Source: Gammaproteobacteria bacterium (GTDB taxonomy: Bacteria; Pseudomonadota; Gammaproteobacteria; Eutrophobiales; Eutrophobiaceae). From it: 64,000 nt of DNA. The notes beneath the pieces are model-generated. The model searched no databases and was not told the DNA's origin. It saw nothing but the letters and a program-made list of their open reading frames with translations. This document shows positions 1-64,000 of this stretch, one piece after another. Position numbers and translations under genes: made by a program. The stretch lies in assembly GCA_965243205.1 (NCBI GenBank), contig CBDEUK010000001.1, forward strand, positions 171,385 to 235,384, given 5' to 3'. Positions within the stretch are counted from its first letter, which is position 1; every line of letters begins with the position of its first letter.

Positions 1-262
1 TACCTTCACTACCGGCTTTTTGTGCAATAGTAATATCCAATGCACTAATTTTATCAGCACGAGATTGAGCAGCAGCTAATGCATCAGCCTGAGCTTTTTC
101 AAGTTCTGCGCGACGCGCTTCGAATTTTTCTACGTTTTCTTTGGTAGCAGGAACTGCTTTACCATTCGGGATTAAAAAGTTTCGACCAAAGCCAGGCTTT
201 ACGCTGACCTGCTCACCCAAATCCCCAAGTTTTTGGATCTTTTCAAGTAATATTATTTCCAT
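1..262 (-). CDS. rplI: 50S ribosomal protein L9 (N-terminal part; gene continues past the window edge)
   Basis: Reverse-complement translation from ATG (plus 262-260) gives [58 protein letters not shown]..., a typical L9 N-terminus. It sits downstream of rpsR as in the rpsF-rpsR-rplI operon. Confidence 0.9.
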
Positions 263-300
263 CTCATAAACCTCTTTTCACTCAATTTAAGTAAACTTAT

Positions 301-1224
301 TCATGCTGAATCCTGCGGGATATTACGTCCCATTACCGAATCAGCTACACCAATACATGCCAGAATAATAGCGGCATATAACGATATAAATACCAGCGCG
401 AAATACATACCGATTAACCAACCTTGTTGATTAGGTTTTCTCGCAACAAAGGCATGCACACAAGCCACACCTTGAAAAATATACAAGCTCATGAAAACCA
501 TTAAGCAATCACGAGCAATGGAATCATCGACTAAACCATCCATGAATACGATACCCGCACAAACTGCTAAAGGCACTAATAACCACTTTGGCAACTGCAA
601 AGACATAAACTCTTTACGAAACCCGCCTGGGTTATAGACCTTGGATTGCCACCAACGCGCAAATAATACCGTTGACACAATTCCTAAAACGATTAAACAG
701 GCCCGCATTCCACTCATAAATGGAACAAAGTTATCCATAACTTGTTTCATGGCATTAATTTCTTCCACTGGTGTTTGTGGCGATAAATTTGGCAAGATAT
801 TTTTTTGCCAAAACGCTTCAAACACTTCGCGATAATCCGTAGCCACGCTAACAGTTTGTTGATGCATATAAACGATAAATAATATCGCTAACAAACCAGC
901 AATCGTTAGCATCCATCCTTGTGATTGCGTCTCTCTTAAAACATTAGCGACGATTAGTATCGGTAACCAAATTGCTAAGATATAAAACGCAATTGAATTA
1001 ACTTGTATACCTGCTAACAAAAACAAGCCACACAATACAATAAATGCACAAAGCGCTGTTTGTATTGCTATTGATGGCCCTTGCCTTAATGCAATGAATG
1101 CCAATGGCGTACCACTTAATAAAGTTGCTAATGGTGGTACAAATGCAGACAATACTGTAAAAAAACTTAGCGCAACGATTGCCTGCAATCGGCCTTTAGT
1201 TAAAAAACTCGCCAGGCCTTTCAT
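301..1224 (-). CDS. Polytopic inner-membrane protein (DUF2232/YybS-like) between rpsR and rplI
   Basis: 307-aa ORF with about eight hydrophobic helices. The same position (rpsR, membrane protein, rplI) is conserved in Pseudomonas-type gammaproteobacteria that lack priB. Confidence 0.6.
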   Translation of the reverse strand: MKGLASFLTKGRLQAIVALSFFTVLSAFVPPLATLLSGTPLAFIALRQGPSIAIQTALCAFIVLCGLFLLAGIQVNSIAFYILAIWLPILIVANVLRETQSQGWMLTIAGLLAILFIVYMHQQTVSVATDYREVFEAFWQKNILPNLSPQTPVEEINAMKQVMDNFVPFMSGMRACLIVLGIVSTVLFARWWQSKVYNPGGFRKEFMSLQLPKWLLVPLAVCAGIVFMDGLVDDSIARDCLMVFMSLYIFQGVACVHAFVARKPNQQGWLIGMYFALVFISLYAAIILACIGVADSVMGRNIPQDSA

Positions 1225-1284
1225 ATTATGTTTCCAATATCACAATGCTGAACAAAAATACTGTTCAGCAACAACACACATTGA

Positions 1285-1509
1285 TTAATGTGCGTCGCAA
1301 TATGGGATCAATGCAAGATATCGTGCTCGTTTAATTGCTGTTGACAATTGGCGTTGATATTTTGCTTTGGTACCTGAAATACGACTAGGAACAATCTTAC
1401 CGGTTTCAGTAATGTAATTTTTTAATGTGTTTAAATCTTTATAATCAATTTGTTCAACGCCTTCAGCGGTGAATCGACAATATCTTTTACGACGAAAATA
1501 ACGTGACAT
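1285..1509 (-). CDS. rpsR: 30S ribosomal protein S18
   Basis: 74 aa: [17 protein letters not shown]...[26 protein letters not shown]..., the canonical S18 sequence. Confidence 0.95.
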
Positions 1510-1537
1510 ACTATTCTCCTGGATTCTTTTCAGTTAA

Positions 1538-1993
1538 TTACTCAGCTTCAGAATCTGATTCTGCAGGTGTTTCTTCTGCAACATCAGCAGGTGCTTCTTC
1601 TTCAGTTGTAGCTTCAGCAACAGACTCACTAGGTGCTTTTGCAGCCGGTACATCATCATTGCTATCTGATTCTTCATTGGATTTCATCAAAGGCGATTGC
1701 TCAGTAACTGCATCCTCTTGTTGAATGATTAAGTTACGAATCACTGCATCGTTGAAACGAAATGCGCTGGTTAATTGATCGAGAGTTTCTTGATCACATT
1801 CGATATTCATCAAGACATAATGTGCCTTATGAACTTTGTTTATAGGATATGCTAGAAGGCGTCTGCCCCAGTCTTCGAAACGGTGAATTGAACCACCATT
1901 GTCTTGAATCATAGTACGGTAACGATCGACCATACCACTCACTTGCTCGCTCTGATCCGGATGAACCAGAAACACGATTTCATAATGTCGCAT
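1538..1993 (-). CDS. rpsF: 30S ribosomal protein S6 with acidic C-terminal tail
   Basis: [18 protein letters not shown]...AHYVLMNIE..., a typical S6 sequence with an E/D-rich tail. It lies directly upstream of rpsR; no priB intervenes. Confidence 0.95.
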
Positions 1994-2124
1994 TGTTAAG
2001 TCCTCATGGTTTAATAGCTACCCAGTTGCGGGCTGGTGCAGCAAGGAAATTAGGTGGGCGATGATAAAGTAAGCGTCAACGACTTGCAATAGCTAATAAA
2101 GTTATTAATTTCAATCACTTAAAA

Positions 2125-3432
2125 TCATTTTGGCAGTAGATTCCCTGGGTTTTTGGTGATTTTTTGTACAGCATCGGTTAATTGCTGTAATTCGGAGTCA
2201 TTGATCACAAATGGCGGCATTAAATACACTAATTTTCCGAACGGACGCACCCAAACCTCAGACTCCACAAACTTCAGTACAATCTTAGTCATATCGACTG
2301 GGCGAATCATTTCAACTACACCAATAGCGCCAAGTACTCTGACTTCTTTTACTGTTTCATAATCCCTGCAAACAGCTAATGATTCAGTAAAATGTTTTTC
2401 AATACGTTGAACATTCGCTTGCCAATCACTGCTTTCCAAAAGTTTAATACTCGTTAATGCGGTTCTACAGGCTAACGGATTTGCCATAAACGTTGGTCCA
2501 TGCATGAAAACACCTGGCTCAGAATTACTTATGGTTTCAGCAATATCTGTTGTGGTTAACGTTGCAGCTAAACTGATATATCCACCCGTTAATGATTTGC
2601 CTATACACATAATGTCAGCACAGATGTTGGCATATTCAGATGCGAATAACTTTCCAGTACGACCAAAACCCGTAGCGATTTCATCAAGTATTAACAATAC
2701 ATTATATTCATCACATAATTTTCTAAGTTCCATTAAATATTGAGGCGAGTAGAACCACATACCACCTGCTCCTTGAACTATCGGTTCAATGATGACAGCA
2801 GCAAGTTCTGCATGATATTTCTGAAGCGTTTGTTTAATTTCTTGAAGATGCGTTTGTTCGCATTCTTCATCGAATCGTGGTTTTGGAGCATCAACAAAAT
2901 ATTGTTCAGGTAATATATGATTGAACAAGGTATGCATACCTGTGATCGGATCACATACTGACATCGCACCCAAAGTATCACCATGATAACCTTGTTTAAA
3001 ACTAACAAAACGTTGTTTATTAGCTTGCCCCTTGGCTTGCCAAAATTGAATCGCCATCTTTAATGCAACTTCAACTGATACTGAACCAGAATCTGAAAAG
3101 AAAACCGTTTTTAATTTCTCAGGCGTAATATTAACCAGTTTTTTTGCCAGTTCAGCCGCAGGTTCATGCGTTAAACCACCAAACATCACATGTGATAACG
3201 AGTCAATTTGTTGTTTCATCGCTGCTGTTATAACTGGATGGTTATAACCATGAATCACACACCACCAAGATGCCATACCATCAACTAACTCTTGTCCTGT
3301 AGAAAGTTTTATCTTTGAGCCATTAGCAGATTCAACAGGAAACAATGGTGCTTGACTGGTAAAACTACTGTATGGATGCCAAATAAATTGTTGATCATTT
3401 AAATACCAATCAGGATTTTGTAAATTAACCAT
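2125..3432 (-). CDS. bioA: Adenosylmethionine-8-amino-7-oxononanoate aminotransferase (class III PLP aminotransferase)
   Basis: 435 aa with WHPY..., YHGDT and ...LILDEIATGFGRTGKLFA...CIGKSLTGG motifs, which closely match E. coli BioA. Confidence 0.85.
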   Translation of the reverse strand: MVNLQNPDWYLNDQQFIWHPYSSFTSQAPLFPVESANGSKIKLSTGQELVDGMASWWCVIHGYNHPVITAAMKQQIDSLSHVMFGGLTHEPAAELAKKLVNITPEKLKTVFFSDSGSVSVEVALKMAIQFWQAKGQANKQRFVSFKQGYHGDTLGAMSVCDPITGMHTLFNHILPEQYFVDAPKPRFDEECEQTHLQEIKQTLQKYHAELAAVIIEPIVQGAGGMWFYSPQYLMELRKLCDEYNVLLILDEIATGFGRTGKLFASEYANICADIMCIGKSLTGGYISLAATLTTTDIAETISNSEPGVFMHGPTFMANPLACRTALTSIKLLESSDWQANVQRIEKHFTESLAVCRDYETVKEVRVLGAIGVVEMIRPVDMTKIVLKFVESEVWVRPFGKLVYLMPPFVINDSELQQLTDAVQKITKNPGNLLPK

Positions 3433-3436
3433 TGGT

Positions 3437-4192
3437 TTAAGAATTTACTTGTTTTAATACTTCATATAAACAGACAGCGGCTGCAACAGAGACATTAAGA
3501 CTTTCAACATTACCCTGCATTGGAATATTAACAAGTTGATCACAATGTTTTTTTGTATTTTCTCGTAATCCATCGCCTTCGGCACCCATGACTATTGCGG
3601 TAGAACCAATAAATTTGGTTTGATGAATAGATTGTTTTGCTTCCCCAGCCAAGCCGTATATCCATACATTATTATCTTTTAAATTTCGTAAAGTTCTAGC
3701 CAAATTAGTCACTGTATAGAATGGAACAGATTCTACTGCACCACTTGCTACTTTACATACAGTTGGAGTCAAACTAACAGAACGATCTTTTGCAGTGATT
3801 ATACCATCTACACCAACTGCATCTGCCGTTCGAAAACACGCACCTAAATTATGTGGATCTTGTACGTTATCTAGAATTAAAAATAGTTGATTTTTTTCTT
3901 GTGTATCATTCAATACTTGTTCTAAATCTTTTTCATTTAAGATGTTATAAGCTTCACGAAGAAGTATGACCCCCTGATGTTGAGTTGCACCTGATTTTTC
4001 TTCTAATACTTTTTGATTGACTAGTTGGAGAGAAATGTTATTTTTTTTTGCAGTAGAAATAATTTCAGATAGATCTTGGTTATCTTTTTTATCTTTATTA
4101 ATCCAAACTTCTATACAGGTTTGTGTTGAATATAGCAAAGCATGACGAACTGCATGTAAGCCATAAATAATAATCTTGCTGGATTTACTCAT
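3437..4192 (-). CDS. rlmB: 23S rRNA (Gm2251) 2'-O-methyltransferase, SpoU/TrmH family
   Basis: 251 aa; SpoU motifs (LILDNVQDPHNLGACFRTADAVGVDGII...; IPMQGNVESLNVSVAAAVCLYE). It is adjacent to rnr as in E. coli and Pseudomonas. Confidence 0.85.
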   Translation of the reverse strand: MSKSSKIIIYGLHAVRHALLYSTQTCIEVWINKDKKDNQDLSEIISTAKKNNISLQLVNQKVLEEKSGATQHQGVILLREAYNILNEKDLEQVLNDTQEKNQLFLILDNVQDPHNLGACFRTADAVGVDGIITAKDRSVSLTPTVCKVASGAVESVPFYTVTNLARTLRNLKDNNVWIYGLAGEAKQSIHQTKFIGSTAIVMGAEGDGLRENTKKHCDQLVNIPMQGNVESLNVSVAAAVCLYEVLKQVNS

Positions 4193-4196
4193 CAGA

Positions 4197-6365
4197 TTAT
4201 TCTTGAACTAATTCAAAATCAATTTTTTTATCGTCGAGATTAACTCGAGTCACAATAACTTTTAAACGTTGACCTAATTGAAAAACATAATTGCTTCGCT
4301 CTCCACGTAAGCGATGTCCTGTCGCTTCATAATGATAATAATCGGCGGGCATTAAAGCAGTCACATGCACTAATCCTTCTATATAAATATCATCAAGTTC
4401 TACAAATAATCCAAATGACGTGACTGAACTAATCGTACCCATGAATTCTTCGCCGACATGATCATGTATATATTTACACTTATACCATTGAATCACTTCA
4501 CGAGAAGCATCTTCAGCTCTGCGCTCAGTTTCAGAACAATGATTAGCCATCTCTTGTACTTTATCTTGTTCATACATAAATTCTTCTGGTATATTTCCAT
4601 CAATTAAATGTTTTAACGCTCTGTGCACCATTAAATCAGGGTAACGACGGATTGGTGAAGTAAAATGAGTGTATGCATCAAAGGCTAAACCAAAGTGACC
4701 TTTATTATTTGCTTCATAAACTGCTAAAGGCATACTTCGTAGTAAGACCATATTAATAAGATGATAATCTTCGCGGCCACTTATCTGTTCCATTAAAGTA
4801 GCGTAATCTTTAGCCGAAGGGTTTTCTCCTCCTTGTAATGACAAACCTAGCTCTGATAAAAAAGAACGAAGGTCAGCCAATCGTTCTTCTTTAGGTACTT
4901 CATGCACACGAAACATAGAAGCACATTGCTGTTCAATCAAATGATTTGCTGCGGCCACATTGGCTGTCAACATAAATTCTTCTATTAAACGATGTGCATC
5001 ATTTCGTTGATAGGTATTGATTTCTTGAATTTGATCATTATCACCAAACTTAAAACTAGGTTCATTAGTATCAAAATCCAATAGACCATTTTTCTTGCGT
5101 CTTTCATGTAATAGTTGATACAAAGAATATAAATTTTGAATTAGAGCTAATTCATTCTTTAATTCAGAAACAACTGTTTCATCATTATTTATTACTGCTG
5201 CGACTTTGGTATAAGTTAATCTTGCAACAGACGTCATAACACCTTGATAGAATTCTTTACGTTTTACTTCGCCATTTTTATCGATGCTTAATTCACATAC
5301 CATACATAGTCGATTCACATGTGGATTCAATGAACAAAGACCATTGGACAAAACTTCTGGTAACATCGGTATAACACGCTGCGGGAAATAAACTGAGGTA
5401 CCACGGTTATAAGCTTCCTTATCCAATTCAGTATCGGATATCACATAACTGGAAACATCAGCGATCGCAACAATTAAGCGCCATCCTTGTCCTTGAGGCT
5501 CACAAAAAACTGCATCATCAAAATCTCTAGCATCTTCTCCATCAATAGTAACCAAGGATATATCTCGTATATCTTTATGATTAGGAAACTGTGAAATATC
5601 GACTTCTTCTTTCAAGCTAGAAATTTCATCTAATACCTTCTCAGGCCATTCATGAGGTAAGTTATGATTATGAATAGCAATATCTATCGCCATTCCAGGG
5701 TCGGTTGCATTTCCTAATATTTGAGTAATTTCGCCAATGGGCTGTGAATGTTTATCGGGCTGTTCAGTGATTGAAGCAACAACAACATCTCCAGTTTTTG
5801 CATTATTTTTTTTATCATTGGGGATAATAATATCTTGATGAATACGCTTGTTCTCAGGAATCAAAAAACCAATTGGTCCTTGTGTTTTAAAACGTCCTAC
5901 AACTTGATGGTTGGCACGTTCTAATACTTCAACAATCGTTGCTTCTTCACGTCCACGATGATCAACACCAGAAATTCGAGCTAATATTCTATCTCCATGT
6001 AATACCTTTCGCATTTGCTTAGGCGATAAAAACAAATCATTTCCACCTTGTTCTAATGCCATAAAGCCGTAGCCATCGGGATGCGCGATAATTTTTCCTT
6101 TTAATAAATCAACTTTATCGACAGGCGCATACCCTTCTTTGCGGTTACGAATAATTTGACCATCTCGCTCCATAGCGCGAAGCCGTCGACGCAAAGCTTT
6201 TCGAGATTCGGTATGATCTTCTTTCATTAACGCTGCTGCGATCACTCGAATACCACAAGGTTGTCCCTGTTTTTCTAAAAGCTCAAGGATTTCTTGTCGC
6301 TCTGGAATTATGAATTCGTATTCAGTCGACTGATCAATATTATTTTTTTTACTACGATTTGACAT
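4197..6365 (-). CDS. rnr: Ribonuclease R (RNB domain plus C-terminal S1 domain)
   Basis: 722 aa; RNB catalytic region (...HFGLAFDAYTHFTSPIRRYPDLMVHR...) and a C-terminal S1-like segment. Confidence 0.9.
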   Translation of the reverse strand: MSNRSKKNNIDQSTEYEFIIPERQEILELLEKQGQPCGIRVIAAALMKEDHTESRKALRRRLRAMERDGQIIRNRKEGYAPVDKVDLLKGKIIAHPDGYGFMALEQGGNDLFLSPKQMRKVLHGDRILARISGVDHRGREEATIVEVLERANHQVVGRFKTQGPIGFLIPENKRIHQDIIIPNDKKNNAKTGDVVVASITEQPDKHSQPIGEITQILGNATDPGMAIDIAIHNHNLPHEWPEKVLDEISSLKEEVDISQFPNHKDIRDISLVTIDGEDARDFDDAVFCEPQGQGWRLIVAIADVSSYVISDTELDKEAYNRGTSVYFPQRVIPMLPEVLSNGLCSLNPHVNRLCMVCELSIDKNGEVKRKEFYQGVMTSVARLTYTKVAAVINNDETVVSELKNELALIQNLYSLYQLLHERRKKNGLLDFDTNEPSFKFGDNDQIQEINTYQRNDAHRLIEEFMLTANVAAANHLIEQQCASMFRVHEVPKEERLADLRSFLSELGLSLQGGENPSAKDYATLMEQISGREDYHLINMVLLRSMPLAVYEANNKGHFGLAFDAYTHFTSPIRRYPDLMVHRALKHLIDGNIPEEFMYEQDKVQEMANHCSETERRAEDASREVIQWYKCKYIHDHVGEEFMGTISSVTSFGLFVELDDIYIEGLVHVTALMPADYYHYEATGHRLRGERSNYVFQLGQRLKVIVTRVNLDDKKIDFELVQE

Positions 6366-6467
6366 GTCATGACTATCAACTTAAAAGTCGACAGTATACA
6401 TGCTAAAGCTGAATAATTGATACAAACAAATATGTCGTTGAAAAAGCGTCAGATAAGATATTCTAAA

Positions 6468-6491
6468 TAGAATCGCATCCTTACGATTCTA
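6468..6491 (-). terminator. Hairpin TAGAATCG-catcctta-CGATTCTA downstream of the four-gene accessory operon
   Basis: Perfect 8-bp inverted repeat 21 nt past the stop of the 6512..7162 gene on the minus strand, with a short U-rich tract after it. Confidence 0.4.
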
Positions 6492-6511
6492 TCTAATTAC
6501 TAAATCAATAT

Positions 6512-7162
6512 TTATGAAATGTGTTTATTTTTTCTAAAACCAAAAACCGTAGCCAGTGGTGCAAGCATTAAGTAAACAGCAGCAGGTACTGGGACTGCAT
6601 TAGGATCGGGCGCACCTGTCAATTGAAAATCAATTGAAAAAATATCTGTGCCACCCGTTTCATTAAACCAGAATAAATATTCGCCAGCTGTTAGCTGAGT
6701 GATAGGCAAACTAAATCCTGCATTATTTGTGGCATCATCTGATTCAAATAAATCTGTACCAGCATCCTCTTCACCAAACAATAACCCAGTCAACAACAAA
6801 CTTGGATCTAATGGGAAACTATTAGCTCCGAGCGAATTAACATCAAAAGTTGTAGCATCTAATATCCCAAAGAAACCAGGTCCCGCACCTTGAAGACTCG
6901 TAAAATTGATTAATTGAACAGTATCTAATGTTTCACCTTCTTCAATTGTTACTTGAAATACATCTGGTCCTAAAAGGCTTGTATCAGTGAAAAAACTTAA
7001 GTTATTTGAACCTGCTTCAAAGTCGACTTGTAAAGGATTTCTAAAATCACCCGTTTGAGCAATCCCATCTACAACAATAAAAGCACTCACACTTTGAGCA
7101 CTCAATAGAATAATAAAACCTAATACTATTTTATTTATATAATTATTTATATTTTTCATCAT
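6512..7162 (-). CDS. Secreted protein with PEP-CTERM-like (VPLPA/IPTL-type) C-terminal sorting signal, paralogue B
   Basis: Has an N-terminal signal peptide. The C-terminus reads ...PNAVPVPAAVYLMLAPLATVFGFRKNKHIS: a Pro-rich motif, a ~17-aa hydrophobic helix and a basic tail. It is a clear paralogue of the upstream gene (shared DFEAGSN / EGETL.TV.L.N blocks). Confidence 0.7.
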   Translation of the reverse strand: MMKNINNYINKIVLGFIILLSAQSVSAFIVVDGIAQTGDFRNPLQVDFEAGSNNLSFFTDTSLLGPDVFQVTIEEGETLDTVQLINFTSLQGAGPGFFGILDATTFDVNSLGANSFPLDPSLLLTGLLFGEEDAGTDLFESDDATNNAGFSLPITQLTAGEYLFWFNETGGTDIFSIDFQLTGAPDPNAVPVPAAVYLMLAPLATVFGFRKNKHIS

Positions 7163-7183
7163 GCTATTCCTAAAATAATTCTA

Positions 7184-7879
7184 TTAACTTGTGCTTTTCT
7201 TTGAACGCAACACAAACCCCAGAGGTCCTAATAAAAGCAACACAGAGGCAGGTATTGGTGTAGCAACAACATTTTCAGCGTCGATTAGGAACTCAAGTTC
7301 ATAAGTAAATTCGCCTGATGTCTCACTTAACCAAACCCAGTAACTACCTGGACCAAGTATTCCACTAAAACCTGAAATAAATTCTAGTGCAGCACCTTCT
7401 TCATCTTGAGAAGTACGGCTTGCTAAATCAAGAAGATTAAAATGTGGACCTTGTATAGGACCAAGGTCATTTTGTGTAAACAAAGATGCATTAAACAACT
7501 CAGTATTTTCATCACCAGGATCAAGACCTGCTATGTTATTTGATAGCCTAGGTGCATTAGTAAAATCACCAATCCCAAAAAATCCCGATGGAGTTGCAAA
7601 ATCGAATGTAAATGGCGAATAATTTAATAGATTAACCGCAGTTAAAGTTTCACCTTCTCTTAAAGTGAAAGAGAAAAAATCTCCACCACCAAAAGTAAAA
7701 TTATCAACCAAGCCGCTCACGCTATTAGAACCAGCATCAAATTGTATTGTAGATATCGATGTTGGATCATTTGATAGAGGACCATCTAAAGTTTCATCAT
7801 AAACTAATGCATGTGAACTAAAACTTGTAAATATCCCTATTAAGGCTATCGAAAATTTATTTAAGTACTTCATCATCAT
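7184..7879 (-). CDS. Secreted protein with PEP-CTERM-like C-terminal sorting signal, paralogue A
   Basis: Signal peptide, then a C-terminus ...VVATPIPASVLLLLGPLGFVLRSKKSTS. It is homologous to 6512..7162. Confidence 0.7.
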   Translation of the reverse strand: MMMKYLNKFSIALIGIFTSFSSHALVYDETLDGPLSNDPTSISTIQFDAGSNSVSGLVDNFTFGGGDFFSFTLREGETLTAVNLLNYSPFTFDFATPSGFFGIGDFTNAPRLSNNIAGLDPGDENTELFNASLFTQNDLGPIQGPHFNLLDLASRTSQDEEGAALEFISGFSGILGPGSYWVWLSETSGEFTYELEFLIDAENVVATPIPASVLLLLGPLGFVLRSKKSTS

Positions 7880-7909
7880 TCTCCTAAAAAGAGAGTTTTA
7901 TATAAATAT

Positions 7910-9349
7910 TTAAGAAATAAATCCAAATGGTAAAGACTGGCCTGGGCTCCAAAAATTACCCAAGTTAGGTAAAATGTATTGCATCTCTGTACTATTTGGA
8001 TCAATGCCAAACCATTGAGCGATTTCTAAATAATATTGATCAACCGAAGATGTTGGCACTACGCGACCTCGACCAATATCAAGTGGGTTACCGGTATTTA
8101 AAGACACAGGGTAATCACCATAGACTCGACCACCATTGATTACACCAGGTCCAAGCAATAACATATTGCCACCCCAAGCATGGTCAGTACCAGAACCATT
8201 AAATGTTAATGTTCGTGCAAAATCAGATGCCATAAATAATAAAACTTTACCTTCAGCACCAATTTCATAAATTGCATCATTAACGGCTTTTAGAACATCA
8301 TTAATTTTTTGAATTTGAGGGGGATGGTTTTGATTAAAATTACCATGATGATCCCAATTACCCTCTTGAACAAAAAAGATTTGGCGAGTTTGTCCTAAAG
8401 CTTCTTGAACAGAAATCGTTTTCATAATTTGTTCCATTTCTCGCCCTAAATTATTCTCAGGAAACTGAGTATTAAAATTAATATCTTCAGTATTAGCGTT
8501 ATATTCAAGAGCCCCATTAACAGCATTGAATTTTTTATTTGCAAAAGTATCTGCTAATAAATTGGCATATGTCGCATTCGTTAAGCTGTCATGAGAACGA
8601 GTTAATATGCGATCCATTGTGCTACCACCACCATATCCGTTTAATACATCGGCACCACTGTATTCATTAAGAACGTATTGAAAAGTAGACTGGCCACTTA
8701 GCATAGTTCTCTCGCCGTCTAATGAGTAACAGATTGACAAAGCAGGGTTAGAATTAAATGAATCATTTAATAAATCAGAACAACGACCTGCCCAACCAGT
8801 TAAACCACTGCGAGTTTGAGGTACAGCTGTTTGCCAAGCGCGTTGATGATCAGAATGCGAAAATAAACCAACTGGAAAAGTAACGTCAGAATTCCTGAAG
8901 CGATCTCTATATTGTTGGGCAGTGATCGGCTCAACTAAGGTTCCAACATTTGCAACACATGCCAAATTGCCGTTGTTATACATATCACGACAATCTGTCA
9001 TATTTGGGTGAAACGCGAATTGCCTACCTGAATTTGGATCGGTAATAGCTGTACTAATTAATTCATTGCGAGAATAGGCTACAGCGGTTCTAACGGCTTG
9101 ATAATCTGCATGCTCACTGTTTTCATATGGCATGAGCATGTTATAAGAATCATTACCACCGTTTAAAAACAAGCAAATCATTGCCTTGTAATCTGATTGT
9201 GGTACAGCTGCTGCCGCTGCTTGTGTCATTGTCAAAGACAACATTTGAGACAGCGCCGATGTTGATGCCATTGCAGAACAACCGCCAGTATATTTTAAAA
9301 AGTTTCGACGTGATGAATTAAACTTTGAATGTTTACGTTGTTTACTCAT
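7910..9349 (-). CDS. DUF1501 family protein (sulfatase/phosphatase-like fold) with twin-arginine signal
   Basis: Tat motif SRRNFLKYTGG near the N-terminus. The C-terminal block DFARTLTFNGSGTDHAWGGNMLLLGPGVINGGRVYGDYP matches the DUF1501 consensus (EFGRTP...GRDHhp...GGG..GG.vyG.TD). It is paired with DUF1800 upstream. Confidence 0.8.
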   Translation of the reverse strand: MSKQRKHSKFNSSRRNFLKYTGGCSAMASTSALSQMLSLTMTQAAAAAVPQSDYKAMICLFLNGGNDSYNMLMPYENSEHADYQAVRTAVAYSRNELISTAITDPNSGRQFAFHPNMTDCRDMYNNGNLACVANVGTLVEPITAQQYRDRFRNSDVTFPVGLFSHSDHQRAWQTAVPQTRSGLTGWAGRCSDLLNDSFNSNPALSICYSLDGERTMLSGQSTFQYVLNEYSGADVLNGYGGGSTMDRILTRSHDSLTNATYANLLADTFANKKFNAVNGALEYNANTEDINFNTQFPENNLGREMEQIMKTISVQEALGQTRQIFFVQEGNWDHHGNFNQNHPPQIQKINDVLKAVNDAIYEIGAEGKVLLFMASDFARTLTFNGSGTDHAWGGNMLLLGPGVINGGRVYGDYPVSLNTGNPLDIGRGRVVPTSSVDQYYLEIAQWFGIDPNSTEMQYILPNLGNFWSPGQSLPFGFIS

Positions 9350-9388
9350 AATAAATTCCTCTATTTGCTATCGTTCTTAAATTAACAA

Positions 9389-11257
9389 TTAACGAACGAC
9401 ACATTCAGGTGCTTCGACTAGTGACATAATCGTGCCTTCGGTAATATCTTTTGCACGTGTACTTGCATTTCTCGCCTCTTGACGAGTAATACCATAGAGC
9501 TCTCTTAAAAAGCTAAAGTTGACATTACCGCCACAGAGATAAACATTCAGCTTGTCAAAAAATGCTCTAGTACCTCCCGTGGATAATAAGTTTTGCCAAT
9601 AATCAAAATGCACCAACACATCTAATTCGCGTCGAGGTTCATTTTCTAATCGATAATACACACCCTCATCATCGGCTTCTCGAATGTAGTGACGATAGGT
9701 ATCTGCAGTATCAACAATTGAAGTGGTATCTATAATTTCAAATTCAGGAGACACAAGCGTTGAATTAACAACGTCCGCTGGATCAGGTGTGTAATTCGAT
9801 ACAGCACCTGGTGCTTGGTAATCAGGCTTATAAAAGTTGAACACACTCGGAGAACGATGAGCGCCTTGTTCAAAATCACTTGATAAATCAGGTAATGCCA
9901 AACGACCTAGAGTATAATTTGAAGTTGCCTCAAACAACCTTAAGAAGGCAGTAAAGCGCATAATAGGCTCAATAACTTTAGTACGTTCCGTACCACCATT
10001 AAATATTTCTACACCAATGACACGTTGGTTACGACTATTTCGTCTTACTCGATAATCATAATTATTTAAATTATGATCAGATAGTAGAATTGTTTTTATT
10101 ACTTCACCTAAATCACCTGAAGTATTAACAAATACAGTTGCGACTTCTTGTACATAAGCAGGTGAAGGATTAGACATTGTAAAACGTTGAATTAAACGGC
10201 GTGAAATAAAAGGCGCTGTATTTGGATGTGTGCTTAAAATATTTAACACAGCATCGAGATCTTGTTGCGCATTTTGACCGGCAGGTAAGATAGTACCATT
10301 GGTTAAATCGGTTAAATCCTTTTCATCTGTATCATGCCAAAAAGTATCAAAAACCATTGGTAAGGAGAACACCGGCTCGTCATCAAAGAAGTTGCGAGTT
10401 GCATAATGCCAACCTGTAAATACTCTGGCCATTGTTCGAATGGTATTATTATCATAAGTATCGATTAAATTACCATTGCCATCGACTCTAAACGTTCCAT
10501 CGATATTTAGCTCATGTAATCCTATTGAAAATAACTGCATGATCTCACGTGCATAGTTTTCATCTGGAAATAAATTATCTTGTGGAATCGGCTTAGGATT
10601 ATTTGCATGACTTAAGAAACGCCCCATAACTGGATGCATGCTTACTTGACGTAGAAGATCTCGATAATTTCCAAAAGCATTACTTGTCATCAAATCATAG
10701 TAATAAGTCGAACCAAGAAATAATGGTTGCCCATTATTATCTTGATCAGAACGATGTAGATAAAAATCATCATCATTCACGACAAAAATCTGAGATAGCG
10801 CCCATGCCATACGCTGACGTAATTGATCCTGTGATGTTAAACTGGAATGCCACCAAGCGTGATAACGATATTCATCGATACCATATACATTAACATTATC
10901 TTGGTTAAAGTAATCAATGCCATCATCAGTCATCATTTGTCGTTCAAGCATATTATGCAAGGTCACTGGTAGAGTCATTTGATTATCAACCCATTCAGTT
11001 AATGCAGCTCTGTGACCAATGGCAAGAATTCGCTGAGCTAAAGCTTCGGTTTCAGCAATCGTTGGTCCAAAAGTAGTTTGTGATAAAAACTGGCTGGCTT
11101 GAGCTTCAGCAATTACTTGCTGATAATTTGTATCGTTCGCCGCTAATGCGCCACTGCGCGTAGGTGTCGCCGCAAACGAGAATTGACTAGAAAAAACAAG
11201 AAGAATAGAAATCCAGAACTTATGTATCTGGCCACAGTGCAACTTCTTCATGGTCAA
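9389..11257 (-). CDS. DUF1800 family protein (secreted), partner of DUF1501
   Basis: 622 aa with a signal peptide. It lies immediately upstream of DUF1501 on the same strand (40-nt gap), which is the hallmark DUF1800/DUF1501 gene pair. Confidence 0.65.
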   Translation of the reverse strand: MTMKKLHCGQIHKFWISILLVFSSQFSFAATPTRSGALAANDTNYQQVIAEAQASQFLSQTTFGPTIAETEALAQRILAIGHRAALTEWVDNQMTLPVTLHNMLERQMMTDDGIDYFNQDNVNVYGIDEYRYHAWWHSSLTSQDQLRQRMAWALSQIFVVNDDDFYLHRSDQDNNGQPLFLGSTYYYDLMTSNAFGNYRDLLRQVSMHPVMGRFLSHANNPKPIPQDNLFPDENYAREIMQLFSIGLHELNIDGTFRVDGNGNLIDTYDNNTIRTMARVFTGWHYATRNFFDDEPVFSLPMVFDTFWHDTDEKDLTDLTNGTILPAGQNAQQDLDAVLNILSTHPNTAPFISRRLIQRFTMSNPSPAYVQEVATVFVNTSGDLGEVIKTILLSDHNLNNYDYRVRRNSRNQRVIGVEIFNGGTERTKVIEPIMRFTAFLRLFEATSNYTLGRLALPDLSSDFEQGAHRSPSVFNFYKPDYQAPGAVSNYTPDPADVVNSTLVSPEFEIIDTTSIVDTADTYRHYIREADDEGVYYRLENEPRRELDVLVHFDYWQNLLSTGGTRAFFDKLNVYLCGGNVNFSFLRELYGITRQEARNASTRAKDITEGTIMSLVEAPECVVR

Positions 11258-11509
11258 GTATCTCCAAACTATTAATACGAGTATTTATCCTTGATTTAGA
11301 ATTAGTTTGTAGTTATTTAATTTCAATTTAGTACTACATCCATAACAAGGTAACGGGATTGTTGCACTAAAACTAAAGGCTAACTATGAAATGGTTCACA
11401 TACGATTAGTGAAATTAGGCAAACTTGTTCACAAAAAAAATGCGGAAGCCCTAAATTGTGAACTAGTTATCATTTAAGAAAGGGATATTAAAATAATAAA
11501 TAAAAGTAT

Positions 11510-12820
<1,311 letters not shown>

Positions 12821-12828
12821 TTAATTTA

Positions 12829-14010
12829 TTATAATGACTGAACAGTCCATTCTTCGTTATGTTTAATTAAAGTCCTATCACATCCCATTGCTTTAGCACC
12901 ACCAGTTTGTCCTGGTAATTCATTAATGACTGTTTCACCCTGCTCTCTTAACTCTAAGATTTTTTTTGTTAAAGTTTCATCTTTTATAGAAGGTGCAAAA
13001 ATCGCTTTAAACTCTTTAGCCGGTTTATTGGATAATTTCATCAATAATTTTATATCCGCACTAAAACCGGTCGCAGCTCGTGAACGACCAAATGAAACAC
13101 CCACATTATCATAACGCCCACCAAATGCGATGCCAGAACCTTGGCCTGGTACATAAGCTGAAAACATAATTCCAGTATGATAGTGATAACCACGTAAATC
13201 CGCTAAATCAAAAAATAATGGTGCCTTTGGATGAGTAGATACAACTTGTTCATAAAGCTTTTTCAATTCATTTAGATAATTTTTAATTTTTTCATTTTTA
13301 AAAAATCGATCTGCTTCATCCAAAATTGAAACTTCACCATTAAATTCAATCAGTTTTTCAAACGGAAGCAATTCATTTTTAGCTAAATTCCATTGCTGTA
13401 TTTTTTCATGCAGTTCAGGTATGGCTTTGCGTTGCAAGATGTTAAATAACTCAGCTTGTTGTTGTTGAGTTAAATCTGTTTCGCTGATTAATGCATTAAA
13501 AATCGCAACATGACCTATATCAATATGAATATTATCAATACCAATCTTTTCTAGTATGCACAGTAATAAACAAAGAGTTTCTGCATCGCTTTCAATACCA
13601 CTATGACCAAATAACTCGGCACCTACTTGTAATGGACTTCGTGTTCCACCATGACTATTTGGTTTTGTATGCAATACGGTACCTAGATAGCAGAGCCTCT
13701 CAGGTACATCACGTTTTAAATAATGAGCATCAATTCTTGCGACTTGAGGAGTGGTATCTGCACGTATACCCATCATCCGTCCTGTTAACAAATCAGTGAT
13801 CTTAAAAGTTTGTAATTCTAAGTCTTCACCTGTACCTGTTAAAAGCGAGTCAAGGTATTCAATCATCGGTGGAATTACTAATTGATAACCCCAACTTTGA
13901 AAGGTATCAATCACAATTCGACAAATTTCTTCTAACCTGGTCGCTTCAGGAGGTAAAATTTCCTCAATGCCTTCCGGTAACAACCATGAGTTTTTTTCTT
14001 GGTTACTCAT
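12829..14010 (-). CDS. hisZ: ATP phosphoribosyltransferase regulatory subunit (HisRS paralogue)
   Basis: 393 aa with class-II aaRS-like motifs and no anticodon-binding domain. It sits between hflC and purA as in Pseudomonas and Legionella-type genomes. Confidence 0.8.
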   Translation of the reverse strand: MSNQEKNSWLLPEGIEEILPPEATRLEEICRIVIDTFQSWGYQLVIPPMIEYLDSLLTGTGEDLELQTFKITDLLTGRMMGIRADTTPQVARIDAHYLKRDVPERLCYLGTVLHTKPNSHGGTRSPLQVGAELFGHSGIESDAETLCLLLCILEKIGIDNIHIDIGHVAIFNALISETDLTQQQQAELFNILQRKAIPELHEKIQQWNLAKNELLPFEKLIEFNGEVSILDEADRFFKNEKIKNYLNELKKLYEQVVSTHPKAPLFFDLADLRGYHYHTGIMFSAYVPGQGSGIAFGGRYDNVGVSFGRSRAATGFSADIKLLMKLSNKPAKEFKAIFAPSIKDETLTKKILELREQGETVINELPGQTGGAKAMGCDRTLIKHNEEWTVQSL

Positions 14011-14195
14011 AATGAAATAAAAAATAAAATGATTAGCCCTGTAATCATACTAGTTAAGCCAAGTAAACGTATCTCCGATGTTTTCATATTAAAAACCATT
14101 GCCATCATTTCACGCCATTTATTGGGTGAAATAAAAGGTAGGATACCTTCCATAATTAACATTAATGCAAATGCTGTTATAAAAACTGAAATCAT
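14007..14195 (-). CDS. DUF2065 small membrane protein (YjeT-like)
   Basis: 62 aa with two TM helices. It overlaps the hisZ start by 4 nt (ATGA) and occupies the same position as yjeT downstream of hflC. Confidence 0.6.
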   Translation of the reverse strand: MISVFITAFALMLIMEGILPFISPNKWREMMAMVFNMKTSEIRLLGLTSMITGLIILFFISL

Positions 14196-14279
14196 GAAGG
14201 CCCTTCAGTATTCATCAAAGGATATAAAAGATTATATTATTTACGTTTAACAAACATAGAAGCGGTAAAAACTGAATTT

Positions 14280-15149
14280 TTATTGGCCATTTTGGTTATT
14301 AAAGTATTTAAAAAATTCAGAATCTGGTGCAAGTAATAATACGTTATCGCTATTATTAAAACTTTTTTGATAAGCATTTAAACTACGATATAAAGCATAA
14401 AACTCTTCATCTTTACCATAAGCGGCGGCATAAACTTCTGTTGCTTGAGCATCGCCTTCACCACGAATCGTTTCAGCTTCGCGATAAGCATCCGCTAAGA
14501 TCACTTGACGTTCACGGTCAGCATTCGCTTGAATTCGTTCAGCAGCCTCTGCACCTTTCGCACGTAGTTCTTTAGCAACTCTAACTCGCTCAGAACGCAT
14601 ACGTTGGTATACTTCACTACTGACTTCTTCAGGAAGATCGATACGTTTGGTACGTACATCTACAACCTCAATTCCATACTGTTGGATCATAGTTTCTGAA
14701 ATATTACCAACGATGCTTAAAATTTCAGTACGTTCGCCAGCAACCACTTCTTGTACGGATCGTTTACCAAACTCATCTCGCAATGCCTGGTTTATACTTT
14801 GACCAATCAAACCATTCGCGTATTCAATATCACCACCACGAGTTGATGTATAAAATTTCTTAACATCGATAATGCGCCATTTAGCATAATAATCAACATT
14901 CAAATCTTTCTTTTCCGATGTAAGAAAACGCCCAGGGTCACGATCCAAATTTAATACTCTGGTTTCAAATTTGTGGGCTGTATTAATAAATAGAGGCCAC
15001 ATAAAATGTAAACCCGGCTTAGATTCAGCTCGAACAATTTCACCAAACTGGATCACTACAGCCTGTTCGGACTCTTTAACTTTAAATACGCCTGTAAGCC
15101 CAATTAATAATAAAACTACGAAAACCATAAACAGAGTTCTTATATTCAT
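14280..15149 (-). CDS. hflC: Protease modulator HflC (SPFH/band-7)
   Basis: 289 aa; N-terminal TM helix followed by an SPFH domain. The start overlaps the hflK stop. Confidence 0.9.
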   Translation of the reverse strand: MNIRTLFMVFVVLLLIGLTGVFKVKESEQAVVIQFGEIVRAESKPGLHFMWPLFINTAHKFETRVLNLDRDPGRFLTSEKKDLNVDYYAKWRIIDVKKFYTSTRGGDIEYANGLIGQSINQALRDEFGKRSVQEVVAGERTEILSIVGNISETMIQQYGIEVVDVRTKRIDLPEEVSSEVYQRMRSERVRVAKELRAKGAEAAERIQANADRERQVILADAYREAETIRGEGDAQATEVYAAAYGKDEEFYALYRSLNAYQKSFNNSDNVLLLAPDSEFFKYFNNQNGQ

Positions 15150-16279
15150 TAACGTAGTCCTCTTAATCTATCGTCAACTGAATTAGTGGACGGAGTATTA
15201 ACTGTTGCTGATGGTTGACGATAATTATTATTAGTACCTCCACCCAATTGATTATTTTTGATTAATTGATCAATTGGTAAATACATCAAGCTATTACTAC
15301 TCTCAGCATCCATCAGTACTTTATTTGAGTTTGATAAGACATTTTCCATTGCATCTAAGTATAAACGTTGACGAGTAATCTCAGGAGCACGCTTATATTC
15401 TTTAAGTTGTTGAGCAAAACGACTAGCCTCACCTTCAGCCTTTGCAATGACGCTGGCTTTATAACCATTGGCTTCTTCACGTAACCTTGCAGCCTCACCT
15501 CGAGCACGCGGTATAATTTCATTACGATAGGCTTCAGCTTCATTCACTTTACGTTCTCTATCTTCGCGTGCCTTGATCACATCATCAAAAGCGTCTTTAA
15601 CCTGTTCAGGTGGTTTAGAAGATTGCAATTCTACGCCTACGATACTGATGCCAGTTTCATAATCATCAAGAATATCTTGGAGAAGAGCTTGTTGTGTTGA
15701 GGCAATTTCACTACGACCTTCAGTCAAAATAAAGTCTAATTTAGATTTACCGATCACTTCACGCACTGCACTTTCTGTTGCTTGTATTAATGTTGATAAA
15801 GGATCATTTACTTTAAATAGATACTTGGCAGGCTCGGCGATTTGCCATTTCACGGAAACATCGACATCAACGATGTTTTCATCCTGGGTCAACATTGTTG
15901 CTCTACTGGTTATTTGACGAACCTGGCCCACATTCACTTTTTCTACAGTTTCTATTGGTCGAGGAAATCGAAAGTTTAAACCTGGTTGGATAGTTGTAAC
16001 GTATTCACCAAATCTTAGAACAACTCCACGTTCCTGTTGATTGATGGTGTAAGTGACGTCATATATTAACCACGCAAATACAGCGAGTAGTAAAAAAGCC
16101 CACGGAATATTTTCACCTTCGCCTGAGCTTGAATTGCCCGATTTATTTCCGAACAAACCACCCAAACCTTTTTGCCACTTTTTCATCATCTCATCGAGAT
16201 CAGGCGGGCCATCATTATTGCCACGATTACCCCATGGATCTTTATCGTTGTTATCACCAGAAGGCTCATTCCAGCCCAT
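15149..16279 (-). CDS. hflK: Protease modulator HflK (SPFH/band-7)
   Basis: 376 aa; Gly/Asn-rich N-terminus, a TM helix and an SPFH domain, in the hflX-hflK-hflC order. Confidence 0.9.
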   Translation of the reverse strand: MGWNEPSGDNNDKDPWGNRGNNDGPPDLDEMMKKWQKGLGGLFGNKSGNSSSGEGENIPWAFLLLAVFAWLIYDVTYTINQQERGVVLRFGEYVTTIQPGLNFRFPRPIETVEKVNVGQVRQITSRATMLTQDENIVDVDVSVKWQIAEPAKYLFKVNDPLSTLIQATESAVREVIGKSKLDFILTEGRSEIASTQQALLQDILDDYETGISIVGVELQSSKPPEQVKDAFDDVIKAREDRERKVNEAEAYRNEIIPRARGEAARLREEANGYKASVIAKAEGEASRFAQQLKEYKRAPEITRQRLYLDAMENVLSNSNKVLMDAESSNSLMYLPIDQLIKNNQLGGGTNNNYRQPSATVNTPSTNSVDDRLRGLR

Positions 16280-16300
16280 GATTGCTACTCTCCAGTTTGA

Positions 16301-17596
16301 TTAGTTAATTAATTCGCCTTGTAAAACGGCAGTTGAGACGCCTGATTGCTTACAAAAAAGCTCTAATGTGGTTTTATCAAGATGGATATCCATCACCCAA
16401 CCACCCTTTTCATCAGTGGTTTCCTGTTCAACCACGCCTGCATTGAATAATTGAGCACGTAATTTGCCAGCACTTGGCGGGATATGCAATTGATGAAAGG
16501 CATTTTTTTCATAAACAAAAGAATTAATAGCATCTTTTAGTAACTCTTGGCCTTCACGAGTCTTAGCGGATAACCAAATATGAGTTGCTACACCCGCTTC
16601 ATTCTCTCGAATTTTAGCTGAAAAAGCGTCATCTAAATCGATTTTGTTATAGACCATTAACTGAGGCACATCACCTGCCTCAATTTCATCGATCACCTCA
16701 TTGACCTGATCAATGTGATTTTGTCGTTGCGGATCATTCACGTCCACAACATGTAACAACAAATCCGCTTGTTTCACTTCTAATAAGGTTGCGTGGAATG
16801 ATTCAATCAAATCATGAGGAATTTGACGAATGAAACCAACCGTATCTGATAATACAATAGGATGATTACCTTCTAATACACAACGACGTTGAGTCGCGTC
16901 TAAGGTCGCAAACAATTGATCAGCAGCATAAACTTTAGCATCGGTTAAGGTATTAAACAGAGTTGATTTGCCTGCATTGGTATAGCCTACCAATGCCACC
17001 AATGGTACTTTGGAACGTAATCGTCGTTGTCGACCTTGCTGACGTTGTTGTTTAACTTTTTCTAATCGAGCTTTGATTGTCTTGATGCGCTGGCGTAATA
17101 ATCGACGGTCGGTTTCTAACTGGGTCTCACCAGGACCTCTGAGGCCGATACCACCTTTTTGGCGCTCCAAGTGAGTCCAACCTCTGATAAGTCGAGTTGA
17201 TAGATGAGTCAATTGAGCTAGTTCAACCTGTAACTTACCTTCATAACTGGAAGCACGTTGAGCAAAGATATCTAGAATTAAACCTACTCGGTCAATCACT
17301 CGTGCTTTGCACAGTTTTTCTAAATTACGTTCCTGACTCGGAGAAAGAGAATGATTAAAAATGATCAGCTTTATATCCAAGGCTTGGCATTGCATGGCAA
17401 TTTCTTCGGCCTTACCCTGACCAACAAAATATTTTGGATCAGGGGTTTGGCGACTACCTTGAATAACAGCTTCAGGCTTAAGATTGGCAGATTCGACCAA
17501 TTGGACGAACTCATTATGATCATCCTCGAATTCGCCAGTATGAAAATCTATATGGACAAGTACTGCTTGTTCTTTATCGTCAGCTATTTGATTCAA
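16301..17596 (-). CDS. hflX: GTPase HflX
   Basis: 431 aa; G1 motif GYTNAGKSTLFN, DTVGF and NKID motifs, and an N-terminal HflX domain. Confidence 0.9.
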   Translation of the reverse strand: MNQIADDKEQAVLVHIDFHTGEFEDDHNEFVQLVESANLKPEAVIQGSRQTPDPKYFVGQGKAEEIAMQCQALDIKLIIFNHSLSPSQERNLEKLCKARVIDRVGLILDIFAQRASSYEGKLQVELAQLTHLSTRLIRGWTHLERQKGGIGLRGPGETQLETDRRLLRQRIKTIKARLEKVKQQRQQGRQRRLRSKVPLVALVGYTNAGKSTLFNTLTDAKVYAADQLFATLDATQRRCVLEGNHPIVLSDTVGFIRQIPHDLIESFHATLLEVKQADLLLHVVDVNDPQRQNHIDQVNEVIDEIEAGDVPQLMVYNKIDLDDAFSAKIRENEAGVATHIWLSAKTREGQELLKDAINSFVYEKNAFHQLHIPPSAGKLRAQLFNAGVVEQETTDEKGGWVMDIHLDKTTLELFCKQSGVSTAVLQGELIN

Positions 17597-17622
17597 ATAA
17601 AGCGTACCACCTAGACCCAGAA

Positions 17623-17862
17623 TTAATCAGCGTCTTCTTCATCAGCCCTTGGCATTTTGACATTTTTCGCTGGAACGATAGTCGAAATGGCATGTTTATA
17701 GACCAGTTGATTCACTGAATTTTTCAATAAAACCACAAATTGATCAAATGACTCAACCTGTCCTTGTAGTTTAATCCCATTGACTAAGTAAATGGATACA
17801 GGTATCCGCTCCTTTCTGAGTGCATTGAGAAATGGGTCTTGTAACGTATGCCCTTTGCTCAT
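17623..17862 (-). CDS. hfq: RNA chaperone Hfq
   Basis: [48 protein letters not shown]...[11 protein letters not shown], the Sm1/Sm2 motifs of Hfq. Confidence 0.95.
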
Positions 17863-17959
17863 TGGATTTCTCCTTATTTTTATTAATTATCCTGGCTCAC
17901 CAGCATGTGGCCAAAAAATAATCATTATTTATTGTATATATACGAATGTAATGCTGATT

Positions 17960-18898
17960 TTACCCGAAATTTTGCAGTTTTGGGTATTGAATCAGACTAT
18001 CTACTACTTTATGCCATTTTTGCTCGTCCTGCGAGTTAATAGTAATGACATTTTCTTCCTTACGAAACCATGTCATTTGGCGTTTTGCCAATTGACGCGT
18101 TGCAATAATAGCGTGTTTTTGCATTTCATCATAGTCTAGCTCACCATCTAAATATCGCCACACCTGTCTATAGCCAACTAAACGCATTGAAGGCAATGAA
18201 GAATTTAACTCTTCACGTTGAAATAATGACTCAACTTCTTCAATAAAACCCTGTTCAAGCATTTTAATAAACCGTTGTTTGCAAATATCACGATGAGCTT
18301 CTCGCGATTCAGGCATTAGTAATATTTTAACAATTTCATCATTGAGAGCTTGGTTTTGTCGATTATTCAGTAACTCACTCATGGGGTTACCAGTGATCTC
18401 ATAAACTTCTAGTGCTCGCTGAATACGCTGAGGATCATTGTAATTAATTCGTAAAGCTGACTGAGGATCGATCTGTTGTAATCGTTTGTATAAAACATCT
18501 AAACCTTGTTCTCTATATTCCTTATCTAAACGCTGGCGAATACTGGTATCTGCGCTTGGTAACTGACTCAATCCTTCTGACAGACTTTTAAAATATAAAC
18601 CCGTGCCACCTACTAACAATGGTATTTTATTTCTCGCTTGAATTTGCTTAATCTCAGACAAGGCATCGGTTCTGAATTGCGCAGCAGAATAAGTTTGAGT
18701 AGGTTCACAAATATCTATTAAACGATGCGGTGCTTTAGCTAAAACACTAGGTTCAGGCTTTGCAGTACCAATATCCATTCCCTTATACACCATGGCAGAA
18801 TCCACACTGATAATTTCCATCGGAAATTTTTGTATAAGTTCAATCGCAACATCAGTCTTGCCAGTTGCAGTAGGTCCCATTAAAAAAACAACAGCCAT
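17960..18898 (-). CDS. miaA: tRNA dimethylallyltransferase
   Basis: 312 aa; P-loop FLMGPTATGKT and other typical MiaA motifs. Confidence 0.9.
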   Translation of the reverse strand: MAVVFLMGPTATGKTDVAIELIQKFPMEIISVDSAMVYKGMDIGTAKPEPSVLAKAPHRLIDICEPTQTYSAAQFRTDALSEIKQIQARNKIPLLVGGTGLYFKSLSEGLSQLPSADTSIRQRLDKEYREQGLDVLYKRLQQIDPQSALRINYNDPQRIQRALEVYEITGNPMSELLNNRQNQALNDEIVKILLMPESREAHRDICKQRFIKMLEQGFIEEVESLFQREELNSSLPSMRLVGYRQVWRYLDGELDYDEMQKHAIIATRQLAKRQMTWFRKEENVITINSQDEQKWHKVVDSLIQYPKLQNFG

Positions 18899-18900
18899 TA

Positions 18901-20607
18901 TTAAAATTTTTGATTCAATAATTTTTGTAAGGTTTGTTCATCCAGAACACGAAAACAATTTTCTGTTTGATGGATGTTTTTATAACAAAATGAGAATAGT
19001 TGTTTTAATTCGTCATCTGATAGTTTTTCAGGCAGTTGGTCATTTGCGCGTTCCGCTATTAACTCTATCAATAACGTCAATAATTCTTCATGCTCTTTTG
19101 CAGCGATCAATTCAATAACTTGATCAAAGAAATTACGAATATCTATATACTGAACACATTCAGGCAATTGTTTAACCATTATGTGCTCTGGAGAATGGCG
19201 TCGAATAGCAAAACCTAATGTAGATAAAATTTCTTGTTCACTTTCTAGATAATCAATGTTTATTGCTGTATTTTGATATTCGAATGGAATAAGTAATGGA
19301 CGGCTAATCACTTTATTATCTTTTGTAATTTGTGAGCCCAATAATTCTTTTATTCTTTGTGTGCGAGTTTTATAAATATCTATTAACAAAAAGCCTTCAT
19401 CGACATGATGAATACTATATCGACCATTAAAACCAATATTATGGACATTCTGTTTTATAGACTTGTTAAGGTTTTTACTTTCTGACTCATATAGATATTG
19501 CACATTTTTTTCTTTAACCATTGAAGTTTCAGAATCTGTCGATAATTCAATATTGTTATTTAAAGTCTGATTTTGAATAAAAGAAATATTAGATTTTTTT
19601 TCATTGAGTATTTGCTCCAAACAATGAAATACAAAATCATGTATATCACGAGGCTTATGAAATCGAACTTCCTGTTTACCCGGGTGAACATTGACGTCAA
19701 ACTGTGAAGCCTGCATTTCTAAAAAAATAACATAACAAGGATAACGACCAGGGTGTAACCTTTCATTAAATGCTAATTTAATGGCATGTTGAATATGCTT
19801 ATCTTTTATAAAACGTTTATTTAAATAGAGATACTGTTTATCACTTTGATTACGTGCAATTTCAGGCGAGCCAACCCATCCCCATAACCTAAAATCTTTG
19901 TCTTTAAAATCAAAAGCGGTCATGTTTTTGATAAACTCTAAACCCAATATATCTTTCAATCGTCTTTCATAATCTTGTTCTGATGAAGATAGATTTAAAC
20001 TGATTCGATTATTATGCTGCAGTTTTATAGCTGTATTAAAATGACAGAGTGAAATTGCTTTAACAGTTGATAAGATAGTTTGAAACTCAGTATTGGCAGA
20101 GCGTAAAAATTTTTTTCTCGCAGGAGTATTAAAAAATAAATCTTTAATTTCTACAGATGTACCTTTTTCATGTGCACACGGCTGAATATTAATTTTTCTA
20201 TCGTTTAAAAACTCTAGTTGCATGCCATGTTTAGAATCATCACGACAACTTTGAATAGTAAATTTAGCCACCGACGCAATACTTGCTAGTGCTTCGCCAC
20301 GGAAGCCAAAACTTTTTATCGAGTTTAAATCTTCACTTGTCGATAATTTACTGGTGCTATGGCTTTGTAAAGTTAACGATATATCGTCAGGATGAATCCC
20401 GTAACCATTGTCAGTAACACGTATTAAATTAACGCCTGATTGTTCTATCTGAATTGAGATTTTTGTAGCAGCAGCATCTAAGGAATTCTCCAATAGTTCT
20501 TTAATTACTGAAGCAGGACGTTCGATAACTTCTCCTGCAGCTATTTGATTAGAGACTTGCGGATCCAATACTTTGATACGTGGAACATTTGTTTCGTCAG
20601 GCATCAT
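18901..20607 (-). CDS. mutL: DNA mismatch repair protein MutL
   Basis: 568 aa; GHKL ATPase N-terminus (IAAGEVIERPASVIKELLENSLDA...) and a C-terminal dimerisation domain. Confidence 0.9.
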   Translation of the reverse strand: MMPDETNVPRIKVLDPQVSNQIAAGEVIERPASVIKELLENSLDAAATKISIQIEQSGVNLIRVTDNGYGIHPDDISLTLQSHSTSKLSTSEDLNSIKSFGFRGEALASIASVAKFTIQSCRDDSKHGMQLEFLNDRKINIQPCAHEKGTSVEIKDLFFNTPARKKFLRSANTEFQTILSTVKAISLCHFNTAIKLQHNNRISLNLSSSEQDYERRLKDILGLEFIKNMTAFDFKDKDFRLWGWVGSPEIARNQSDKQYLYLNKRFIKDKHIQHAIKLAFNERLHPGRYPCYVIFLEMQASQFDVNVHPGKQEVRFHKPRDIHDFVFHCLEQILNEKKSNISFIQNQTLNNNIELSTDSETSMVKEKNVQYLYESESKNLNKSIKQNVHNIGFNGRYSIHHVDEGFLLIDIYKTRTQRIKELLGSQITKDNKVISRPLLIPFEYQNTAINIDYLESEQEILSTLGFAIRRHSPEHIMVKQLPECVQYIDIRNFFDQVIELIAAKEHEELLTLLIELIAERANDQLPEKLSDDELKQLFSFCYKNIHQTENCFRVLDEQTLQKLLNQKF

Positions 20608-20655
20608 AGGATGATACCTTAAAGCAGAGTCAAAGTTCGAATGATATAGAAAGGT

Positions 20656-21999
20656 TTAGATTTCTTCAGGGATGGTCAATACCATACCAATACGCAATTG
20701 ATCAGATTTTAAACCATTATGTTTTTTGAGTTTTTGTGTGCTCACACTGTACATCTGTGCAATTTCCGAAAGTGTATCACCTTTAGCAATCGTATGTTTA
20801 CGACGTTTCGATACGCTCGCAATATAAGTACCTTCTAGAGGATAATCGTAAAAATAATCCTTCAAGCCCTTAAGAATCGATTTTGCTAAGCGTCCTTGAT
20901 ATTCAGACGTTTTTAAACGTTTTTCTTCAGATGGGTTCGAGATATAAGCAGTCTCAATTAAAATAGATGGAATATCAGGGGATTTTAAAACTGCAAATCC
21001 AGCCGACTGCACACGTTTCTTATGTACCTTGCCTAAACCTTTCAACCCTGAGAGTACACGGTCTGCAACATCAATACTGGCTTCCAAACTAGCTGTTTGT
21101 GAAAGGTCCAATAGAACAGACGCCAATACATTATCTTTATCATCCAAACTAACACCACCGATTAAATCAGAACGGTTTTCTTGTTCCGCCAACCAACGAG
21201 CCGCCTCACTACTTGCCCCACGTTTGGATAAGATATATACCGAAGAACCACGTACTTTGGGATCTTTAAATGCGTCTGCATGAATGGAGATAAATAAGTC
21301 TGCTTTATTTTTTCGTGCCTTTTCAATTCGATCACGAAGACGAATAAAATAATCTCCTTCCCTGATCAAAACTGCCTTCATACCTTTTTCTTTGTTGATC
21401 AACGCTGCTAAACGTTTAGAAATGCTGTACACAACATCTTTTTCAAAGGTACCACTAGGGCCACGTGCTCCTGGGTCATCACCACCATGACCTGCATCAA
21501 TCGCGACAATAACATCACGTTGCTTTGATTTGATAGATGAAGCAGCTGTTTTAGCTTTAGCTGTTGATGATGATGCCAAATCAGCTTTTGATGTGACATC
21601 AATAACTAAGCGATGACCATATTGCTTATTCGGTTCGAGTAGAAAACTATTAATCTTTGCAGCTTGTTTTAAATCCAAAACGATTCGCTGATCGGTCTTG
21701 TTTCGGGTACCACTGCGAATTTGTTTGATCAGTTTATCTTCAGATTTTGGCTGACTCAGTTTTTTAATCTCTGAGGTATTTTTAATATCAATGACTAAAC
21801 GTTCAGGGTTCGATAGTTGAGTAATTTGGTGCTCAACTGGATTGGAAACATCGAGCACAACACGAGTGTTATCTGGAGCAGCCCAGATACGCACATTTTT
21901 TACTGTCGTCTCGGCGTTGACTTGCCCAAGGCTAGCAGCGGCTAAAATTAAGCTGATTATCAGTCGCATGTCATTGAATTTAAAATATTTTCTAATCAA
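20656..21999 (-). CDS. amiB: N-acetylmuramoyl-L-alanine amidase (AMIN + Amidase_3 + C-terminal LysM)
   Basis: 447 aa with a signal peptide, an Amidase_3 core (VIVAIDAGHGG...) and a C-terminal LysM (HTIAKGDTLSEIAQMYSVSTQKLKKHNGL). It lies between mutL and tsaE, where amiB sits in E. coli. Confidence 0.85.
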   Translation of the reverse strand: MIRKYFKFNDMRLIISLILAAASLGQVNAETTVKNVRIWAAPDNTRVVLDVSNPVEHQITQLSNPERLVIDIKNTSEIKKLSQPKSEDKLIKQIRSGTRNKTDQRIVLDLKQAAKINSFLLEPNKQYGHRLVIDVTSKADLASSSTAKAKTAASSIKSKQRDVIVAIDAGHGGDDPGARGPSGTFEKDVVYSISKRLAALINKEKGMKAVLIREGDYFIRLRDRIEKARKNKADLFISIHADAFKDPKVRGSSVYILSKRGASSEAARWLAEQENRSDLIGGVSLDDKDNVLASVLLDLSQTASLEASIDVADRVLSGLKGLGKVHKKRVQSAGFAVLKSPDIPSILIETAYISNPSEEKRLKTSEYQGRLAKSILKGLKDYFYDYPLEGTYIASVSKRRKHTIAKGDTLSEIAQMYSVSTQKLKKHNGLKSDQLRIGMVLTIPEEI

Positions 22000-22117
22000 T
22001 TAGTATAAATATTTAGTTTATATAATTACTTTTTGCAAGTTAACTTTAGAAAGTCTAACTAAATTATTGTTTAATATCAAAATTTTTATAAAAAATAAAA
22101 TCTTTTATAATAAAATT

Positions 22118-22570
22118 TTAAGCTAGTTTTGAAATAAAAAGCTTGCCGTTTTCTGAGTTCGAAACCAGCGAAACGATTCTTGCTTCATCACAATAATCAA
22201 TTTTTATTAAGACATCGGGACAATCAAGAAATTCTTTGGCCTTTTCAGGCCATTCCACTAAGCACATCGCAGAATCTTCAAAGTAATCTCTAATACCTAT
22301 TGCTTCTAATTCCTCAGGATCATTCACTCGGTAGAGATCAAAGTGATAAAAATTTCTATCTTGTAAATAATATGGCTCAACTAAAGTAAATGTTGGACTT
22401 TTGACCGTCCCTACATGACCTAACGCTTGCAATAAACCACGTACGAAACTGGTTTTTCCTGCGCCTAATTCACCTGCAAAATAAAGTTTATTAATTATAT
22501 GTAGATGAGGAGAAAAACTCGCAGCAAATTGTTCCATTTCTTCCACGCTGGCAATTTGTTTTGTAAACAT
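22118..22570 (-). CDS. tsaE: tRNA threonylcarbamoyladenosine biosynthesis protein TsaE (YjeE)
   Basis: 150 aa; P-loop GELGAGKTSFVRG. Confidence 0.85.
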   Translation of the reverse strand: MFTKQIASVEEMEQFAASFSPHLHIINKLYFAGELGAGKTSFVRGLLQALGHVGTVKSPTFTLVEPYYLQDRNFYHFDLYRVNDPEELEAIGIRDYFEDSAMCLVEWPEKAKEFLDCPDVLIKIDYCDEARIVSLVSNSENGKLFISKLA

Positions 22571-22574
22571 AATC

Positions 22575-24056
22575 TTAACTGTTTATTAAATATCGTAGAT
22601 ATGGCATCAAGTCATTGGCAAGTAAGCCGCATTCCCCTAATACCGCGGCTTCATCAGCCGCCGCACTGTGTAAACACACACCAAGCTTAGCAGCTAAATC
22701 CAATTCAAAACCTTGAGCAACTAACGCAGCAATAACACCTGTAAGAACATCACCCATACCGCCTGTTGCCATGCCTGGATTTCCATCAGAACATACTGAA
22801 ATGTCCCCTGCAGTATCCATGACTAATGTGCCAGAACCTTTTAACACAACGATTCCGCCATATATCTCTTGTAATCTTTGCACAGCTGCAAACCGATTCG
22901 CTTGCACTTCTTGAGTTGAACAATTTAGTAATCGAGCCGCTTCACCAGGATGAGGCGTAATAATACGGTTATTATTTTTATAAGGCTCTTTAACTAATAA
23001 ATTTAAGGCATCTGCATCCATGACTTGTGGTTGCTTAGCCTCTATCACCCGTGCAAATAATTCTATTGACCATTCGGTTTGCGCTAAACCAGGGCCTATC
23101 GCTATAACAGATGTATTTTTAATAAGTCTGCCTAACTCTTTATAACTTTCAACGCTATGAACCATTAACTCGGGTCGGCCAATATTTAAAGTGTTTGCAT
23201 GTTCTCCTCTAGTTGCAACTGAAACCAAACCAGCTCCTGTACGAGCTGAAGCCTCTGCACACATCCTAGCAGCACCTGCGTAACCTTTGTTTCCACCAAT
23301 CACAAGCACATGGCCGTTACTACCTTTATGTGAACTCGCAATCCTTTTGGGAATGAGTGATTTTAAAGTATCAAAATTAATTCGATAACTATTAGGCTTA
23401 GGAATTTTTTTATAAACAGAATCTGGTATGGAAAGGTCATCGAACTCGCTCTCTCCACAATAATCACGACCTTGCCCTGTAAATAATCCTTGCTTGAGTC
23501 CAATAAAGCTGATGGTTCTATTAGCTTGAATAGCTAGTCCCATTGGCATACCAGTATCAGCATTTAAACCTGAAGGAATATCAATGGATAAAACGGGTGA
23601 ATTCGTTGCATTAATTATCTCTATAATTTTGGCAAAATCACCTGTGACATCACGATCCAAACCGGTTCCAAATATTGCATCAACAATAACATCATTATTA
23701 TCAAAACTATGCTCAGAAATATTTTTTATACTTAGCCCTGTTGAAATTAAATCCTGATAACACTGCAAGGCATCGCCTTTCAGCTTTGCTACATCACCAA
23801 TTTGAATAACAGAAACATTATAAGACTGTTGTTGAGCTAAACGTGCAACTACATAACCATCGCCAGCATTATTGCCTAAACCACAAACAACTGTTATTCG
23901 CTTTGATAATGGCCAAGATTTCTTTAAATATTCAAACGCAACATGTCCTGCACGTTGCATTAAGATTAATCCTGCTATACCTTCTTCTTCGATAGCAATG
24001 CGGTCAAGTTCTCTTACTTGTTGAGCAGTATATAAATTGTTTGGAAGATTATTCAT
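22575..24056 (-). CDS. nnr: Bifunctional NAD(P)H-hydrate repair enzyme Nnr (YjeF N-terminal epimerase + C-terminal dehydratase)
   Basis: 493 aa with both YjeF-N and carbohydrate-kinase-like YjeF-C domains. Confidence 0.85.
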   Translation of the reverse strand: MNNLPNNLYTAQQVRELDRIAIEEEGIAGLILMQRAGHVAFEYLKKSWPLSKRITVVCGLGNNAGDGYVVARLAQQQSYNVSVIQIGDVAKLKGDALQCYQDLISTGLSIKNISEHSFDNNDVIVDAIFGTGLDRDVTGDFAKIIEIINATNSPVLSIDIPSGLNADTGMPMGLAIQANRTISFIGLKQGLFTGQGRDYCGESEFDDLSIPDSVYKKIPKPNSYRINFDTLKSLIPKRIASSHKGSNGHVLVIGGNKGYAGAARMCAEASARTGAGLVSVATRGEHANTLNIGRPELMVHSVESYKELGRLIKNTSVIAIGPGLAQTEWSIELFARVIEAKQPQVMDADALNLLVKEPYKNNNRIITPHPGEAARLLNCSTQEVQANRFAAVQRLQEIYGGIVVLKGSGTLVMDTAGDISVCSDGNPGMATGGMGDVLTGVIAALVAQGFELDLAAKLGVCLHSAAADEAAVLGECGLLANDLMPYLRYLINS

Positions 24057-24077
24057 GAATCTATGAATAAATGCATT

Positions 24078-24623
24078 TTAAGGTTTTACAAAATAATGCT
24101 CTCGATAAAATCGCATCTCATTGATCGAATCTCGAATATCATCCATGGCCAAATGCGAAGATTCTTTTTTGAATTCAGGACCATTGGAATACCAACGTTT
24201 GACCGCTTCTTTGACCGTGCTCACATCAAAATTTCGATAATGAAAATATTTTTCAAGCGTTGGCATTAAACGATGCATAAAGCGGCGATCCTGACAGATG
24301 CTATTTCCGCACATTGGTGAACTTCGTTCTGTAACGAACTTTTGTACAAATTCTAACGTCTTATTCTCTGCATCCTGCACGGTATATTGGCTGTTTTTAA
24401 TCCGATCAACCAAACCTGAATTGGTATGTTGGGTGGTATTCCATTCATCCATAGCATCCAAAATATCGTTGCTTTGGTGAATAGCAATCACTGGGCCTTC
24501 TGCTAAGATATCAAGCTGAGGGTCGGTAATAATAGTGGCAATTTCAATGATCAGATCATTATCGGTATCCAGCCCCGTCATTTCGAGGTCGATCCAGATG
24601 AGATTATCGGCGGATTGGGACAT
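24078..24623 (-). CDS. orn: Oligoribonuclease (DEDDh 3'-5' exonuclease)
   Basis: 181 aa: [19 protein letters not shown]..., the exonuclease-I motif. Confidence 0.9.
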
Positions 24624-24674
24624 AATTGATTCTCTTAAATTAACTAAATTTAGTAACGGCAGATATCCAACATT

Positions 24675-25919
24675 ATGAACACATTTAGTATTATTTTCAT
24701 TGCCGCATTAGTTGCAGGCATTTTTTTAGAATGGTTTTTACTATTTCGCCATAAAAGCCACGTACAGGCCCATCGAGAGGCTGTACCTAATGCATTTGCC
24801 GATACCATACCATTGGAATCTCACCAAAAAGCGGCCGATTATACTATGGCAAAAGGCGTACTAGCCCGTTTTGATATCTTACTAGGTGGAATTGTATTAC
24901 TGCTCTGGACTTTAGGCGGCGGCTTAGAATTTTTAGATCAATCAATCCAACGGTTTGGATTATCAGAATTATGGACTGGGGCCATTGTGATTATTGCTTT
25001 CATGCTTATTAGTAGCATTATCGATATTCCCGTTTCGCTCTATCAAAACTTTAGCCTCGAAGAAAAATTTGGTTTCAATAAAATGACACTAGGTGTTTTC
25101 TTCTCGGACATGATAAAAAACACCTTAGTCATGTTGGCTTTAGGCGTACCAATTTTATTATTGGTATTATGGATCATGCAAAATATGGGTAATAACTGGT
25201 GGTTATACGCATGGATCACTATGGTTGGCTTTTTAGTATTTATGACTTGGGCCTACCCTGCCTTTATTGCCCCTATCTTTAATAAATTTAAACCACTTGA
25301 GGATAAAGAATTACAAGCTCGCATCGAGGATCTGTTGACTCGTAATGGTTTTAAAAGCCAAGGTGTGTTCGTCATGGATGGTTCTTTACGATCAACTCAT
25401 GGTAATGCCTACTTTGCAGGCTTTGGTAGTAATAAACGCATTGTATTTTTTGATACCTTAATTGAAATCTTGAATTATGATGAGATCGAAGCTGTTTTAG
25501 CTCATGAACTAGGCCATTTCAAACGTAACCATGTTAAAAAATTAACGGCCTTACAGTTTGTTATTTTATTTGTCGGTTTTGCTGCACTTGGTTGGTTAAT
25601 TAATCAGGCTTGGTTTTATCAAGGTTTAGGTGTTAGTCAACCTTCCAATTATATGGCTTTATTATTGTTCAGTATTGTTTCACCTGTATTTTTACAGTTC
25701 ATCATGCCATCTATTAAAGTATTAACACGTAAATACGAATTCGAGGCCGATGACTTTGCTTCTGAACAAGCTAAGCCAGCAGATCTGATCAGTGCTCTAG
25801 TGAGTTTGTACAAAGAAAATGCAAATACATTAACGCCTGATCCACTGTATTCTGCGTTTCATGATTCTCATCCACCAGCACCGATACGTATTGCACATCT
25901 AAATGCAAAACCCAGCTAG
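24675..25919 (+). CDS. M48-family (Ste24/HtpX-like) integral-membrane zinc metalloprotease
   Basis: 414 aa with multiple TM helices and the HExxH motif [10 protein letters not shown]. Confidence 0.8.
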
Positions 25920-25925
25920 TTCAGT

Positions 25926-26240
25926 ATGCTCGAATTAATGGGATCAAAAATAATAAAAAAAGCAGGGACGCTTTTTATTTATACGTTATTTCTTACTATC
26001 ACTAAACAGCCCTTTGCTGCCGATATAATAAATGGCGAACAATTGCATAATGAAAATTGTACACGTTGCCATCAGCCTACTATTTATCAACGAGATGAGC
26101 GTATTGTAAAAAACCTGCAACACTTGCGTACTCAAGTTCAGTTTTGTGAAGTATCCAATGATTTAACATGGTTTGATGAAGAAGTGGATGATGTAACTGA
26201 GTATTTGAATATGAATTATTATTTTTTTGAAATTAAATAA
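25926..26240 (+). CDS. Small secreted protein with single CxxCH haem-binding motif (putative mono-haem c-type cytochrome)
   Basis: About 100 aa. A signal peptide is present if translation starts at the internal Met (25938). The motif is NCTRCH. Confidence 0.45.
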   Translation: MLELMGSKIIKKAGTLFIYTLFLTITKQPFAADIINGEQLHNENCTRCHQPTIYQRDERIVKNLQHLRTQVQFCEVSNDLTWFDEEVDDVTEYLNMNYYFFEIK

Positions 26241-26262
26241 TTATGATTTTTACTAAACAAAT

Positions 26263-26290
26263 AAAAAAGGGGCTATAAAGCCCCTTTTTA
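26263..26290. terminator. Bidirectional rho-independent terminator between convergent genes
   Basis: AAAAAGGGGCT-ataa-AGCCCCTTTTT: a perfect GC-rich stem flanked by an A-run and a T-run. Confidence 0.75.
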
Positions 26291-26312
26291 GTCTTTGTTG
26301 AATTATCAGTAA

Positions 26313-27077
26313 TTACTGAACAACTTCAAACTCAACACGACGATTTAGTCGTCGACCAATTTCAGTGCTGTTATCACCAACTGGATATAACTCACCACTA
26401 CCAGATGCAACAACAGAAGATGGACTCATACCTTTATTGATCATGTATTGACGTACAGATTCTGCACGACGCTCAGACAAACCTTGGTTATATGCTTGAG
26501 AACCACGGCTATCAGCATGACCAATCACATTTAACTGGGTAACGCCCACAGATGTTAATTGATTATATAAGTTGTCTAATACACCATAGGCTTCCGGCTT
26601 AATTTTCGCACTTGCAGTATCAAATAATACATCACCTGCAAGAGTAAAGTTGATTGAACAACCTTTAGCATCAACAGTATCACCTAATGGAGTTTCAGGA
26701 CATTCATCCATATAATCATAAACGCCATCGCCATCAGTATCTTTAGGACAACCTGTCGAATCAACAGGTGCGCCAGCAGGAGTATTTGGACATTGATCAT
26801 CTGCATCAACTACACCGTCACCATCACTATCAGCAGGAGCGGCCATTGGTTCTGGAGCGGGAGCGGGAGCAGCACCACCACACGCCTCTGGTAAAGACAC
26901 ATTGCCGGCATTTTTAGTTGCCCAACATTCACCTTTACCACTTGTTACCATAGTTCCATCTTTTTGAACTAAATAACCAGTGTTTGAAGCATTAGCGCTC
27001 ATTGGTAAAGCAAATACTATCATTGCTGTGATAACAGCTGTAGATAAAGTATTAACAGCTTTTTTTATTAAAGACAT
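26313..27077 (-). CDS. OmpA-family protein with thrombospondin type-3 (TSP3) calcium-binding repeats
   Basis: 254 aa with a signal peptide, DxDxDGxxDxxDxCP repeats (DSDGDGVVDADDQCP; DTDGDGVYDYMDECP) and a C-terminal OmpA_C domain (...NQGLSERRAESV...RRVEF). Confidence 0.8.
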   Translation of the reverse strand: MSLIKKAVNTLSTAVITAMIVFALPMSANASNTGYLVQKDGTMVTSGKGECWATKNAGNVSLPEACGGAAPAPAPEPMAAPADSDGDGVVDADDQCPNTPAGAPVDSTGCPKDTDGDGVYDYMDECPETPLGDTVDAKGCSINFTLAGDVLFDTASAKIKPEAYGVLDNLYNQLTSVGVTQLNVIGHADSRGSQAYNQGLSERRAESVRQYMINKGMSPSSVVASGSGELYPVGDNSTEIGRRLNRRVEFEVVQ

Positions 27078-27120
27078 AAATTATCCCCTAAGAAAGTGTA
27101 TGTTTATCAATAAAATTTTG

Positions 27121-27142
27121 CTCTTATTTAGCTAAATAAGAG
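27121..27142. promoter_or_regulatory. Perfect 22-bp palindrome CTCTTATTTA-GC-TAAATAAGAG in the divergent promoter region
   Basis: 10-bp inverted arms with a 2-bp spacer, 44 bp upstream of the OmpA-TSP3 gene start. It is a candidate operator or 5'-UTR hairpin. Confidence 0.3.
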
Positions 27143-27404
27143 TACGAAAATAGTATAAGCAAACTTTGTATGAATGTAAGCAAAAAAAACTAATATTTTT
27201 AATAAATTAATGGAACTTTAATATCGAATCTCAATACATTAATTTTATTTTTTAAGTATCAGTTATAACGTTTTAAAATCTATTTGAATCAGTTTTAAAC
27301 TTTTCAAGCAATATTCACCTCTAAAATTTTGATGCGACAATTTGTCACATTTTCAAAATAAAAAATATTGATAGACTTCACATGACATTAGGAGGTAATG
27401 AGTT

Positions 27405-27812
27405 ATGTTGAAAAAAATAGGTATTATTCTTTTAACCACTTTATCGTTTTCAATCTACGCAGAAGAAAATACAGCTTCTGAAAAACCATACGAAATTGTA
27501 GATGGAAATATTAGTGAAAACGCAATTGAAGGTTGGAAAACCTACAATGGCGGCGGCTGTGGCGCATGTCACGGTAAAGGCGGGCAAGGAGCTGTTGGCC
27601 CAAATCTAGGTGAAAGTGTCACCCAAAAGCTTTCAAAAGATGAATTCGTTAACATTGTTACAAATGGAAAATCTGGCACTATGATGCGTGCCCATAAAAC
27701 CAATAAACGTGTTATGGATAATTTAGATAATCTATACGCTTATCTAGTCGCACGTGGTGACGATGTACTTGGCCCTTATAATTTGATTAAATTCCCAATG
27801 GGCAAACAATAA
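27405..27812 (+). CDS. Class I c-type cytochrome (mono-haem, periplasmic)
   Basis: 135 aa with a signal peptide, CGACHG haem site and a downstream Met ligand region. A strong RBS (AGGAGGT) lies 8 nt upstream. Confidence 0.8.
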   Translation: MLKKIGIILLTTLSFSIYAEENTASEKPYEIVDGNISENAIEGWKTYNGGGCGACHGKGGQGAVGPNLGESVTQKLSKDEFVNIVTNGKSGTMMRAHKTNKRVMDNLDNLYAYLVARGDDVLGPYNLIKFPMGKQ

Positions 27813-27859
27813 ACTTCTAACTATCTATCCACTGGAAAGTAAAATACAAGGATGTTCTT

Positions 27860-28420
27860 TTATAAACTATCTGGCCCTTTAGAATTTGTTCTATTAATAA
27901 CCACGTAATCACCTTTAGCATTGGTAATCACTATCGCAGCTTTTTTATTAAAAACTTTTTTATTAATAGAATCGTCTGAAATTTTGGTATGCATCATATC
28001 ACTGTGATTACGAATCACTTGACCTAAATTCCGTTCTTTAATCAAACGTTTTGATTTCATTTGTTCAAAAACATGTCCCCAACTATTAAGCTCTAGATTT
28101 TTAGAAGCAATTTTTTCTAAACTCCAATAAGCTGTAGAAAGTTCTATTTCAATAGGTCTTTGACTGCGTCCAGAAAACTGCGCATTGAATAAAGCTTGAG
28201 CAATTTTTTTATTGCCATTCGATAATTCATTAAAACGTTTAAATTTAACTGGATCAGCACTGTAATTATTTTTTAAAGGATCTTGATTCTTTTGAATGTT
28301 TACGGCAGGCGTATGATTTGCATACATCAAGTTATCTGCAACAGAAGATTGTATCGTTATTAATCCTGTGAACAATAAACTGAATGTTAATATTTGTTTA
28401 AGATAGAGTGTTTTATTCAT
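27860..28420 (-). CDS. Secreted hypothetical protein
   Basis: 186 aa with a signal peptide and no recognisable motifs. Confidence 0.55.
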   Translation of the reverse strand: MNKTLYLKQILTFSLLFTGLITIQSSVADNLMYANHTPAVNIQKNQDPLKNNYSADPVKFKRFNELSNGNKKIAQALFNAQFSGRSQRPIEIELSTAYWSLEKIASKNLELNSWGHVFEQMKSKRLIKERNLGQVIRNHSDMMHTKISDDSINKKVFNKKAAIVITNAKGDYVVINRTNSKGPDSL

Positions 28421-28439
28421 AGCATTAGTACCTGAAGAT

Positions 28440-28859
28440 TTAGTTCATGTGATATGCGGTCTGCACAATAATTTCTGTCGCTGTTGAGCTGTCTTTAAAA
28501 AACACATCATCATGTCTTTTAACAATGACCTGCATACGAGTTGCATTAGAAGTAATTTTTTCTAACTCGACATCAATCATACGGGTATCAGTGGTTCCTT
28601 TTATCTGCCATCCTGGCTCGACTTCTTTAATATCCGTAACGGGTATATCCATAAGACTCAAGCTTTGTAATGTTGCTGAATGAACATCATCAATCGAAGC
28701 TGTGAAAGTTTTTTGTGCAATACCACCTAGAGAATGATCAACACCTGCTTGAGCAACAACACCACCAGCAGTCATCGCTAAGCCTGCACAACCCGATAGT
28801 CCCATCATTAAAGGTAAGAATAGAATACAACTGAATTGTTTTACTGACTTTATATTCAT
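28440..28859 (-). CDS. Small lipoprotein (DUF3568-like), downstream of RND pump
   Basis: 139 aa with lipobox LSGC. This family is frequently encoded next to RND efflux operons. Confidence 0.55.
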   Translation of the reverse strand: MNIKSVKQFSCILFLPLMMGLSGCAGLAMTAGGVVAQAGVDHSLGGIAQKTFTASIDDVHSATLQSLSLMDIPVTDIKEVEPGWQIKGTTDTRMIDVELEKITSNATRMQVIVKRHDDVFFKDSSTATEIIVQTAYHMN

Positions 28860-29044
28860 GTCGATACACCGTGTAAATGTTTATGCCATTAATAATGTTT
28901 GGCATTTAATTGTTATATCGACTGAGTATATGAATTACTCTAGGAAACTGTGAATTTTAATGATTAAAACGTGTGATAGTTTGCAAAAGCTTTTTTTAAC
29001 GTGAATAAAAATAGAAACGGTTCACATTTTTCAGTGCTTGATTA

Positions 29045-32000
29045 TTATCGTTTAACTAATTTACGAATTAATATATAGAAAACAGGAGTCAGTAATAATC
29101 CAAATATCGTTACACCAATCATGCCGGAGAACACTGCAATCCCCATAGTATTACGCATTTCAGCACCAGCACCCGTTGAAATAGCCATTGGCAAGACACC
29201 CATAATAAACGCTATGGATGTCATTAAAATAGGACGTAATCGTAGCTGACTCGCTTCTACAGCAGCTTCAACAATGCCCCGACCTTTTTGTTCTAATTCG
29301 CGGGCAAACTCTACAATTAAAATAGCATTCTTCGTTGCCAAACCAGCTAATACAAACAAACTGATTTGTGTAAAGATATTAATATTGCCCGGTGTTAACC
29401 ACACGCCTAGCATTGATACTAAACCGATAACCATCCCTTGATTAGTAAGCCAAACACCAACTAATGCAGACAATGTACTCATCGGTACAATTAAAATAAT
29501 AGCTAAAGGTAAGGTTAAACTTTCATATTGCGCCGCTAAAACTAAAAAGACTAAGAAGATACATAAAGGAAAAATATAGATCGCACTATTACCCGCAAGA
29601 ATTTGTTGATACGTTAATTCAGTCCATTCGTAATCCATACCGGGCGGTAAGGTTTCTTCCAATATTTTTACAATCGCTGCTTGAGCTTGACCACTTGAAT
29701 AACCTGGCGCAGGCGAGCCATTCAGATCTGCAGCCCTATAGCCATTATAACGTTGAGCATTTTCAGGCCCATAACTTTCATACACTTTCAACACAGCTCC
29801 TAGTGGAACCATTTCACCGTTATTATTTGCAACTTTAAGTTTTGTAATATCTTCAGGTTTTGATCGAAACTGTTTATCGGCTTGAGCAATGACTCTATAA
29901 GTTCTACCAAATTGATTAAAATCATTGATGTATAAAGATCCCAAATAAACTTGCATGGTAGAAAAAATATCATTGATATTTAAACCTAATTGCTTCGCGC
30001 GCACTCGATCTAAATCAGCATACAACTGAGGAACATTGATTTTAAAACTGGAAAATACTGACGTAAGTTCAGGTGTTTGATAGGCTTTACCCATTACTTG
30101 ACCAAGTACGGCATTCAAAGCCTCATAACCTTGATCAGTTCGATCTTCGATCTGTAATTTAAAACCACCTACTGTACCTAAACCTAATACTGCTGGCGGT
30201 GGAAACACAGCAACGAACGCATCATCGATCTGCATAAACTTTTGTTGCAACTTACCCGCTATTGCAAACCCTGATAACGATGGATCCGTACGCTCATGAA
30301 AATCTGTTAATGGAAAAAACACTGTGCCTGCGCTAGAACTATTAATAAAACCAGCAATTGACAAACCAGGGAAACCCACGGCATTTCGTATCCCAGGTTC
30401 TTCCATCGCGATCTCAGAAATTTCTCGAACTACCGATTCGGTTCGTTCCAAGGTCGCGCCATCTGGTAGTTGTGTAAAACCAATAAGATATTGTTTATCC
30501 TGCATTGGAATAAAACCAGCAGGTATTGATGTAAATAACTGATACGTTACAAACATCAACGAACAGTAGATCAATATGGCAACAAATTTATGATGAACAA
30601 TATGTTTAACAATAAATGAATAAACGGCTGCGCAACCTTTATATACCCAGTTAAATATTTTAAAGAACCATCCTATTAATGCATTCATTAAAATAGTTAA
30701 CCAATCGTTGGTTTCTTCCTTAGGTCGTAATAGCAATCTTGAAAGCGCTGGACTCAATGTTAAAGAGTTAATAGAAGAAATAACAGTAGAGATGGCAATC
30801 GTTAATGCGAATTGTCGATAGAACTGGCCTGTTAAACCGCTAATAAAAGCAATCGGAACAAACACAGCAACTAATACTAATGTTGTTGCAATAATAGGCC
30901 CTGTGACTTCACGCATGGCTTGAAAACTAGCATCACGTGGTGATAAACCATCACTGATATTTCTTTGCACATTCTCAACGACAATAATGGCATCATCAAC
31001 AACGATACCAATCGCAAGGATTAAACCAAACAAAGATAAAACATTAATGGAAAAACCCATTAATAACATGATAGAAAATGTCCCAACGATTGAAACAGGT
31101 ACAGCCATTAATGGAATAATCGAAGCACGCCAGGTTTGTAAAAATACAATCACCACGAGTACAACCAAACCTACTGCTTCTAATAAAGTATGGACAACCG
31201 ACTCAATCGATTCTTTAACAAATACTGTAGGGTCATAAACAATGCTGTAATCAATGCCTTCTGGAAAATTTTGTTTTAATTCCTCCATACGTTTTCGAAC
31301 GTCATGAGAAATTTGTAAGGCATTCGCATCGGAAGATTTAAAGATAGGAATCGCAACCGCATTTTGATTATCAAGCAAAGAACGCAATGCATATTCAGAT
31401 GCACCCATCTCTATTCGAGCTACGTCTTTTAATTGGGTAATTTCACCATTGTCACCCGCTTTAATAATAATCTCTTCAAATTCTTCTGGTGATTCAAAAC
31501 GCCCTTTAATGTTAATCGGCAATTGCGTTTCGATTTGCGCATCGTATGGAGGGCCACCTATCACACCAGCAGATGCTGATATATTTTGTTCTTGTACTGA
31601 TTGAATGATTTGGTTGGCTGTTAAACCGAGTTCAGCAATCTTTTCAGGGTTCAACCAAACCCGCATGGCATAATCACCCGCACCAAATAATAAAACCTCA
31701 CCAATACCTTCAATACGTGCTAATTCGTCTTTAACATTTAACACACCGTAATTGCGCAGGTATAACATGTCATAACGATCATTCGGTGATTTTAAATGCA
31801 CAACCATAGTTAAATCAGAAGAACTCTTAACTGTGGTAACACCTAATTGCCTTGTGATATCAGGTAAACGTGGAGCTGCTTGTTCAACTCGGTTACGAAC
31901 TAATGTAAGCGCTAAATTCGGATCCGTGCCAATTTCAAATGTGACCGTAATCGTTGTTAAGCCATCGGCTGTTGATTGCGATGACATATACAACATGTTT

Positions 32001-39153: not shown

Positions 39154-41241
39154 TTAGAAATCGATTCTAAGAGACAATCTACCATTAATCGGCTCACCAG
39201 TACTAATGTTGTCATCATTATGTGATGCAGGGAAATATTCTTCATCAAATAAGTTTTCAATATTTAATTGTAATCTAATGTTATCAGTCACTGTGTAATA
39301 TGCCGCGGCATCTACTCTAGTAAACGATGGTAAGACTGTATCATTATCAATTTCAGTAAATTGCTCATCTTGATAAATCAAACCTAAACCTAAACCAAAG
39401 CTACTAGTAAAATCATAACGGTTCCAAATAGAGAACATATTTTGAGGTACTTCTCTTAAGGTACGATTCTGCTCAACGCCACCAATCAATCGACCATTTT
39501 CTTTAGCATCTAAATAACTATAACCCGCATTGATTTGCCATTGTGGTGTTACTTGCCCAACTAATTGCAATTCCAAACCTTCGATTTGGCTACTGATACG
39601 TATGTTACTGGTAGCATCGCTTGGATCGACAGTTGTATCATTATCAAGATTCAAACGAAAAATGGATGATGTAAAACTTAACGCATTTAAAATATCCCAC
39701 TTAACACCAAACTCATAATTTTCAAATACCTGAGGCGCCAAGTTAGCATTAGTCGTACTTAAAGTAAGAAATTGTTCGCCAGAACGTGGTAAAAATGATT
39801 CACTGTAACTAGCATAGATAGAAACATCTTCTTGTGGTTTAAAAATAAATCCTAGTCGCGGTGACAACTTTTTATCAATTCGACCTATTTCCAAATTTGC
39901 AGCAATATCATTTACATTTAGATCAAATTGATCATAGCGCGCACCTGCAATGATTTGAAAATAATCAGTAACGGTTATTTGATCTTGAATATATAAAGAA
40001 GCAACTGTGAGATCTGAGTCTCTGTTACGATTTACATTTGGAAAACTAAACCCAGGAATACTTAATGGATCTGAGAATATAAAAGTTGAAGTTGCAGCAC
40101 CACCACCAAAATCAACGTTATTTCGTGCATTTTGTGTTTCTTGATCAGCATATTCAAAACCATATAACAATTGATGTTTCATGCCAGCAGTTTCAACATT
40201 TGAAAGAAAGTTTATTTGGGCAATAAAATTTTCTCTTTCTGTAGTATCTCTATAACCACTTAACTCAACTTGATTATTTGCAAAGTCAAAAGGATTATTA
40301 GCAAAAAGATTTTGATATATCTTATCAAAATCAGAATATTGAATCGTTGCATTTACTTGATGATTTTCATTGAAATCATGAAATATACGACCTCTTAGAA
40401 TGTGCGCTTCTAAAGTAGTGTAATTCGCACTTGGTGAACCAAAAAATGTCTCATAAAAACCTGGGGCAGGTTCGCCATTAAAAGAAGGAATACCACGGTC
40501 GACTACTCTATCATCGTCTATATATTCATATGAAAATTGAGCACGGGTATTTTTACCTAATTTGGCAGCAATAGTCGGGTTAAACGCATAACGCTCTCCA
40601 TCAAAAAAATCACGATGATTTTCAAAACCTTCTGCTAACATGTTCACACGAATTGCGGCGTTATCACTAATATAAGTATTACCATCTGCGGTAAATTGAT
40701 AAGCACCGAAAGTATCACCTGTTGAATTAATGCTAGCAAAACGGTCATTCAATATAGGTGTTTTAGTAACACGATTGATATTACCTGCACCACTACCACG
40801 ACCAAAGATCATTGCGTTAGGGCCTTTGTGAACTTCGACACGATCAAGGTTATATAATGGACGAAAATACTGAACATCATCACGGACACCATCTACAAAG
40901 AAATCCGCTGTACTACGTAGGCCGCGGATAACGATAGCATCGCGATGGCCTTCACCTTGGCTGATACTAAGGCCAGGTGTGTAACGAGTGATGTCAGAAA
41001 TATCTTGAATCGCTTGGTCTTGAATTTGTTCTTCGGTAATCACTGATACACTTTGAGGTGTATCAAGCAACGGCACATCTGTTTTAAGACCAGCACTTTT
41101 AACAGTCTGATACCCTTGTTTCTCACCTGTAACAATAATTTCATCAGCTTGTATCACCGCTTCTTCGGCGAGTACATTAGTAGTTGAGAATGTAACTCCC
41201 GCAGTAAGAGTGATAATTAATATATTTTGAGTTTTTTTCAT
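39154..41241 (-). CDS. TonB-dependent outer-membrane receptor (siderophore/haem type)
   Basis: Signal peptide from the internal MKKTQNIL, a plug domain, a 22-strand barrel and a C-terminal ...LSLRIDF. The longest ORF extends to 41307. Confidence 0.85.
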   Translation of the reverse strand: MKKTQNILIITLTAGVTFSTTNVLAEEAVIQADEIIVTGEKQGYQTVKSAGLKTDVPLLDTPQSVSVITEEQIQDQAIQDISDITRYTPGLSISQGEGHRDAIVIRGLRSTADFFVDGVRDDVQYFRPLYNLDRVEVHKGPNAMIFGRGSGAGNINRVTKTPILNDRFASINSTGDTFGAYQFTADGNTYISDNAAIRVNMLAEGFENHRDFFDGERYAFNPTIAAKLGKNTRAQFSYEYIDDDRVVDRGIPSFNGEPAPGFYETFFGSPSANYTTLEAHILRGRIFHDFNENHQVNATIQYSDFDKIYQNLFANNPFDFANNQVELSGYRDTTERENFIAQINFLSNVETAGMKHQLLYGFEYADQETQNARNNVDFGGGAATSTFIFSDPLSIPGFSFPNVNRNRDSDLTVASLYIQDQITVTDYFQIIAGARYDQFDLNVNDIAANLEIGRIDKKLSPRLGFIFKPQEDVSIYASYSESFLPRSGEQFLTLSTTNANLAPQVFENYEFGVKWDILNALSFTSSIFRLNLDNDTTVDPSDATSNIRISSQIEGLELQLVGQVTPQWQINAGYSYLDAKENGRLIGGVEQNRTLREVPQNMFSIWNRYDFTSSFGLGLGLIYQDEQFTEIDNDTVLPSFTRVDAAAYYTVTDNIRLQLNIENLFDEEYFPASHNDDNISTGEPINGRLSLRIDF

Positions 41242-41490
41242 TGCTTCGAATCCATCTATATTTTTATACCAATAATGGGAGCTGAAGATTATTCTAATTA
41301 AGAACAATTATCAATCAGTATTTGATTCTTATTACCAATTAGAAAAGAAGAAATTAAAATATTTTTCCTTATGTATCAATAGTTTAAAAAATTTCTCGTA
41401 ATAATTATTTTTCTTAATTTAAAAATTTCACATAAATATCGATTATTAATTACTATATAGAACTCAATACTAAAGTATGGATGACAATAC

Positions 41491-41757
41491 ATGGCCGGTG
41501 GTTGGTCCCGTGATGGGGCGGTTCAAGATCAAATAGACGCATCAATTAAAGATGCGATTAAAGAAGCCAAGGCTCAATTACCTAAAGGCGAAAGCTTAAC
41601 GCATTGCGAAGAATGTGAAGAGGAAATCCCTCAAGCTCGTCGTGAAGCGGTTCCTGGCGTGCGTTTGTGTGTTGAATGTCAGTCTGAATTAGATGAAGAA
41701 GAAAAATCATTAAAACTGTTTAATCGACGTGGTAGTAAAGACAGTCAATTAAGATAA
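41491..41757 (+). CDS. DksA/TraR-family C4-type zinc-finger protein
   Basis: 88 aa with CEEC-x17-CVEC. Confidence 0.7.
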   Translation: MAGGWSRDGAVQDQIDASIKDAIKEAKAQLPKGESLTHCEECEEEIPQARREAVPGVRLCVECQSELDEEEKSLKLFNRRGSKDSQLR

Positions 41758-41783
41758 ACTAACCCTATCTTCAACCCCATTAG

Positions 41784-43559
41784 ATGGAAGGCTCAATGAG
41801 TACCTTAAGTTCTTCTATGGTTTTTCTCTCTGCTGCAGTCGTAGCAGTCCCTATTTTTAAAAAATTAAAACTGGGAGCTATTCTAGGTTACCTGGTCGCT
41901 GGCTTGGTTATCGGACCATCTGTTATGAATTGGGTGGACGACCCAGATACCATCTTGCACTTTGCTGAACTCGGTGTGGTATTGCTATTGTTTATTATTG
42001 GTTTAGAACTTGAACCCAATAAACTTTGGCGTTTGCGGAATCAAATTGTTTTAACTGGTGGTGGGCAATTACTTATTACTGCTGTAGTGATTGCACTTCT
42101 TCTGAAATATTTCTTAGCGTTTTCATATATAACATCCATCATCATAGGGTTAGCCCTTGCCTTATCATCAACCGCGTTTGCCATTCAATTGATGACAGAA
42201 CAAAACATATTACGCAGCCCTCCAGGACAAAAAGGTTTTGCCATTTTATTAATGCAAGACTTAGCAGTGATACCTATCTTATTACTCGTTGACAGCTTTG
42301 CAGTTGATGAACATGGCGCAGCGCCTGTTTGGTGGTTAAGCCTTGCTATTATTATTTCCGTATTAATAATCGGGCGGTATTTACTGAATCCTTTTTTACG
42401 TCTTATCTCACGCTACGGCAGTAATGAAATCATGACTGCCGCTGCATTATTAATCGTCATTGCAACTGCAGTCGGTATGCAAGAAGCTGAGCTATCAATG
42501 GGTATGGGGGCATTTGTTGCAGGTATACTGTTAGCCAACTCAAGTTTTCGACATCAATTAGAAACCGAAATCGAACCGTTTAAAGGTTTATTGTTAGGTT
42601 TATTTTTTATCGCGATCGGTATGCATCTCGATTTAAGTCTTCTCGTTGCAAAACCTATTTTTATTCTGAGTGCGTCCCTTATATTAGTGCTTATAAAATT
42701 ACTGATCATCTATGGCATTTTGCGTCTCAATAAGCAAACAAATATCGATTCAATTCGAATTGGTTTAATGTTGTCACAAGGCGGTGAGTTTGCTTTCGTT
42801 GTGATGAGCCACGCTGCATCAAATGGCATATTTAATATAGACCTTGCTAATGAAGTTACATTGATAGTTGGTATATCAATGGCATTAACATCGCCATTGG
42901 TTATTTTACAAAGTATTCTTTTTAGCAGTCGTAATTGTCCTCCAGTCTATGACACCAGTCGTGATACAGATGAACCTCAAATTATTATCGCTGGGTTTGG
43001 TCGCTTCGGACAAATTACTGCGAGAATTTTAAGCGCGAATCATATTCCTTTTACCGCTTTGGATAAGGATGCTGAACATATCGAATTTGTGAAAAAATTT
43101 GGCAGTAAAATCTTTTATGGTGATGCCTGTCGTTTAGACTTATTAAAAACCGCTGGGATAGAGCATGCTAAAGTGATTCTAATCAGTGTGGATAGCGATG
43201 AGGACGGTTTAAAAATCACAAAACTAGTACGTGAAAATTATCCACACATTAATATTATCGCTAGAGCACATAATCGTTTATCCGCAATGAAGTACGCTGA
43301 ATTAGGCGTCACAAACTATGTAAGAGAAGTATTTGCAGGCAGCCTTGAAGCAGCGCAAATGGTGTTACAGGAATATGGTTTTTCAGCTGCAGAAGCAGAA
43401 AATATGGCTCAGGTATTCTCTGCTCATGATTTCGCAATTCTAAATAAGGCAATTGAAGAAAAAATGGATATGCAACAATTAATTGATGTCAGTGAACAAA
43501 ACCGCAAAGAATTACAATCATTATTTACACAAGATGAAAAAGAGATTACTCAGCATTAA
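41784..43559 (+). CDS. CPA2-family monovalent cation:proton antiporter with TrkA-N (KTN) domain (KefB/KefC-like)
   Basis: 591 aa; 12-13 TM helices followed by the Rossmann motif IIIAGFGRFGQ. Confidence 0.85.
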   Translation: MEGSMSTLSSSMVFLSAAVVAVPIFKKLKLGAILGYLVAGLVIGPSVMNWVDDPDTILHFAELGVVLLLFIIGLELEPNKLWRLRNQIVLTGGGQLLITAVVIALLLKYFLAFSYITSIIIGLALALSSTAFAIQLMTEQNILRSPPGQKGFAILLMQDLAVIPILLLVDSFAVDEHGAAPVWWLSLAIIISVLIIGRYLLNPFLRLISRYGSNEIMTAAALLIVIATAVGMQEAELSMGMGAFVAGILLANSSFRHQLETEIEPFKGLLLGLFFIAIGMHLDLSLLVAKPIFILSASLILVLIKLLIIYGILRLNKQTNIDSIRIGLMLSQGGEFAFVVMSHAASNGIFNIDLANEVTLIVGISMALTSPLVILQSILFSSRNCPPVYDTSRDTDEPQIIIAGFGRFGQITARILSANHIPFTALDKDAEHIEFVKKFGSKIFYGDACRLDLLKTAGIEHAKVILISVDSDEDGLKITKLVRENYPHINIIARAHNRLSAMKYAELGVTNYVREVFAGSLEAAQMVLQEYGFSAAEAENMAQVFSAHDFAILNKAIEEKMDMQQLIDVSEQNRKELQSLFTQDEKEITQH

Positions 43560-43638
43560 ATAATGTTGATTGCTATAAATCACATATATTTGATATTGAT
43601 CATATAAATTAATAATTTAAACAATTACTATCACATAA

Positions 43639-45342
43639 ATGCATACACATCTCATTCAAGATACTGTCATTTTATTTTCATTAGCCGTTTGCGCGGTCAT
43701 TCTATTTCGACGTTTTAATCTCCCCGCTATATTAGGTTACCTATTCGTAGGTATTATTGCTGGACCTTATTTATTAGGTTGGATGCAATCTAATGAAACA
43801 ACACATTTACTGGGTGAAATCGGTGTTGTTTTTTTACTGTTTACTATTGGTCTAGAATTCTCATTTACAAAATTCCTACGCATGCGTAATGCATTATTTG
43901 GTTTAGGAGGAACTCAAGTATTAATAGGGACAATATCAGGTATGTTGATAGCAATATGGATTGGTATCAAATGGGAAGCAGCATTGATTATTGGTGGTGC
44001 TCTCGCTTTATCATCAACAGCCATTGTGCTCAAACAATTAGGCGAACAGTTAGAACTTAACAAACCTCATGGAAGAGTCGCATTAAGTATTTTATTGTTT
44101 CAAGATATAGCAGCGATCCCTTTTCTTGTCATGATCCCTGTATTTGCTTCTGATAACACTGAAAACATGAATATGCTTTTGATAATGGCATTAGGTAAAG
44201 GAGTGATTGCGTTACTGATTTTATTGGGCATAGGACGTTGGTTATTGCGACCGATATTTCATGAAGTAGCTAACTTACGTTCACAAGAATTATTTACTTT
44301 AACTGTATTGCTTATTGCTTTACTGGCTGCTTGGTTAACTTATTTAATGGGCTTATCTTTAGCACTAGGTGCTTTTATTGCTGGCATGATGCTTGGTGAA
44401 ACTGAATACAGGCATCAAATAGAAACTGAAATAAGGCCATTTCGAGATGTATTAATGGGTTTGTTTTTTATAACGGTAGGTATGCAATTAAATATATTTG
44501 CTGTTATTAATAGTTGGTATTGGGTCGGGTTATTATTAGTTGGGCTTATGTTAGGTAAAGGTATATTTATCGGTTTTCTAACTCGATTTGCAAATTACTC
44601 GAATGCAACAGCTGTAAAGTCTGGAATTGTCTTAGGTCAAGGTGGTGAATTTGGTATTGCGTTACTTAGTTTATCATTATCAACTGGCTTAATTAATCAT
44701 GAAGAAATACAACCTGTATTAGCGGCGATTATTCTATCGATGGCTTTAGCACCTTTATTTATTCGGTACAGTGAATCACTAACGAATCGTTTATTAAAGC
44801 CAAATGATAATGACGTTATCGATAATGAGGTTGAAATAGTTAATGAAGAGCGAACAAAGCATATTATTTTGTGCGGGTATGGCAGAACTGGGCAACGTAT
44901 TCAAAAAGTTTTAGAACAACAACATATTAAAACTGTTGCAATTGATAACGACTCAAAAGTTATTAATGCTACTAGAAAAAATAACCAAGAAATTTACTTC
45001 GGAGATGCTTCAGATATTCGAATTCTTGAATCGCTCGGTTTAAGCAATGCAGCGGCAGTACTAATTACATTTAATGATATAGAGCGTAGTAAAAATATCG
45101 TAACCGCTCTTAGACAAACTAATTATGAAATACCGATTATATCAAGAGCCTATAATCAGGAAGAAATGGAAATATTAATCGATGCTGGTGCTACCGAAGT
45201 AGTACCTGAGGATTTAGAAACCAGTTTGATGTTAGTGACACAACTTTTATTAATTATTGGTATGCCGCTCGATGACGTTTTGAATGAGTTGAACAATATT
45301 AAAAAAGATCATTACCATCTACTCAGTGATAGTAAAATTTAA
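43639..45342 (+). CDS. CPA2-family cation:proton antiporter with TrkA-N domain, second tandem paralogue
   Basis: 567 aa; the same architecture with motif ILCGYGRTGQ. Confidence 0.85.
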   Translation: MHTHLIQDTVILFSLAVCAVILFRRFNLPAILGYLFVGIIAGPYLLGWMQSNETTHLLGEIGVVFLLFTIGLEFSFTKFLRMRNALFGLGGTQVLIGTISGMLIAIWIGIKWEAALIIGGALALSSTAIVLKQLGEQLELNKPHGRVALSILLFQDIAAIPFLVMIPVFASDNTENMNMLLIMALGKGVIALLILLGIGRWLLRPIFHEVANLRSQELFTLTVLLIALLAAWLTYLMGLSLALGAFIAGMMLGETEYRHQIETEIRPFRDVLMGLFFITVGMQLNIFAVINSWYWVGLLLVGLMLGKGIFIGFLTRFANYSNATAVKSGIVLGQGGEFGIALLSLSLSTGLINHEEIQPVLAAIILSMALAPLFIRYSESLTNRLLKPNDNDVIDNEVEIVNEERTKHIILCGYGRTGQRIQKVLEQQHIKTVAIDNDSKVINATRKNNQEIYFGDASDIRILESLGLSNAAAVLITFNDIERSKNIVTALRQTNYEIPIISRAYNQEEMEILIDAGATEVVPEDLETSLMLVTQLLLIIGMPLDDVLNELNNIKKDHYHLLSDSKI

Positions 45343-45357
45343 TTCCGTTATCTCAGA

Positions 45358-45954
45358 CTAATCTACAAGCGTTCTACCAGCTAAAGCCCTTGATACAGTA
45401 TTACTATCAATATACTCAAGCTCTCCACCCATTGGAATACCATGCGCTAGGCGTGTTACTTTAACATTATACTTTCGCACCATTTCACTAATAAAATGCG
45501 CTGTTGCTTCACCTTCAACCGTCGCACTCGTTGCTAGTATCACTTCGTCAACCCCACCCTGCTCTACGATTGAGTTTAATTGATTTAACCCAAGATCTTC
45601 TGGTCCTATTCCATCTAAAGGTGATAAATGTCCCATCAATACAAAATACAACCCACGATAATGCGCATCTTCAATCGCGTAGACATCCGCAGGGCTTTCA
45701 ACGACACATAACAAAGAACGGTCACGTTTTGGACTGGAACAATAATCACATAGATCATTTTCACTAAAGGTGCGGCAATTTTTACAATGCCCAATATTTT
45801 CCATGGCTTCTTGTAAAATTCCACCTAACTTAATTGCGCCTTTACGGTTACGTTGTAATAAATGGTAAGCAATACGTTGAGCAGATTTACGGCCAATACC
45901 TGGCATACAACATAACGACTCAATAAGATCGTTTAGTAATGGGGTATCAGCCAT
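45358..45954 (-). CDS. recR: Recombination protein RecR
   Basis: 198 aa; HhH, C4 zinc finger (CKNC...CDYC) and Toprim domain. Confidence 0.9.
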   Translation of the reverse strand: MADTPLLNDLIESLCCMPGIGRKSAQRIAYHLLQRNRKGAIKLGGILQEAMENIGHCKNCRTFSENDLCDYCSSPKRDRSLLCVVESPADVYAIEDAHYRGLYFVLMGHLSPLDGIGPEDLGLNQLNSIVEQGGVDEVILATSATVEGEATAHFISEMVRKYNVKVTRLAHGIPMGGELEYIDSNTVSRALAGRTLVD

Positions 45955-46011
45955 AGTTTTTATAAATTTGTCTTATATTTTTGAAAACGTTATCAGACTG
46001 GACTTTGTATA

Positions 46012-46335
46012 TTAGAACGGTAACTTCATGCCTGGAGGCAAACCCATACCACCTGCTAAACCAGACATTTTTTCCTGTGTTTCAGTATCAACGCGTCGGT
46101 TAGCATCATTCACGGCAGCTGCGATTAAATCTTCCAGCATTTCTTTATCATCATTAACAATACTCGGATCAATTTCTACTCGTTTAACATCGTGCTTACA
46201 GGTCATAGTGACTTTAACTAAGCCTGCACCAGATTCACCAGTGACTTCAATGCTTTCTAATTCTGCTTGCGCCTTCTGCATATTTTCCTGCATTTTTTGC
46301 GCTTGCTTCATAATATTACCAAGTCCGCCTTTCAT
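46012..46335 (-). CDS. ybaB: Nucleoid-associated protein YbaB/EbfC
   Basis: 107 aa: [23 protein letters not shown]..., in the dnaX-ybaB-recR operon order. Confidence 0.9.
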
Positions 46336-46362
46336 AATGTTACCTCAATAAATTTAATATCT

Positions 46363-47931
46363 TTAAACTGGTTTAATCGTACTTTCATCAACTTGTATGC
46401 CAAAGGCATCTTGTAAAGCGCTGACATTAGGATCATTTGCAATCGATACTTTTGCTGAAGCTAAAGCTTCATTGTTTTCACGTTGTTTTTGTTGTGCCGG
46501 TGTTTCTGTCATAACATCTTGTACAGTTATATTTAATTTAATATGTTCGCCTAATAATTTTTTAACCGATTGCTCTAATTTCTGAGATTGATTTGATTTT
46601 AATAAATGTTCTTGTTCAGATGACACTAATAAATCAATACGACTATCAGTACAATTTTCTAATACGCAATGTGAAGCAAACTCTTTGGTTAGCCCTGTTA
46701 GAGACATTTTTTCTAACATCTCATTCCATTCATCCGTACTTAAAGTTTTAATATCTTTAGGAGCGATGGCCTGAGATTCTTGTTCAGATTCCGATTCAGT
46801 ACTTGTTTGTTGTTTAGGCTCTACTGATTTAGTTATTTGTTTAACGTTACTCGGTGGAATTGGTTTTTGTGGTTGAAATGCCATCATTCGAATAAGTGTC
46901 ATCTCAAAACCCATTTTTGCATCGGGTGATAGATATAAATCACGACGACCCGTCAAAGCAATTTGATACAACAACTGTATAAACTCTTTATCCGCTTGTT
47001 CAGCTAACGTTAAAAGCTCAGGTTCGTTATCATTAGGTGCCATTTGTAAAATAGCAATATTTTGTAAAACGCTCAGCATTTCACTTAGTACTTGATCGTA
47101 ATCAGGATTGTGTTCCGATATTTGTTGAATGTTATCAAATACTGCAACTGCATCGCCTGTAAGAATATTTCCTACTAAACCAATTAAGTCACTACTATCA
47201 ATAGCACCCAACATCGCTTGTACTTGCGCATGTTCTAACTTTCCACCGCCATAGGCAATCGCTTGATCTAATAAACTCAACGCATCACGTAAACTACCGT
47301 TCGCTGCTTTGGCAATCATTCGACATGACTTATCGTCAGATTCAACCTTCTCTTGTTCTAAAATAAATTTAATTTGCTGTTCAATTTGTTCAACATTGAT
47401 ATGTTTTAAATTGAATTGTAAACAGCGCGATAGAATAGTGACTGGGACTTTTTTTGATTCCGTGGTGGCTAATAAAAACTTCACATGTGGTGGCGGTTCT
47501 TCCAGTGTTTTTAACAAAGCATTAAAACTGTGATTAGAGAACATGTGAACCTCATCGATAAGGTAAACTTTATAACGGCCTACGCTTGGTGCATATTGCA
47601 CGTTATCCATTAAATCTCGAGTTTCATCGACTTTGGCTCTAGATGCGGCATCGACTTCGATTAGATCAACAAATCTGCCTTCATCAATCGCAACACAAGC
47701 ACTGCATTTGCCACAAGGTTTCGAGCTAACGCCTTCCTCACAATTTAGGCATTTAGCTAATACGCGGGCAACCGTAGTTTTGCCGACACCACGGGTTCCA
47801 GTGAATAGATAGGCATGATGTAAGCGGTCGTTATCCAAAGCATTGACCAGAGCTTTTAATACATGCTCTTGTCCCATCATTTCCTCAAAAAAACGAGGAC
47901 GCCATTTACGCGCTAAAACTTGATAACTCAT
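46363..47931 (-). CDS. dnaX: DNA polymerase III subunits gamma/tau
   Basis: 522 aa; AAA+ motif GTRGVGKTT and a zinc module CxxC...CxxC. Confidence 0.9.
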   Translation of the reverse strand: MSYQVLARKWRPRFFEEMMGQEHVLKALVNALDNDRLHHAYLFTGTRGVGKTTVARVLAKCLNCEEGVSSKPCGKCSACVAIDEGRFVDLIEVDAASRAKVDETRDLMDNVQYAPSVGRYKVYLIDEVHMFSNHSFNALLKTLEEPPPHVKFLLATTESKKVPVTILSRCLQFNLKHINVEQIEQQIKFILEQEKVESDDKSCRMIAKAANGSLRDALSLLDQAIAYGGGKLEHAQVQAMLGAIDSSDLIGLVGNILTGDAVAVFDNIQQISEHNPDYDQVLSEMLSVLQNIAILQMAPNDNEPELLTLAEQADKEFIQLLYQIALTGRRDLYLSPDAKMGFEMTLIRMMAFQPQKPIPPSNVKQITKSVEPKQQTSTESESEQESQAIAPKDIKTLSTDEWNEMLEKMSLTGLTKEFASHCVLENCTDSRIDLLVSSEQEHLLKSNQSQKLEQSVKKLLGEHIKLNITVQDVMTETPAQQKQRENNEALASAKVSIANDPNVSALQDAFGIQVDESTIKPV

Positions 47932-47975
47932 TTAATCAGCAAAAACCTTATTTGAGTGTATACATTATTATAGTA

Positions 47976-48093
<118 letters not shown>

Positions 48094-48311
48094 TAAAGAG
48101 GCTAATCTTAACAATTATCAGATGGCGTGAATAGTGCGCATTTATAAACTAACTTATTGAATATTGAAAAAAAATGTTCAATTTAAAACCAGTATTTTTC
48201 CCTAAACACTTGCTATTATTACATAATGTTAATAGACCATTATCTTATAATTAGGTCTATCCATGCTATGTTATAAAATTAATCAGTATTAAAAGGCTCT
48301 AAAATAATTAT

Positions 48312-48995
48312 ATGCGGCTATTACTCATAGAAGACGATAAGGAAGTCTCTAACTACGTTCATAAAGGGATGAACGAAGCAGGTCATACCATTGATGTTGC
48401 TGATAATGGCAAAGACGGTCTATTTATGGCAACCACTGAAAAATATGATGTCATAATAGCCGATAGAATGCTGCCCGAATTGGATGGTTTAACCATTATC
48501 AAAACATTGAGGGGTGCTGATAATCAAGTCCCAGTGTTAATCTTAAGTGCTCTTGGCGACGTCGATGATCGCGTCGATGGCTTACGCTCTGGTGGCGATG
48601 ATTATTTAACCAAACCATTCGCATTCGCTGAATTACTTGCCCGTATTGAAATTTTAAGCAAACGAAATAGCACTTCTTCAAATAACGAAGTTACAAAATT
48701 ACAAACTGGCGATTTAAAGATGGATCTTCTTGCAAGAAAGGTCTCTCGAGGTTCACAAAATATCGATTTACAATCAAGAGAATTTAGGTTGCTTGAATAT
48801 ATGCTGAGGCATAAGGGACAAGTAGTTACTCGTACAATGTTGCTTGAACATGTCTGGGATTACCATTTTGACCCTCAGACCAATGTTATTGATGTACATA
48901 TCAGTCGTCTTCGCAGTAAAATTGATAAAGATTTTGATCAACAACTCATAAGAACCATCCGCGGAGCTGGCTATATCATAGAAGATGCAGGTTAG
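48312..48995 (+). CDS. OmpR/PhoB-family response regulator
   Basis: 227 aa; receiver domain (LLLIEDD...IIADRMLPELDG...LILSA) and a winged-helix C-terminus. Confidence 0.9.
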   Translation: MRLLLIEDDKEVSNYVHKGMNEAGHTIDVADNGKDGLFMATTEKYDVIIADRMLPELDGLTIIKTLRGADNQVPVLILSALGDVDDRVDGLRSGGDDYLTKPFAFAELLARIEILSKRNSTSSNNEVTKLQTGDLKMDLLARKVSRGSQNIDLQSREFRLLEYMLRHKGQVVTRTMLLEHVWDYHFDPQTNVIDVHISRLRSKIDKDFDQQLIRTIRGAGYIIEDAG

Positions 48996-50271
48996 AAATT
49001 ATACTCGAAGTTCCAGCTTCCAAATGGCTTTATTGTTTACCATTTTATGTGGTATTGCCATTGCCATCCTTGCCTATTTCACATTTTACTTCACTCGCGG
49101 ACATTTTATCGAATACACAGAAAATGTGATCGATACGGAAATAAAATTTATTTCCTTATTAAATGATGCTTCAAAAATGCCTGATGAGAACAGTATGGTT
49201 ATTTTTGTGCCATTTAATGAGGATGGCAGTCGACCTGAAAATATTCCTGATTCCATTTCGACTTTATCGGAAGGAACAGTTGTTTTTAAAAATGAAATTG
49301 ATGGTAAGACCTATGCCGCAAAAATACACACCTTTGAAGACGGCCGTAAAATTTTAGTCGGTGTTGATATCACCATGATAGATATGGATTTCAAACTCAT
49401 GGCTTGGTTAGGTAGCATCAGTATCGTATTAATCATTATCGTTATCTTAATCAGTTATTTTTTAAGTTTCTTTGTTGTAAAAGGAACTAATAAAATTGCC
49501 AAGTCTGCGCAGGAGATCATGGATACAGGCGACTTATCACGGCGTCTAGAAGTTACATCACGCTGGGATGACTTAGGTAATATGACAATGGTGCTGAATC
49601 GAATGTTGGATCGGTGCCAAGAACTAATGGAAGGTATTAAACAAGTTTCAAATAATATTGCGCATGATCTTCGAACACCTTTAACACGCATGCGAAATAC
49701 AATCGAATCGCTTGATAAATCTTCACCTTCACAAGAAACCCAGACCTTATTATCCGAAGCCGATCATTTATTAAACACTTTCAATGCTCTACTCAGAATT
49801 TCTCGAATAGAAACTGGAAAGCAATCAAGCAGCATGCATGAACTTTGCTTAGGTGAATTGATAAATGATGTTGTCTCATTTTACGAACCGCTAGCAGAAG
49901 AAAAATCTATTCAGTTACTTGTCGAAACGAATGACATAGAATATTCAGGGGATAAAAATTTATTATTTCAAGCGTATGCAAACTTAGTCGACAATGCAAT
50001 TAAATACACACCTCATCATGGCATTATAAAAATCATTCAAAACACTACCGATACAAAAAAACATCAAATTACGATAGAAGATAATGGAACAGGTATCCCT
50101 GAATCTGAAATCGATATGGTATTTGAACGTTTTTATCGCTGTGAAAAAAGCCGCAGTTCATCTGGCACAGGGCTTGGTTTAAGTTTAGTCAAAGCGGTTA
50201 TTGAACTACATAAAGGCAGTATTCAACTCATCAATATTCAAAAAGGCCTAAAAATCATTACCGTATTGTAA
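48985..50271 (+). CDS. Sensor histidine kinase (2 TM helices, HAMP, HisKA, HATPase_c)
   Basis: 428 aa; H-box IAHDLRTPLT and N/G boxes (DNAIKYT; GTGLGLS). It overlaps the response-regulator stop. Confidence 0.9.
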   Translation: MQVRNYTRSSSFQMALLFTILCGIAIAILAYFTFYFTRGHFIEYTENVIDTEIKFISLLNDASKMPDENSMVIFVPFNEDGSRPENIPDSISTLSEGTVVFKNEIDGKTYAAKIHTFEDGRKILVGVDITMIDMDFKLMAWLGSISIVLIIIVILISYFLSFFVVKGTNKIAKSAQEIMDTGDLSRRLEVTSRWDDLGNMTMVLNRMLDRCQELMEGIKQVSNNIAHDLRTPLTRMRNTIESLDKSSPSQETQTLLSEADHLLNTFNALLRISRIETGKQSSSMHELCLGELINDVVSFYEPLAEEKSIQLLVETNDIEYSGDKNLLFQAYANLVDNAIKYTPHHGIIKIIQNTTDTKKHQITIEDNGTGIPESEIDMVFERFYRCEKSRSSSGTGLGLSLVKAVIELHKGSIQLINIQKGLKIITVL

Positions 50272-50317
50272 TCATTGAGTTAGACATTGGTAAATCAGCA
50301 ATGTTGATAATCGTTTA

Positions 50318-51565
50318 ATGAAAATTGCAATTATAGGAAGTGGTATTTCAGGTTTAGGTGCTGCCTATTTACTCAACCCTGTCCATGACATTACCGTATT
50401 TGAAAAAAATGATTATATAGGCGGTCACAGTCGTACCCGAACTGTACGAATTGCTGATCAACAGATCCCTGTTGATACTGGATTCATTGTTTTTAATGAT
50501 CAAAATTATCCTAATCTTTGTGCTTTATTTGAGTTATTAGACGTTCCCATTGAAAATAGTGATATGTCCTTTGGTGTAAGCATTAACCAGGGCGATTTGG
50601 AATACAGTTCCAATAATATGTTGGCTCAAAAACGTAACTTATTCCGACCTAAATATTGGCGTATGTTAAAAGATGTTATTCATTTTAATAAACATGCTGA
50701 ATCTTATTTAAATAGATCAAACGAAGTTACATTAGAGCAATGTTTAAAAGAATTAAAATTAAGCGAATGGTTTAAACAATATTATCTACTTGCTATGGGG
50801 GCTGCAATATGGAGTTGTCCTGTAGAGACCATGTTAAAATTTCCAGCAAAAACATTCATACGCTTTTTTAAAAATCATGGCCTACTTACTATCAATCAAC
50901 ATCCACAATGGAAAACTGTTTCAGGAGGTAGTCACGAATACATTAAACGATTAACAAAACCTTTCAGCGAAAAAATAAAGCTCAATTGTGGCGTAACTAA
51001 TGTATACCTCGATGAAAACAAAATTAAAGTTGTGAATGAACAGAATGCAAGCGAAAATTTTGATCATGTAATATTTGCATGTCATGCAGACGAAGCATTG
51101 CAGATGATACAAAACACTCCAAAAGAAATTTTTAGTGTTTTAAATCATTTTCAATATCAAAAAAATAAAATTATTTTACATTCAGATACAAGCTTCATGC
51201 CTAAAAACTTAAAATGTTGGTCTAGCTGGATTTATTTAAATGAAACTAATAATTCTAATAATAATGATGTTTCATTAAGTTATTGGATGAATAACTTACA
51301 AAATATCGATAAGAAACATTCAATTATTATCACTTTGAATCCAGGTCGACAACCTGATACAAACCTAATACATGAAGAACATGAATTTTCCCATCCAATA
51401 TTTACAAGCGATGCAATTAATGCTCAAGAAGACATAAACAGTATACAAGGACAAAATAATTTATGGTTTTGTGGTGCCTATCAACGTTATGGTTTCCATG
51501 AAGATGGTTTATTAAGTGCTGTTAATTTAGTAAAAAAAATGGGTGTTAAAATTCCATGGCACTAA
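50318..51565 (+). CDS. NAD(P)/FAD-dependent amine-oxidase-like oxidoreductase (UfaD-like) of conserved lipid-modification cluster
   Basis: 415 aa; dinucleotide motif IAIIGSGISGLGAAYLL. Confidence 0.75.
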   Translation: MKIAIIGSGISGLGAAYLLNPVHDITVFEKNDYIGGHSRTRTVRIADQQIPVDTGFIVFNDQNYPNLCALFELLDVPIENSDMSFGVSINQGDLEYSSNNMLAQKRNLFRPKYWRMLKDVIHFNKHAESYLNRSNEVTLEQCLKELKLSEWFKQYYLLAMGAAIWSCPVETMLKFPAKTFIRFFKNHGLLTINQHPQWKTVSGGSHEYIKRLTKPFSEKIKLNCGVTNVYLDENKIKVVNEQNASENFDHVIFACHADEALQMIQNTPKEIFSVLNHFQYQKNKIILHSDTSFMPKNLKCWSSWIYLNETNNSNNNDVSLSYWMNNLQNIDKKHSIIITLNPGRQPDTNLIHEEHEFSHPIFTSDAINAQEDINSIQGQNNLWFCGAYQRYGFHEDGLLSAVNLVKKMGVKIPWH

Positions 51566-52329
51566 CACCTCAAATATTATTTGGTAACGTCATGCATAAA
51601 CGACTTAAACCAACAATCAATCAATTTAGATATTCTATATATTATCTTGCATTACCATTATCACAATTATCCAATATACCTATTGCTTACAATCGCCCTG
51701 GATTATTAAGCTTTTATGATAAAGATCATGGCCTATGTGATGGCACTGATTTAAAACTATGGGCAAATGACATTTTAAAACAAAAAAATTTAGATTCTTC
51801 TATCGATGAAATTGTTTTGATCTGTATGCCACGAATTTTAGGTTATGTATTCAATCCAGTAAGCTTTTGGTTATGTTTTGATAAAGAAGAAAATTTAAAA
51901 TGTGTATTGTGTGAAGTACACAATACATTCGGAGAAAAACATACCTATGTATGCAATAACTCTAACCTCAACAATATAAATCAAAGAAAAATGACAGCAA
52001 ATAAAGTATTCCATGTTTCGCCTTTTTTAAAACGAGATGGAGAATATGAATTTGAATTTCGATGGGATAAAGATCATTTTTCGGCTTATATAGATTATTA
52101 CAGTTCTGAAGGCAGACATTTATTAACATCATTAACTGGAGAGTTCGAAAACTTAACTAGAAGCTCAATTTTCAAAGCACTATTAATGCACCCTCTTGTT
52201 ACCTTAAAAACAATTGCACTAATACATTGGCAAGCTCTGAAACTCGTATTTAAAAAGATACGATATGTAAAAAAGCCTCAACAATTAGACAAAAAAATCA
52301 GTTTCACTCAAAACCTTAATAATAATTAA
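51556..52329 (+). CDS. DUF1365 family protein
   Basis: 257 aa. It sits in the conserved position between the flavoprotein and the Cfa-like methyltransferase. Confidence 0.65.
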   Translation: MALTPQILFGNVMHKRLKPTINQFRYSIYYLALPLSQLSNIPIAYNRPGLLSFYDKDHGLCDGTDLKLWANDILKQKNLDSSIDEIVLICMPRILGYVFNPVSFWLCFDKEENLKCVLCEVHNTFGEKHTYVCNNSNLNNINQRKMTANKVFHVSPFLKRDGEYEFEFRWDKDHFSAYIDYYSSEGRHLLTSLTGEFENLTRSSIFKALLMHPLVTLKTIALIHWQALKLVFKKIRYVKKPQQLDKKISFTQNLNNN

Positions 52330-52345
52330 TTGTAGAGTAATCATT

Positions 52346-53536
52346 ATGATAATCACACACTCAGATAATCTTAAAATGCTTAATAAATCTACCGCACAGA
52401 AATTGCTTTCACATCTAGATAAACTAGAGAAAGGCAATCTAAAGCTAACCACTCCTGATGGCCAAAATTATGAGTTTTCTGGGAGCCAGCCAGGTTATTC
52501 TGCCAATATTATTGTCAATAAATGGACTGTATTTTCCAATATAGCCTTAAGAGGAGATATTGGGTTTGCTGAAGATTATCGTGATGGCAATTGGCACTCA
52601 AATAATGTCAAAGATTTAGTGTGTTTAATTTTAGATAACCGTTCTGCCCTCGATAAATACACCAAAGGCAATAAGCTTCTTTCATGGATAACAAAATTAG
52701 GTTACTTCTTTAATCGAAACTCGATTAAAGGCAGTAAAAATAACATCCACGCACATTATGATTTAGGCAATGATTTTTATTCATTATGGCTGGATGAAAC
52801 AATGACTTACTCTTCAGCGATATATAAACATCCAAATGAATCGATTGAAGATGCCCAACTAAATAAATACGATAGAATCATAGAACGTTTAAATACTAAT
52901 TCAGGTAACTTACTCGAAGTTGGTTGTGGATGGGGAGGGTTTTCTGAACGTTGCTTAGAAAAACAAGATAGAGATATTAAAGGCATTACCCTTTCCGAAG
53001 AACAATATGACTTTGCAAAAAAAAGATTATTCACACGAGCTAATATTCGATTAGAAGACTACCGTCATCAAAATCGTAAATATGACAACATTGTATCAAT
53101 AGAAATGTTTGAAGCTGTTGGTGAAAAATATTGGCAAACCTATTTCGGAAAATTAAAACAATTACTGAAACAAAAAGGTAATGCCATTATTCAAACGATA
53201 ACCATCAATGATAATGATTTCCCTCGCTATCGAAACACCAGCGATTTTATTAGAAGTTATATATTTCCTGGCGGCATGCTGCCCTGCCCTAGTGTGTTTA
53301 AACAACAAGCTGAAAAAGCTGGGTTTAAAGCCTATGATGAATTCAGTTTTGGTCAAGACTATGCAAAAACATTGGATCAGTGGCTTCATGCATTTGATAA
53401 AAAAGAACCTGAACTAAAAAATTTAGGCTTTGATGATAAATTCATGCGTCTTTGGCGTTTTTATTTAGCAGCGTGTTATGCAGGTTTTAAAACTAATCGT
53501 ACTGATGTTATACAGGTTCAACTTTGTCATGCGTAA
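52346..53536 (+). CDS. Cyclopropane-fatty-acyl-phospholipid synthase family SAM-dependent methyltransferase
   Basis: 396 aa; SAM motif LEVGCGWGG and other Cfa-type motifs. Confidence 0.85.
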   Translation: MIITHSDNLKMLNKSTAQKLLSHLDKLEKGNLKLTTPDGQNYEFSGSQPGYSANIIVNKWTVFSNIALRGDIGFAEDYRDGNWHSNNVKDLVCLILDNRSALDKYTKGNKLLSWITKLGYFFNRNSIKGSKNNIHAHYDLGNDFYSLWLDETMTYSSAIYKHPNESIEDAQLNKYDRIIERLNTNSGNLLEVGCGWGGFSERCLEKQDRDIKGITLSEEQYDFAKKRLFTRANIRLEDYRHQNRKYDNIVSIEMFEAVGEKYWQTYFGKLKQLLKQKGNAIIQTITINDNDFPRYRNTSDFIRSYIFPGGMLPCPSVFKQQAEKAGFKAYDEFSFGQDYAKTLDQWLHAFDKKEPELKNLGFDDKFMRLWRFYLAACYAGFKTNRTDVIQVQLCHA

Positions 53537-54044
53537 ATACTTTATTATTCTTCTATTATTTTTCAGCCTTCAACCAAACGTTGTACTCAGCAATGACAAC
53601 ATAGTCAGTTATGTGCCTGAAGCAAAACGAGTTGGCGGTGGTCGTTTATCATTTTTATTTTGGGATGTTTACGACATAACGCTTTATGCACCTAAAGGAA
53701 GTTGGCAGCAAGATAAACCTTTCGCTATCGAGCTTTCCTACTTGATGGATATAGAAGCTAGAAAGATTGCTGACCGCTCAATTGAAGAAATGCGTAAACA
53801 AGGTATTAAAGATGAAATAAAACTTGCAACTTGGCATAACCAAATAAGTAAAATATTTCCTGATGTTAGTGAAGGAATTAAATTAGTTGGCATTTGTACA
53901 AAGAATGGAGAGAGCATTTTCATGAGGGATGGTGAAATTATTGGAAGAATATCTGATGAAGAATTCAGTGAAGCCTTTTTTAATATATGGCTAGGTGAAA
54001 AAACCAGCGCACCTGATTTACGTAGCCAATTATTAGGTGACTAG
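53529..54044 (+). CDS. Chalcone-isomerase-like (Chalcone_3) secreted protein
   Basis: Signal peptide from the internal MRKYFIILLLFF, consistent with the chalcone-isomerase-like family seen in this cluster type. The longest ORF starts at 53478 inside the cfa gene. Confidence 0.55.
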   Translation: MRKYFIILLLFFSLQPNVVLSNDNIVSYVPEAKRVGGGRLSFLFWDVYDITLYAPKGSWQQDKPFAIELSYLMDIEARKIADRSIEEMRKQGIKDEIKLATWHNQISKIFPDVSEGIKLVGICTKNGESIFMRDGEIIGRISDEEFSEAFFNIWLGEKTSAPDLRSQLLGD

Positions 54045-55366
54045 TGAACACAAATTCGCTATTAAAATCTGAACTGTTTCAATACAGTTTTATTGCTTTA
54101 CCGTTGGCTTTTGCAGGCTTGCCACTTTATATCAATGCACCAGATTTTTACGTCCGTGAATTTGCCATTAATATCGGAACCATTGGTTATATTCTCCTGA
54201 TCATTCGTTTATTTGATGCGTTTCAAGATCCATTCATAGGTTTTTTATCCGATAAATTTCATAAAAAACGACATATGATTGTTACAACGGGTGTTCTAAT
54301 ACTGGCTATTGGAATTAGTGGCATCTTTTATGGGCCTATCGGTCAAACAAGTGCAACTTTATGGTTTATTGTTTCAATGTTATTGGCAACAACTGGTTTT
54401 AGTATTTGCTCAATCAATCTAAACCAAATTGGTGGCTTTTGGAAAGAAGAACCCGAGCAAAGAACTATTATAGCCGCTTGGAGAGAAAGTTTTGCATTAC
54501 TTGGTTTACTATTAGCTGCACTATTACCAACACTTCTGCAAATAAAATTCCCCACAAATATTGCATATGAATTTCTTAATATTATTTTCCTATTTTTAAT
54601 TTTTATAGGATTGGCTTTACTTTCTGTATTTTTACTAAACACAAACAAATTTATAGAAAAAACACAGCCCGTATATATCAGCTTTCAATTCTTAAGGTTA
54701 TTTAAAGGAAAAAATTCTCTTTTCTTCTTAGTTTGTTTTTTATCTCAATTAGCATCTGCATTGCCTGCAGTTTTAGTGCTATTTTTTATTCGTGATTATT
54801 TAAATTTAGAGCACTTATCAAGTTTATTTTTATTTTTATATTTTGTTTCAGGAATTGCATTTATCTCGGTCTGGGTAAAGCTAAGTTATCAGTTTGGAAA
54901 AATGAATACATGGCTTTTATCAATGTTACTGAGTGTTATAGCTTTTGCTTGGGTATTTATATTATCACCTGGCGATTCCATGTTATATGGGATTATATGT
55001 GTACTTTCAGGTATTTCATTAGGTGCCGACCTTGCATTGCCTCCATCTATTTTAGCTGATCGGGTAACGCTTCAGAAATCTCAACCAATTTCTACGCAAT
55101 ATTTTGCAGCATTTGGATTTATACCCAAACTTACCATCTCAATTGCGAGTGGCATTGCATTCATTACATTAGATTCTATTGGTTTTAGTACTGATAATGT
55201 TAATACTGAAACTGCTTTATTTGGTCTGTTAATACTTTACAGCCTATTACCATGCTTTTTTAAACTATTAGCAATTATTACTTTATTTATCTTGCAAAAA
55301 CATGAAGGTGATGATTATGCAAATTATGAGAGGAGTTATCGCGATGGCAATTTTAACATTTATTAA
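54044..55366 (+). CDS. MFS transporter
   Basis: 440 aa with 12 TM helices. Confidence 0.8.
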   Translation: MNTNSLLKSELFQYSFIALPLAFAGLPLYINAPDFYVREFAINIGTIGYILLIIRLFDAFQDPFIGFLSDKFHKKRHMIVTTGVLILAIGISGIFYGPIGQTSATLWFIVSMLLATTGFSICSINLNQIGGFWKEEPEQRTIIAAWRESFALLGLLLAALLPTLLQIKFPTNIAYEFLNIIFLFLIFIGLALLSVFLLNTNKFIEKTQPVYISFQFLRLFKGKNSLFFLVCFLSQLASALPAVLVLFFIRDYLNLEHLSSLFLFLYFVSGIAFISVWVKLSYQFGKMNTWLLSMLLSVIAFAWVFILSPGDSMLYGIICVLSGISLGADLALPPSILADRVTLQKSQPISTQYFAAFGFIPKLTISIASGIAFITLDSIGFSTDNVNTETALFGLLILYSLLPCFFKLLAIITLFILQKHEGDDYANYERSYRDGNFNIY

Positions 55367-55847
55367 TGCGTGCTCTATGACACCACTTGAACAATACTCT
55401 GAACAAGAACCCACATTGGATCTTCAAGAATACTTCACAGGAGAAATAAAGGCTTGGGGTTTAATACAAGATCGAAAAGGCAAAGTGACAAGACGTTTTG
55501 ATGTTGTTATGAATGGAACATGGGATGATAATATCGGAACGTTAAAAGAGGATTTCCAATATTATGATGGTGAACAACAAAAAAGGATATGGACGATAAA
55601 AAAAATCGACAATGATAATTACGAAGGGACTGCTGGTGATATTATTGATAAAGCAACTGGACAGTTAAATGGTAATGCTATGCGCTGGGCTTATCAAATG
55701 AACCTTGATGTTGGCGATAAAACCTATCGAATTACTTTCGATGACTGGATGTTTCTTATGAACGATGGCGTACTGATTAACCGATCTTATTTGAAAAAAT
55801 TTGGTATCACTGTAGCTGAGCTAACCTTATTCATGCAAAAACAATAA
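55302..55847 (+). CDS. DUF3833 family lipoprotein
   Basis: Lipobox FINAC. The true start is probably an internal Met (~55317-55326). Confidence 0.55.
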   Translation: MKVMIMQIMRGVIAMAILTFINACSMTPLEQYSEQEPTLDLQEYFTGEIKAWGLIQDRKGKVTRRFDVVMNGTWDDNIGTLKEDFQYYDGEQQKRIWTIKKIDNDNYEGTAGDIIDKATGQLNGNAMRWAYQMNLDVGDKTYRITFDDWMFLMNDGVLINRSYLKKFGITVAELTLFMQKQ

Positions 55848-55853
55848 TTATTT

Positions 55854-56594
55854 ATGTCTGCTGATAAAAAAAATTACTGGATTATTGGCGCTAGCAGTGG
55901 CATAGGAAAAGCATTAGCATTTGAGCTAGATAAACAAGGCTATAATTTAATTTTATCTGCAAGAAGAAAAAAATTACTCGAAGATATTAATAACCAACTA
56001 AGCAGATCACATAATATTTTAGAACTCGATATTTCGAACATAGATTCGATTCAATCATCTATTCAAAAAATAGAATTAACATATGATAATTTGGATAGTG
56101 TTATATTTATGGCCGGTATCTATGCTCCCACATCTATTGAAGACATGAATGTAGCCGATGCAAAAAATATTATTGATATTAATTTTACTGGTTGCGTTAA
56201 TTTCGTTCATCATGTATTACCGATTTTAAAAAAACAGCAACAGGGTCAAATAGCTATCTGCTCCAGTGTCGCCGCATATAGAGGATTACCTAATGGACAA
56301 ATCTATTCTGCTACTAAAGCAGCTCTTACTAATTTTACTGAAAGCCTAAAATTAGAAATGAAAGAATATGATATCGATGTGAAGCTTATAAGCCCTGGTT
56401 TTGTAAAAACACCAATGACAGATAAAAATAATTTCAAAATGCCAATGATGATAGAACCAGAACAGGCAGCTTCTGAAATTGCTAAAGGATTGAATTCAAA
56501 TGCTTTTGAAATTCATTTTCCCAAACGTTTCACTTTTCTAATAAAATTACTCTGCCTTCTTCCATATTTTATATATTTCAGACTCATACGCTAA
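55854..56594 (+). CDS. Short-chain dehydrogenase/reductase (SDR)
   Basis: 246 aa; IIGASSGIGKA cofactor motif and YSATKAA catalytic motif. Confidence 0.85.
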   Translation: MSADKKNYWIIGASSGIGKALAFELDKQGYNLILSARRKKLLEDINNQLSRSHNILELDISNIDSIQSSIQKIELTYDNLDSVIFMAGIYAPTSIEDMNVADAKNIIDINFTGCVNFVHHVLPILKKQQQGQIAICSSVAAYRGLPNGQIYSATKAALTNFTESLKLEMKEYDIDVKLISPGFVKTPMTDKNNFKMPMMIEPEQAASEIAKGLNSNAFEIHFPKRFTFLIKLLCLLPYFIYFRLIR

Positions 56595-56610
56595 TCATAT
56601 CTAAACATTT

Positions 56611-57477
56611 CTATGCTGCCTTTTGCTTATTTATTTTCATCTCAAATAGAACCAAACCTATTAATATTAAAATGGTTCCTAATATAATAGAAATAGTAAT
56701 TGCTTCATTATTTAATATGTGACCTAGGTATAAACTGCTAACAGGTGTGATTAAACTAATTAAAGATACTCTTACAGGATCTAATTTTTGTAATATAAAA
56801 TAATATAAAGAAAAACCTATTGCAGTTGCAATGACTCCCAAATAAATAATTGATGCCGTTGTTTTATAGGAGAACGATGCAACAGACTCGTCCGCCATAT
56901 AAAATGTAAATATAAACAATGGAACAGCAATCATTAAACCCCCATAGGTTGATTCAATACCAGATATCGGTGCATTAACTTTTTTAATAAATACCGCACT
57001 TAATGAATGTGCAAATGTGCTTAAAAGCATAAGTAAAATTCCAAAGCCTGCATGCTCACCAAAATCATTACTACCGCCAAAAATTAGAACTAAACCCATG
57101 AGACCTAAACCCATACCTGATAATTTTTTAGTCGTTAGATGATTTTCATTTAACACATAAGCAGAAGCGATCCCTGTTATGATTGGTGATAAACCAAATA
57201 AGACAGAAACCCAACCAGTAGGTATGTATTGAACACTGTAATAGACCAAAGACATTGCAATATAGATTCCGAGTCCAGCACAGATATAAGCTAAATAAGC
57301 TTTTTTTGAATAATTTAAATTCTGACGTGTAACAAAGAATATAAACATCAAACTTAACAAACCTATAAGCATACGCGATGTTACGCCGAACATAACGCCA
57401 CTTTGACTACTCCAATAGACAGCCAATGGCGTTGTGCTCCAGATTATAATGACACTTAAATAGGCTAATTTAATCAT
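56611..57477 (-). CDS. DMT-superfamily (EamA-like) transporter
   Basis: 288 aa with ten TM helices and two EamA repeats. Confidence 0.8.
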   Translation of the reverse strand: MIKLAYLSVIIIWSTTPLAVYWSSQSGVMFGVTSRMLIGLLSLMFIFFVTRQNLNYSKKAYLAYICAGLGIYIAMSLVYYSVQYIPTGWVSVLFGLSPIITGIASAYVLNENHLTTKKLSGMGLGLMGLVLIFGGSNDFGEHAGFGILLMLLSTFAHSLSAVFIKKVNAPISGIESTYGGLMIAVPLFIFTFYMADESVASFSYKTTASIIYLGVIATAIGFSLYYFILQKLDPVRVSLISLITPVSSLYLGHILNNEAITISIILGTILILIGLVLFEMKINKQKAA

Positions 57478-57502
57478 ATCAGTCCTTTTTTATGGCGAAA
57501 AA

Positions 57503-57536
57503 AAAGGCCGCTAGGAAAACCTGCGGCCTTTTTGTT
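57503..57536. terminator. Bidirectional hairpin AAAAAAAAGGCCGC-taggaaaacct-GCGGCCTTTTT
   Basis: GC-rich 6-bp stem with A/T runs on both sides. It lies immediately upstream of the DMT gene start. Confidence 0.45.
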
Positions 57537-57642
57537 GGAATTCTAATTTAGTTATTTCAACACAAACACGCAGGCACCACTGATCGCTTGACCAGTAGCC
57601 AACAAATTGCTCGTCGTTTTGAAGTTGAAAAAATCATGGCGC

Positions 57643-57668
57643 GGATTCTACATTTAGAATCCTATTTG
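57643..57668 (+). terminator. Orphan intrinsic-terminator-like hairpin GGATTCTA-catt-TAGAATCC followed by UAUUUGU
   Basis: Perfect 8-bp stem plus a U-rich tail in a 460-bp gene-free interval. It could mark the 3' end of an unannotated small RNA. Confidence 0.35.
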
Positions 57669-57955
57669 TCAATAAAACAAACTGCATTGCTAATAAATCA
57701 AATGCATAACAATTCATCACTCGCATGCTTCAATATTTATGTTTACCTACTAAGTTGTGATGTTTGCAATACTGTATTTTTAATTAATTTATAAGATTGA
57801 AAACGATTGTATTTTGATTAAAAAATCGGCTCTATAAGCCATATTTTATTAAATATTTTTAAGAATTATCCGATATTAATTGAATAATGGTGATTTATGT
57901 AAATGACCTAAACTTTTCACCAAATTTTATGCTTTTCTAATTGGTAGTCGAAAAA

Positions 57956-59077
57956 ATGAGACTAAAAATACCTAGTAAAATCAATTATTTACTATTTTCA
58001 CTCTTATTCTCGTCTACATCTCCAATTAAGGCTGACTATCTAGAGGAAAATGTCTCGCCTGGGCATGCAACTATGCAGGAATGGTTGTTACCCAAAACAC
58101 CACCTCATCCAGAAGATAACAAACCAACGGCCGCAAGGATTGAGCTGGGTAAAATGCTCTTTTTTGATAAACGATTGAGCGGTAACGGGGATATGTCATG
58201 TGCTACTTGCCATAACCCTGTACTTGGTTGGTCTGATGGTTTGCCAACTGCTAAGGGGTTCAATGATGAAGTACTTGAAAGAGCTAGCCCAACTGTTATC
58301 AATAGCGCATACAACTCAATACAAATGTGGGATGGCCGGAATAAGTCATTGGAAGAACAAGCGCTCGGACCTATCACAAGTAAAACTGAAATGAACATGG
58401 AAATAGCAAAATTAATTAATTGGTTAAATGGAAATCAAAACTACGTAAACGCATTCCAAAAAGCTTATCCAAACAGAGAAATAAACATTCAAACAGTTGC
58501 TATGGCTATAGCATCATTTGAAAGAACCATCATTAGTAATAATTCAGCTTTTGATTTTTGGGTTAAAGGCGATAAGAAAGCTATGACGAAACAGCAAGTA
58601 CAAGGATTTAAAGTATTTCTTGATCCGAACAAAGGCAACTGCGCTGCTTGTCATCTTGCACCCAATTTTACAGATGATGGATTTCATAATATTGGTTTGC
58701 AATCTTTTGCAGAAGAAAACCCAGATTTAGGTCGTTATGAACAAAAACCAGTAAAACTGATGAAAGGAGCATTCAAAACTCCCACTCTAAGAAACATCGC
58801 CTTAACAGCACCTTATTTTCATGACGGTTCTGCGAAAAATTTAGAAGAAGTCATTGATCATTATATAGAAGGTGGAATTACAAAAAGTAACCTGTCACCT
58901 AATATGAAAACACTTTCGATAAACGATGAAGAAAAACAGGCTTTAATCGCTTTTTTACAAGCATTAACTACCAAACAGGAATCAATAGCATTGCCTCATC
59001 TTCCAGAAGACCATGTTATAGATAAAAACACAACCATGCATAGTTCTATTACTAACAACATCAAAAAAGGTAAATAA
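57956..59077 (+). CDS. Di-haem cytochrome c peroxidase (CCP/MauG family)
   Basis: Two CxxCH sites (CATCHN; CAACHL) and a signal peptide from the internal MRLKIP. The longest ORF starts at 57941. Confidence 0.85.
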   Translation: MRLKIPSKINYLLFSLLFSSTSPIKADYLEENVSPGHATMQEWLLPKTPPHPEDNKPTAARIELGKMLFFDKRLSGNGDMSCATCHNPVLGWSDGLPTAKGFNDEVLERASPTVINSAYNSIQMWDGRNKSLEEQALGPITSKTEMNMEIAKLINWLNGNQNYVNAFQKAYPNREINIQTVAMAIASFERTIISNNSAFDFWVKGDKKAMTKQQVQGFKVFLDPNKGNCAACHLAPNFTDDGFHNIGLQSFAEENPDLGRYEQKPVKLMKGAFKTPTLRNIALTAPYFHDGSAKNLEEVIDHYIEGGITKSNLSPNMKTLSINDEEKQALIAFLQALTTKQESIALPHLPEDHVIDKNTTMHSSITNNIKKGK

Positions 59078-59126
59078 TCTTGATAAAAGATAACTCTTAA
59101 ATGATACACATATAGGAATTTTAATT

Positions 59127-59450
59127 ATGAACACATTGGAAAAGATATACATAACGGCAGCTGTGTTTCTGCTTTGTAATCAATACGTATTAGCTGAAGA
59201 ATATGAAGTTGGTCAATTAAATAAAGCTTTCACAACAGAATCATTGACGATAAAAAAAGGCGACACTATAAGCTTTGTTAATCATGATGATTTTTTTCAC
59301 AATATATTTAGCTTATCAGATACAGCAAGTTTTGATTTAGGCTCTTATCCAAAAGGTGAAGCGAAATCTTATACATTCGATACTGCAGGAGAAGTCGTTA
59401 TTGAATGTGCCATTCATCCAGATATGAAGCTAAAGATTACTGTCGAGTAA
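59127..59450 (+). CDS. Type-1 copper cupredoxin (amicyanin/pseudoazurin-like)
   Basis: 107 aa with a signal peptide and ligand set His (VNHDDFFHN) ... ECAIHPDM (C-x2-H-x2-M, as in amicyanin). Confidence 0.7.
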   Translation: MNTLEKIYITAAVFLLCNQYVLAEEYEVGQLNKAFTTESLTIKKGDTISFVNHDDFFHNIFSLSDTASFDLGSYPKGEAKSYTFDTAGEVVIECAIHPDMKLKITVE

Positions 59451-59457
59451 TCAAACC

Positions 59458-59880
59458 ATGAAAACTTTATTAATTCTTCTTACTTTGTCTATAAGTTGTT
59501 GGCCTTTAGTGGTTAACAGCGAACTCTATGCTATTACAGAAAGTAATTCATTCAACACGAATAAAGTGGAAATGATAAAAGATATAAAAAAAGTTCATAT
59601 TAAATCTGGTTTAGAAATAGGAAAAAATATATATACAGTTCGTTGTGCAATTTGCCATGGAGAAAACGGTGAAGGTGATGGCAAAATGACCAAGATAATT
59701 TATGACCCATCACCAGCAAACCTTACAACCAGCACATTAACGGACGAAGATATGCAACTAATTATTCATGAAGGTGGTGAAGCTGTTGGACGCTCATATC
59801 ATATGCCGCCTTGGAAAGATGAATTATCTAAGTCAGAAATATTCAGTGTTATGAACTATATAAAAGCATTAAGACAATGA
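59458..59880 (+). CDS. Mono-haem class I cytochrome c
   Basis: 140 aa with a signal peptide, CAICHG and a downstream Met (YHMPPW). Confidence 0.8.

Positions 59881-64000: not shown

Follow-up and report, generated by a model that had tools for sequence, protein, structure and literature searches.

The stretch of DNA analysed here (64,000 nucleotides in all, hereafter the window) comes from an uncultured marine-type gammaproteobacterium. The interval between purA and rnr holds four minus-strand genes that encode, in order of transcription, a DUF1800 protein, a DUF1501 protein and two smaller proteins, paralogues A and B (Table 1). The initial annotation of this sequence had placed all four open reading frames correctly, and their packing is operon-like. 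The tight spacing it described also holds, although each of the gaps that it gave as 40, 31 and 22 nt is one nucleotide shorter (39, 30 and 21 nt). The hairpin that follows paralogue B resembles a terminator with a weak T tail and sets the operon apart from rnr, while the spacer next to purA presumably harbours the operon promoter; a search of this spacer for a sigma-70 promoter gave no convincing match. The ATG, with GGAGA 11 nt before it, is the likely true start of the DUF1800 gene. Beyond rlmB, a bioA-like aminotransferase gene comes first and rpsF only afterwards.

Table 1. Features of the four-gene operon and its immediate surroundings, numbered from the first nucleotide of the window.
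Feature	Position	Strand	Description
rnr	4197-6365		146 nt downstream of the four-gene operon
Hairpin	6463-6496	(-)	15-bp stem, 16 nt past the paralogue B stop codon
Paralogue B gene	6512-7162	(-)	216 aa
Tail of B	6515-6595	(-)	VPVPAAVYLMLAPLATVFGFRKNKHIS
Paralogue A gene	7184-7879	(-)	231 aa
Tail of A	7187-7261	(-)	TPIPASVLLLLGPLGFVLRSKKSTS; signature motif, hydrophobic helix, basic cluster
DUF1501 gene	7910-9349	(-)	479 aa
Twin-arginine motif SRRNFLK	9293-9313	(-)	DUF1501 residues 13-19
DUF1800 gene	9389-11257	(-)	622 aa from TTG; 620 aa from ATG at 11251
Spacer, purA stop to DUF1800 start	11258-11509	(-)	252 nt
purA	11510-12805		252 nt upstream of the four-gene operon

Both domain assignments were borne out by Pfam searches, in which the first protein matched PF08811 over residues 57-593 (4.9e-72; 243.8 bits, cutoff 26.1) and the second matched PF07394 over residues 55-453 (1.2e-27; 97.5 bits, cutoff 27). 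Orthologues of the DUF1800 protein are 80% (locus L002), 73% (L001) and 55% (L008) identical to it. The PDB yielded no match to the DUF1501 and DUF1800 proteins, whether searched by sequence or by profile, and none of the papers found to mention either family assigns it a function. All four products carry export signals, which are of the Sec type in DUF1800 (MKKLHCGQIHKFWISILLVFSSQFSFA, followed by ATP), A and B, and a twin-arginine motif in DUF1501. This motif had been called from the initial annotation and is indeed present, with R14, R15, L18 and K19 invariant in an alignment of four orthologues; the TAT_signal models score below their cutoffs on this protein (PF10518, 17.4 versus 22.7 bits; TIGR01409, 11.8 versus 16.7 bits). 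The motifs GGNDS[YH]N, DxH and (T/S)DHAWGG are likewise without variation among four aligned orthologues. DUF1501, a putative Tat-exported metalloenzyme, may have the sulfatase-like fold named in the initial annotation: Pfam places it in the alkaline-phosphatase/sulfatase clan, and the GGNDS, DxH and DHAWGG motifs would fit such a membership. A single-sequence AF2 model of this protein reached a pLDDT of only 34.6.

Paralogues A and B are true paralogues, as first proposed: they align over their full length with 32% identity (BLASTP, 2e-18), and a residual DNA repeat is still present between their genes (6899-6941 and 7616-7658). They share one architecture, in which a Sec signal peptide is followed by a beta-sandwich resembling PPC and collagen-binding domains and then by a C-terminal tail of the sorting type. 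The beta-sandwich can be likened to the collagen-binding domains of the clostridial collagenases ColG and ColH and to the PPC domain (PDB 5iku, 1nqd, 3jqw, 5sv5), but identity to these is just 12-16%, an extra insertion of about 60 residues (about residues 106-175) sets A and B apart from them, and in A and B the domain stands by itself in front of a sorting tail and is not attached to a protease. The Pfam PPC model does not match A or B. Their PPC-like family, which has about 650 members with interchangeable PEP and xPxPA tails, corresponds to no existing Pfam or NCBIfam model. When genome contigs were scanned with paralogue A the sole match was the L001 metagenome-assembled genome, and a metagenome scan with an alignment of the small proteins gave no match.

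The four genes travel together. Two or three relatives carry them at the site occupied in the window, among them a 71%-Rnr relative and probably a second, closer one, and the order in L002 is purA-cassette-rnr. In L001 the cassette is flanked by gspF and gspE within a type II secretion system (T2SS) cluster, and in L008 the DUF1800-DUF1501 pair is accompanied by one member of the A/B family in a different context of 55% GC. The genes stay together in three or more genomic settings that are unrelated to one another. Orthologues of B come after A in L001, L002 and L007, the last being a contig that begins inside A (partial), with the genes upstream of A lying beyond its end. Five kilobases from the L001 cassette, five consecutive genes have their best matches to XrtA/PEP-CTERM-system families (pepcterm_export, hypo_1, ChnLen at 275 bits versus a cutoff of 278.85, TyrKin, and ATPase at 285 versus a cutoff of 324.5), an XrtA-type polysaccharide locus that adjoins the cassette in L001/L089. 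The purA-rnr junction of other relatives is filled differently, with a C39-ABC exporter block in L004, a methyltransferase gene in L005, and in L006 genes for two unrelated PEP-CTERM proteins, SnoaL and LysR; the cassette is absent from this site in L005 and L006. The L006 pair passes the PEP-CTERM model TIGR02595 (30.1 and 25.3 bits, cutoff 16), and by the evidence of these proteins PEP-CTERM sorting is in use in the lineage.

Such varied cargo might mean that the junction is simply a hot spot for genes of secreted proteins, at which the two DUF genes and the two PEP-CTERM-like genes arrived as independent units and became neighbours without meaning. We consider this very improbable and largely refuted, since the same order with gaps of 21-72 nt is found again at two places unconnected with purA-rnr (L001 and L008), and since in all of the closest A/B relatives with a complete neighbourhood (the window, L002, L001 and L008) these genes stand directly after DUF1501. 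The cassette had also been described as a clear accessory insertion. The variability of the junction and the occurrence of the cassette in other contexts agree with that description, but the site is shared with one or more relatives, the GC content of the cassette (0.371) is that of its flanks (0.369 and 0.378) with GC3 inside the range of its neighbours, and no tRNA genes, repeats, integrase or other mobility genes or Rfam elements were found around it. The native composition led us to reject recent horizontal transfer, as did the lack of Rfam elements, repeats and tRNA genes. Because of the shared site, the native GC and GC3 and the lack of repeats, tRNA genes and mobility genes, the cassette is best regarded as an old, ameliorated resident and not as a recent island.

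The termini of A and B run from a P-x-P-A motif through a hydrophobic stretch to a basic cluster. VPLPA-CTERM and PEP-CTERM signals are built in the same way, from a proline signature, a hydrophobic helix and an Arg/Lys cluster at the C-terminus, and their proteins, like A and B, have an N-terminal signal peptide; A and B thus combine the two general features of exosortase substrates, and they are the only open reading frames in the window to end in such a tail. The motif VP[LIV]PA[AS]V that had been ascribed to both is found in B (VPVPAAV). Paralogue A reads TPIPASV, so that the initial VP is not universal. The motif can begin with T, V or M, and P208, P210, A211, L215, P219 and L220 are invariant in eight close relatives. 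The helix contains an invariant Pro-Leu (LLxxPLG/A), unlike that of VPLPA-CTERM, which is Gly-rich. Among the CTERM sorting-signal domain models, VPLPA-CTERM alone matches the tails, and it does so weakly (TIGR03370, cutoff 25.35 bits): whole A scores 8.1, the tail of A 12.3, the tail of B 13.4 and the tails of orthologues up to 16.6 bits. The tail region of B also reaches 14.4 bits, below cutoff, on Xrt_dep_XDP1. Neither the whole proteins nor their isolated tails match PEP-CTERM (TIGR02595 / PF07589), and IPTL-CTERM (TIGR04174) finds nothing in the proteins or tails at E<=10. The PEP-CTERM models do work on related material, as they match the L006 neighbours and, at E<=0.01, about 55-60 of the roughly 127-129 homologues of A and B. 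VPLPA-CTERM matches 17 of 129 family members at the same threshold, and one homologue (P0130) scores 22.9 bits on it. Sorted by tail motif, the 129 members comprise 75 with PEP, 39 with xPxP[AGST], 6 with another PxP and 9 with none.

The initial reading of these tails as exosortase-type signals thus stands in part: the tripartite form is there and homologues carry PEP-CTERM or VPLPA tails, but the tails fall short of every curated CTERM model. It survives because members of the family defined by the N-terminal domain have PEP-CTERM/VPLPA-type tails at the same position, with which the wider family almost always terminates, and on this homology the tails of A and B may be taken as a variant exosortase surface-sorting signal. 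No exosortase gene was found among the multi-transmembrane open reading frames of the window other than the 12-TM frame at 29045-32224, those checked being DUF2232, M48 peptidase, EamA, MFS or Kef-type proteins. None was found in the fetched relative loci either, and 10 kb past the XrtA-type locus of L001 there are epimerases, toxin-antitoxin genes, Fic, a methyltransferase and a glycosyltransferase, and no exosortase. The lack of an exosortase in any sequence examined, the failure against the curated models and the atypical helix, in which Pro-Leu replaces the Gly-rich segment, would all be expected if the tails were plain C-terminal transmembrane anchors, which would keep A and B in the inner membrane, the beta-sandwich of each reaching into the periplasm, and make this a periplasmic system that works without an exosortase. 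We consider this unlikely. A plain anchor has no need of a P-x-P-A motif just before the helix, which is invariant in all close relatives; homologues have genuine PEP-CTERM tails that align with those of A and B; and both the XrtA-type locus near the L001 cassette and the PEP-CTERM proteins at the purA-rnr site of L006 speak against it.

The enzyme pair itself has a much wider distribution. In 69 of 80 metagenome loci the gene immediately upstream of DUF1501 is that of DUF1800, and the A/B family occurs in none of the 80 distant DUF1800-DUF1501 loci. Directly downstream of the pair, 33 of these 80 instead have a gene for a discoidin-type beta-sandwich (29 distinct proteins), of which 22 have a T9SS C-terminal domain (TIGR04183, 31 bits, cutoff 23) and two a GC-type dockerin (27.4 versus a cutoff of 29). 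At one further locus, L025, there is a CBM-like protein with the tail VPEQS...RKR. An ECF sigma factor comes next in 14 of the 80 loci and nothing recognisable in about 25; the triad, though common, is thus not found everywhere. The discoidin proteins were ruled out as distant homologues of A and B (hhalign probability 2.3%), and the parallel is therefore one of architecture, not of ancestry. Since discoidin genes adjoin the pair in 33 of the 80 loci and usually bear an anchor of the T9SS or dockerin-like kind, what recurs is the enzyme pair together with a surface-anchored binding protein.

A different role for A and B would be that of substrates, with DUF1501, together with DUF1800, modifying them, or a moiety to which they become joined, through the gain or loss of a phospho-, sulfo- or similar group during maturation. 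The co-conservation of the four genes is compatible with this, the invariant Asp, Ser and His motifs of DUF1501 suit a metal-dependent transferase or hydrolase, and exosortase and rhombosortase substrates are thought to gain a new C-terminal moiety (PMC11980579). We nevertheless regard it as quite improbable. In most of the DUF1800-DUF1501 pairs examined the third gene is lacking or of another kind, and the pair occurs widely with no neighbours of this sort (PMC5122149, PMC3542564), which makes a dedicated protein modification unlikely as its ancestral function. The PPC-like and discoidin families share no conserved modification site.

The variant exosortase-type tails of A and B point to a cell-surface role for the DUF1800/DUF1501 pair. 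We propose that the four genes form an old, vertically ameliorated operon for a cell-envelope or cell-surface system that includes sorting and docking steps, a reading to which we would give about an even chance of being correct. After Sec export, A and B would be retained in the inner membrane through their C-terminal helix and cleaved at xPxPA by an exosortase encoded elsewhere in the genome. The unusual invariant Pro-Leu within the helix suggests that this enzyme would be either of the VPLPA-specific XrtD type (TIGR04152) or of a new subtype. A and B would then be shown on the cell surface or in exopolysaccharide, having crossed the outer membrane possibly through a type II secretion system, and would serve there as ligand-binding or docking subunits for DUF1800 and DUF1501. 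DUF1501 would be exported folded by the Tat pathway as a metal-dependent hydrolase whose likely target is a polymer, for example a glycan or another substrate bearing phospho- or sulfo-esters.

It is possible, although we put this forward only tentatively, that DUF1800 and DUF1501 are the enzymatic core of a widespread and unrecognised three-component surface system. Its third component would be a small beta-sandwich that binds a ligand and that differs between lineages both in fold (PPC-like, discoidin or CBM-like) and in surface anchor (exosortase tail, T9SS C-terminal domain or GC-type dockerin). The window would then hold a gammaproteobacterial version in which the third component has been duplicated and has a new exosortase-signal subtype (xPxPA-LLxxPL-basic), probably with its own exosortase and T2SS export. 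Of the uncharacterised families of exported proteins in environmental bacteria, DUF1501 and DUF1800 belong to the more abundant, and a recurring anchored beta-sandwich gene next to them offers the testable idea that the pair is active on the cell surface, its target being a ligand that this module captures. The third-gene products are small, tractable proteins suited to ligand screening, and the Pro-Leu tail may mark a subtype of sorting signal that current annotation pipelines overlook.

Several known systems share parts of this arrangement. In Dickeya, Pectobacterium and Agrobacterium vitis, DUF1800 and DUF1501 have been co-transferred as an operon with chitin synthase genes (PMC5122149), and this two-gene operon has the same order and a twin-arginine motif in DUF1501, as in the window. 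The window pair differs in being followed by two beta-sandwich genes with sorting tails and in having no chitin synthase or sugar epimerase close by. The proteins of the GlyGly-CTERM/rhombosortase and MYXO-CTERM/myxosortase systems (PMC3237569, PMC11980579) are tied to the T2SS, which they require to arrive at the surface (PMC11980579), and the position of the L001 cassette between gspF and gspE recalls this. The signature of A and B contains neither Gly-Gly nor Cys, unlike those of GlyGly-CTERM and MYXO-CTERM; the T2SS link of the window-type cassette concerns one relative only (L001), and the annotated part of the window showed no T2SS genes. Finally, DUF1501 has undergone a massive expansion in Planctomycetes and Verrucomicrobia, in line with the initial annotation, but not paired with DUF1800 as stated there, the partners of the expanded DUF1501 being PSCyt/PSD1 proteins (PMC3542564). 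In the PVC modules of DUF1501 with PSCyt1, PSCyt2 and PSD1, a Tat-signal DUF1501 is likewise joined by a larger exported partner, which is a protein with cytochrome motifs instead of DUF1800, and some of these partners have F5/8-type-C or laminin-G carbohydrate-binding domains (PMC3542564). These modules resemble the window in their logic of an enzyme with a lectin-like module, which in the PVC proteins is a fused domain and in the window a separate small protein with a surface anchor of its own.

The window, with an overall GC content of 36%, comes from an uncultured gammaproteobacterium; among named relatives, MAGs of Thiotrichales and Gammaproteobacteria come closest (~59% RNase R identity). 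The minus-strand order is hflK-hflC-hisZ-purA, four co-directional ORFs, rnr-rlmB, a bioA-like aminotransferase gene and rpsF. The four ORFs are separated by gaps of 39, 30 and 21 nt, with a spacer of 252 nt ahead of the first gene, DUF1800. All four products carry predicted export signals: DUF1800 and both small proteins, paralogues A and B, begin with Sec-type signal peptides, and the N-terminal SRRNFLK of DUF1501 is invariant across four orthologues, though short TAT HMMs score this N-terminus below their cutoffs. A and B, small proteins with a predicted PPC/collagen-binding-like beta-sandwich fold, are genuine paralogues (2e-18, 32% identity). The initial annotation had described a four-gene operon at the purA-rnr junction, and the ORFs, gaps, family matches, export signals and paralogy bear this out. 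The order rnr-rlmB-rpsF that it assumed is not valid in this lineage, because the aminotransferase gene separates rlmB from rpsF both here and in every relative that was examined. Elsewhere in the window, two overlapping ORFs may be one frameshift-broken gene, and a TonB-dependent receptor gene adjoins tandem exchanger genes.

Features of the window and of the loci compared with it
Feature	Location	Strand	Remarks
bioA-like class-III aminotransferase	window:2125-3432		435 aa; between rlmB and rpsF
Hairpin	window:6463-6496		15-bp stem; after paralogue B, before the 146-nt gap to rnr
Paralogue B	window:6512-7162	-	216 aa
Paralogue A	window:7184-7879	-	231 aa
DUF1501	window:7910-9349	-	PF07394, 1.2e-27
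DUF1800	window:9389-11257	-	PF08811, 4.9e-72
Two overlapping ORFs	window:33500-34965	same strand	180 and 330 aa; overlap 70 nt
TonB-dependent receptor	window:39154-41307		
Tandem Kef-type Na+/H+-exchanger proteins	window:41784-45342		591 and 567 aa; TrkA-N domains
Block before rnr in one relative	L004:1-9671; L007:1371-9221		C39-peptidase ABC exporter, HlyD-type adaptor, OmpA-family protein; also sulfate-permease-family protein and several proteins without family
Junction genes of one relative	L006:6788-8165		two PEP-CTERM proteins, then SnoaL-like gene and LysR regulator
Cassette in type II secretion cluster	L001:4884-15583 (also L089)	opposite in orientation	between gspF and gspE-gspD-gspC
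Discoidin third gene with GC-type dockerin-like tail	L082:7399-8052; L088:2336-2992		tail DVDGDG...VFGQTC
ECF sigma factor variant	L037:1986-3343; L038, L049, L053, L058, L062, L063, L065, L066, L068, L072, L076, L080, L083		

The C-terminal tails, TPIPASVLLLLGPLGFVLRSKKSTS in A and VPVPAAVYLMLAPLATVFGFRKNKHIS in B, had been read as exosortase-type sorting signals. The tails of eight close relatives all share, without variation, P-x-P-A, one Leu and a Pro-Leu in the middle of the helix. No curated sorting-signal HMM passed on A or B, either as whole proteins or as isolated tails; the sole CTERM sorting-signal domain model to respond was VPLPA-CTERM (TIGR03370), whose 8-17 bits fall short of its cutoff, 25.35. 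Failure of all such models was half of what the initial annotation had named as speaking against its reading, and no exosortase gene was found within the window or in any fetched relative locus. The tails might then, though less probably, be a plain membrane anchor. The strongest available argument for a sorting signal comes from the tails of the wider family. A word-indexed search of 5.8 billion clusters returned only five close relatives of A, and when 1.84 billion representatives were searched exhaustively with a profile, 652 family proteins reached E<=1e-3 and 70 of them E<=1e-10; almost all are of 180-240 aa and common layout. Their N-terminal domain matches no Pfam or NCBIfam model, family matches being limited to the tails. 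Among 129 members, PEP-CTERM models match ~55-60 and VPLPA-CTERM 17 at E<=0.01; the tail motif is PEP in 75, xP[VILAT]P[AGST] in 39, another PxP in six, and absent or truncated in nine. Because one homologous domain is joined, at the aligned position, to a genuine PEP-CTERM tail in some members and to the xPxPA type in others, the window tails are probably exosortase-type signals of a subtype out of reach of curated models; the earlier reading was right in kind, but did not pass the HMM test proposed for it. A few long family members (P0127, of 1184 aa, P0131, P0132, P0135 and P0137) repeat the N-terminal half of the domain up to ten times, so that this ~90-residue part may be an independent repeat unit.

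Relatives were found through RNase R (Rnr) homologues and through paralogue A. The order purA-cassette-rnr recurs in L002 (Rnr 71% identical), and an 86%-identical A seems to lie together with an Rnr at least 90% identical on one Logan contig (10,994 bp). L004/L007 (Rnr 77%) has A, truncated where the contig ends, and B, followed by ~8.8 kb of other genes and then rnr. Apart from a small ORF and a methyltransferase gene, the purA-rnr interval of L005 (Rnr 72%) is empty. In L006 (Rnr 65%) the junction encodes two small proteins whose N-terminal domains are unrelated and which score above the PEP-CTERM cutoff of 16 (30.1 and 25.3 bits); the spot thus gathers other exosortase clients from one relative to the next. 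A complete cassette is found in L001, which comes from the L005 sample; there it breaks the normally contiguous gspC-F block of a type II secretion cluster. An XrtA-type exopolysaccharide locus begins ~440 nt past gspC, and 5 kb from the cassette five consecutive genes have XrtA/PEP-CTERM-system families as their best matches: an export protein, an outer-membrane protein, a chain-length determinant (275 bits, below the cutoff of 278.85), a tyrosine kinase and an ATPase (285 bits, below 324.5). L008, a 55%-GC genome, has DUF1800-DUF1501 and one family member in yet another context. That the adjacency of these genes is without meaning is unlikely, given their conservation together as a unit.

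From these differing junction contents and cassette contexts, the purA-rnr junction is a variable spot and the cassette a portable unit. Cassette GC (0.371) and GC3 are in line with the flanks, in each genome cassette GC follows host GC, and no tRNA genes, flanking repeats, Rfam elements or mobility genes were found at the cassette. The cassette is therefore an old resident of the window lineage rather than a fresh island, and the proposed accessory insertion stands for unit and site but not as a recent event.

A possible role for the cassette could be as follows. A and B would be exported by Sec, retained through the C-terminal helix, cut at xPxPA by an exosortase encoded elsewhere in the genome, and shown on the cell surface or in exopolysaccharide; we regard such sorted display as fairly probable. 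By analogy with GlyGly-CTERM and MYXO-CTERM clients, which provide a precedent (PMC11980579), and from the position of the L001 cassette, A and B, and perhaps also DUF1501 after its putative Tat export, may pass the outer membrane through the type II secretion system. Once on the surface, A and B could bind polymer or dock the DUF1800/DUF1501 pair, a role we put forward tentatively; the mechanism as a whole, from sorting to docking or binding, has about an even chance of being correct. DUF1501 is a putative metal-dependent hydrolase, with which its invariant GGNDS, DxH and DHAWGG motifs are compatible, and A and B might instead, though less probably, be its substrates.

We also compared 80 metagenome loci whose DUF1501 is 36-43% identical to that of the window. 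DUF1800 lies directly upstream of DUF1501 in 69, and eight of the 11 others are cut by a contig end. The small protein of the window type is absent from all 80. In 33 loci (29 distinct proteins) the next gene, whose start is only a few bases from the DUF1501 stop, encodes a member of a single family with a beta-sandwich of the F5/8-type-C (discoidin) kind at the N-terminus; this family shows no detectable homology to that of the window (hhalign probability 2.3%). A T9SS C-terminal sorting domain closes 22 of the 33 (TIGR04183, 31 bits, cutoff 23) and a GC-type dockerin two (27.4 bits, cutoff 29), the latter adding a third type of surface anchor to those borne by the discoidin domain; the remaining ones are long multidomain forms. 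The third gene of L025 encodes a CBM-like protein of 231 aa ending in VPEQS-hydrophobic-RKR, a tail matched by no HMM. An ECF sigma factor takes the place of the discoidin gene in 14 loci, which points to a form of the module that is regulated; given downstream room, it is usually followed by two ORFs of ~135-140 aa, one with weak TPR matches.

The recurring theme is thus one of architecture: DUF1800, DUF1501 and a small exported beta-sandwich protein with a lineage-typical surface anchor. No function for DUF1800 or DUF1501 is assigned in the searchable literature, and the anchor-swapping third component gives the pair its first testable functional context. This architecture resembles what has been reported for PVC bacteria, where some DUF1501 partners bear F5/8-type-C or laminin-G domains (PMC3542564).

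Follow-up and report, generated by a model that had tools for sequence, protein, structure and literature searches.

A CusR/HprR-family two-component system predicted to control a UfaD-UfaO-UfaM-type lipid-modification cluster

Genes at the locus

The window, that is the whole 64-kb stretch of DNA analysed here, contains between positions 48312 and 56594 nine genes, all on the plus strand and with Pfam matches far above the curated cut-offs:

48312..48995, plus strand: response regulator (RR) of the OmpR/PhoB class (Pfam Response_reg and Trans_reg_C)
48985..50271, plus strand: sensor histidine kinase (HK; Pfam HAMP, HisKA and HATPase_c)
50318..51565, plus strand: UfaD-like FAD-dependent fatty-acyl desaturase, amine-oxidase/phytoene-desaturase fold (Pfam Amino_oxidase and NAD_binding_8)
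51556..52329, plus strand: UfaO-like DUF1365 protein (Pfam DUF1365, E 1e-75, full length)
52376..53536, plus strand: CMAS-family SAM-dependent fatty-acyl methyltransferase, proposed to be UfaM-type (Pfam CMAS, E 1e-78)
53529..54044, plus strand: chalcone-isomerase-like (CHI-like; Pfam Chalcone_3) protein with signal peptide
54044..55366, plus strand: MFS_2 (GPH-type) inner-membrane transporter (Pfam MFS_2, E 3.5e-48)
55302..55847, plus strand: DUF3833 lipoprotein with lipobox FINAC (Pfam, E 5e-69)
55854..56594, plus strand: short-chain dehydrogenase/reductase (SDR) with hydrophobic C-terminal tail (Pfam adh_short)

Pfam thus bears out the gene set that an earlier note on this DNA had named (RR, HK, FAD oxidoreductase, DUF1365, CMAS, CHI-like, MFS, DUF3833, SDR). 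The unit lies between the SRP RNA gene (ffs, 47987-48083, minus strand) on its upstream side and an EamA gene (56611-57477) that converges on it downstream. The HK gene overlaps the RR gene by 11 nt, its start being placed at ATG 48985 because the N-terminal motif RxYxxSSSFxMALLF is common to the homologues, and ufaO overlaps ufaD by 10 nt. For three genes homologues or signal sequences point to starts within the longest open reading frame. The frame of the CMAS gene begins at 52346 (52346-53536), and its true start is most likely ATG 52376, giving 386 residues as in homologues; that of the Chalcone_3 gene begins at 53478 (53478-54044), and a start at 53529 is most likely, which leaves a signal peptide (homologues have 170-178 residues; the N-terminus counted from Met18 is MRKYFIILLLFFSLQPNVVLS) and makes the protein probably periplasmic; and for the DUF3833 gene a start near 55326 is most likely, with its lipobox retained. 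Over 10 close loci the DUF3833 protein has 67-75% identity, as compared to 53-57% for L030 and L042, and the MFS_2 gene is found in most cluster-linked loci and missing from L112 and L042.

Assignment to furan-fatty-acid synthesis

What does this cluster make? In the characterised pathway UfaD is an FAD desaturase and UfaO a DUF1365 oxygenase, with a CMAS-family methylase encoded alongside; the UfaO proteins RSP1090 and RPA2570 are DUF1365 proteins, and in Rhodobacter UfaO is the O2-dependent enzyme that forms the furan ring (PMC7380195). The gene set of the window corresponds to the furan-fatty-acid loci RSP1091-1087 of R. sphaeroides and RPA2571-2568 of R. palustris, with the UfaD-like gene in the position, and beside the DUF1365 partner, of the characterised UfaD genes RSP1091 and RPA2571 (PMC7380195), so that synteny agrees with the proposed kinship to UfaD and UfaO. 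The SDR, too, has 246 residues as compared to 245 for RSP1087 in the same position, and the UfaD-like protein shares 40-43% identity with its homologues from ChrR-linked and from alphaproteobacterial clusters. The earlier note had seen here the Ufa module of Rhodobacter including UfaM; the match of the gene set stands, but UfaM of R. sphaeroides (RSP2144) is encoded outside the operon. R. palustris and Halomonas have UfaM as the methylase within the cluster (PMC12089945 for Halomonas), and by analogy to these the methyltransferase of the window is assigned as UfaM.

Alternatively, the methyltransferase could be a true Cfa and the cluster could make cyclopropane fatty acids or another non-furan modification, with the UfaD- and UfaO-like proteins doing otherwise. 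The Pfam family is indeed CMAS, cyclopropane synthases are the nearest among solved structures, Glu239 and Tyr317 are kept as ligands of bicarbonate, and plant cyclopropane synthases with the same Cys-to-Ser and His-to-Gln changes still cyclopropanate (PMC3132707). However, the protein misses both NCBIfam Cfa equivalog cut-offs (250 vs 400 and 258 vs 600), is 32% identical to E. coli Cfa and 34% to the ChrR-linked Pseudoalteromonas enzyme, and its gene always occurs together with UfaD- and UfaO-type genes, for which the only characterised role is furan-fatty-acid synthesis. Moreover, the in-cluster methylases of R. palustris and Halomonas yielded 11-methyl-12-octadecenoate (PMC12089945 for Halomonas). 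We consider the cyclopropane alternative unlikely; by analogy, the cluster most likely makes methylated and furan fatty acids.

Conserved linkage to a two-component system

The RR-HK pair lies directly upstream of a UfaD-like gene in every HK orthologue with visible context, which amounts to 13 further loci found by HK identity of 31-65% or by a sensor-domain match only. The rest of the cluster is present in all of these loci that reach far enough, and the flanks differ wherever visible. The order RR-HK-ufaD-ufaO-CMAS-CHI-(MFS)-DUF3833-SDR is kept in nine of the nine further loci with HK identity of at least 53% (the sequence of one, L002, begins at the RR gene), and the flanks differ among these nine except between L022 and L110, both Methylotenera-type. 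L030, L031 and L042 (HK identity 42-51%) carry the arrangement too, and in L117, reached only via the sensor domain, a UfaD-like open reading frame follows the HK gene; more distant HK relatives in the same metagenome scan are without the cluster. In addition, at least 18 contigs are apparently common to the best-120 lists for the CMAS protein and the HK. Because the same order recurs at 13 other loci with differing surroundings where visible, the arrangement, judged by these comparisons, is not due to chance. Photolyase-family (DPRP), photolyase or SOUL genes adjoin the cluster in L024, L026, L111 and L113, in keeping with a stress context.

The ufa operon of R. sphaeroides is transcribed divergently from rpoE-chrR (PMC3546557), and ChrR and its sigma factor also adjoin the cluster in Pseudoalteromonas and Azospirillum replicons. 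In the window there is no ECF sigma gene, and Pfam scans of all 59 open reading frames of at least 110 residues (nine without any Pfam match) plus ybaB and cupredoxin detected no sigma-70 or ChrR domain, in agreement with the claim that no ECF sigma/anti-sigma pair precedes the cluster. A sigmaE-type promoter of the cluster's own, which the earlier note had named as evidence against control by the two-component system, was searched for as TGATC-N16-18-CGTA and gave 0 matches in the 64 kb, as compared to 3 and 4 motifs, before the expected genes, in two ChrR-linked control loci. The different signal wiring suggested by that note from the RR and HK genes in front of the cluster is thus strengthened by the conservation of this linkage over many loci and by an HprR/CusR-type operator-like site between the HK and ufaD genes.

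Operator- and promoter-like elements

By sequence the RR, with Asp51 as predicted phospho-acceptor, can be placed more precisely within the OmpR family, in its CusR/HprR/CopR branch. Its best NCBIfam match is TIGR01387 cztR_silR_copR (259.5 bits vs a cut-off of 279.2), it shares 49% identity with E. coli CusR and 43% with HprR, and all three have the recognition-helix motif TNxIDVxxxRLRxKID; the RRs of other cluster-linked loci are 63-88% identical to it. The elements proposed as its targets are the following:

50257..50272, plus strand: Box 1, ATTACCGTATTGTAAT, predicted operator for the RR, lying across the end of the HK gene (last codons and stop)
50281-50286, plus strand: weak -35-like TAGACA of predicted promoter P1 (gapless alignment of 10 loci)
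50290-50293, plus strand: conserved GTAA motif of P1 (same alignment)
50306..50311, plus strand: GATAAT, -10-like hexamer of P1, with 6 nt between its end and the ufaD ATG (50318)
52315-52330, plus strand: Box 2, candidate degenerate site CTTAATAATAATTAAT, overlapping the ufaO stop codon
52337-52341, plus strand: third half-site GTAAT following Box 2 (both together 52315..52341)
52364..52369, plus strand: GATAAT, -10-like hexamer of predicted promoter P2, with 6 nt between its end and the probable CMAS start ATG 52376

The exact pattern ATTAC-N6-GTAAT has two matches in the window, with 0.15 expected, and as Box 1 the palindrome is found at the identical position, over the HK stop codon, in all 10 close loci. 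The experimentally defined box of E. coli HprR/CusR is CATTACAAAATTGTAATG (PMC9302797), and Box 1 of L022 is exactly this sequence. The centre of Box 1 lies 53.5 bp before the ufaD ATG, and in all 10 loci this ATG follows the HK stop by 45-46 nt. Within this gap the alignment of 10 loci reveals, in a spacer that otherwise varies, cATAGa conserved around -37 to -32 and GTAA unchanged in all loci at -28 to -25, and in every locus a cATAaT-like hexamer with invariant A2 and T6, placed 6 nt before the presumed ufaD ATG (in L024 taken as the second of two adjacent ATGs). A TAGAC -35-like element precedes the -10 by 17 nt in most loci; the spacer of the window is 19 nt. From the -10-like hexamer so close to the ATG an RR-activated, leaderless ufaD mRNA is predicted. 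Leaderless mRNAs are uncommon in Proteobacteria, which counts against this reading of P1; the absence of a Shine-Dalgarno motif before ufaD says little, as such motifs are scarce throughout the window (17 of 59 open reading frames).

Could the palindromes simply reflect coding constraint on the C-termini (IITxL-stop and NLTxx-stop), the cluster being co-transcribed with RR and HK from an upstream promoter? Box 1 lies mostly in coding sequence and the C-terminal peptide IITxL is conserved, which could contribute; furthermore, some read-through into ufaD is certain, since the HK-ufaD gap is short (46 nt) and no terminator was found in it. However, the choice among synonymous codons is invariant at positions that the box requires and unconstrained elsewhere: the terminal Leu of HK is encoded by TTG in 10 of 10 loci, although these genes use TTG for just 6-35% of their Leu residues, and TAA is the stop in 10 of 10, whereas the third position of the Thr codon inside the N6 spacer varies freely. 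The base following the stop is T in nine of 10 loci, and in the distant L117 the box, ATTACATAAAGTTAAT, lies wholly after the HK stop codon. The motif is, moreover, the experimentally defined operator of the closest characterised relatives of the RR, it recurs on the unrelated ufaO stop with the same spacing to the next ATG, and conservation extends to the -10-like, -35-like and GTAA motifs, which are non-coding. Coding constraint instead of operators is thus very unlikely.

At the ufaO stop codon a box followed by GTAA 11 bp on is found in eight of 10 loci, which makes it a second box over another gene's stop with the same 46-47 nt geometry. The CMAS ATG lies at +47 past the ufaO stop in seven of 10 loci and at +48 in L026, and a TAnnnT hexamer ends 6 nt before it in seven of those eight. 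The triple half-site layout is that of E. coli hiuH, CATTACAAAATTGTAATG-ctgct-GTAAGG. In the window Box 2 mismatches three of 10 specified bases and falls under the PWM threshold, and it is proposed as an RR site with lower confidence than Box 1.

The sensor kinase and its signal

The HK has two transmembrane helices flanking a periplasmic domain of about 100 residues, followed by HAMP, HisKA (His227) and HATPase. In an AlphaFold model (pLDDT 75) the sensor consists of a long helix and a five-strand sheet, and it has no detectable relative among solved structures. The system might be an ordinary CopRS/CusRS-type copper/silver or HprSR-type HOCl/H2O2 sensor that controls the cluster within a metal or oxidant response, triggered by periplasmic Cu(I)/Ag(I) or by a chlorine or peroxide oxidant and not by a light- or lipid-derived cue. 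The best NCBIfam families of both RR and HK are heavy-metal two-component families, the cytoplasmic part of the HK resembles HprS (PDB 9epn, 117 bits), and the operator is identical to the shared CusR/HprR box. A GHF motif right after TM1 in close HK homologues presumably resembles His42-Phe43 of CusS. However, RR and HK both score under the cut-offs of these families, and the sensor profile retrieves only 96 clusters among 1.84 billion representatives and no CusS or HprS sensor among solved structures, suggesting a small separate family, not a broad HK sensor family. His40, like Cys22, is invariant in close homologues and not conserved in distant family members, which also speaks against a simple redox switch based on Cys or His. 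Finally, copper-efflux or msrPQ genes lie beside the system in no locus, and the lipid cluster in all. An ordinary metal or oxidant sensor thus seems rather improbable.

Proposed mode of action

We favor, with a probability of roughly 0.7, a self-contained regulon in which the CusR/HprR-family two-component system directly controls the UfaD-UfaO-UfaM-type cluster for methylated and furan fatty acids. Gene content, linkage, the operator- and promoter-like elements with their conservation, and the absence of the sigmaE motif are observed; the steps that follow are a model. The family-specific periplasmic and membrane sensor of the HK would perceive a signal at the envelope, most likely damage of a photo-oxidative or peroxide type, and the HK would then phosphorylate the RR on Asp51. 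The phosphorylated RR would bind the palindrome over the kinase stop codon and activate, rather than repress, the weak sigma-70 promoter P1, where transcription would start such that the ufaD message is leaderless or nearly so, and a second, weaker module at the ufaO stop may boost the methyltransferase and the downstream envelope genes. The methyltransferase would then methylate a phospholipid-bound cis-unsaturated acyl chain, UfaD would desaturate the product and UfaO would close the furan ring with O2, with the periplasmic CHI-like protein, the DUF3833 lipoprotein, the MFS transporter and the SDR as probable accessories. Methylated and furan fatty acids are membrane lipids that scavenge reactive oxygen. 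No description of an RR-HK-controlled Ufa-type cluster was found in the published literature, and the locus would represent a regulatory variant of a known lipid pathway, in which a sensor and its DNA-binding partner replace the sigma factor known elsewhere. If this is true, the predicted binding site for the switch of the cluster is written across a stop codon.

The RR and HK genes would be translationally coupled and have their own promoter downstream of ffs, where a further box-like sequence is found:

48218..48233, plus strand: ATTACATAATGTTAAT, possible box for autoregulation by the RR, 94 nt ahead of the RR start codon

This sequence departs from ATTAC-N6-GTAAT at a single base, scores 12-16 with the PWM, and almost equals the box that follows the HK stop in L117. 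Since boxes upstream of the RR gene are not found in most loci, autoregulation is proposed tentatively; box-like sites in this position are also present in L031 and, by eye, in L001.

Gene content and borders of the cluster

Nine densely packed genes on the + strand occupy window positions 48312-56594, and all are assigned by Pfam with scores far beyond the curated cut-offs. The genes, together with the predicted operator called box 1 here, are as follows.

48312-48995, + strand, OmpR-type response regulator (RR; Pfam)
48985-50271, + strand, HAMP-HisKA-HATPase histidine kinase (HK; Pfam), overlapping the RR gene by 11 nt
50257-50272, + strand, box 1, predicted RR operator, tCATTACCGTATTGTAATc, covering the final HK codons and the stop
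50318-51565, + strand, FAD protein of amine-oxidase fold (ufaD-like; Pfam Amino_oxidase/NAD_binding_8), N-terminal peptide MKIAIIG
51556-52329, + strand, DUF1365 protein (ufaO-like; Pfam E 1e-75), overlapping the ufaD-like gene by 10 nt
ORF from 52346, + strand, CMAS-family methyltransferase (Pfam), start moved to 52376 by homologue comparison (386 aa)
start moved to 53529 by homologue comparison, exposing a signal peptide, + strand, chalcone-isomerase-like (CHI-like, Chalcone_3) gene (Pfam)
between the CHI-like and DUF3833 genes, + strand, MFS_2 transporter (Pfam)
start moved to about 55326 by homologue comparison, + strand, DUF3833 gene with lipobox FINAC (Pfam)
end at 56594, + strand, SDR of 246 aa (Pfam)

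Upstream the block is bordered by the gene of the bacterial small SRP RNA (ffs; Rfam RF00169, 68 bits) on the minus strand at 47987-48083, beyond which lies dnaX-ybaB-recR, so that ffs sits between dnaX and the RR gene. The adjacency of ffs and RR is also visible in the related loci L001 and L002. The downstream border is a convergent EamA gene.

Relation to known furan fatty-acid loci

The cluster is best described as a set of probable furan/methyl fatty-acid genes that, instead of sigmaE-ChrR, has captured a two-component system (TCS) of the CusR/HprR family; the pathway is known, and its regulation here is a variant. In Rhodobacter sphaeroides, UfaD and UfaO are encoded by the operon RSP1091-1087. 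UfaD is an FAD desaturase with the product 11Me-10t,12t-18:2, and UfaO a DUF1365 protein that by insertion of O2 yields the furan acid 9M5-FuFA; RSP1089, RSP1088 and RSP1087 are dispensable for 9M5-FuFA, and the methylase UfaM (RSP2144) is encoded away from this operon (PMC7380195). In Rhodopseudomonas palustris (locus RPA2571-2568) ufaD, ufaO and ufaM are contiguous and sufficient (PMC7380195), and in Halomonas the three ufa genes are likewise consecutive, the methylase producing 11-methyl-octadec-12-enoate when expressed in E. coli (PMC12089945).

In the window a gene of the amine-oxidase/phytoene-desaturase fold is directly followed by a DUF1365 gene, the pairing of RSP1091/RSP1090, and the core genes and their order (desaturase-like gene, overlapping DUF1365 gene, CMAS methylase, SDR at the end) are those of RSP1091-1087 and RPA2571-2568, down to the length of the terminal SDR (246 versus 245 aa). 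Both the gene set described in the earlier note, with RR and HK ahead of the cluster, and its designation as an Ufa-like module are thereby borne out. Clusters linked to ChrR in Pseudoalteromonas and Azospirillum have the DUF3833 gene in common with the window; the CHI-like gene is common to the window and Pseudoalteromonas, and the MFS gene to the window and Azospirillum. The window proteins are only 27-44% identical to those of the ChrR-linked clusters.

Could the methyltransferase be a cyclopropane synthase of the E. coli type? It has the fold and the SAM-binding motifs of Cfa (CMAS Pfam family) but is only 32% identical to it and fails both NCBIfam Cfa equivalog models (PRK11705, 250 against a cut-off of 400; NF053839, 258 against 600), and its neighbours are ufaD- and ufaO-like genes. 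Among the bicarbonate ligands of Cfa, C139, E239, H266, I268 and Y317 (PMC3132707), Glu239 and Tyr317 are kept, with Ser in place of Cys139 and Gln in place of His266. Since plant cyclopropane synthases share the Cys-to-Ser and His-to-Gln changes (PMC3132707), these residues cannot decide the chemistry and were dropped as a discriminator between Cfa and UfaM. By its sequence the enzyme is no E. coli-type Cfa, and from the gene context we infer a UfaM-type methylase, as the methylases encoded within the clusters of R. palustris and Halomonas are UfaM.

Linkage of the two-component system to the cluster

HK homologues were traced to their own contigs and the gene neighbourhoods compared. All orthologues of at least 53% identity have RR and HK directly ahead of the same cluster; these loci are L001, L002, L022/23 (Methylotenera), L024/25 (TARA and other marine scaffolds), L026 (a MAG labelled Alphaproteobacteria), L110, L111, L112 and L113. 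The flanking genes vary from locus to locus, except that the Methylotenera-type loci L022 and L110 have their flanks in common. A metagenome scan with the HK alignment, which used generic kinase patterns, added three remoter HKs (42-51% identity) with the same layout; only these three of the 80 loci were orthologues, and the remainder, with full-length identities up to about 36%, are without the cluster and served as negative set. In L117, a locus reached via the sensor domain only, the ORF behind RR and HK is incomplete and corresponds to the N-terminus of UfaD. A search of genome contigs with the HK returned a single full-length relative (35% identity, without the cluster) and otherwise unrelated Firmicute kinases. 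The TCS is truly linked to the cluster.

In L112 a tyrosine integrase and restriction/defence-like genes (7573-8838) lie immediately upstream of the RR-HK-cluster unit, a neighbourhood compatible with a module that moves horizontally as one unit.

Predicted operators and promoters

The curated NCBIfam families closest to the RR are CopR, CusR and HprR. These "heavy-metal" families are the nearest for RR and HK alike, yet both proteins fall outside the cut-offs (RR: TIGR01387, 259.5 against 279.2; CusR equivalog, 256.7 against 420; HprR, 217 against 353; HK: TIGR01386, 172.7 against 292.55). The RR shares 49% identity with E. coli CusR and 43% with HprR, and has their recognition-helix motif. 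The pattern ATTAC-N6-GTAAT occurs twice in the 64 kb, compared with 0.15 matches expected, and one of the two is box 1 (50257-50272), a predicted operator of the CATTAC-N6-GTAATG type near a predicted promoter. In Methylotenera (L022) box 1 reads CATTACAAAATTGTAATG, letter for letter the HprR/CusR box of the E. coli hprR-hiuH intergenic region (PMC9302797).

In each of the ten close loci that were aligned, the palindrome of box 1 spans the stop codon of HK, which raises the question whether it merely reflects the coding sequence. The terminal Leu of HK is TTG in 10/10 loci, a codon used for only 6-35% of Leu residues in these genes; the stop is TAA in all 10, followed by T in nine; the third base of the Thr codon inside the N6 spacer varies freely; and in L117 the box lies wholly 3' of the stop codon. 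With TTG and TAA fixed, the Thr third base free and the L117 box past the stop, coding constraint cannot explain the conservation of this predicted operator.

The distance from the HK stop to the ufaD ATG is 45-46 nt in every close locus (for L024 the second of two adjacent ATGs was taken as start). A cATAaT hexamer with invariant A2 and T6 ends 6 nt ahead of this ATG in 10/10 loci (GATAAT at 50306-50311 in the window), and in most loci a TAGAC-like element precedes it by 17 nt, with an invariant GTAA within the spacer. Together these elements would be a complete sigma-70 promoter (P1) with its predicted start at the A of the ufaD ATG; counted from that start, the centre of the predicted operator lies at -53.5, a position consistent with activation.

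As criterion for a leaderless message we took a -10 hexamer some 7 nt ahead of the start codon and a transcript beginning at the A of the ATG. The lack of a Shine-Dalgarno motif before ufaD was rejected as evidence, as it is uninformative where such motifs are rare throughout: only 17 of 59 window ORFs have a Shine-Dalgarno core 4-18 nt ahead of the listed start, which means either that the organism makes little use of it or that many of the longest-ORF starts are wrong. The prediction of a leaderless ufaD mRNA is drawn solely from the conserved position of the hexamer. Box and hexamer are 33 nt apart, and in E. coli the box is 32 nt away from a TATCCT hexamer that precedes hiuH; as no mapped transcription start of E. 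coli hiuH was found in the literature, this likeness can only be suggestive.

The arrangement recurs within the operon. A box (box 2) lies across the ufaO stop codon in eight of the ten loci, with a third GTAA half-site 11 bp further downstream, a threefold arrangement also seen at E. coli hiuH. The methyltransferase ATG follows 47-48 nt past the ufaO stop, and 7/8 loci with this second module have a TAnnnT hexamer that ends 6 nt ahead of this ATG. The window copy of box 2 is degenerate, CTTAATAATAATTAAT, and the corresponding promoter (P2) is therefore rated lower there. Overall, the operators are predicted to be embedded in stop codons and to serve two leaderless internal promoters. In addition, a box with one mismatch lies 94 nt before the RR gene (48218-48233), tentatively suggesting autoregulation of RR in the lineage of the window.

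The second exact match of the pattern (59436-59451, ATTACTGTCGAGTAAT) covers the stop codon of a cupredoxin gene (59127-59450), 6 nt ahead of a cytochrome c gene (59458-59880) and adjoining a di-haem cytochrome c peroxidase gene (57941-59077). As an operator it is probably a chance match, its geometry being unlike that of P1 and P2 and its sequence following from the cupredoxin C-terminus KITVE*. A link of the TCS to the peroxide-related genes at 57941-59880 is possible.

Is the cluster under sigmaE-ChrR control after all? The promoter consensus of sigmaE(ChrR) is TGATCC-N16-CGTA (PMC5507510, PMC4336711). Neither this motif nor the relaxed form TGATC-N16-18-CGTA has a match in the whole 64-kb window, and in all TCS-linked loci the regions ahead of the RR gene and of ufaD are free of sigmaE motifs. 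The ChrR-linked control loci L028 and L029 have 3 and 4 matches, against 0.05-0.13 expected, located before the sigma gene and the cluster. Pfam detected no ECF sigma factor, ChrR or photolyase among the 59 window ORFs of at least 110 aa plus ybaB and the cupredoxin gene, nine ORFs having no Pfam match, and the other TCS-linked loci have no rpoE-chrR pair annotated in their flanks; in the Pseudoalteromonas and Azospirillum replicons a ChrR anti-sigma factor and an ECF sigma factor stand beside the cluster. Known loci of the R. sphaeroides/R. palustris type, which belong to the sigmaE-ChrR singlet-oxygen regulon, have rpoE-chrR nearby and TGATCC-N16-CGTA promoters, whereas the window has a CusR/HprR-type RR-HK pair fused to the front of the operon and HprR-type boxes. 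The earlier note had proposed that a TCS takes the place of the ECF sigma/anti-sigma pair, with different signal wiring as the consequence, and had named a sigmaE-type promoter of the cluster's own as something that would speak against it. The layout recurs across loci, a predicted HprR-type box lies between HK and ufaD, and the sigmaE motif is absent from the window with positive controls, all of which supports the proposal.

The sensor kinase and its candidate signal

A profile of the sensor region alone matched only 96 clusters among 1.84 billion representatives, which indicates that HK belongs to a small, dedicated kinase family. No sensor domain of the CusS/HprS kind was detected; in the full-length HK profile, matches to solved structures begin at position 175. 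In the AlphaFold model of the sensor region (pLDDT 75), a first transmembrane segment (TM1) leads into a long helix, followed by a five-strand sheet and TM2; a Foldseek search with this model gave no significant match (best E 0.04), the top hits being weak Cache/PDC-type sensor domains. Cys22 (in TM1), His40 and Met139 are invariant among the close HK homologues and are not kept in distant members, which weakens a Cys22/His40 redox switch in analogy to Cys165 of HprS. Family-wide in both alignments, A1 and A3, including distant members with variable periplasmic residues, is a cytoplasmic RxYxxSSSF-K-MA motif before TM1 (HK residues 1-20, window 48985-49044).

Comparison with E. coli HprSR (YedVW) and CusSR reveals an RR 43-49% identical with conserved recognition helix, the palindrome, the GTAA half-site 11 bp downstream, a kinase core similar to HprS and a common theme of oxidative or envelope stress. 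The sensor domain, however, is unrelated in sequence, and the target is a lipid-modification operon instead of methionine-sulfoxide repair or copper efflux. Furthermore, the predicted operator of the window lies on a stop codon inside the operon with a predicted leaderless transcript, whereas the E. coli box lies in a divergent intergenic region at hiuH-msrPQ. By family analogy, Cu/Ag or chlorine and peroxide oxidants are possible signals.

The gene context points to photo-oxidative stress as the signal, which is the weakest part of our account. Genes for DPRP photolyase-family proteins, photolyases, SOUL haem-binding proteins and extra SDRs often flank TCS-linked clusters elsewhere, and the ChrR-linked cluster of Pseudoalteromonas (L028) likewise has photolyase and extra SDR genes as neighbours; no photolyase-related, SOUL or extra SDR gene was found near the cluster in the window. 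The flanking photolyase-related, SOUL and SDR genes of TCS-linked loci are located at:

L024/L025 (marine scaffolds), 17649-20551
L026 (MAG labelled Alphaproteobacteria), 6225-9246
L111, 17654-18184
L113, 4191-5624 and 17696-18292

It could even be imagined, although we consider it rather unlikely, that HK is the first known representative of a small, dedicated family of sensors (about 100 sequence clusters) whose members monitor the membrane itself, in its oxidation or its physical state. In several lineages of proteobacteria it would then have taken over from sigmaE-ChrR as the master switch of lipid responses to photo-oxidation. It might respond to acyl chains that have become oxidised, or to the furan or methylated lipids that its own operon produces. 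Candidate sensing elements would be the SSSF-K-MA motif next to the membrane and the PDC-like domain in the periplasm, and two further products of the operon, the periplasmic CHI-like lipid-binding protein and the DUF3833 lipoprotein, might act as co-sensors. If this were true, the stop-codon operators and the two leaderless internal transcripts would uncouple expression of the enzymes from that of the sensor.

Implications of the proposed rewiring

Furan fatty acids are scavengers of radicals and singlet oxygen and are of biological and industrial interest. To our knowledge, sigmaE-ChrR is the only described bacterial control circuit for them, and in the literature we found neither a link of DUF1365, DUF3833 or furan fatty acids to a TCS nor a description of this wiring. 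A second, independent circuit would make the pathway a portable stress module wired to different sensors by lineage, in this case to a CusR/HprR-type TCS whose predicted operator is easy to recognise. The rewiring is widespread and its architecture unusually compact, with a stop-codon operator, a fixed spacing to the next ATG and a predicted leaderless message, the module occurring twice in one operon. A constitutive kinase or a phosphomimetic RR would offer a simple handle for induction of the pathway, and the TCS allows one to ask which signal prompts non-phototrophs, methylotrophs and marine bacteria among them, to make these lipids.

Other features of the window

Compared with the E. coli map, the order of the genes rpsF/rlmB/rnr/purA/hflCKX/miaA/mutL/amiB/tsaE/nnr/orn in the window points to a gammaproteobacterium. 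Two tandem genes for KefB/KefC-like K+/H+ antiporters (Na_H_Exchanger and TrkA_N) are found at 41784-45342, where L001 has a single homologue at the equivalent place. A run of small + strand ORFs at 33500-39080, comprising a DUF4062 gene (35469-36518), two DUF1801 genes, a GFA-family gene and several ORFs without Pfam match, may be a small accessory island. On the minus strand, a DUF1800/DUF1501 gene pair (7910-11257) adjoins two ORFs without Pfam match (6512-7879).
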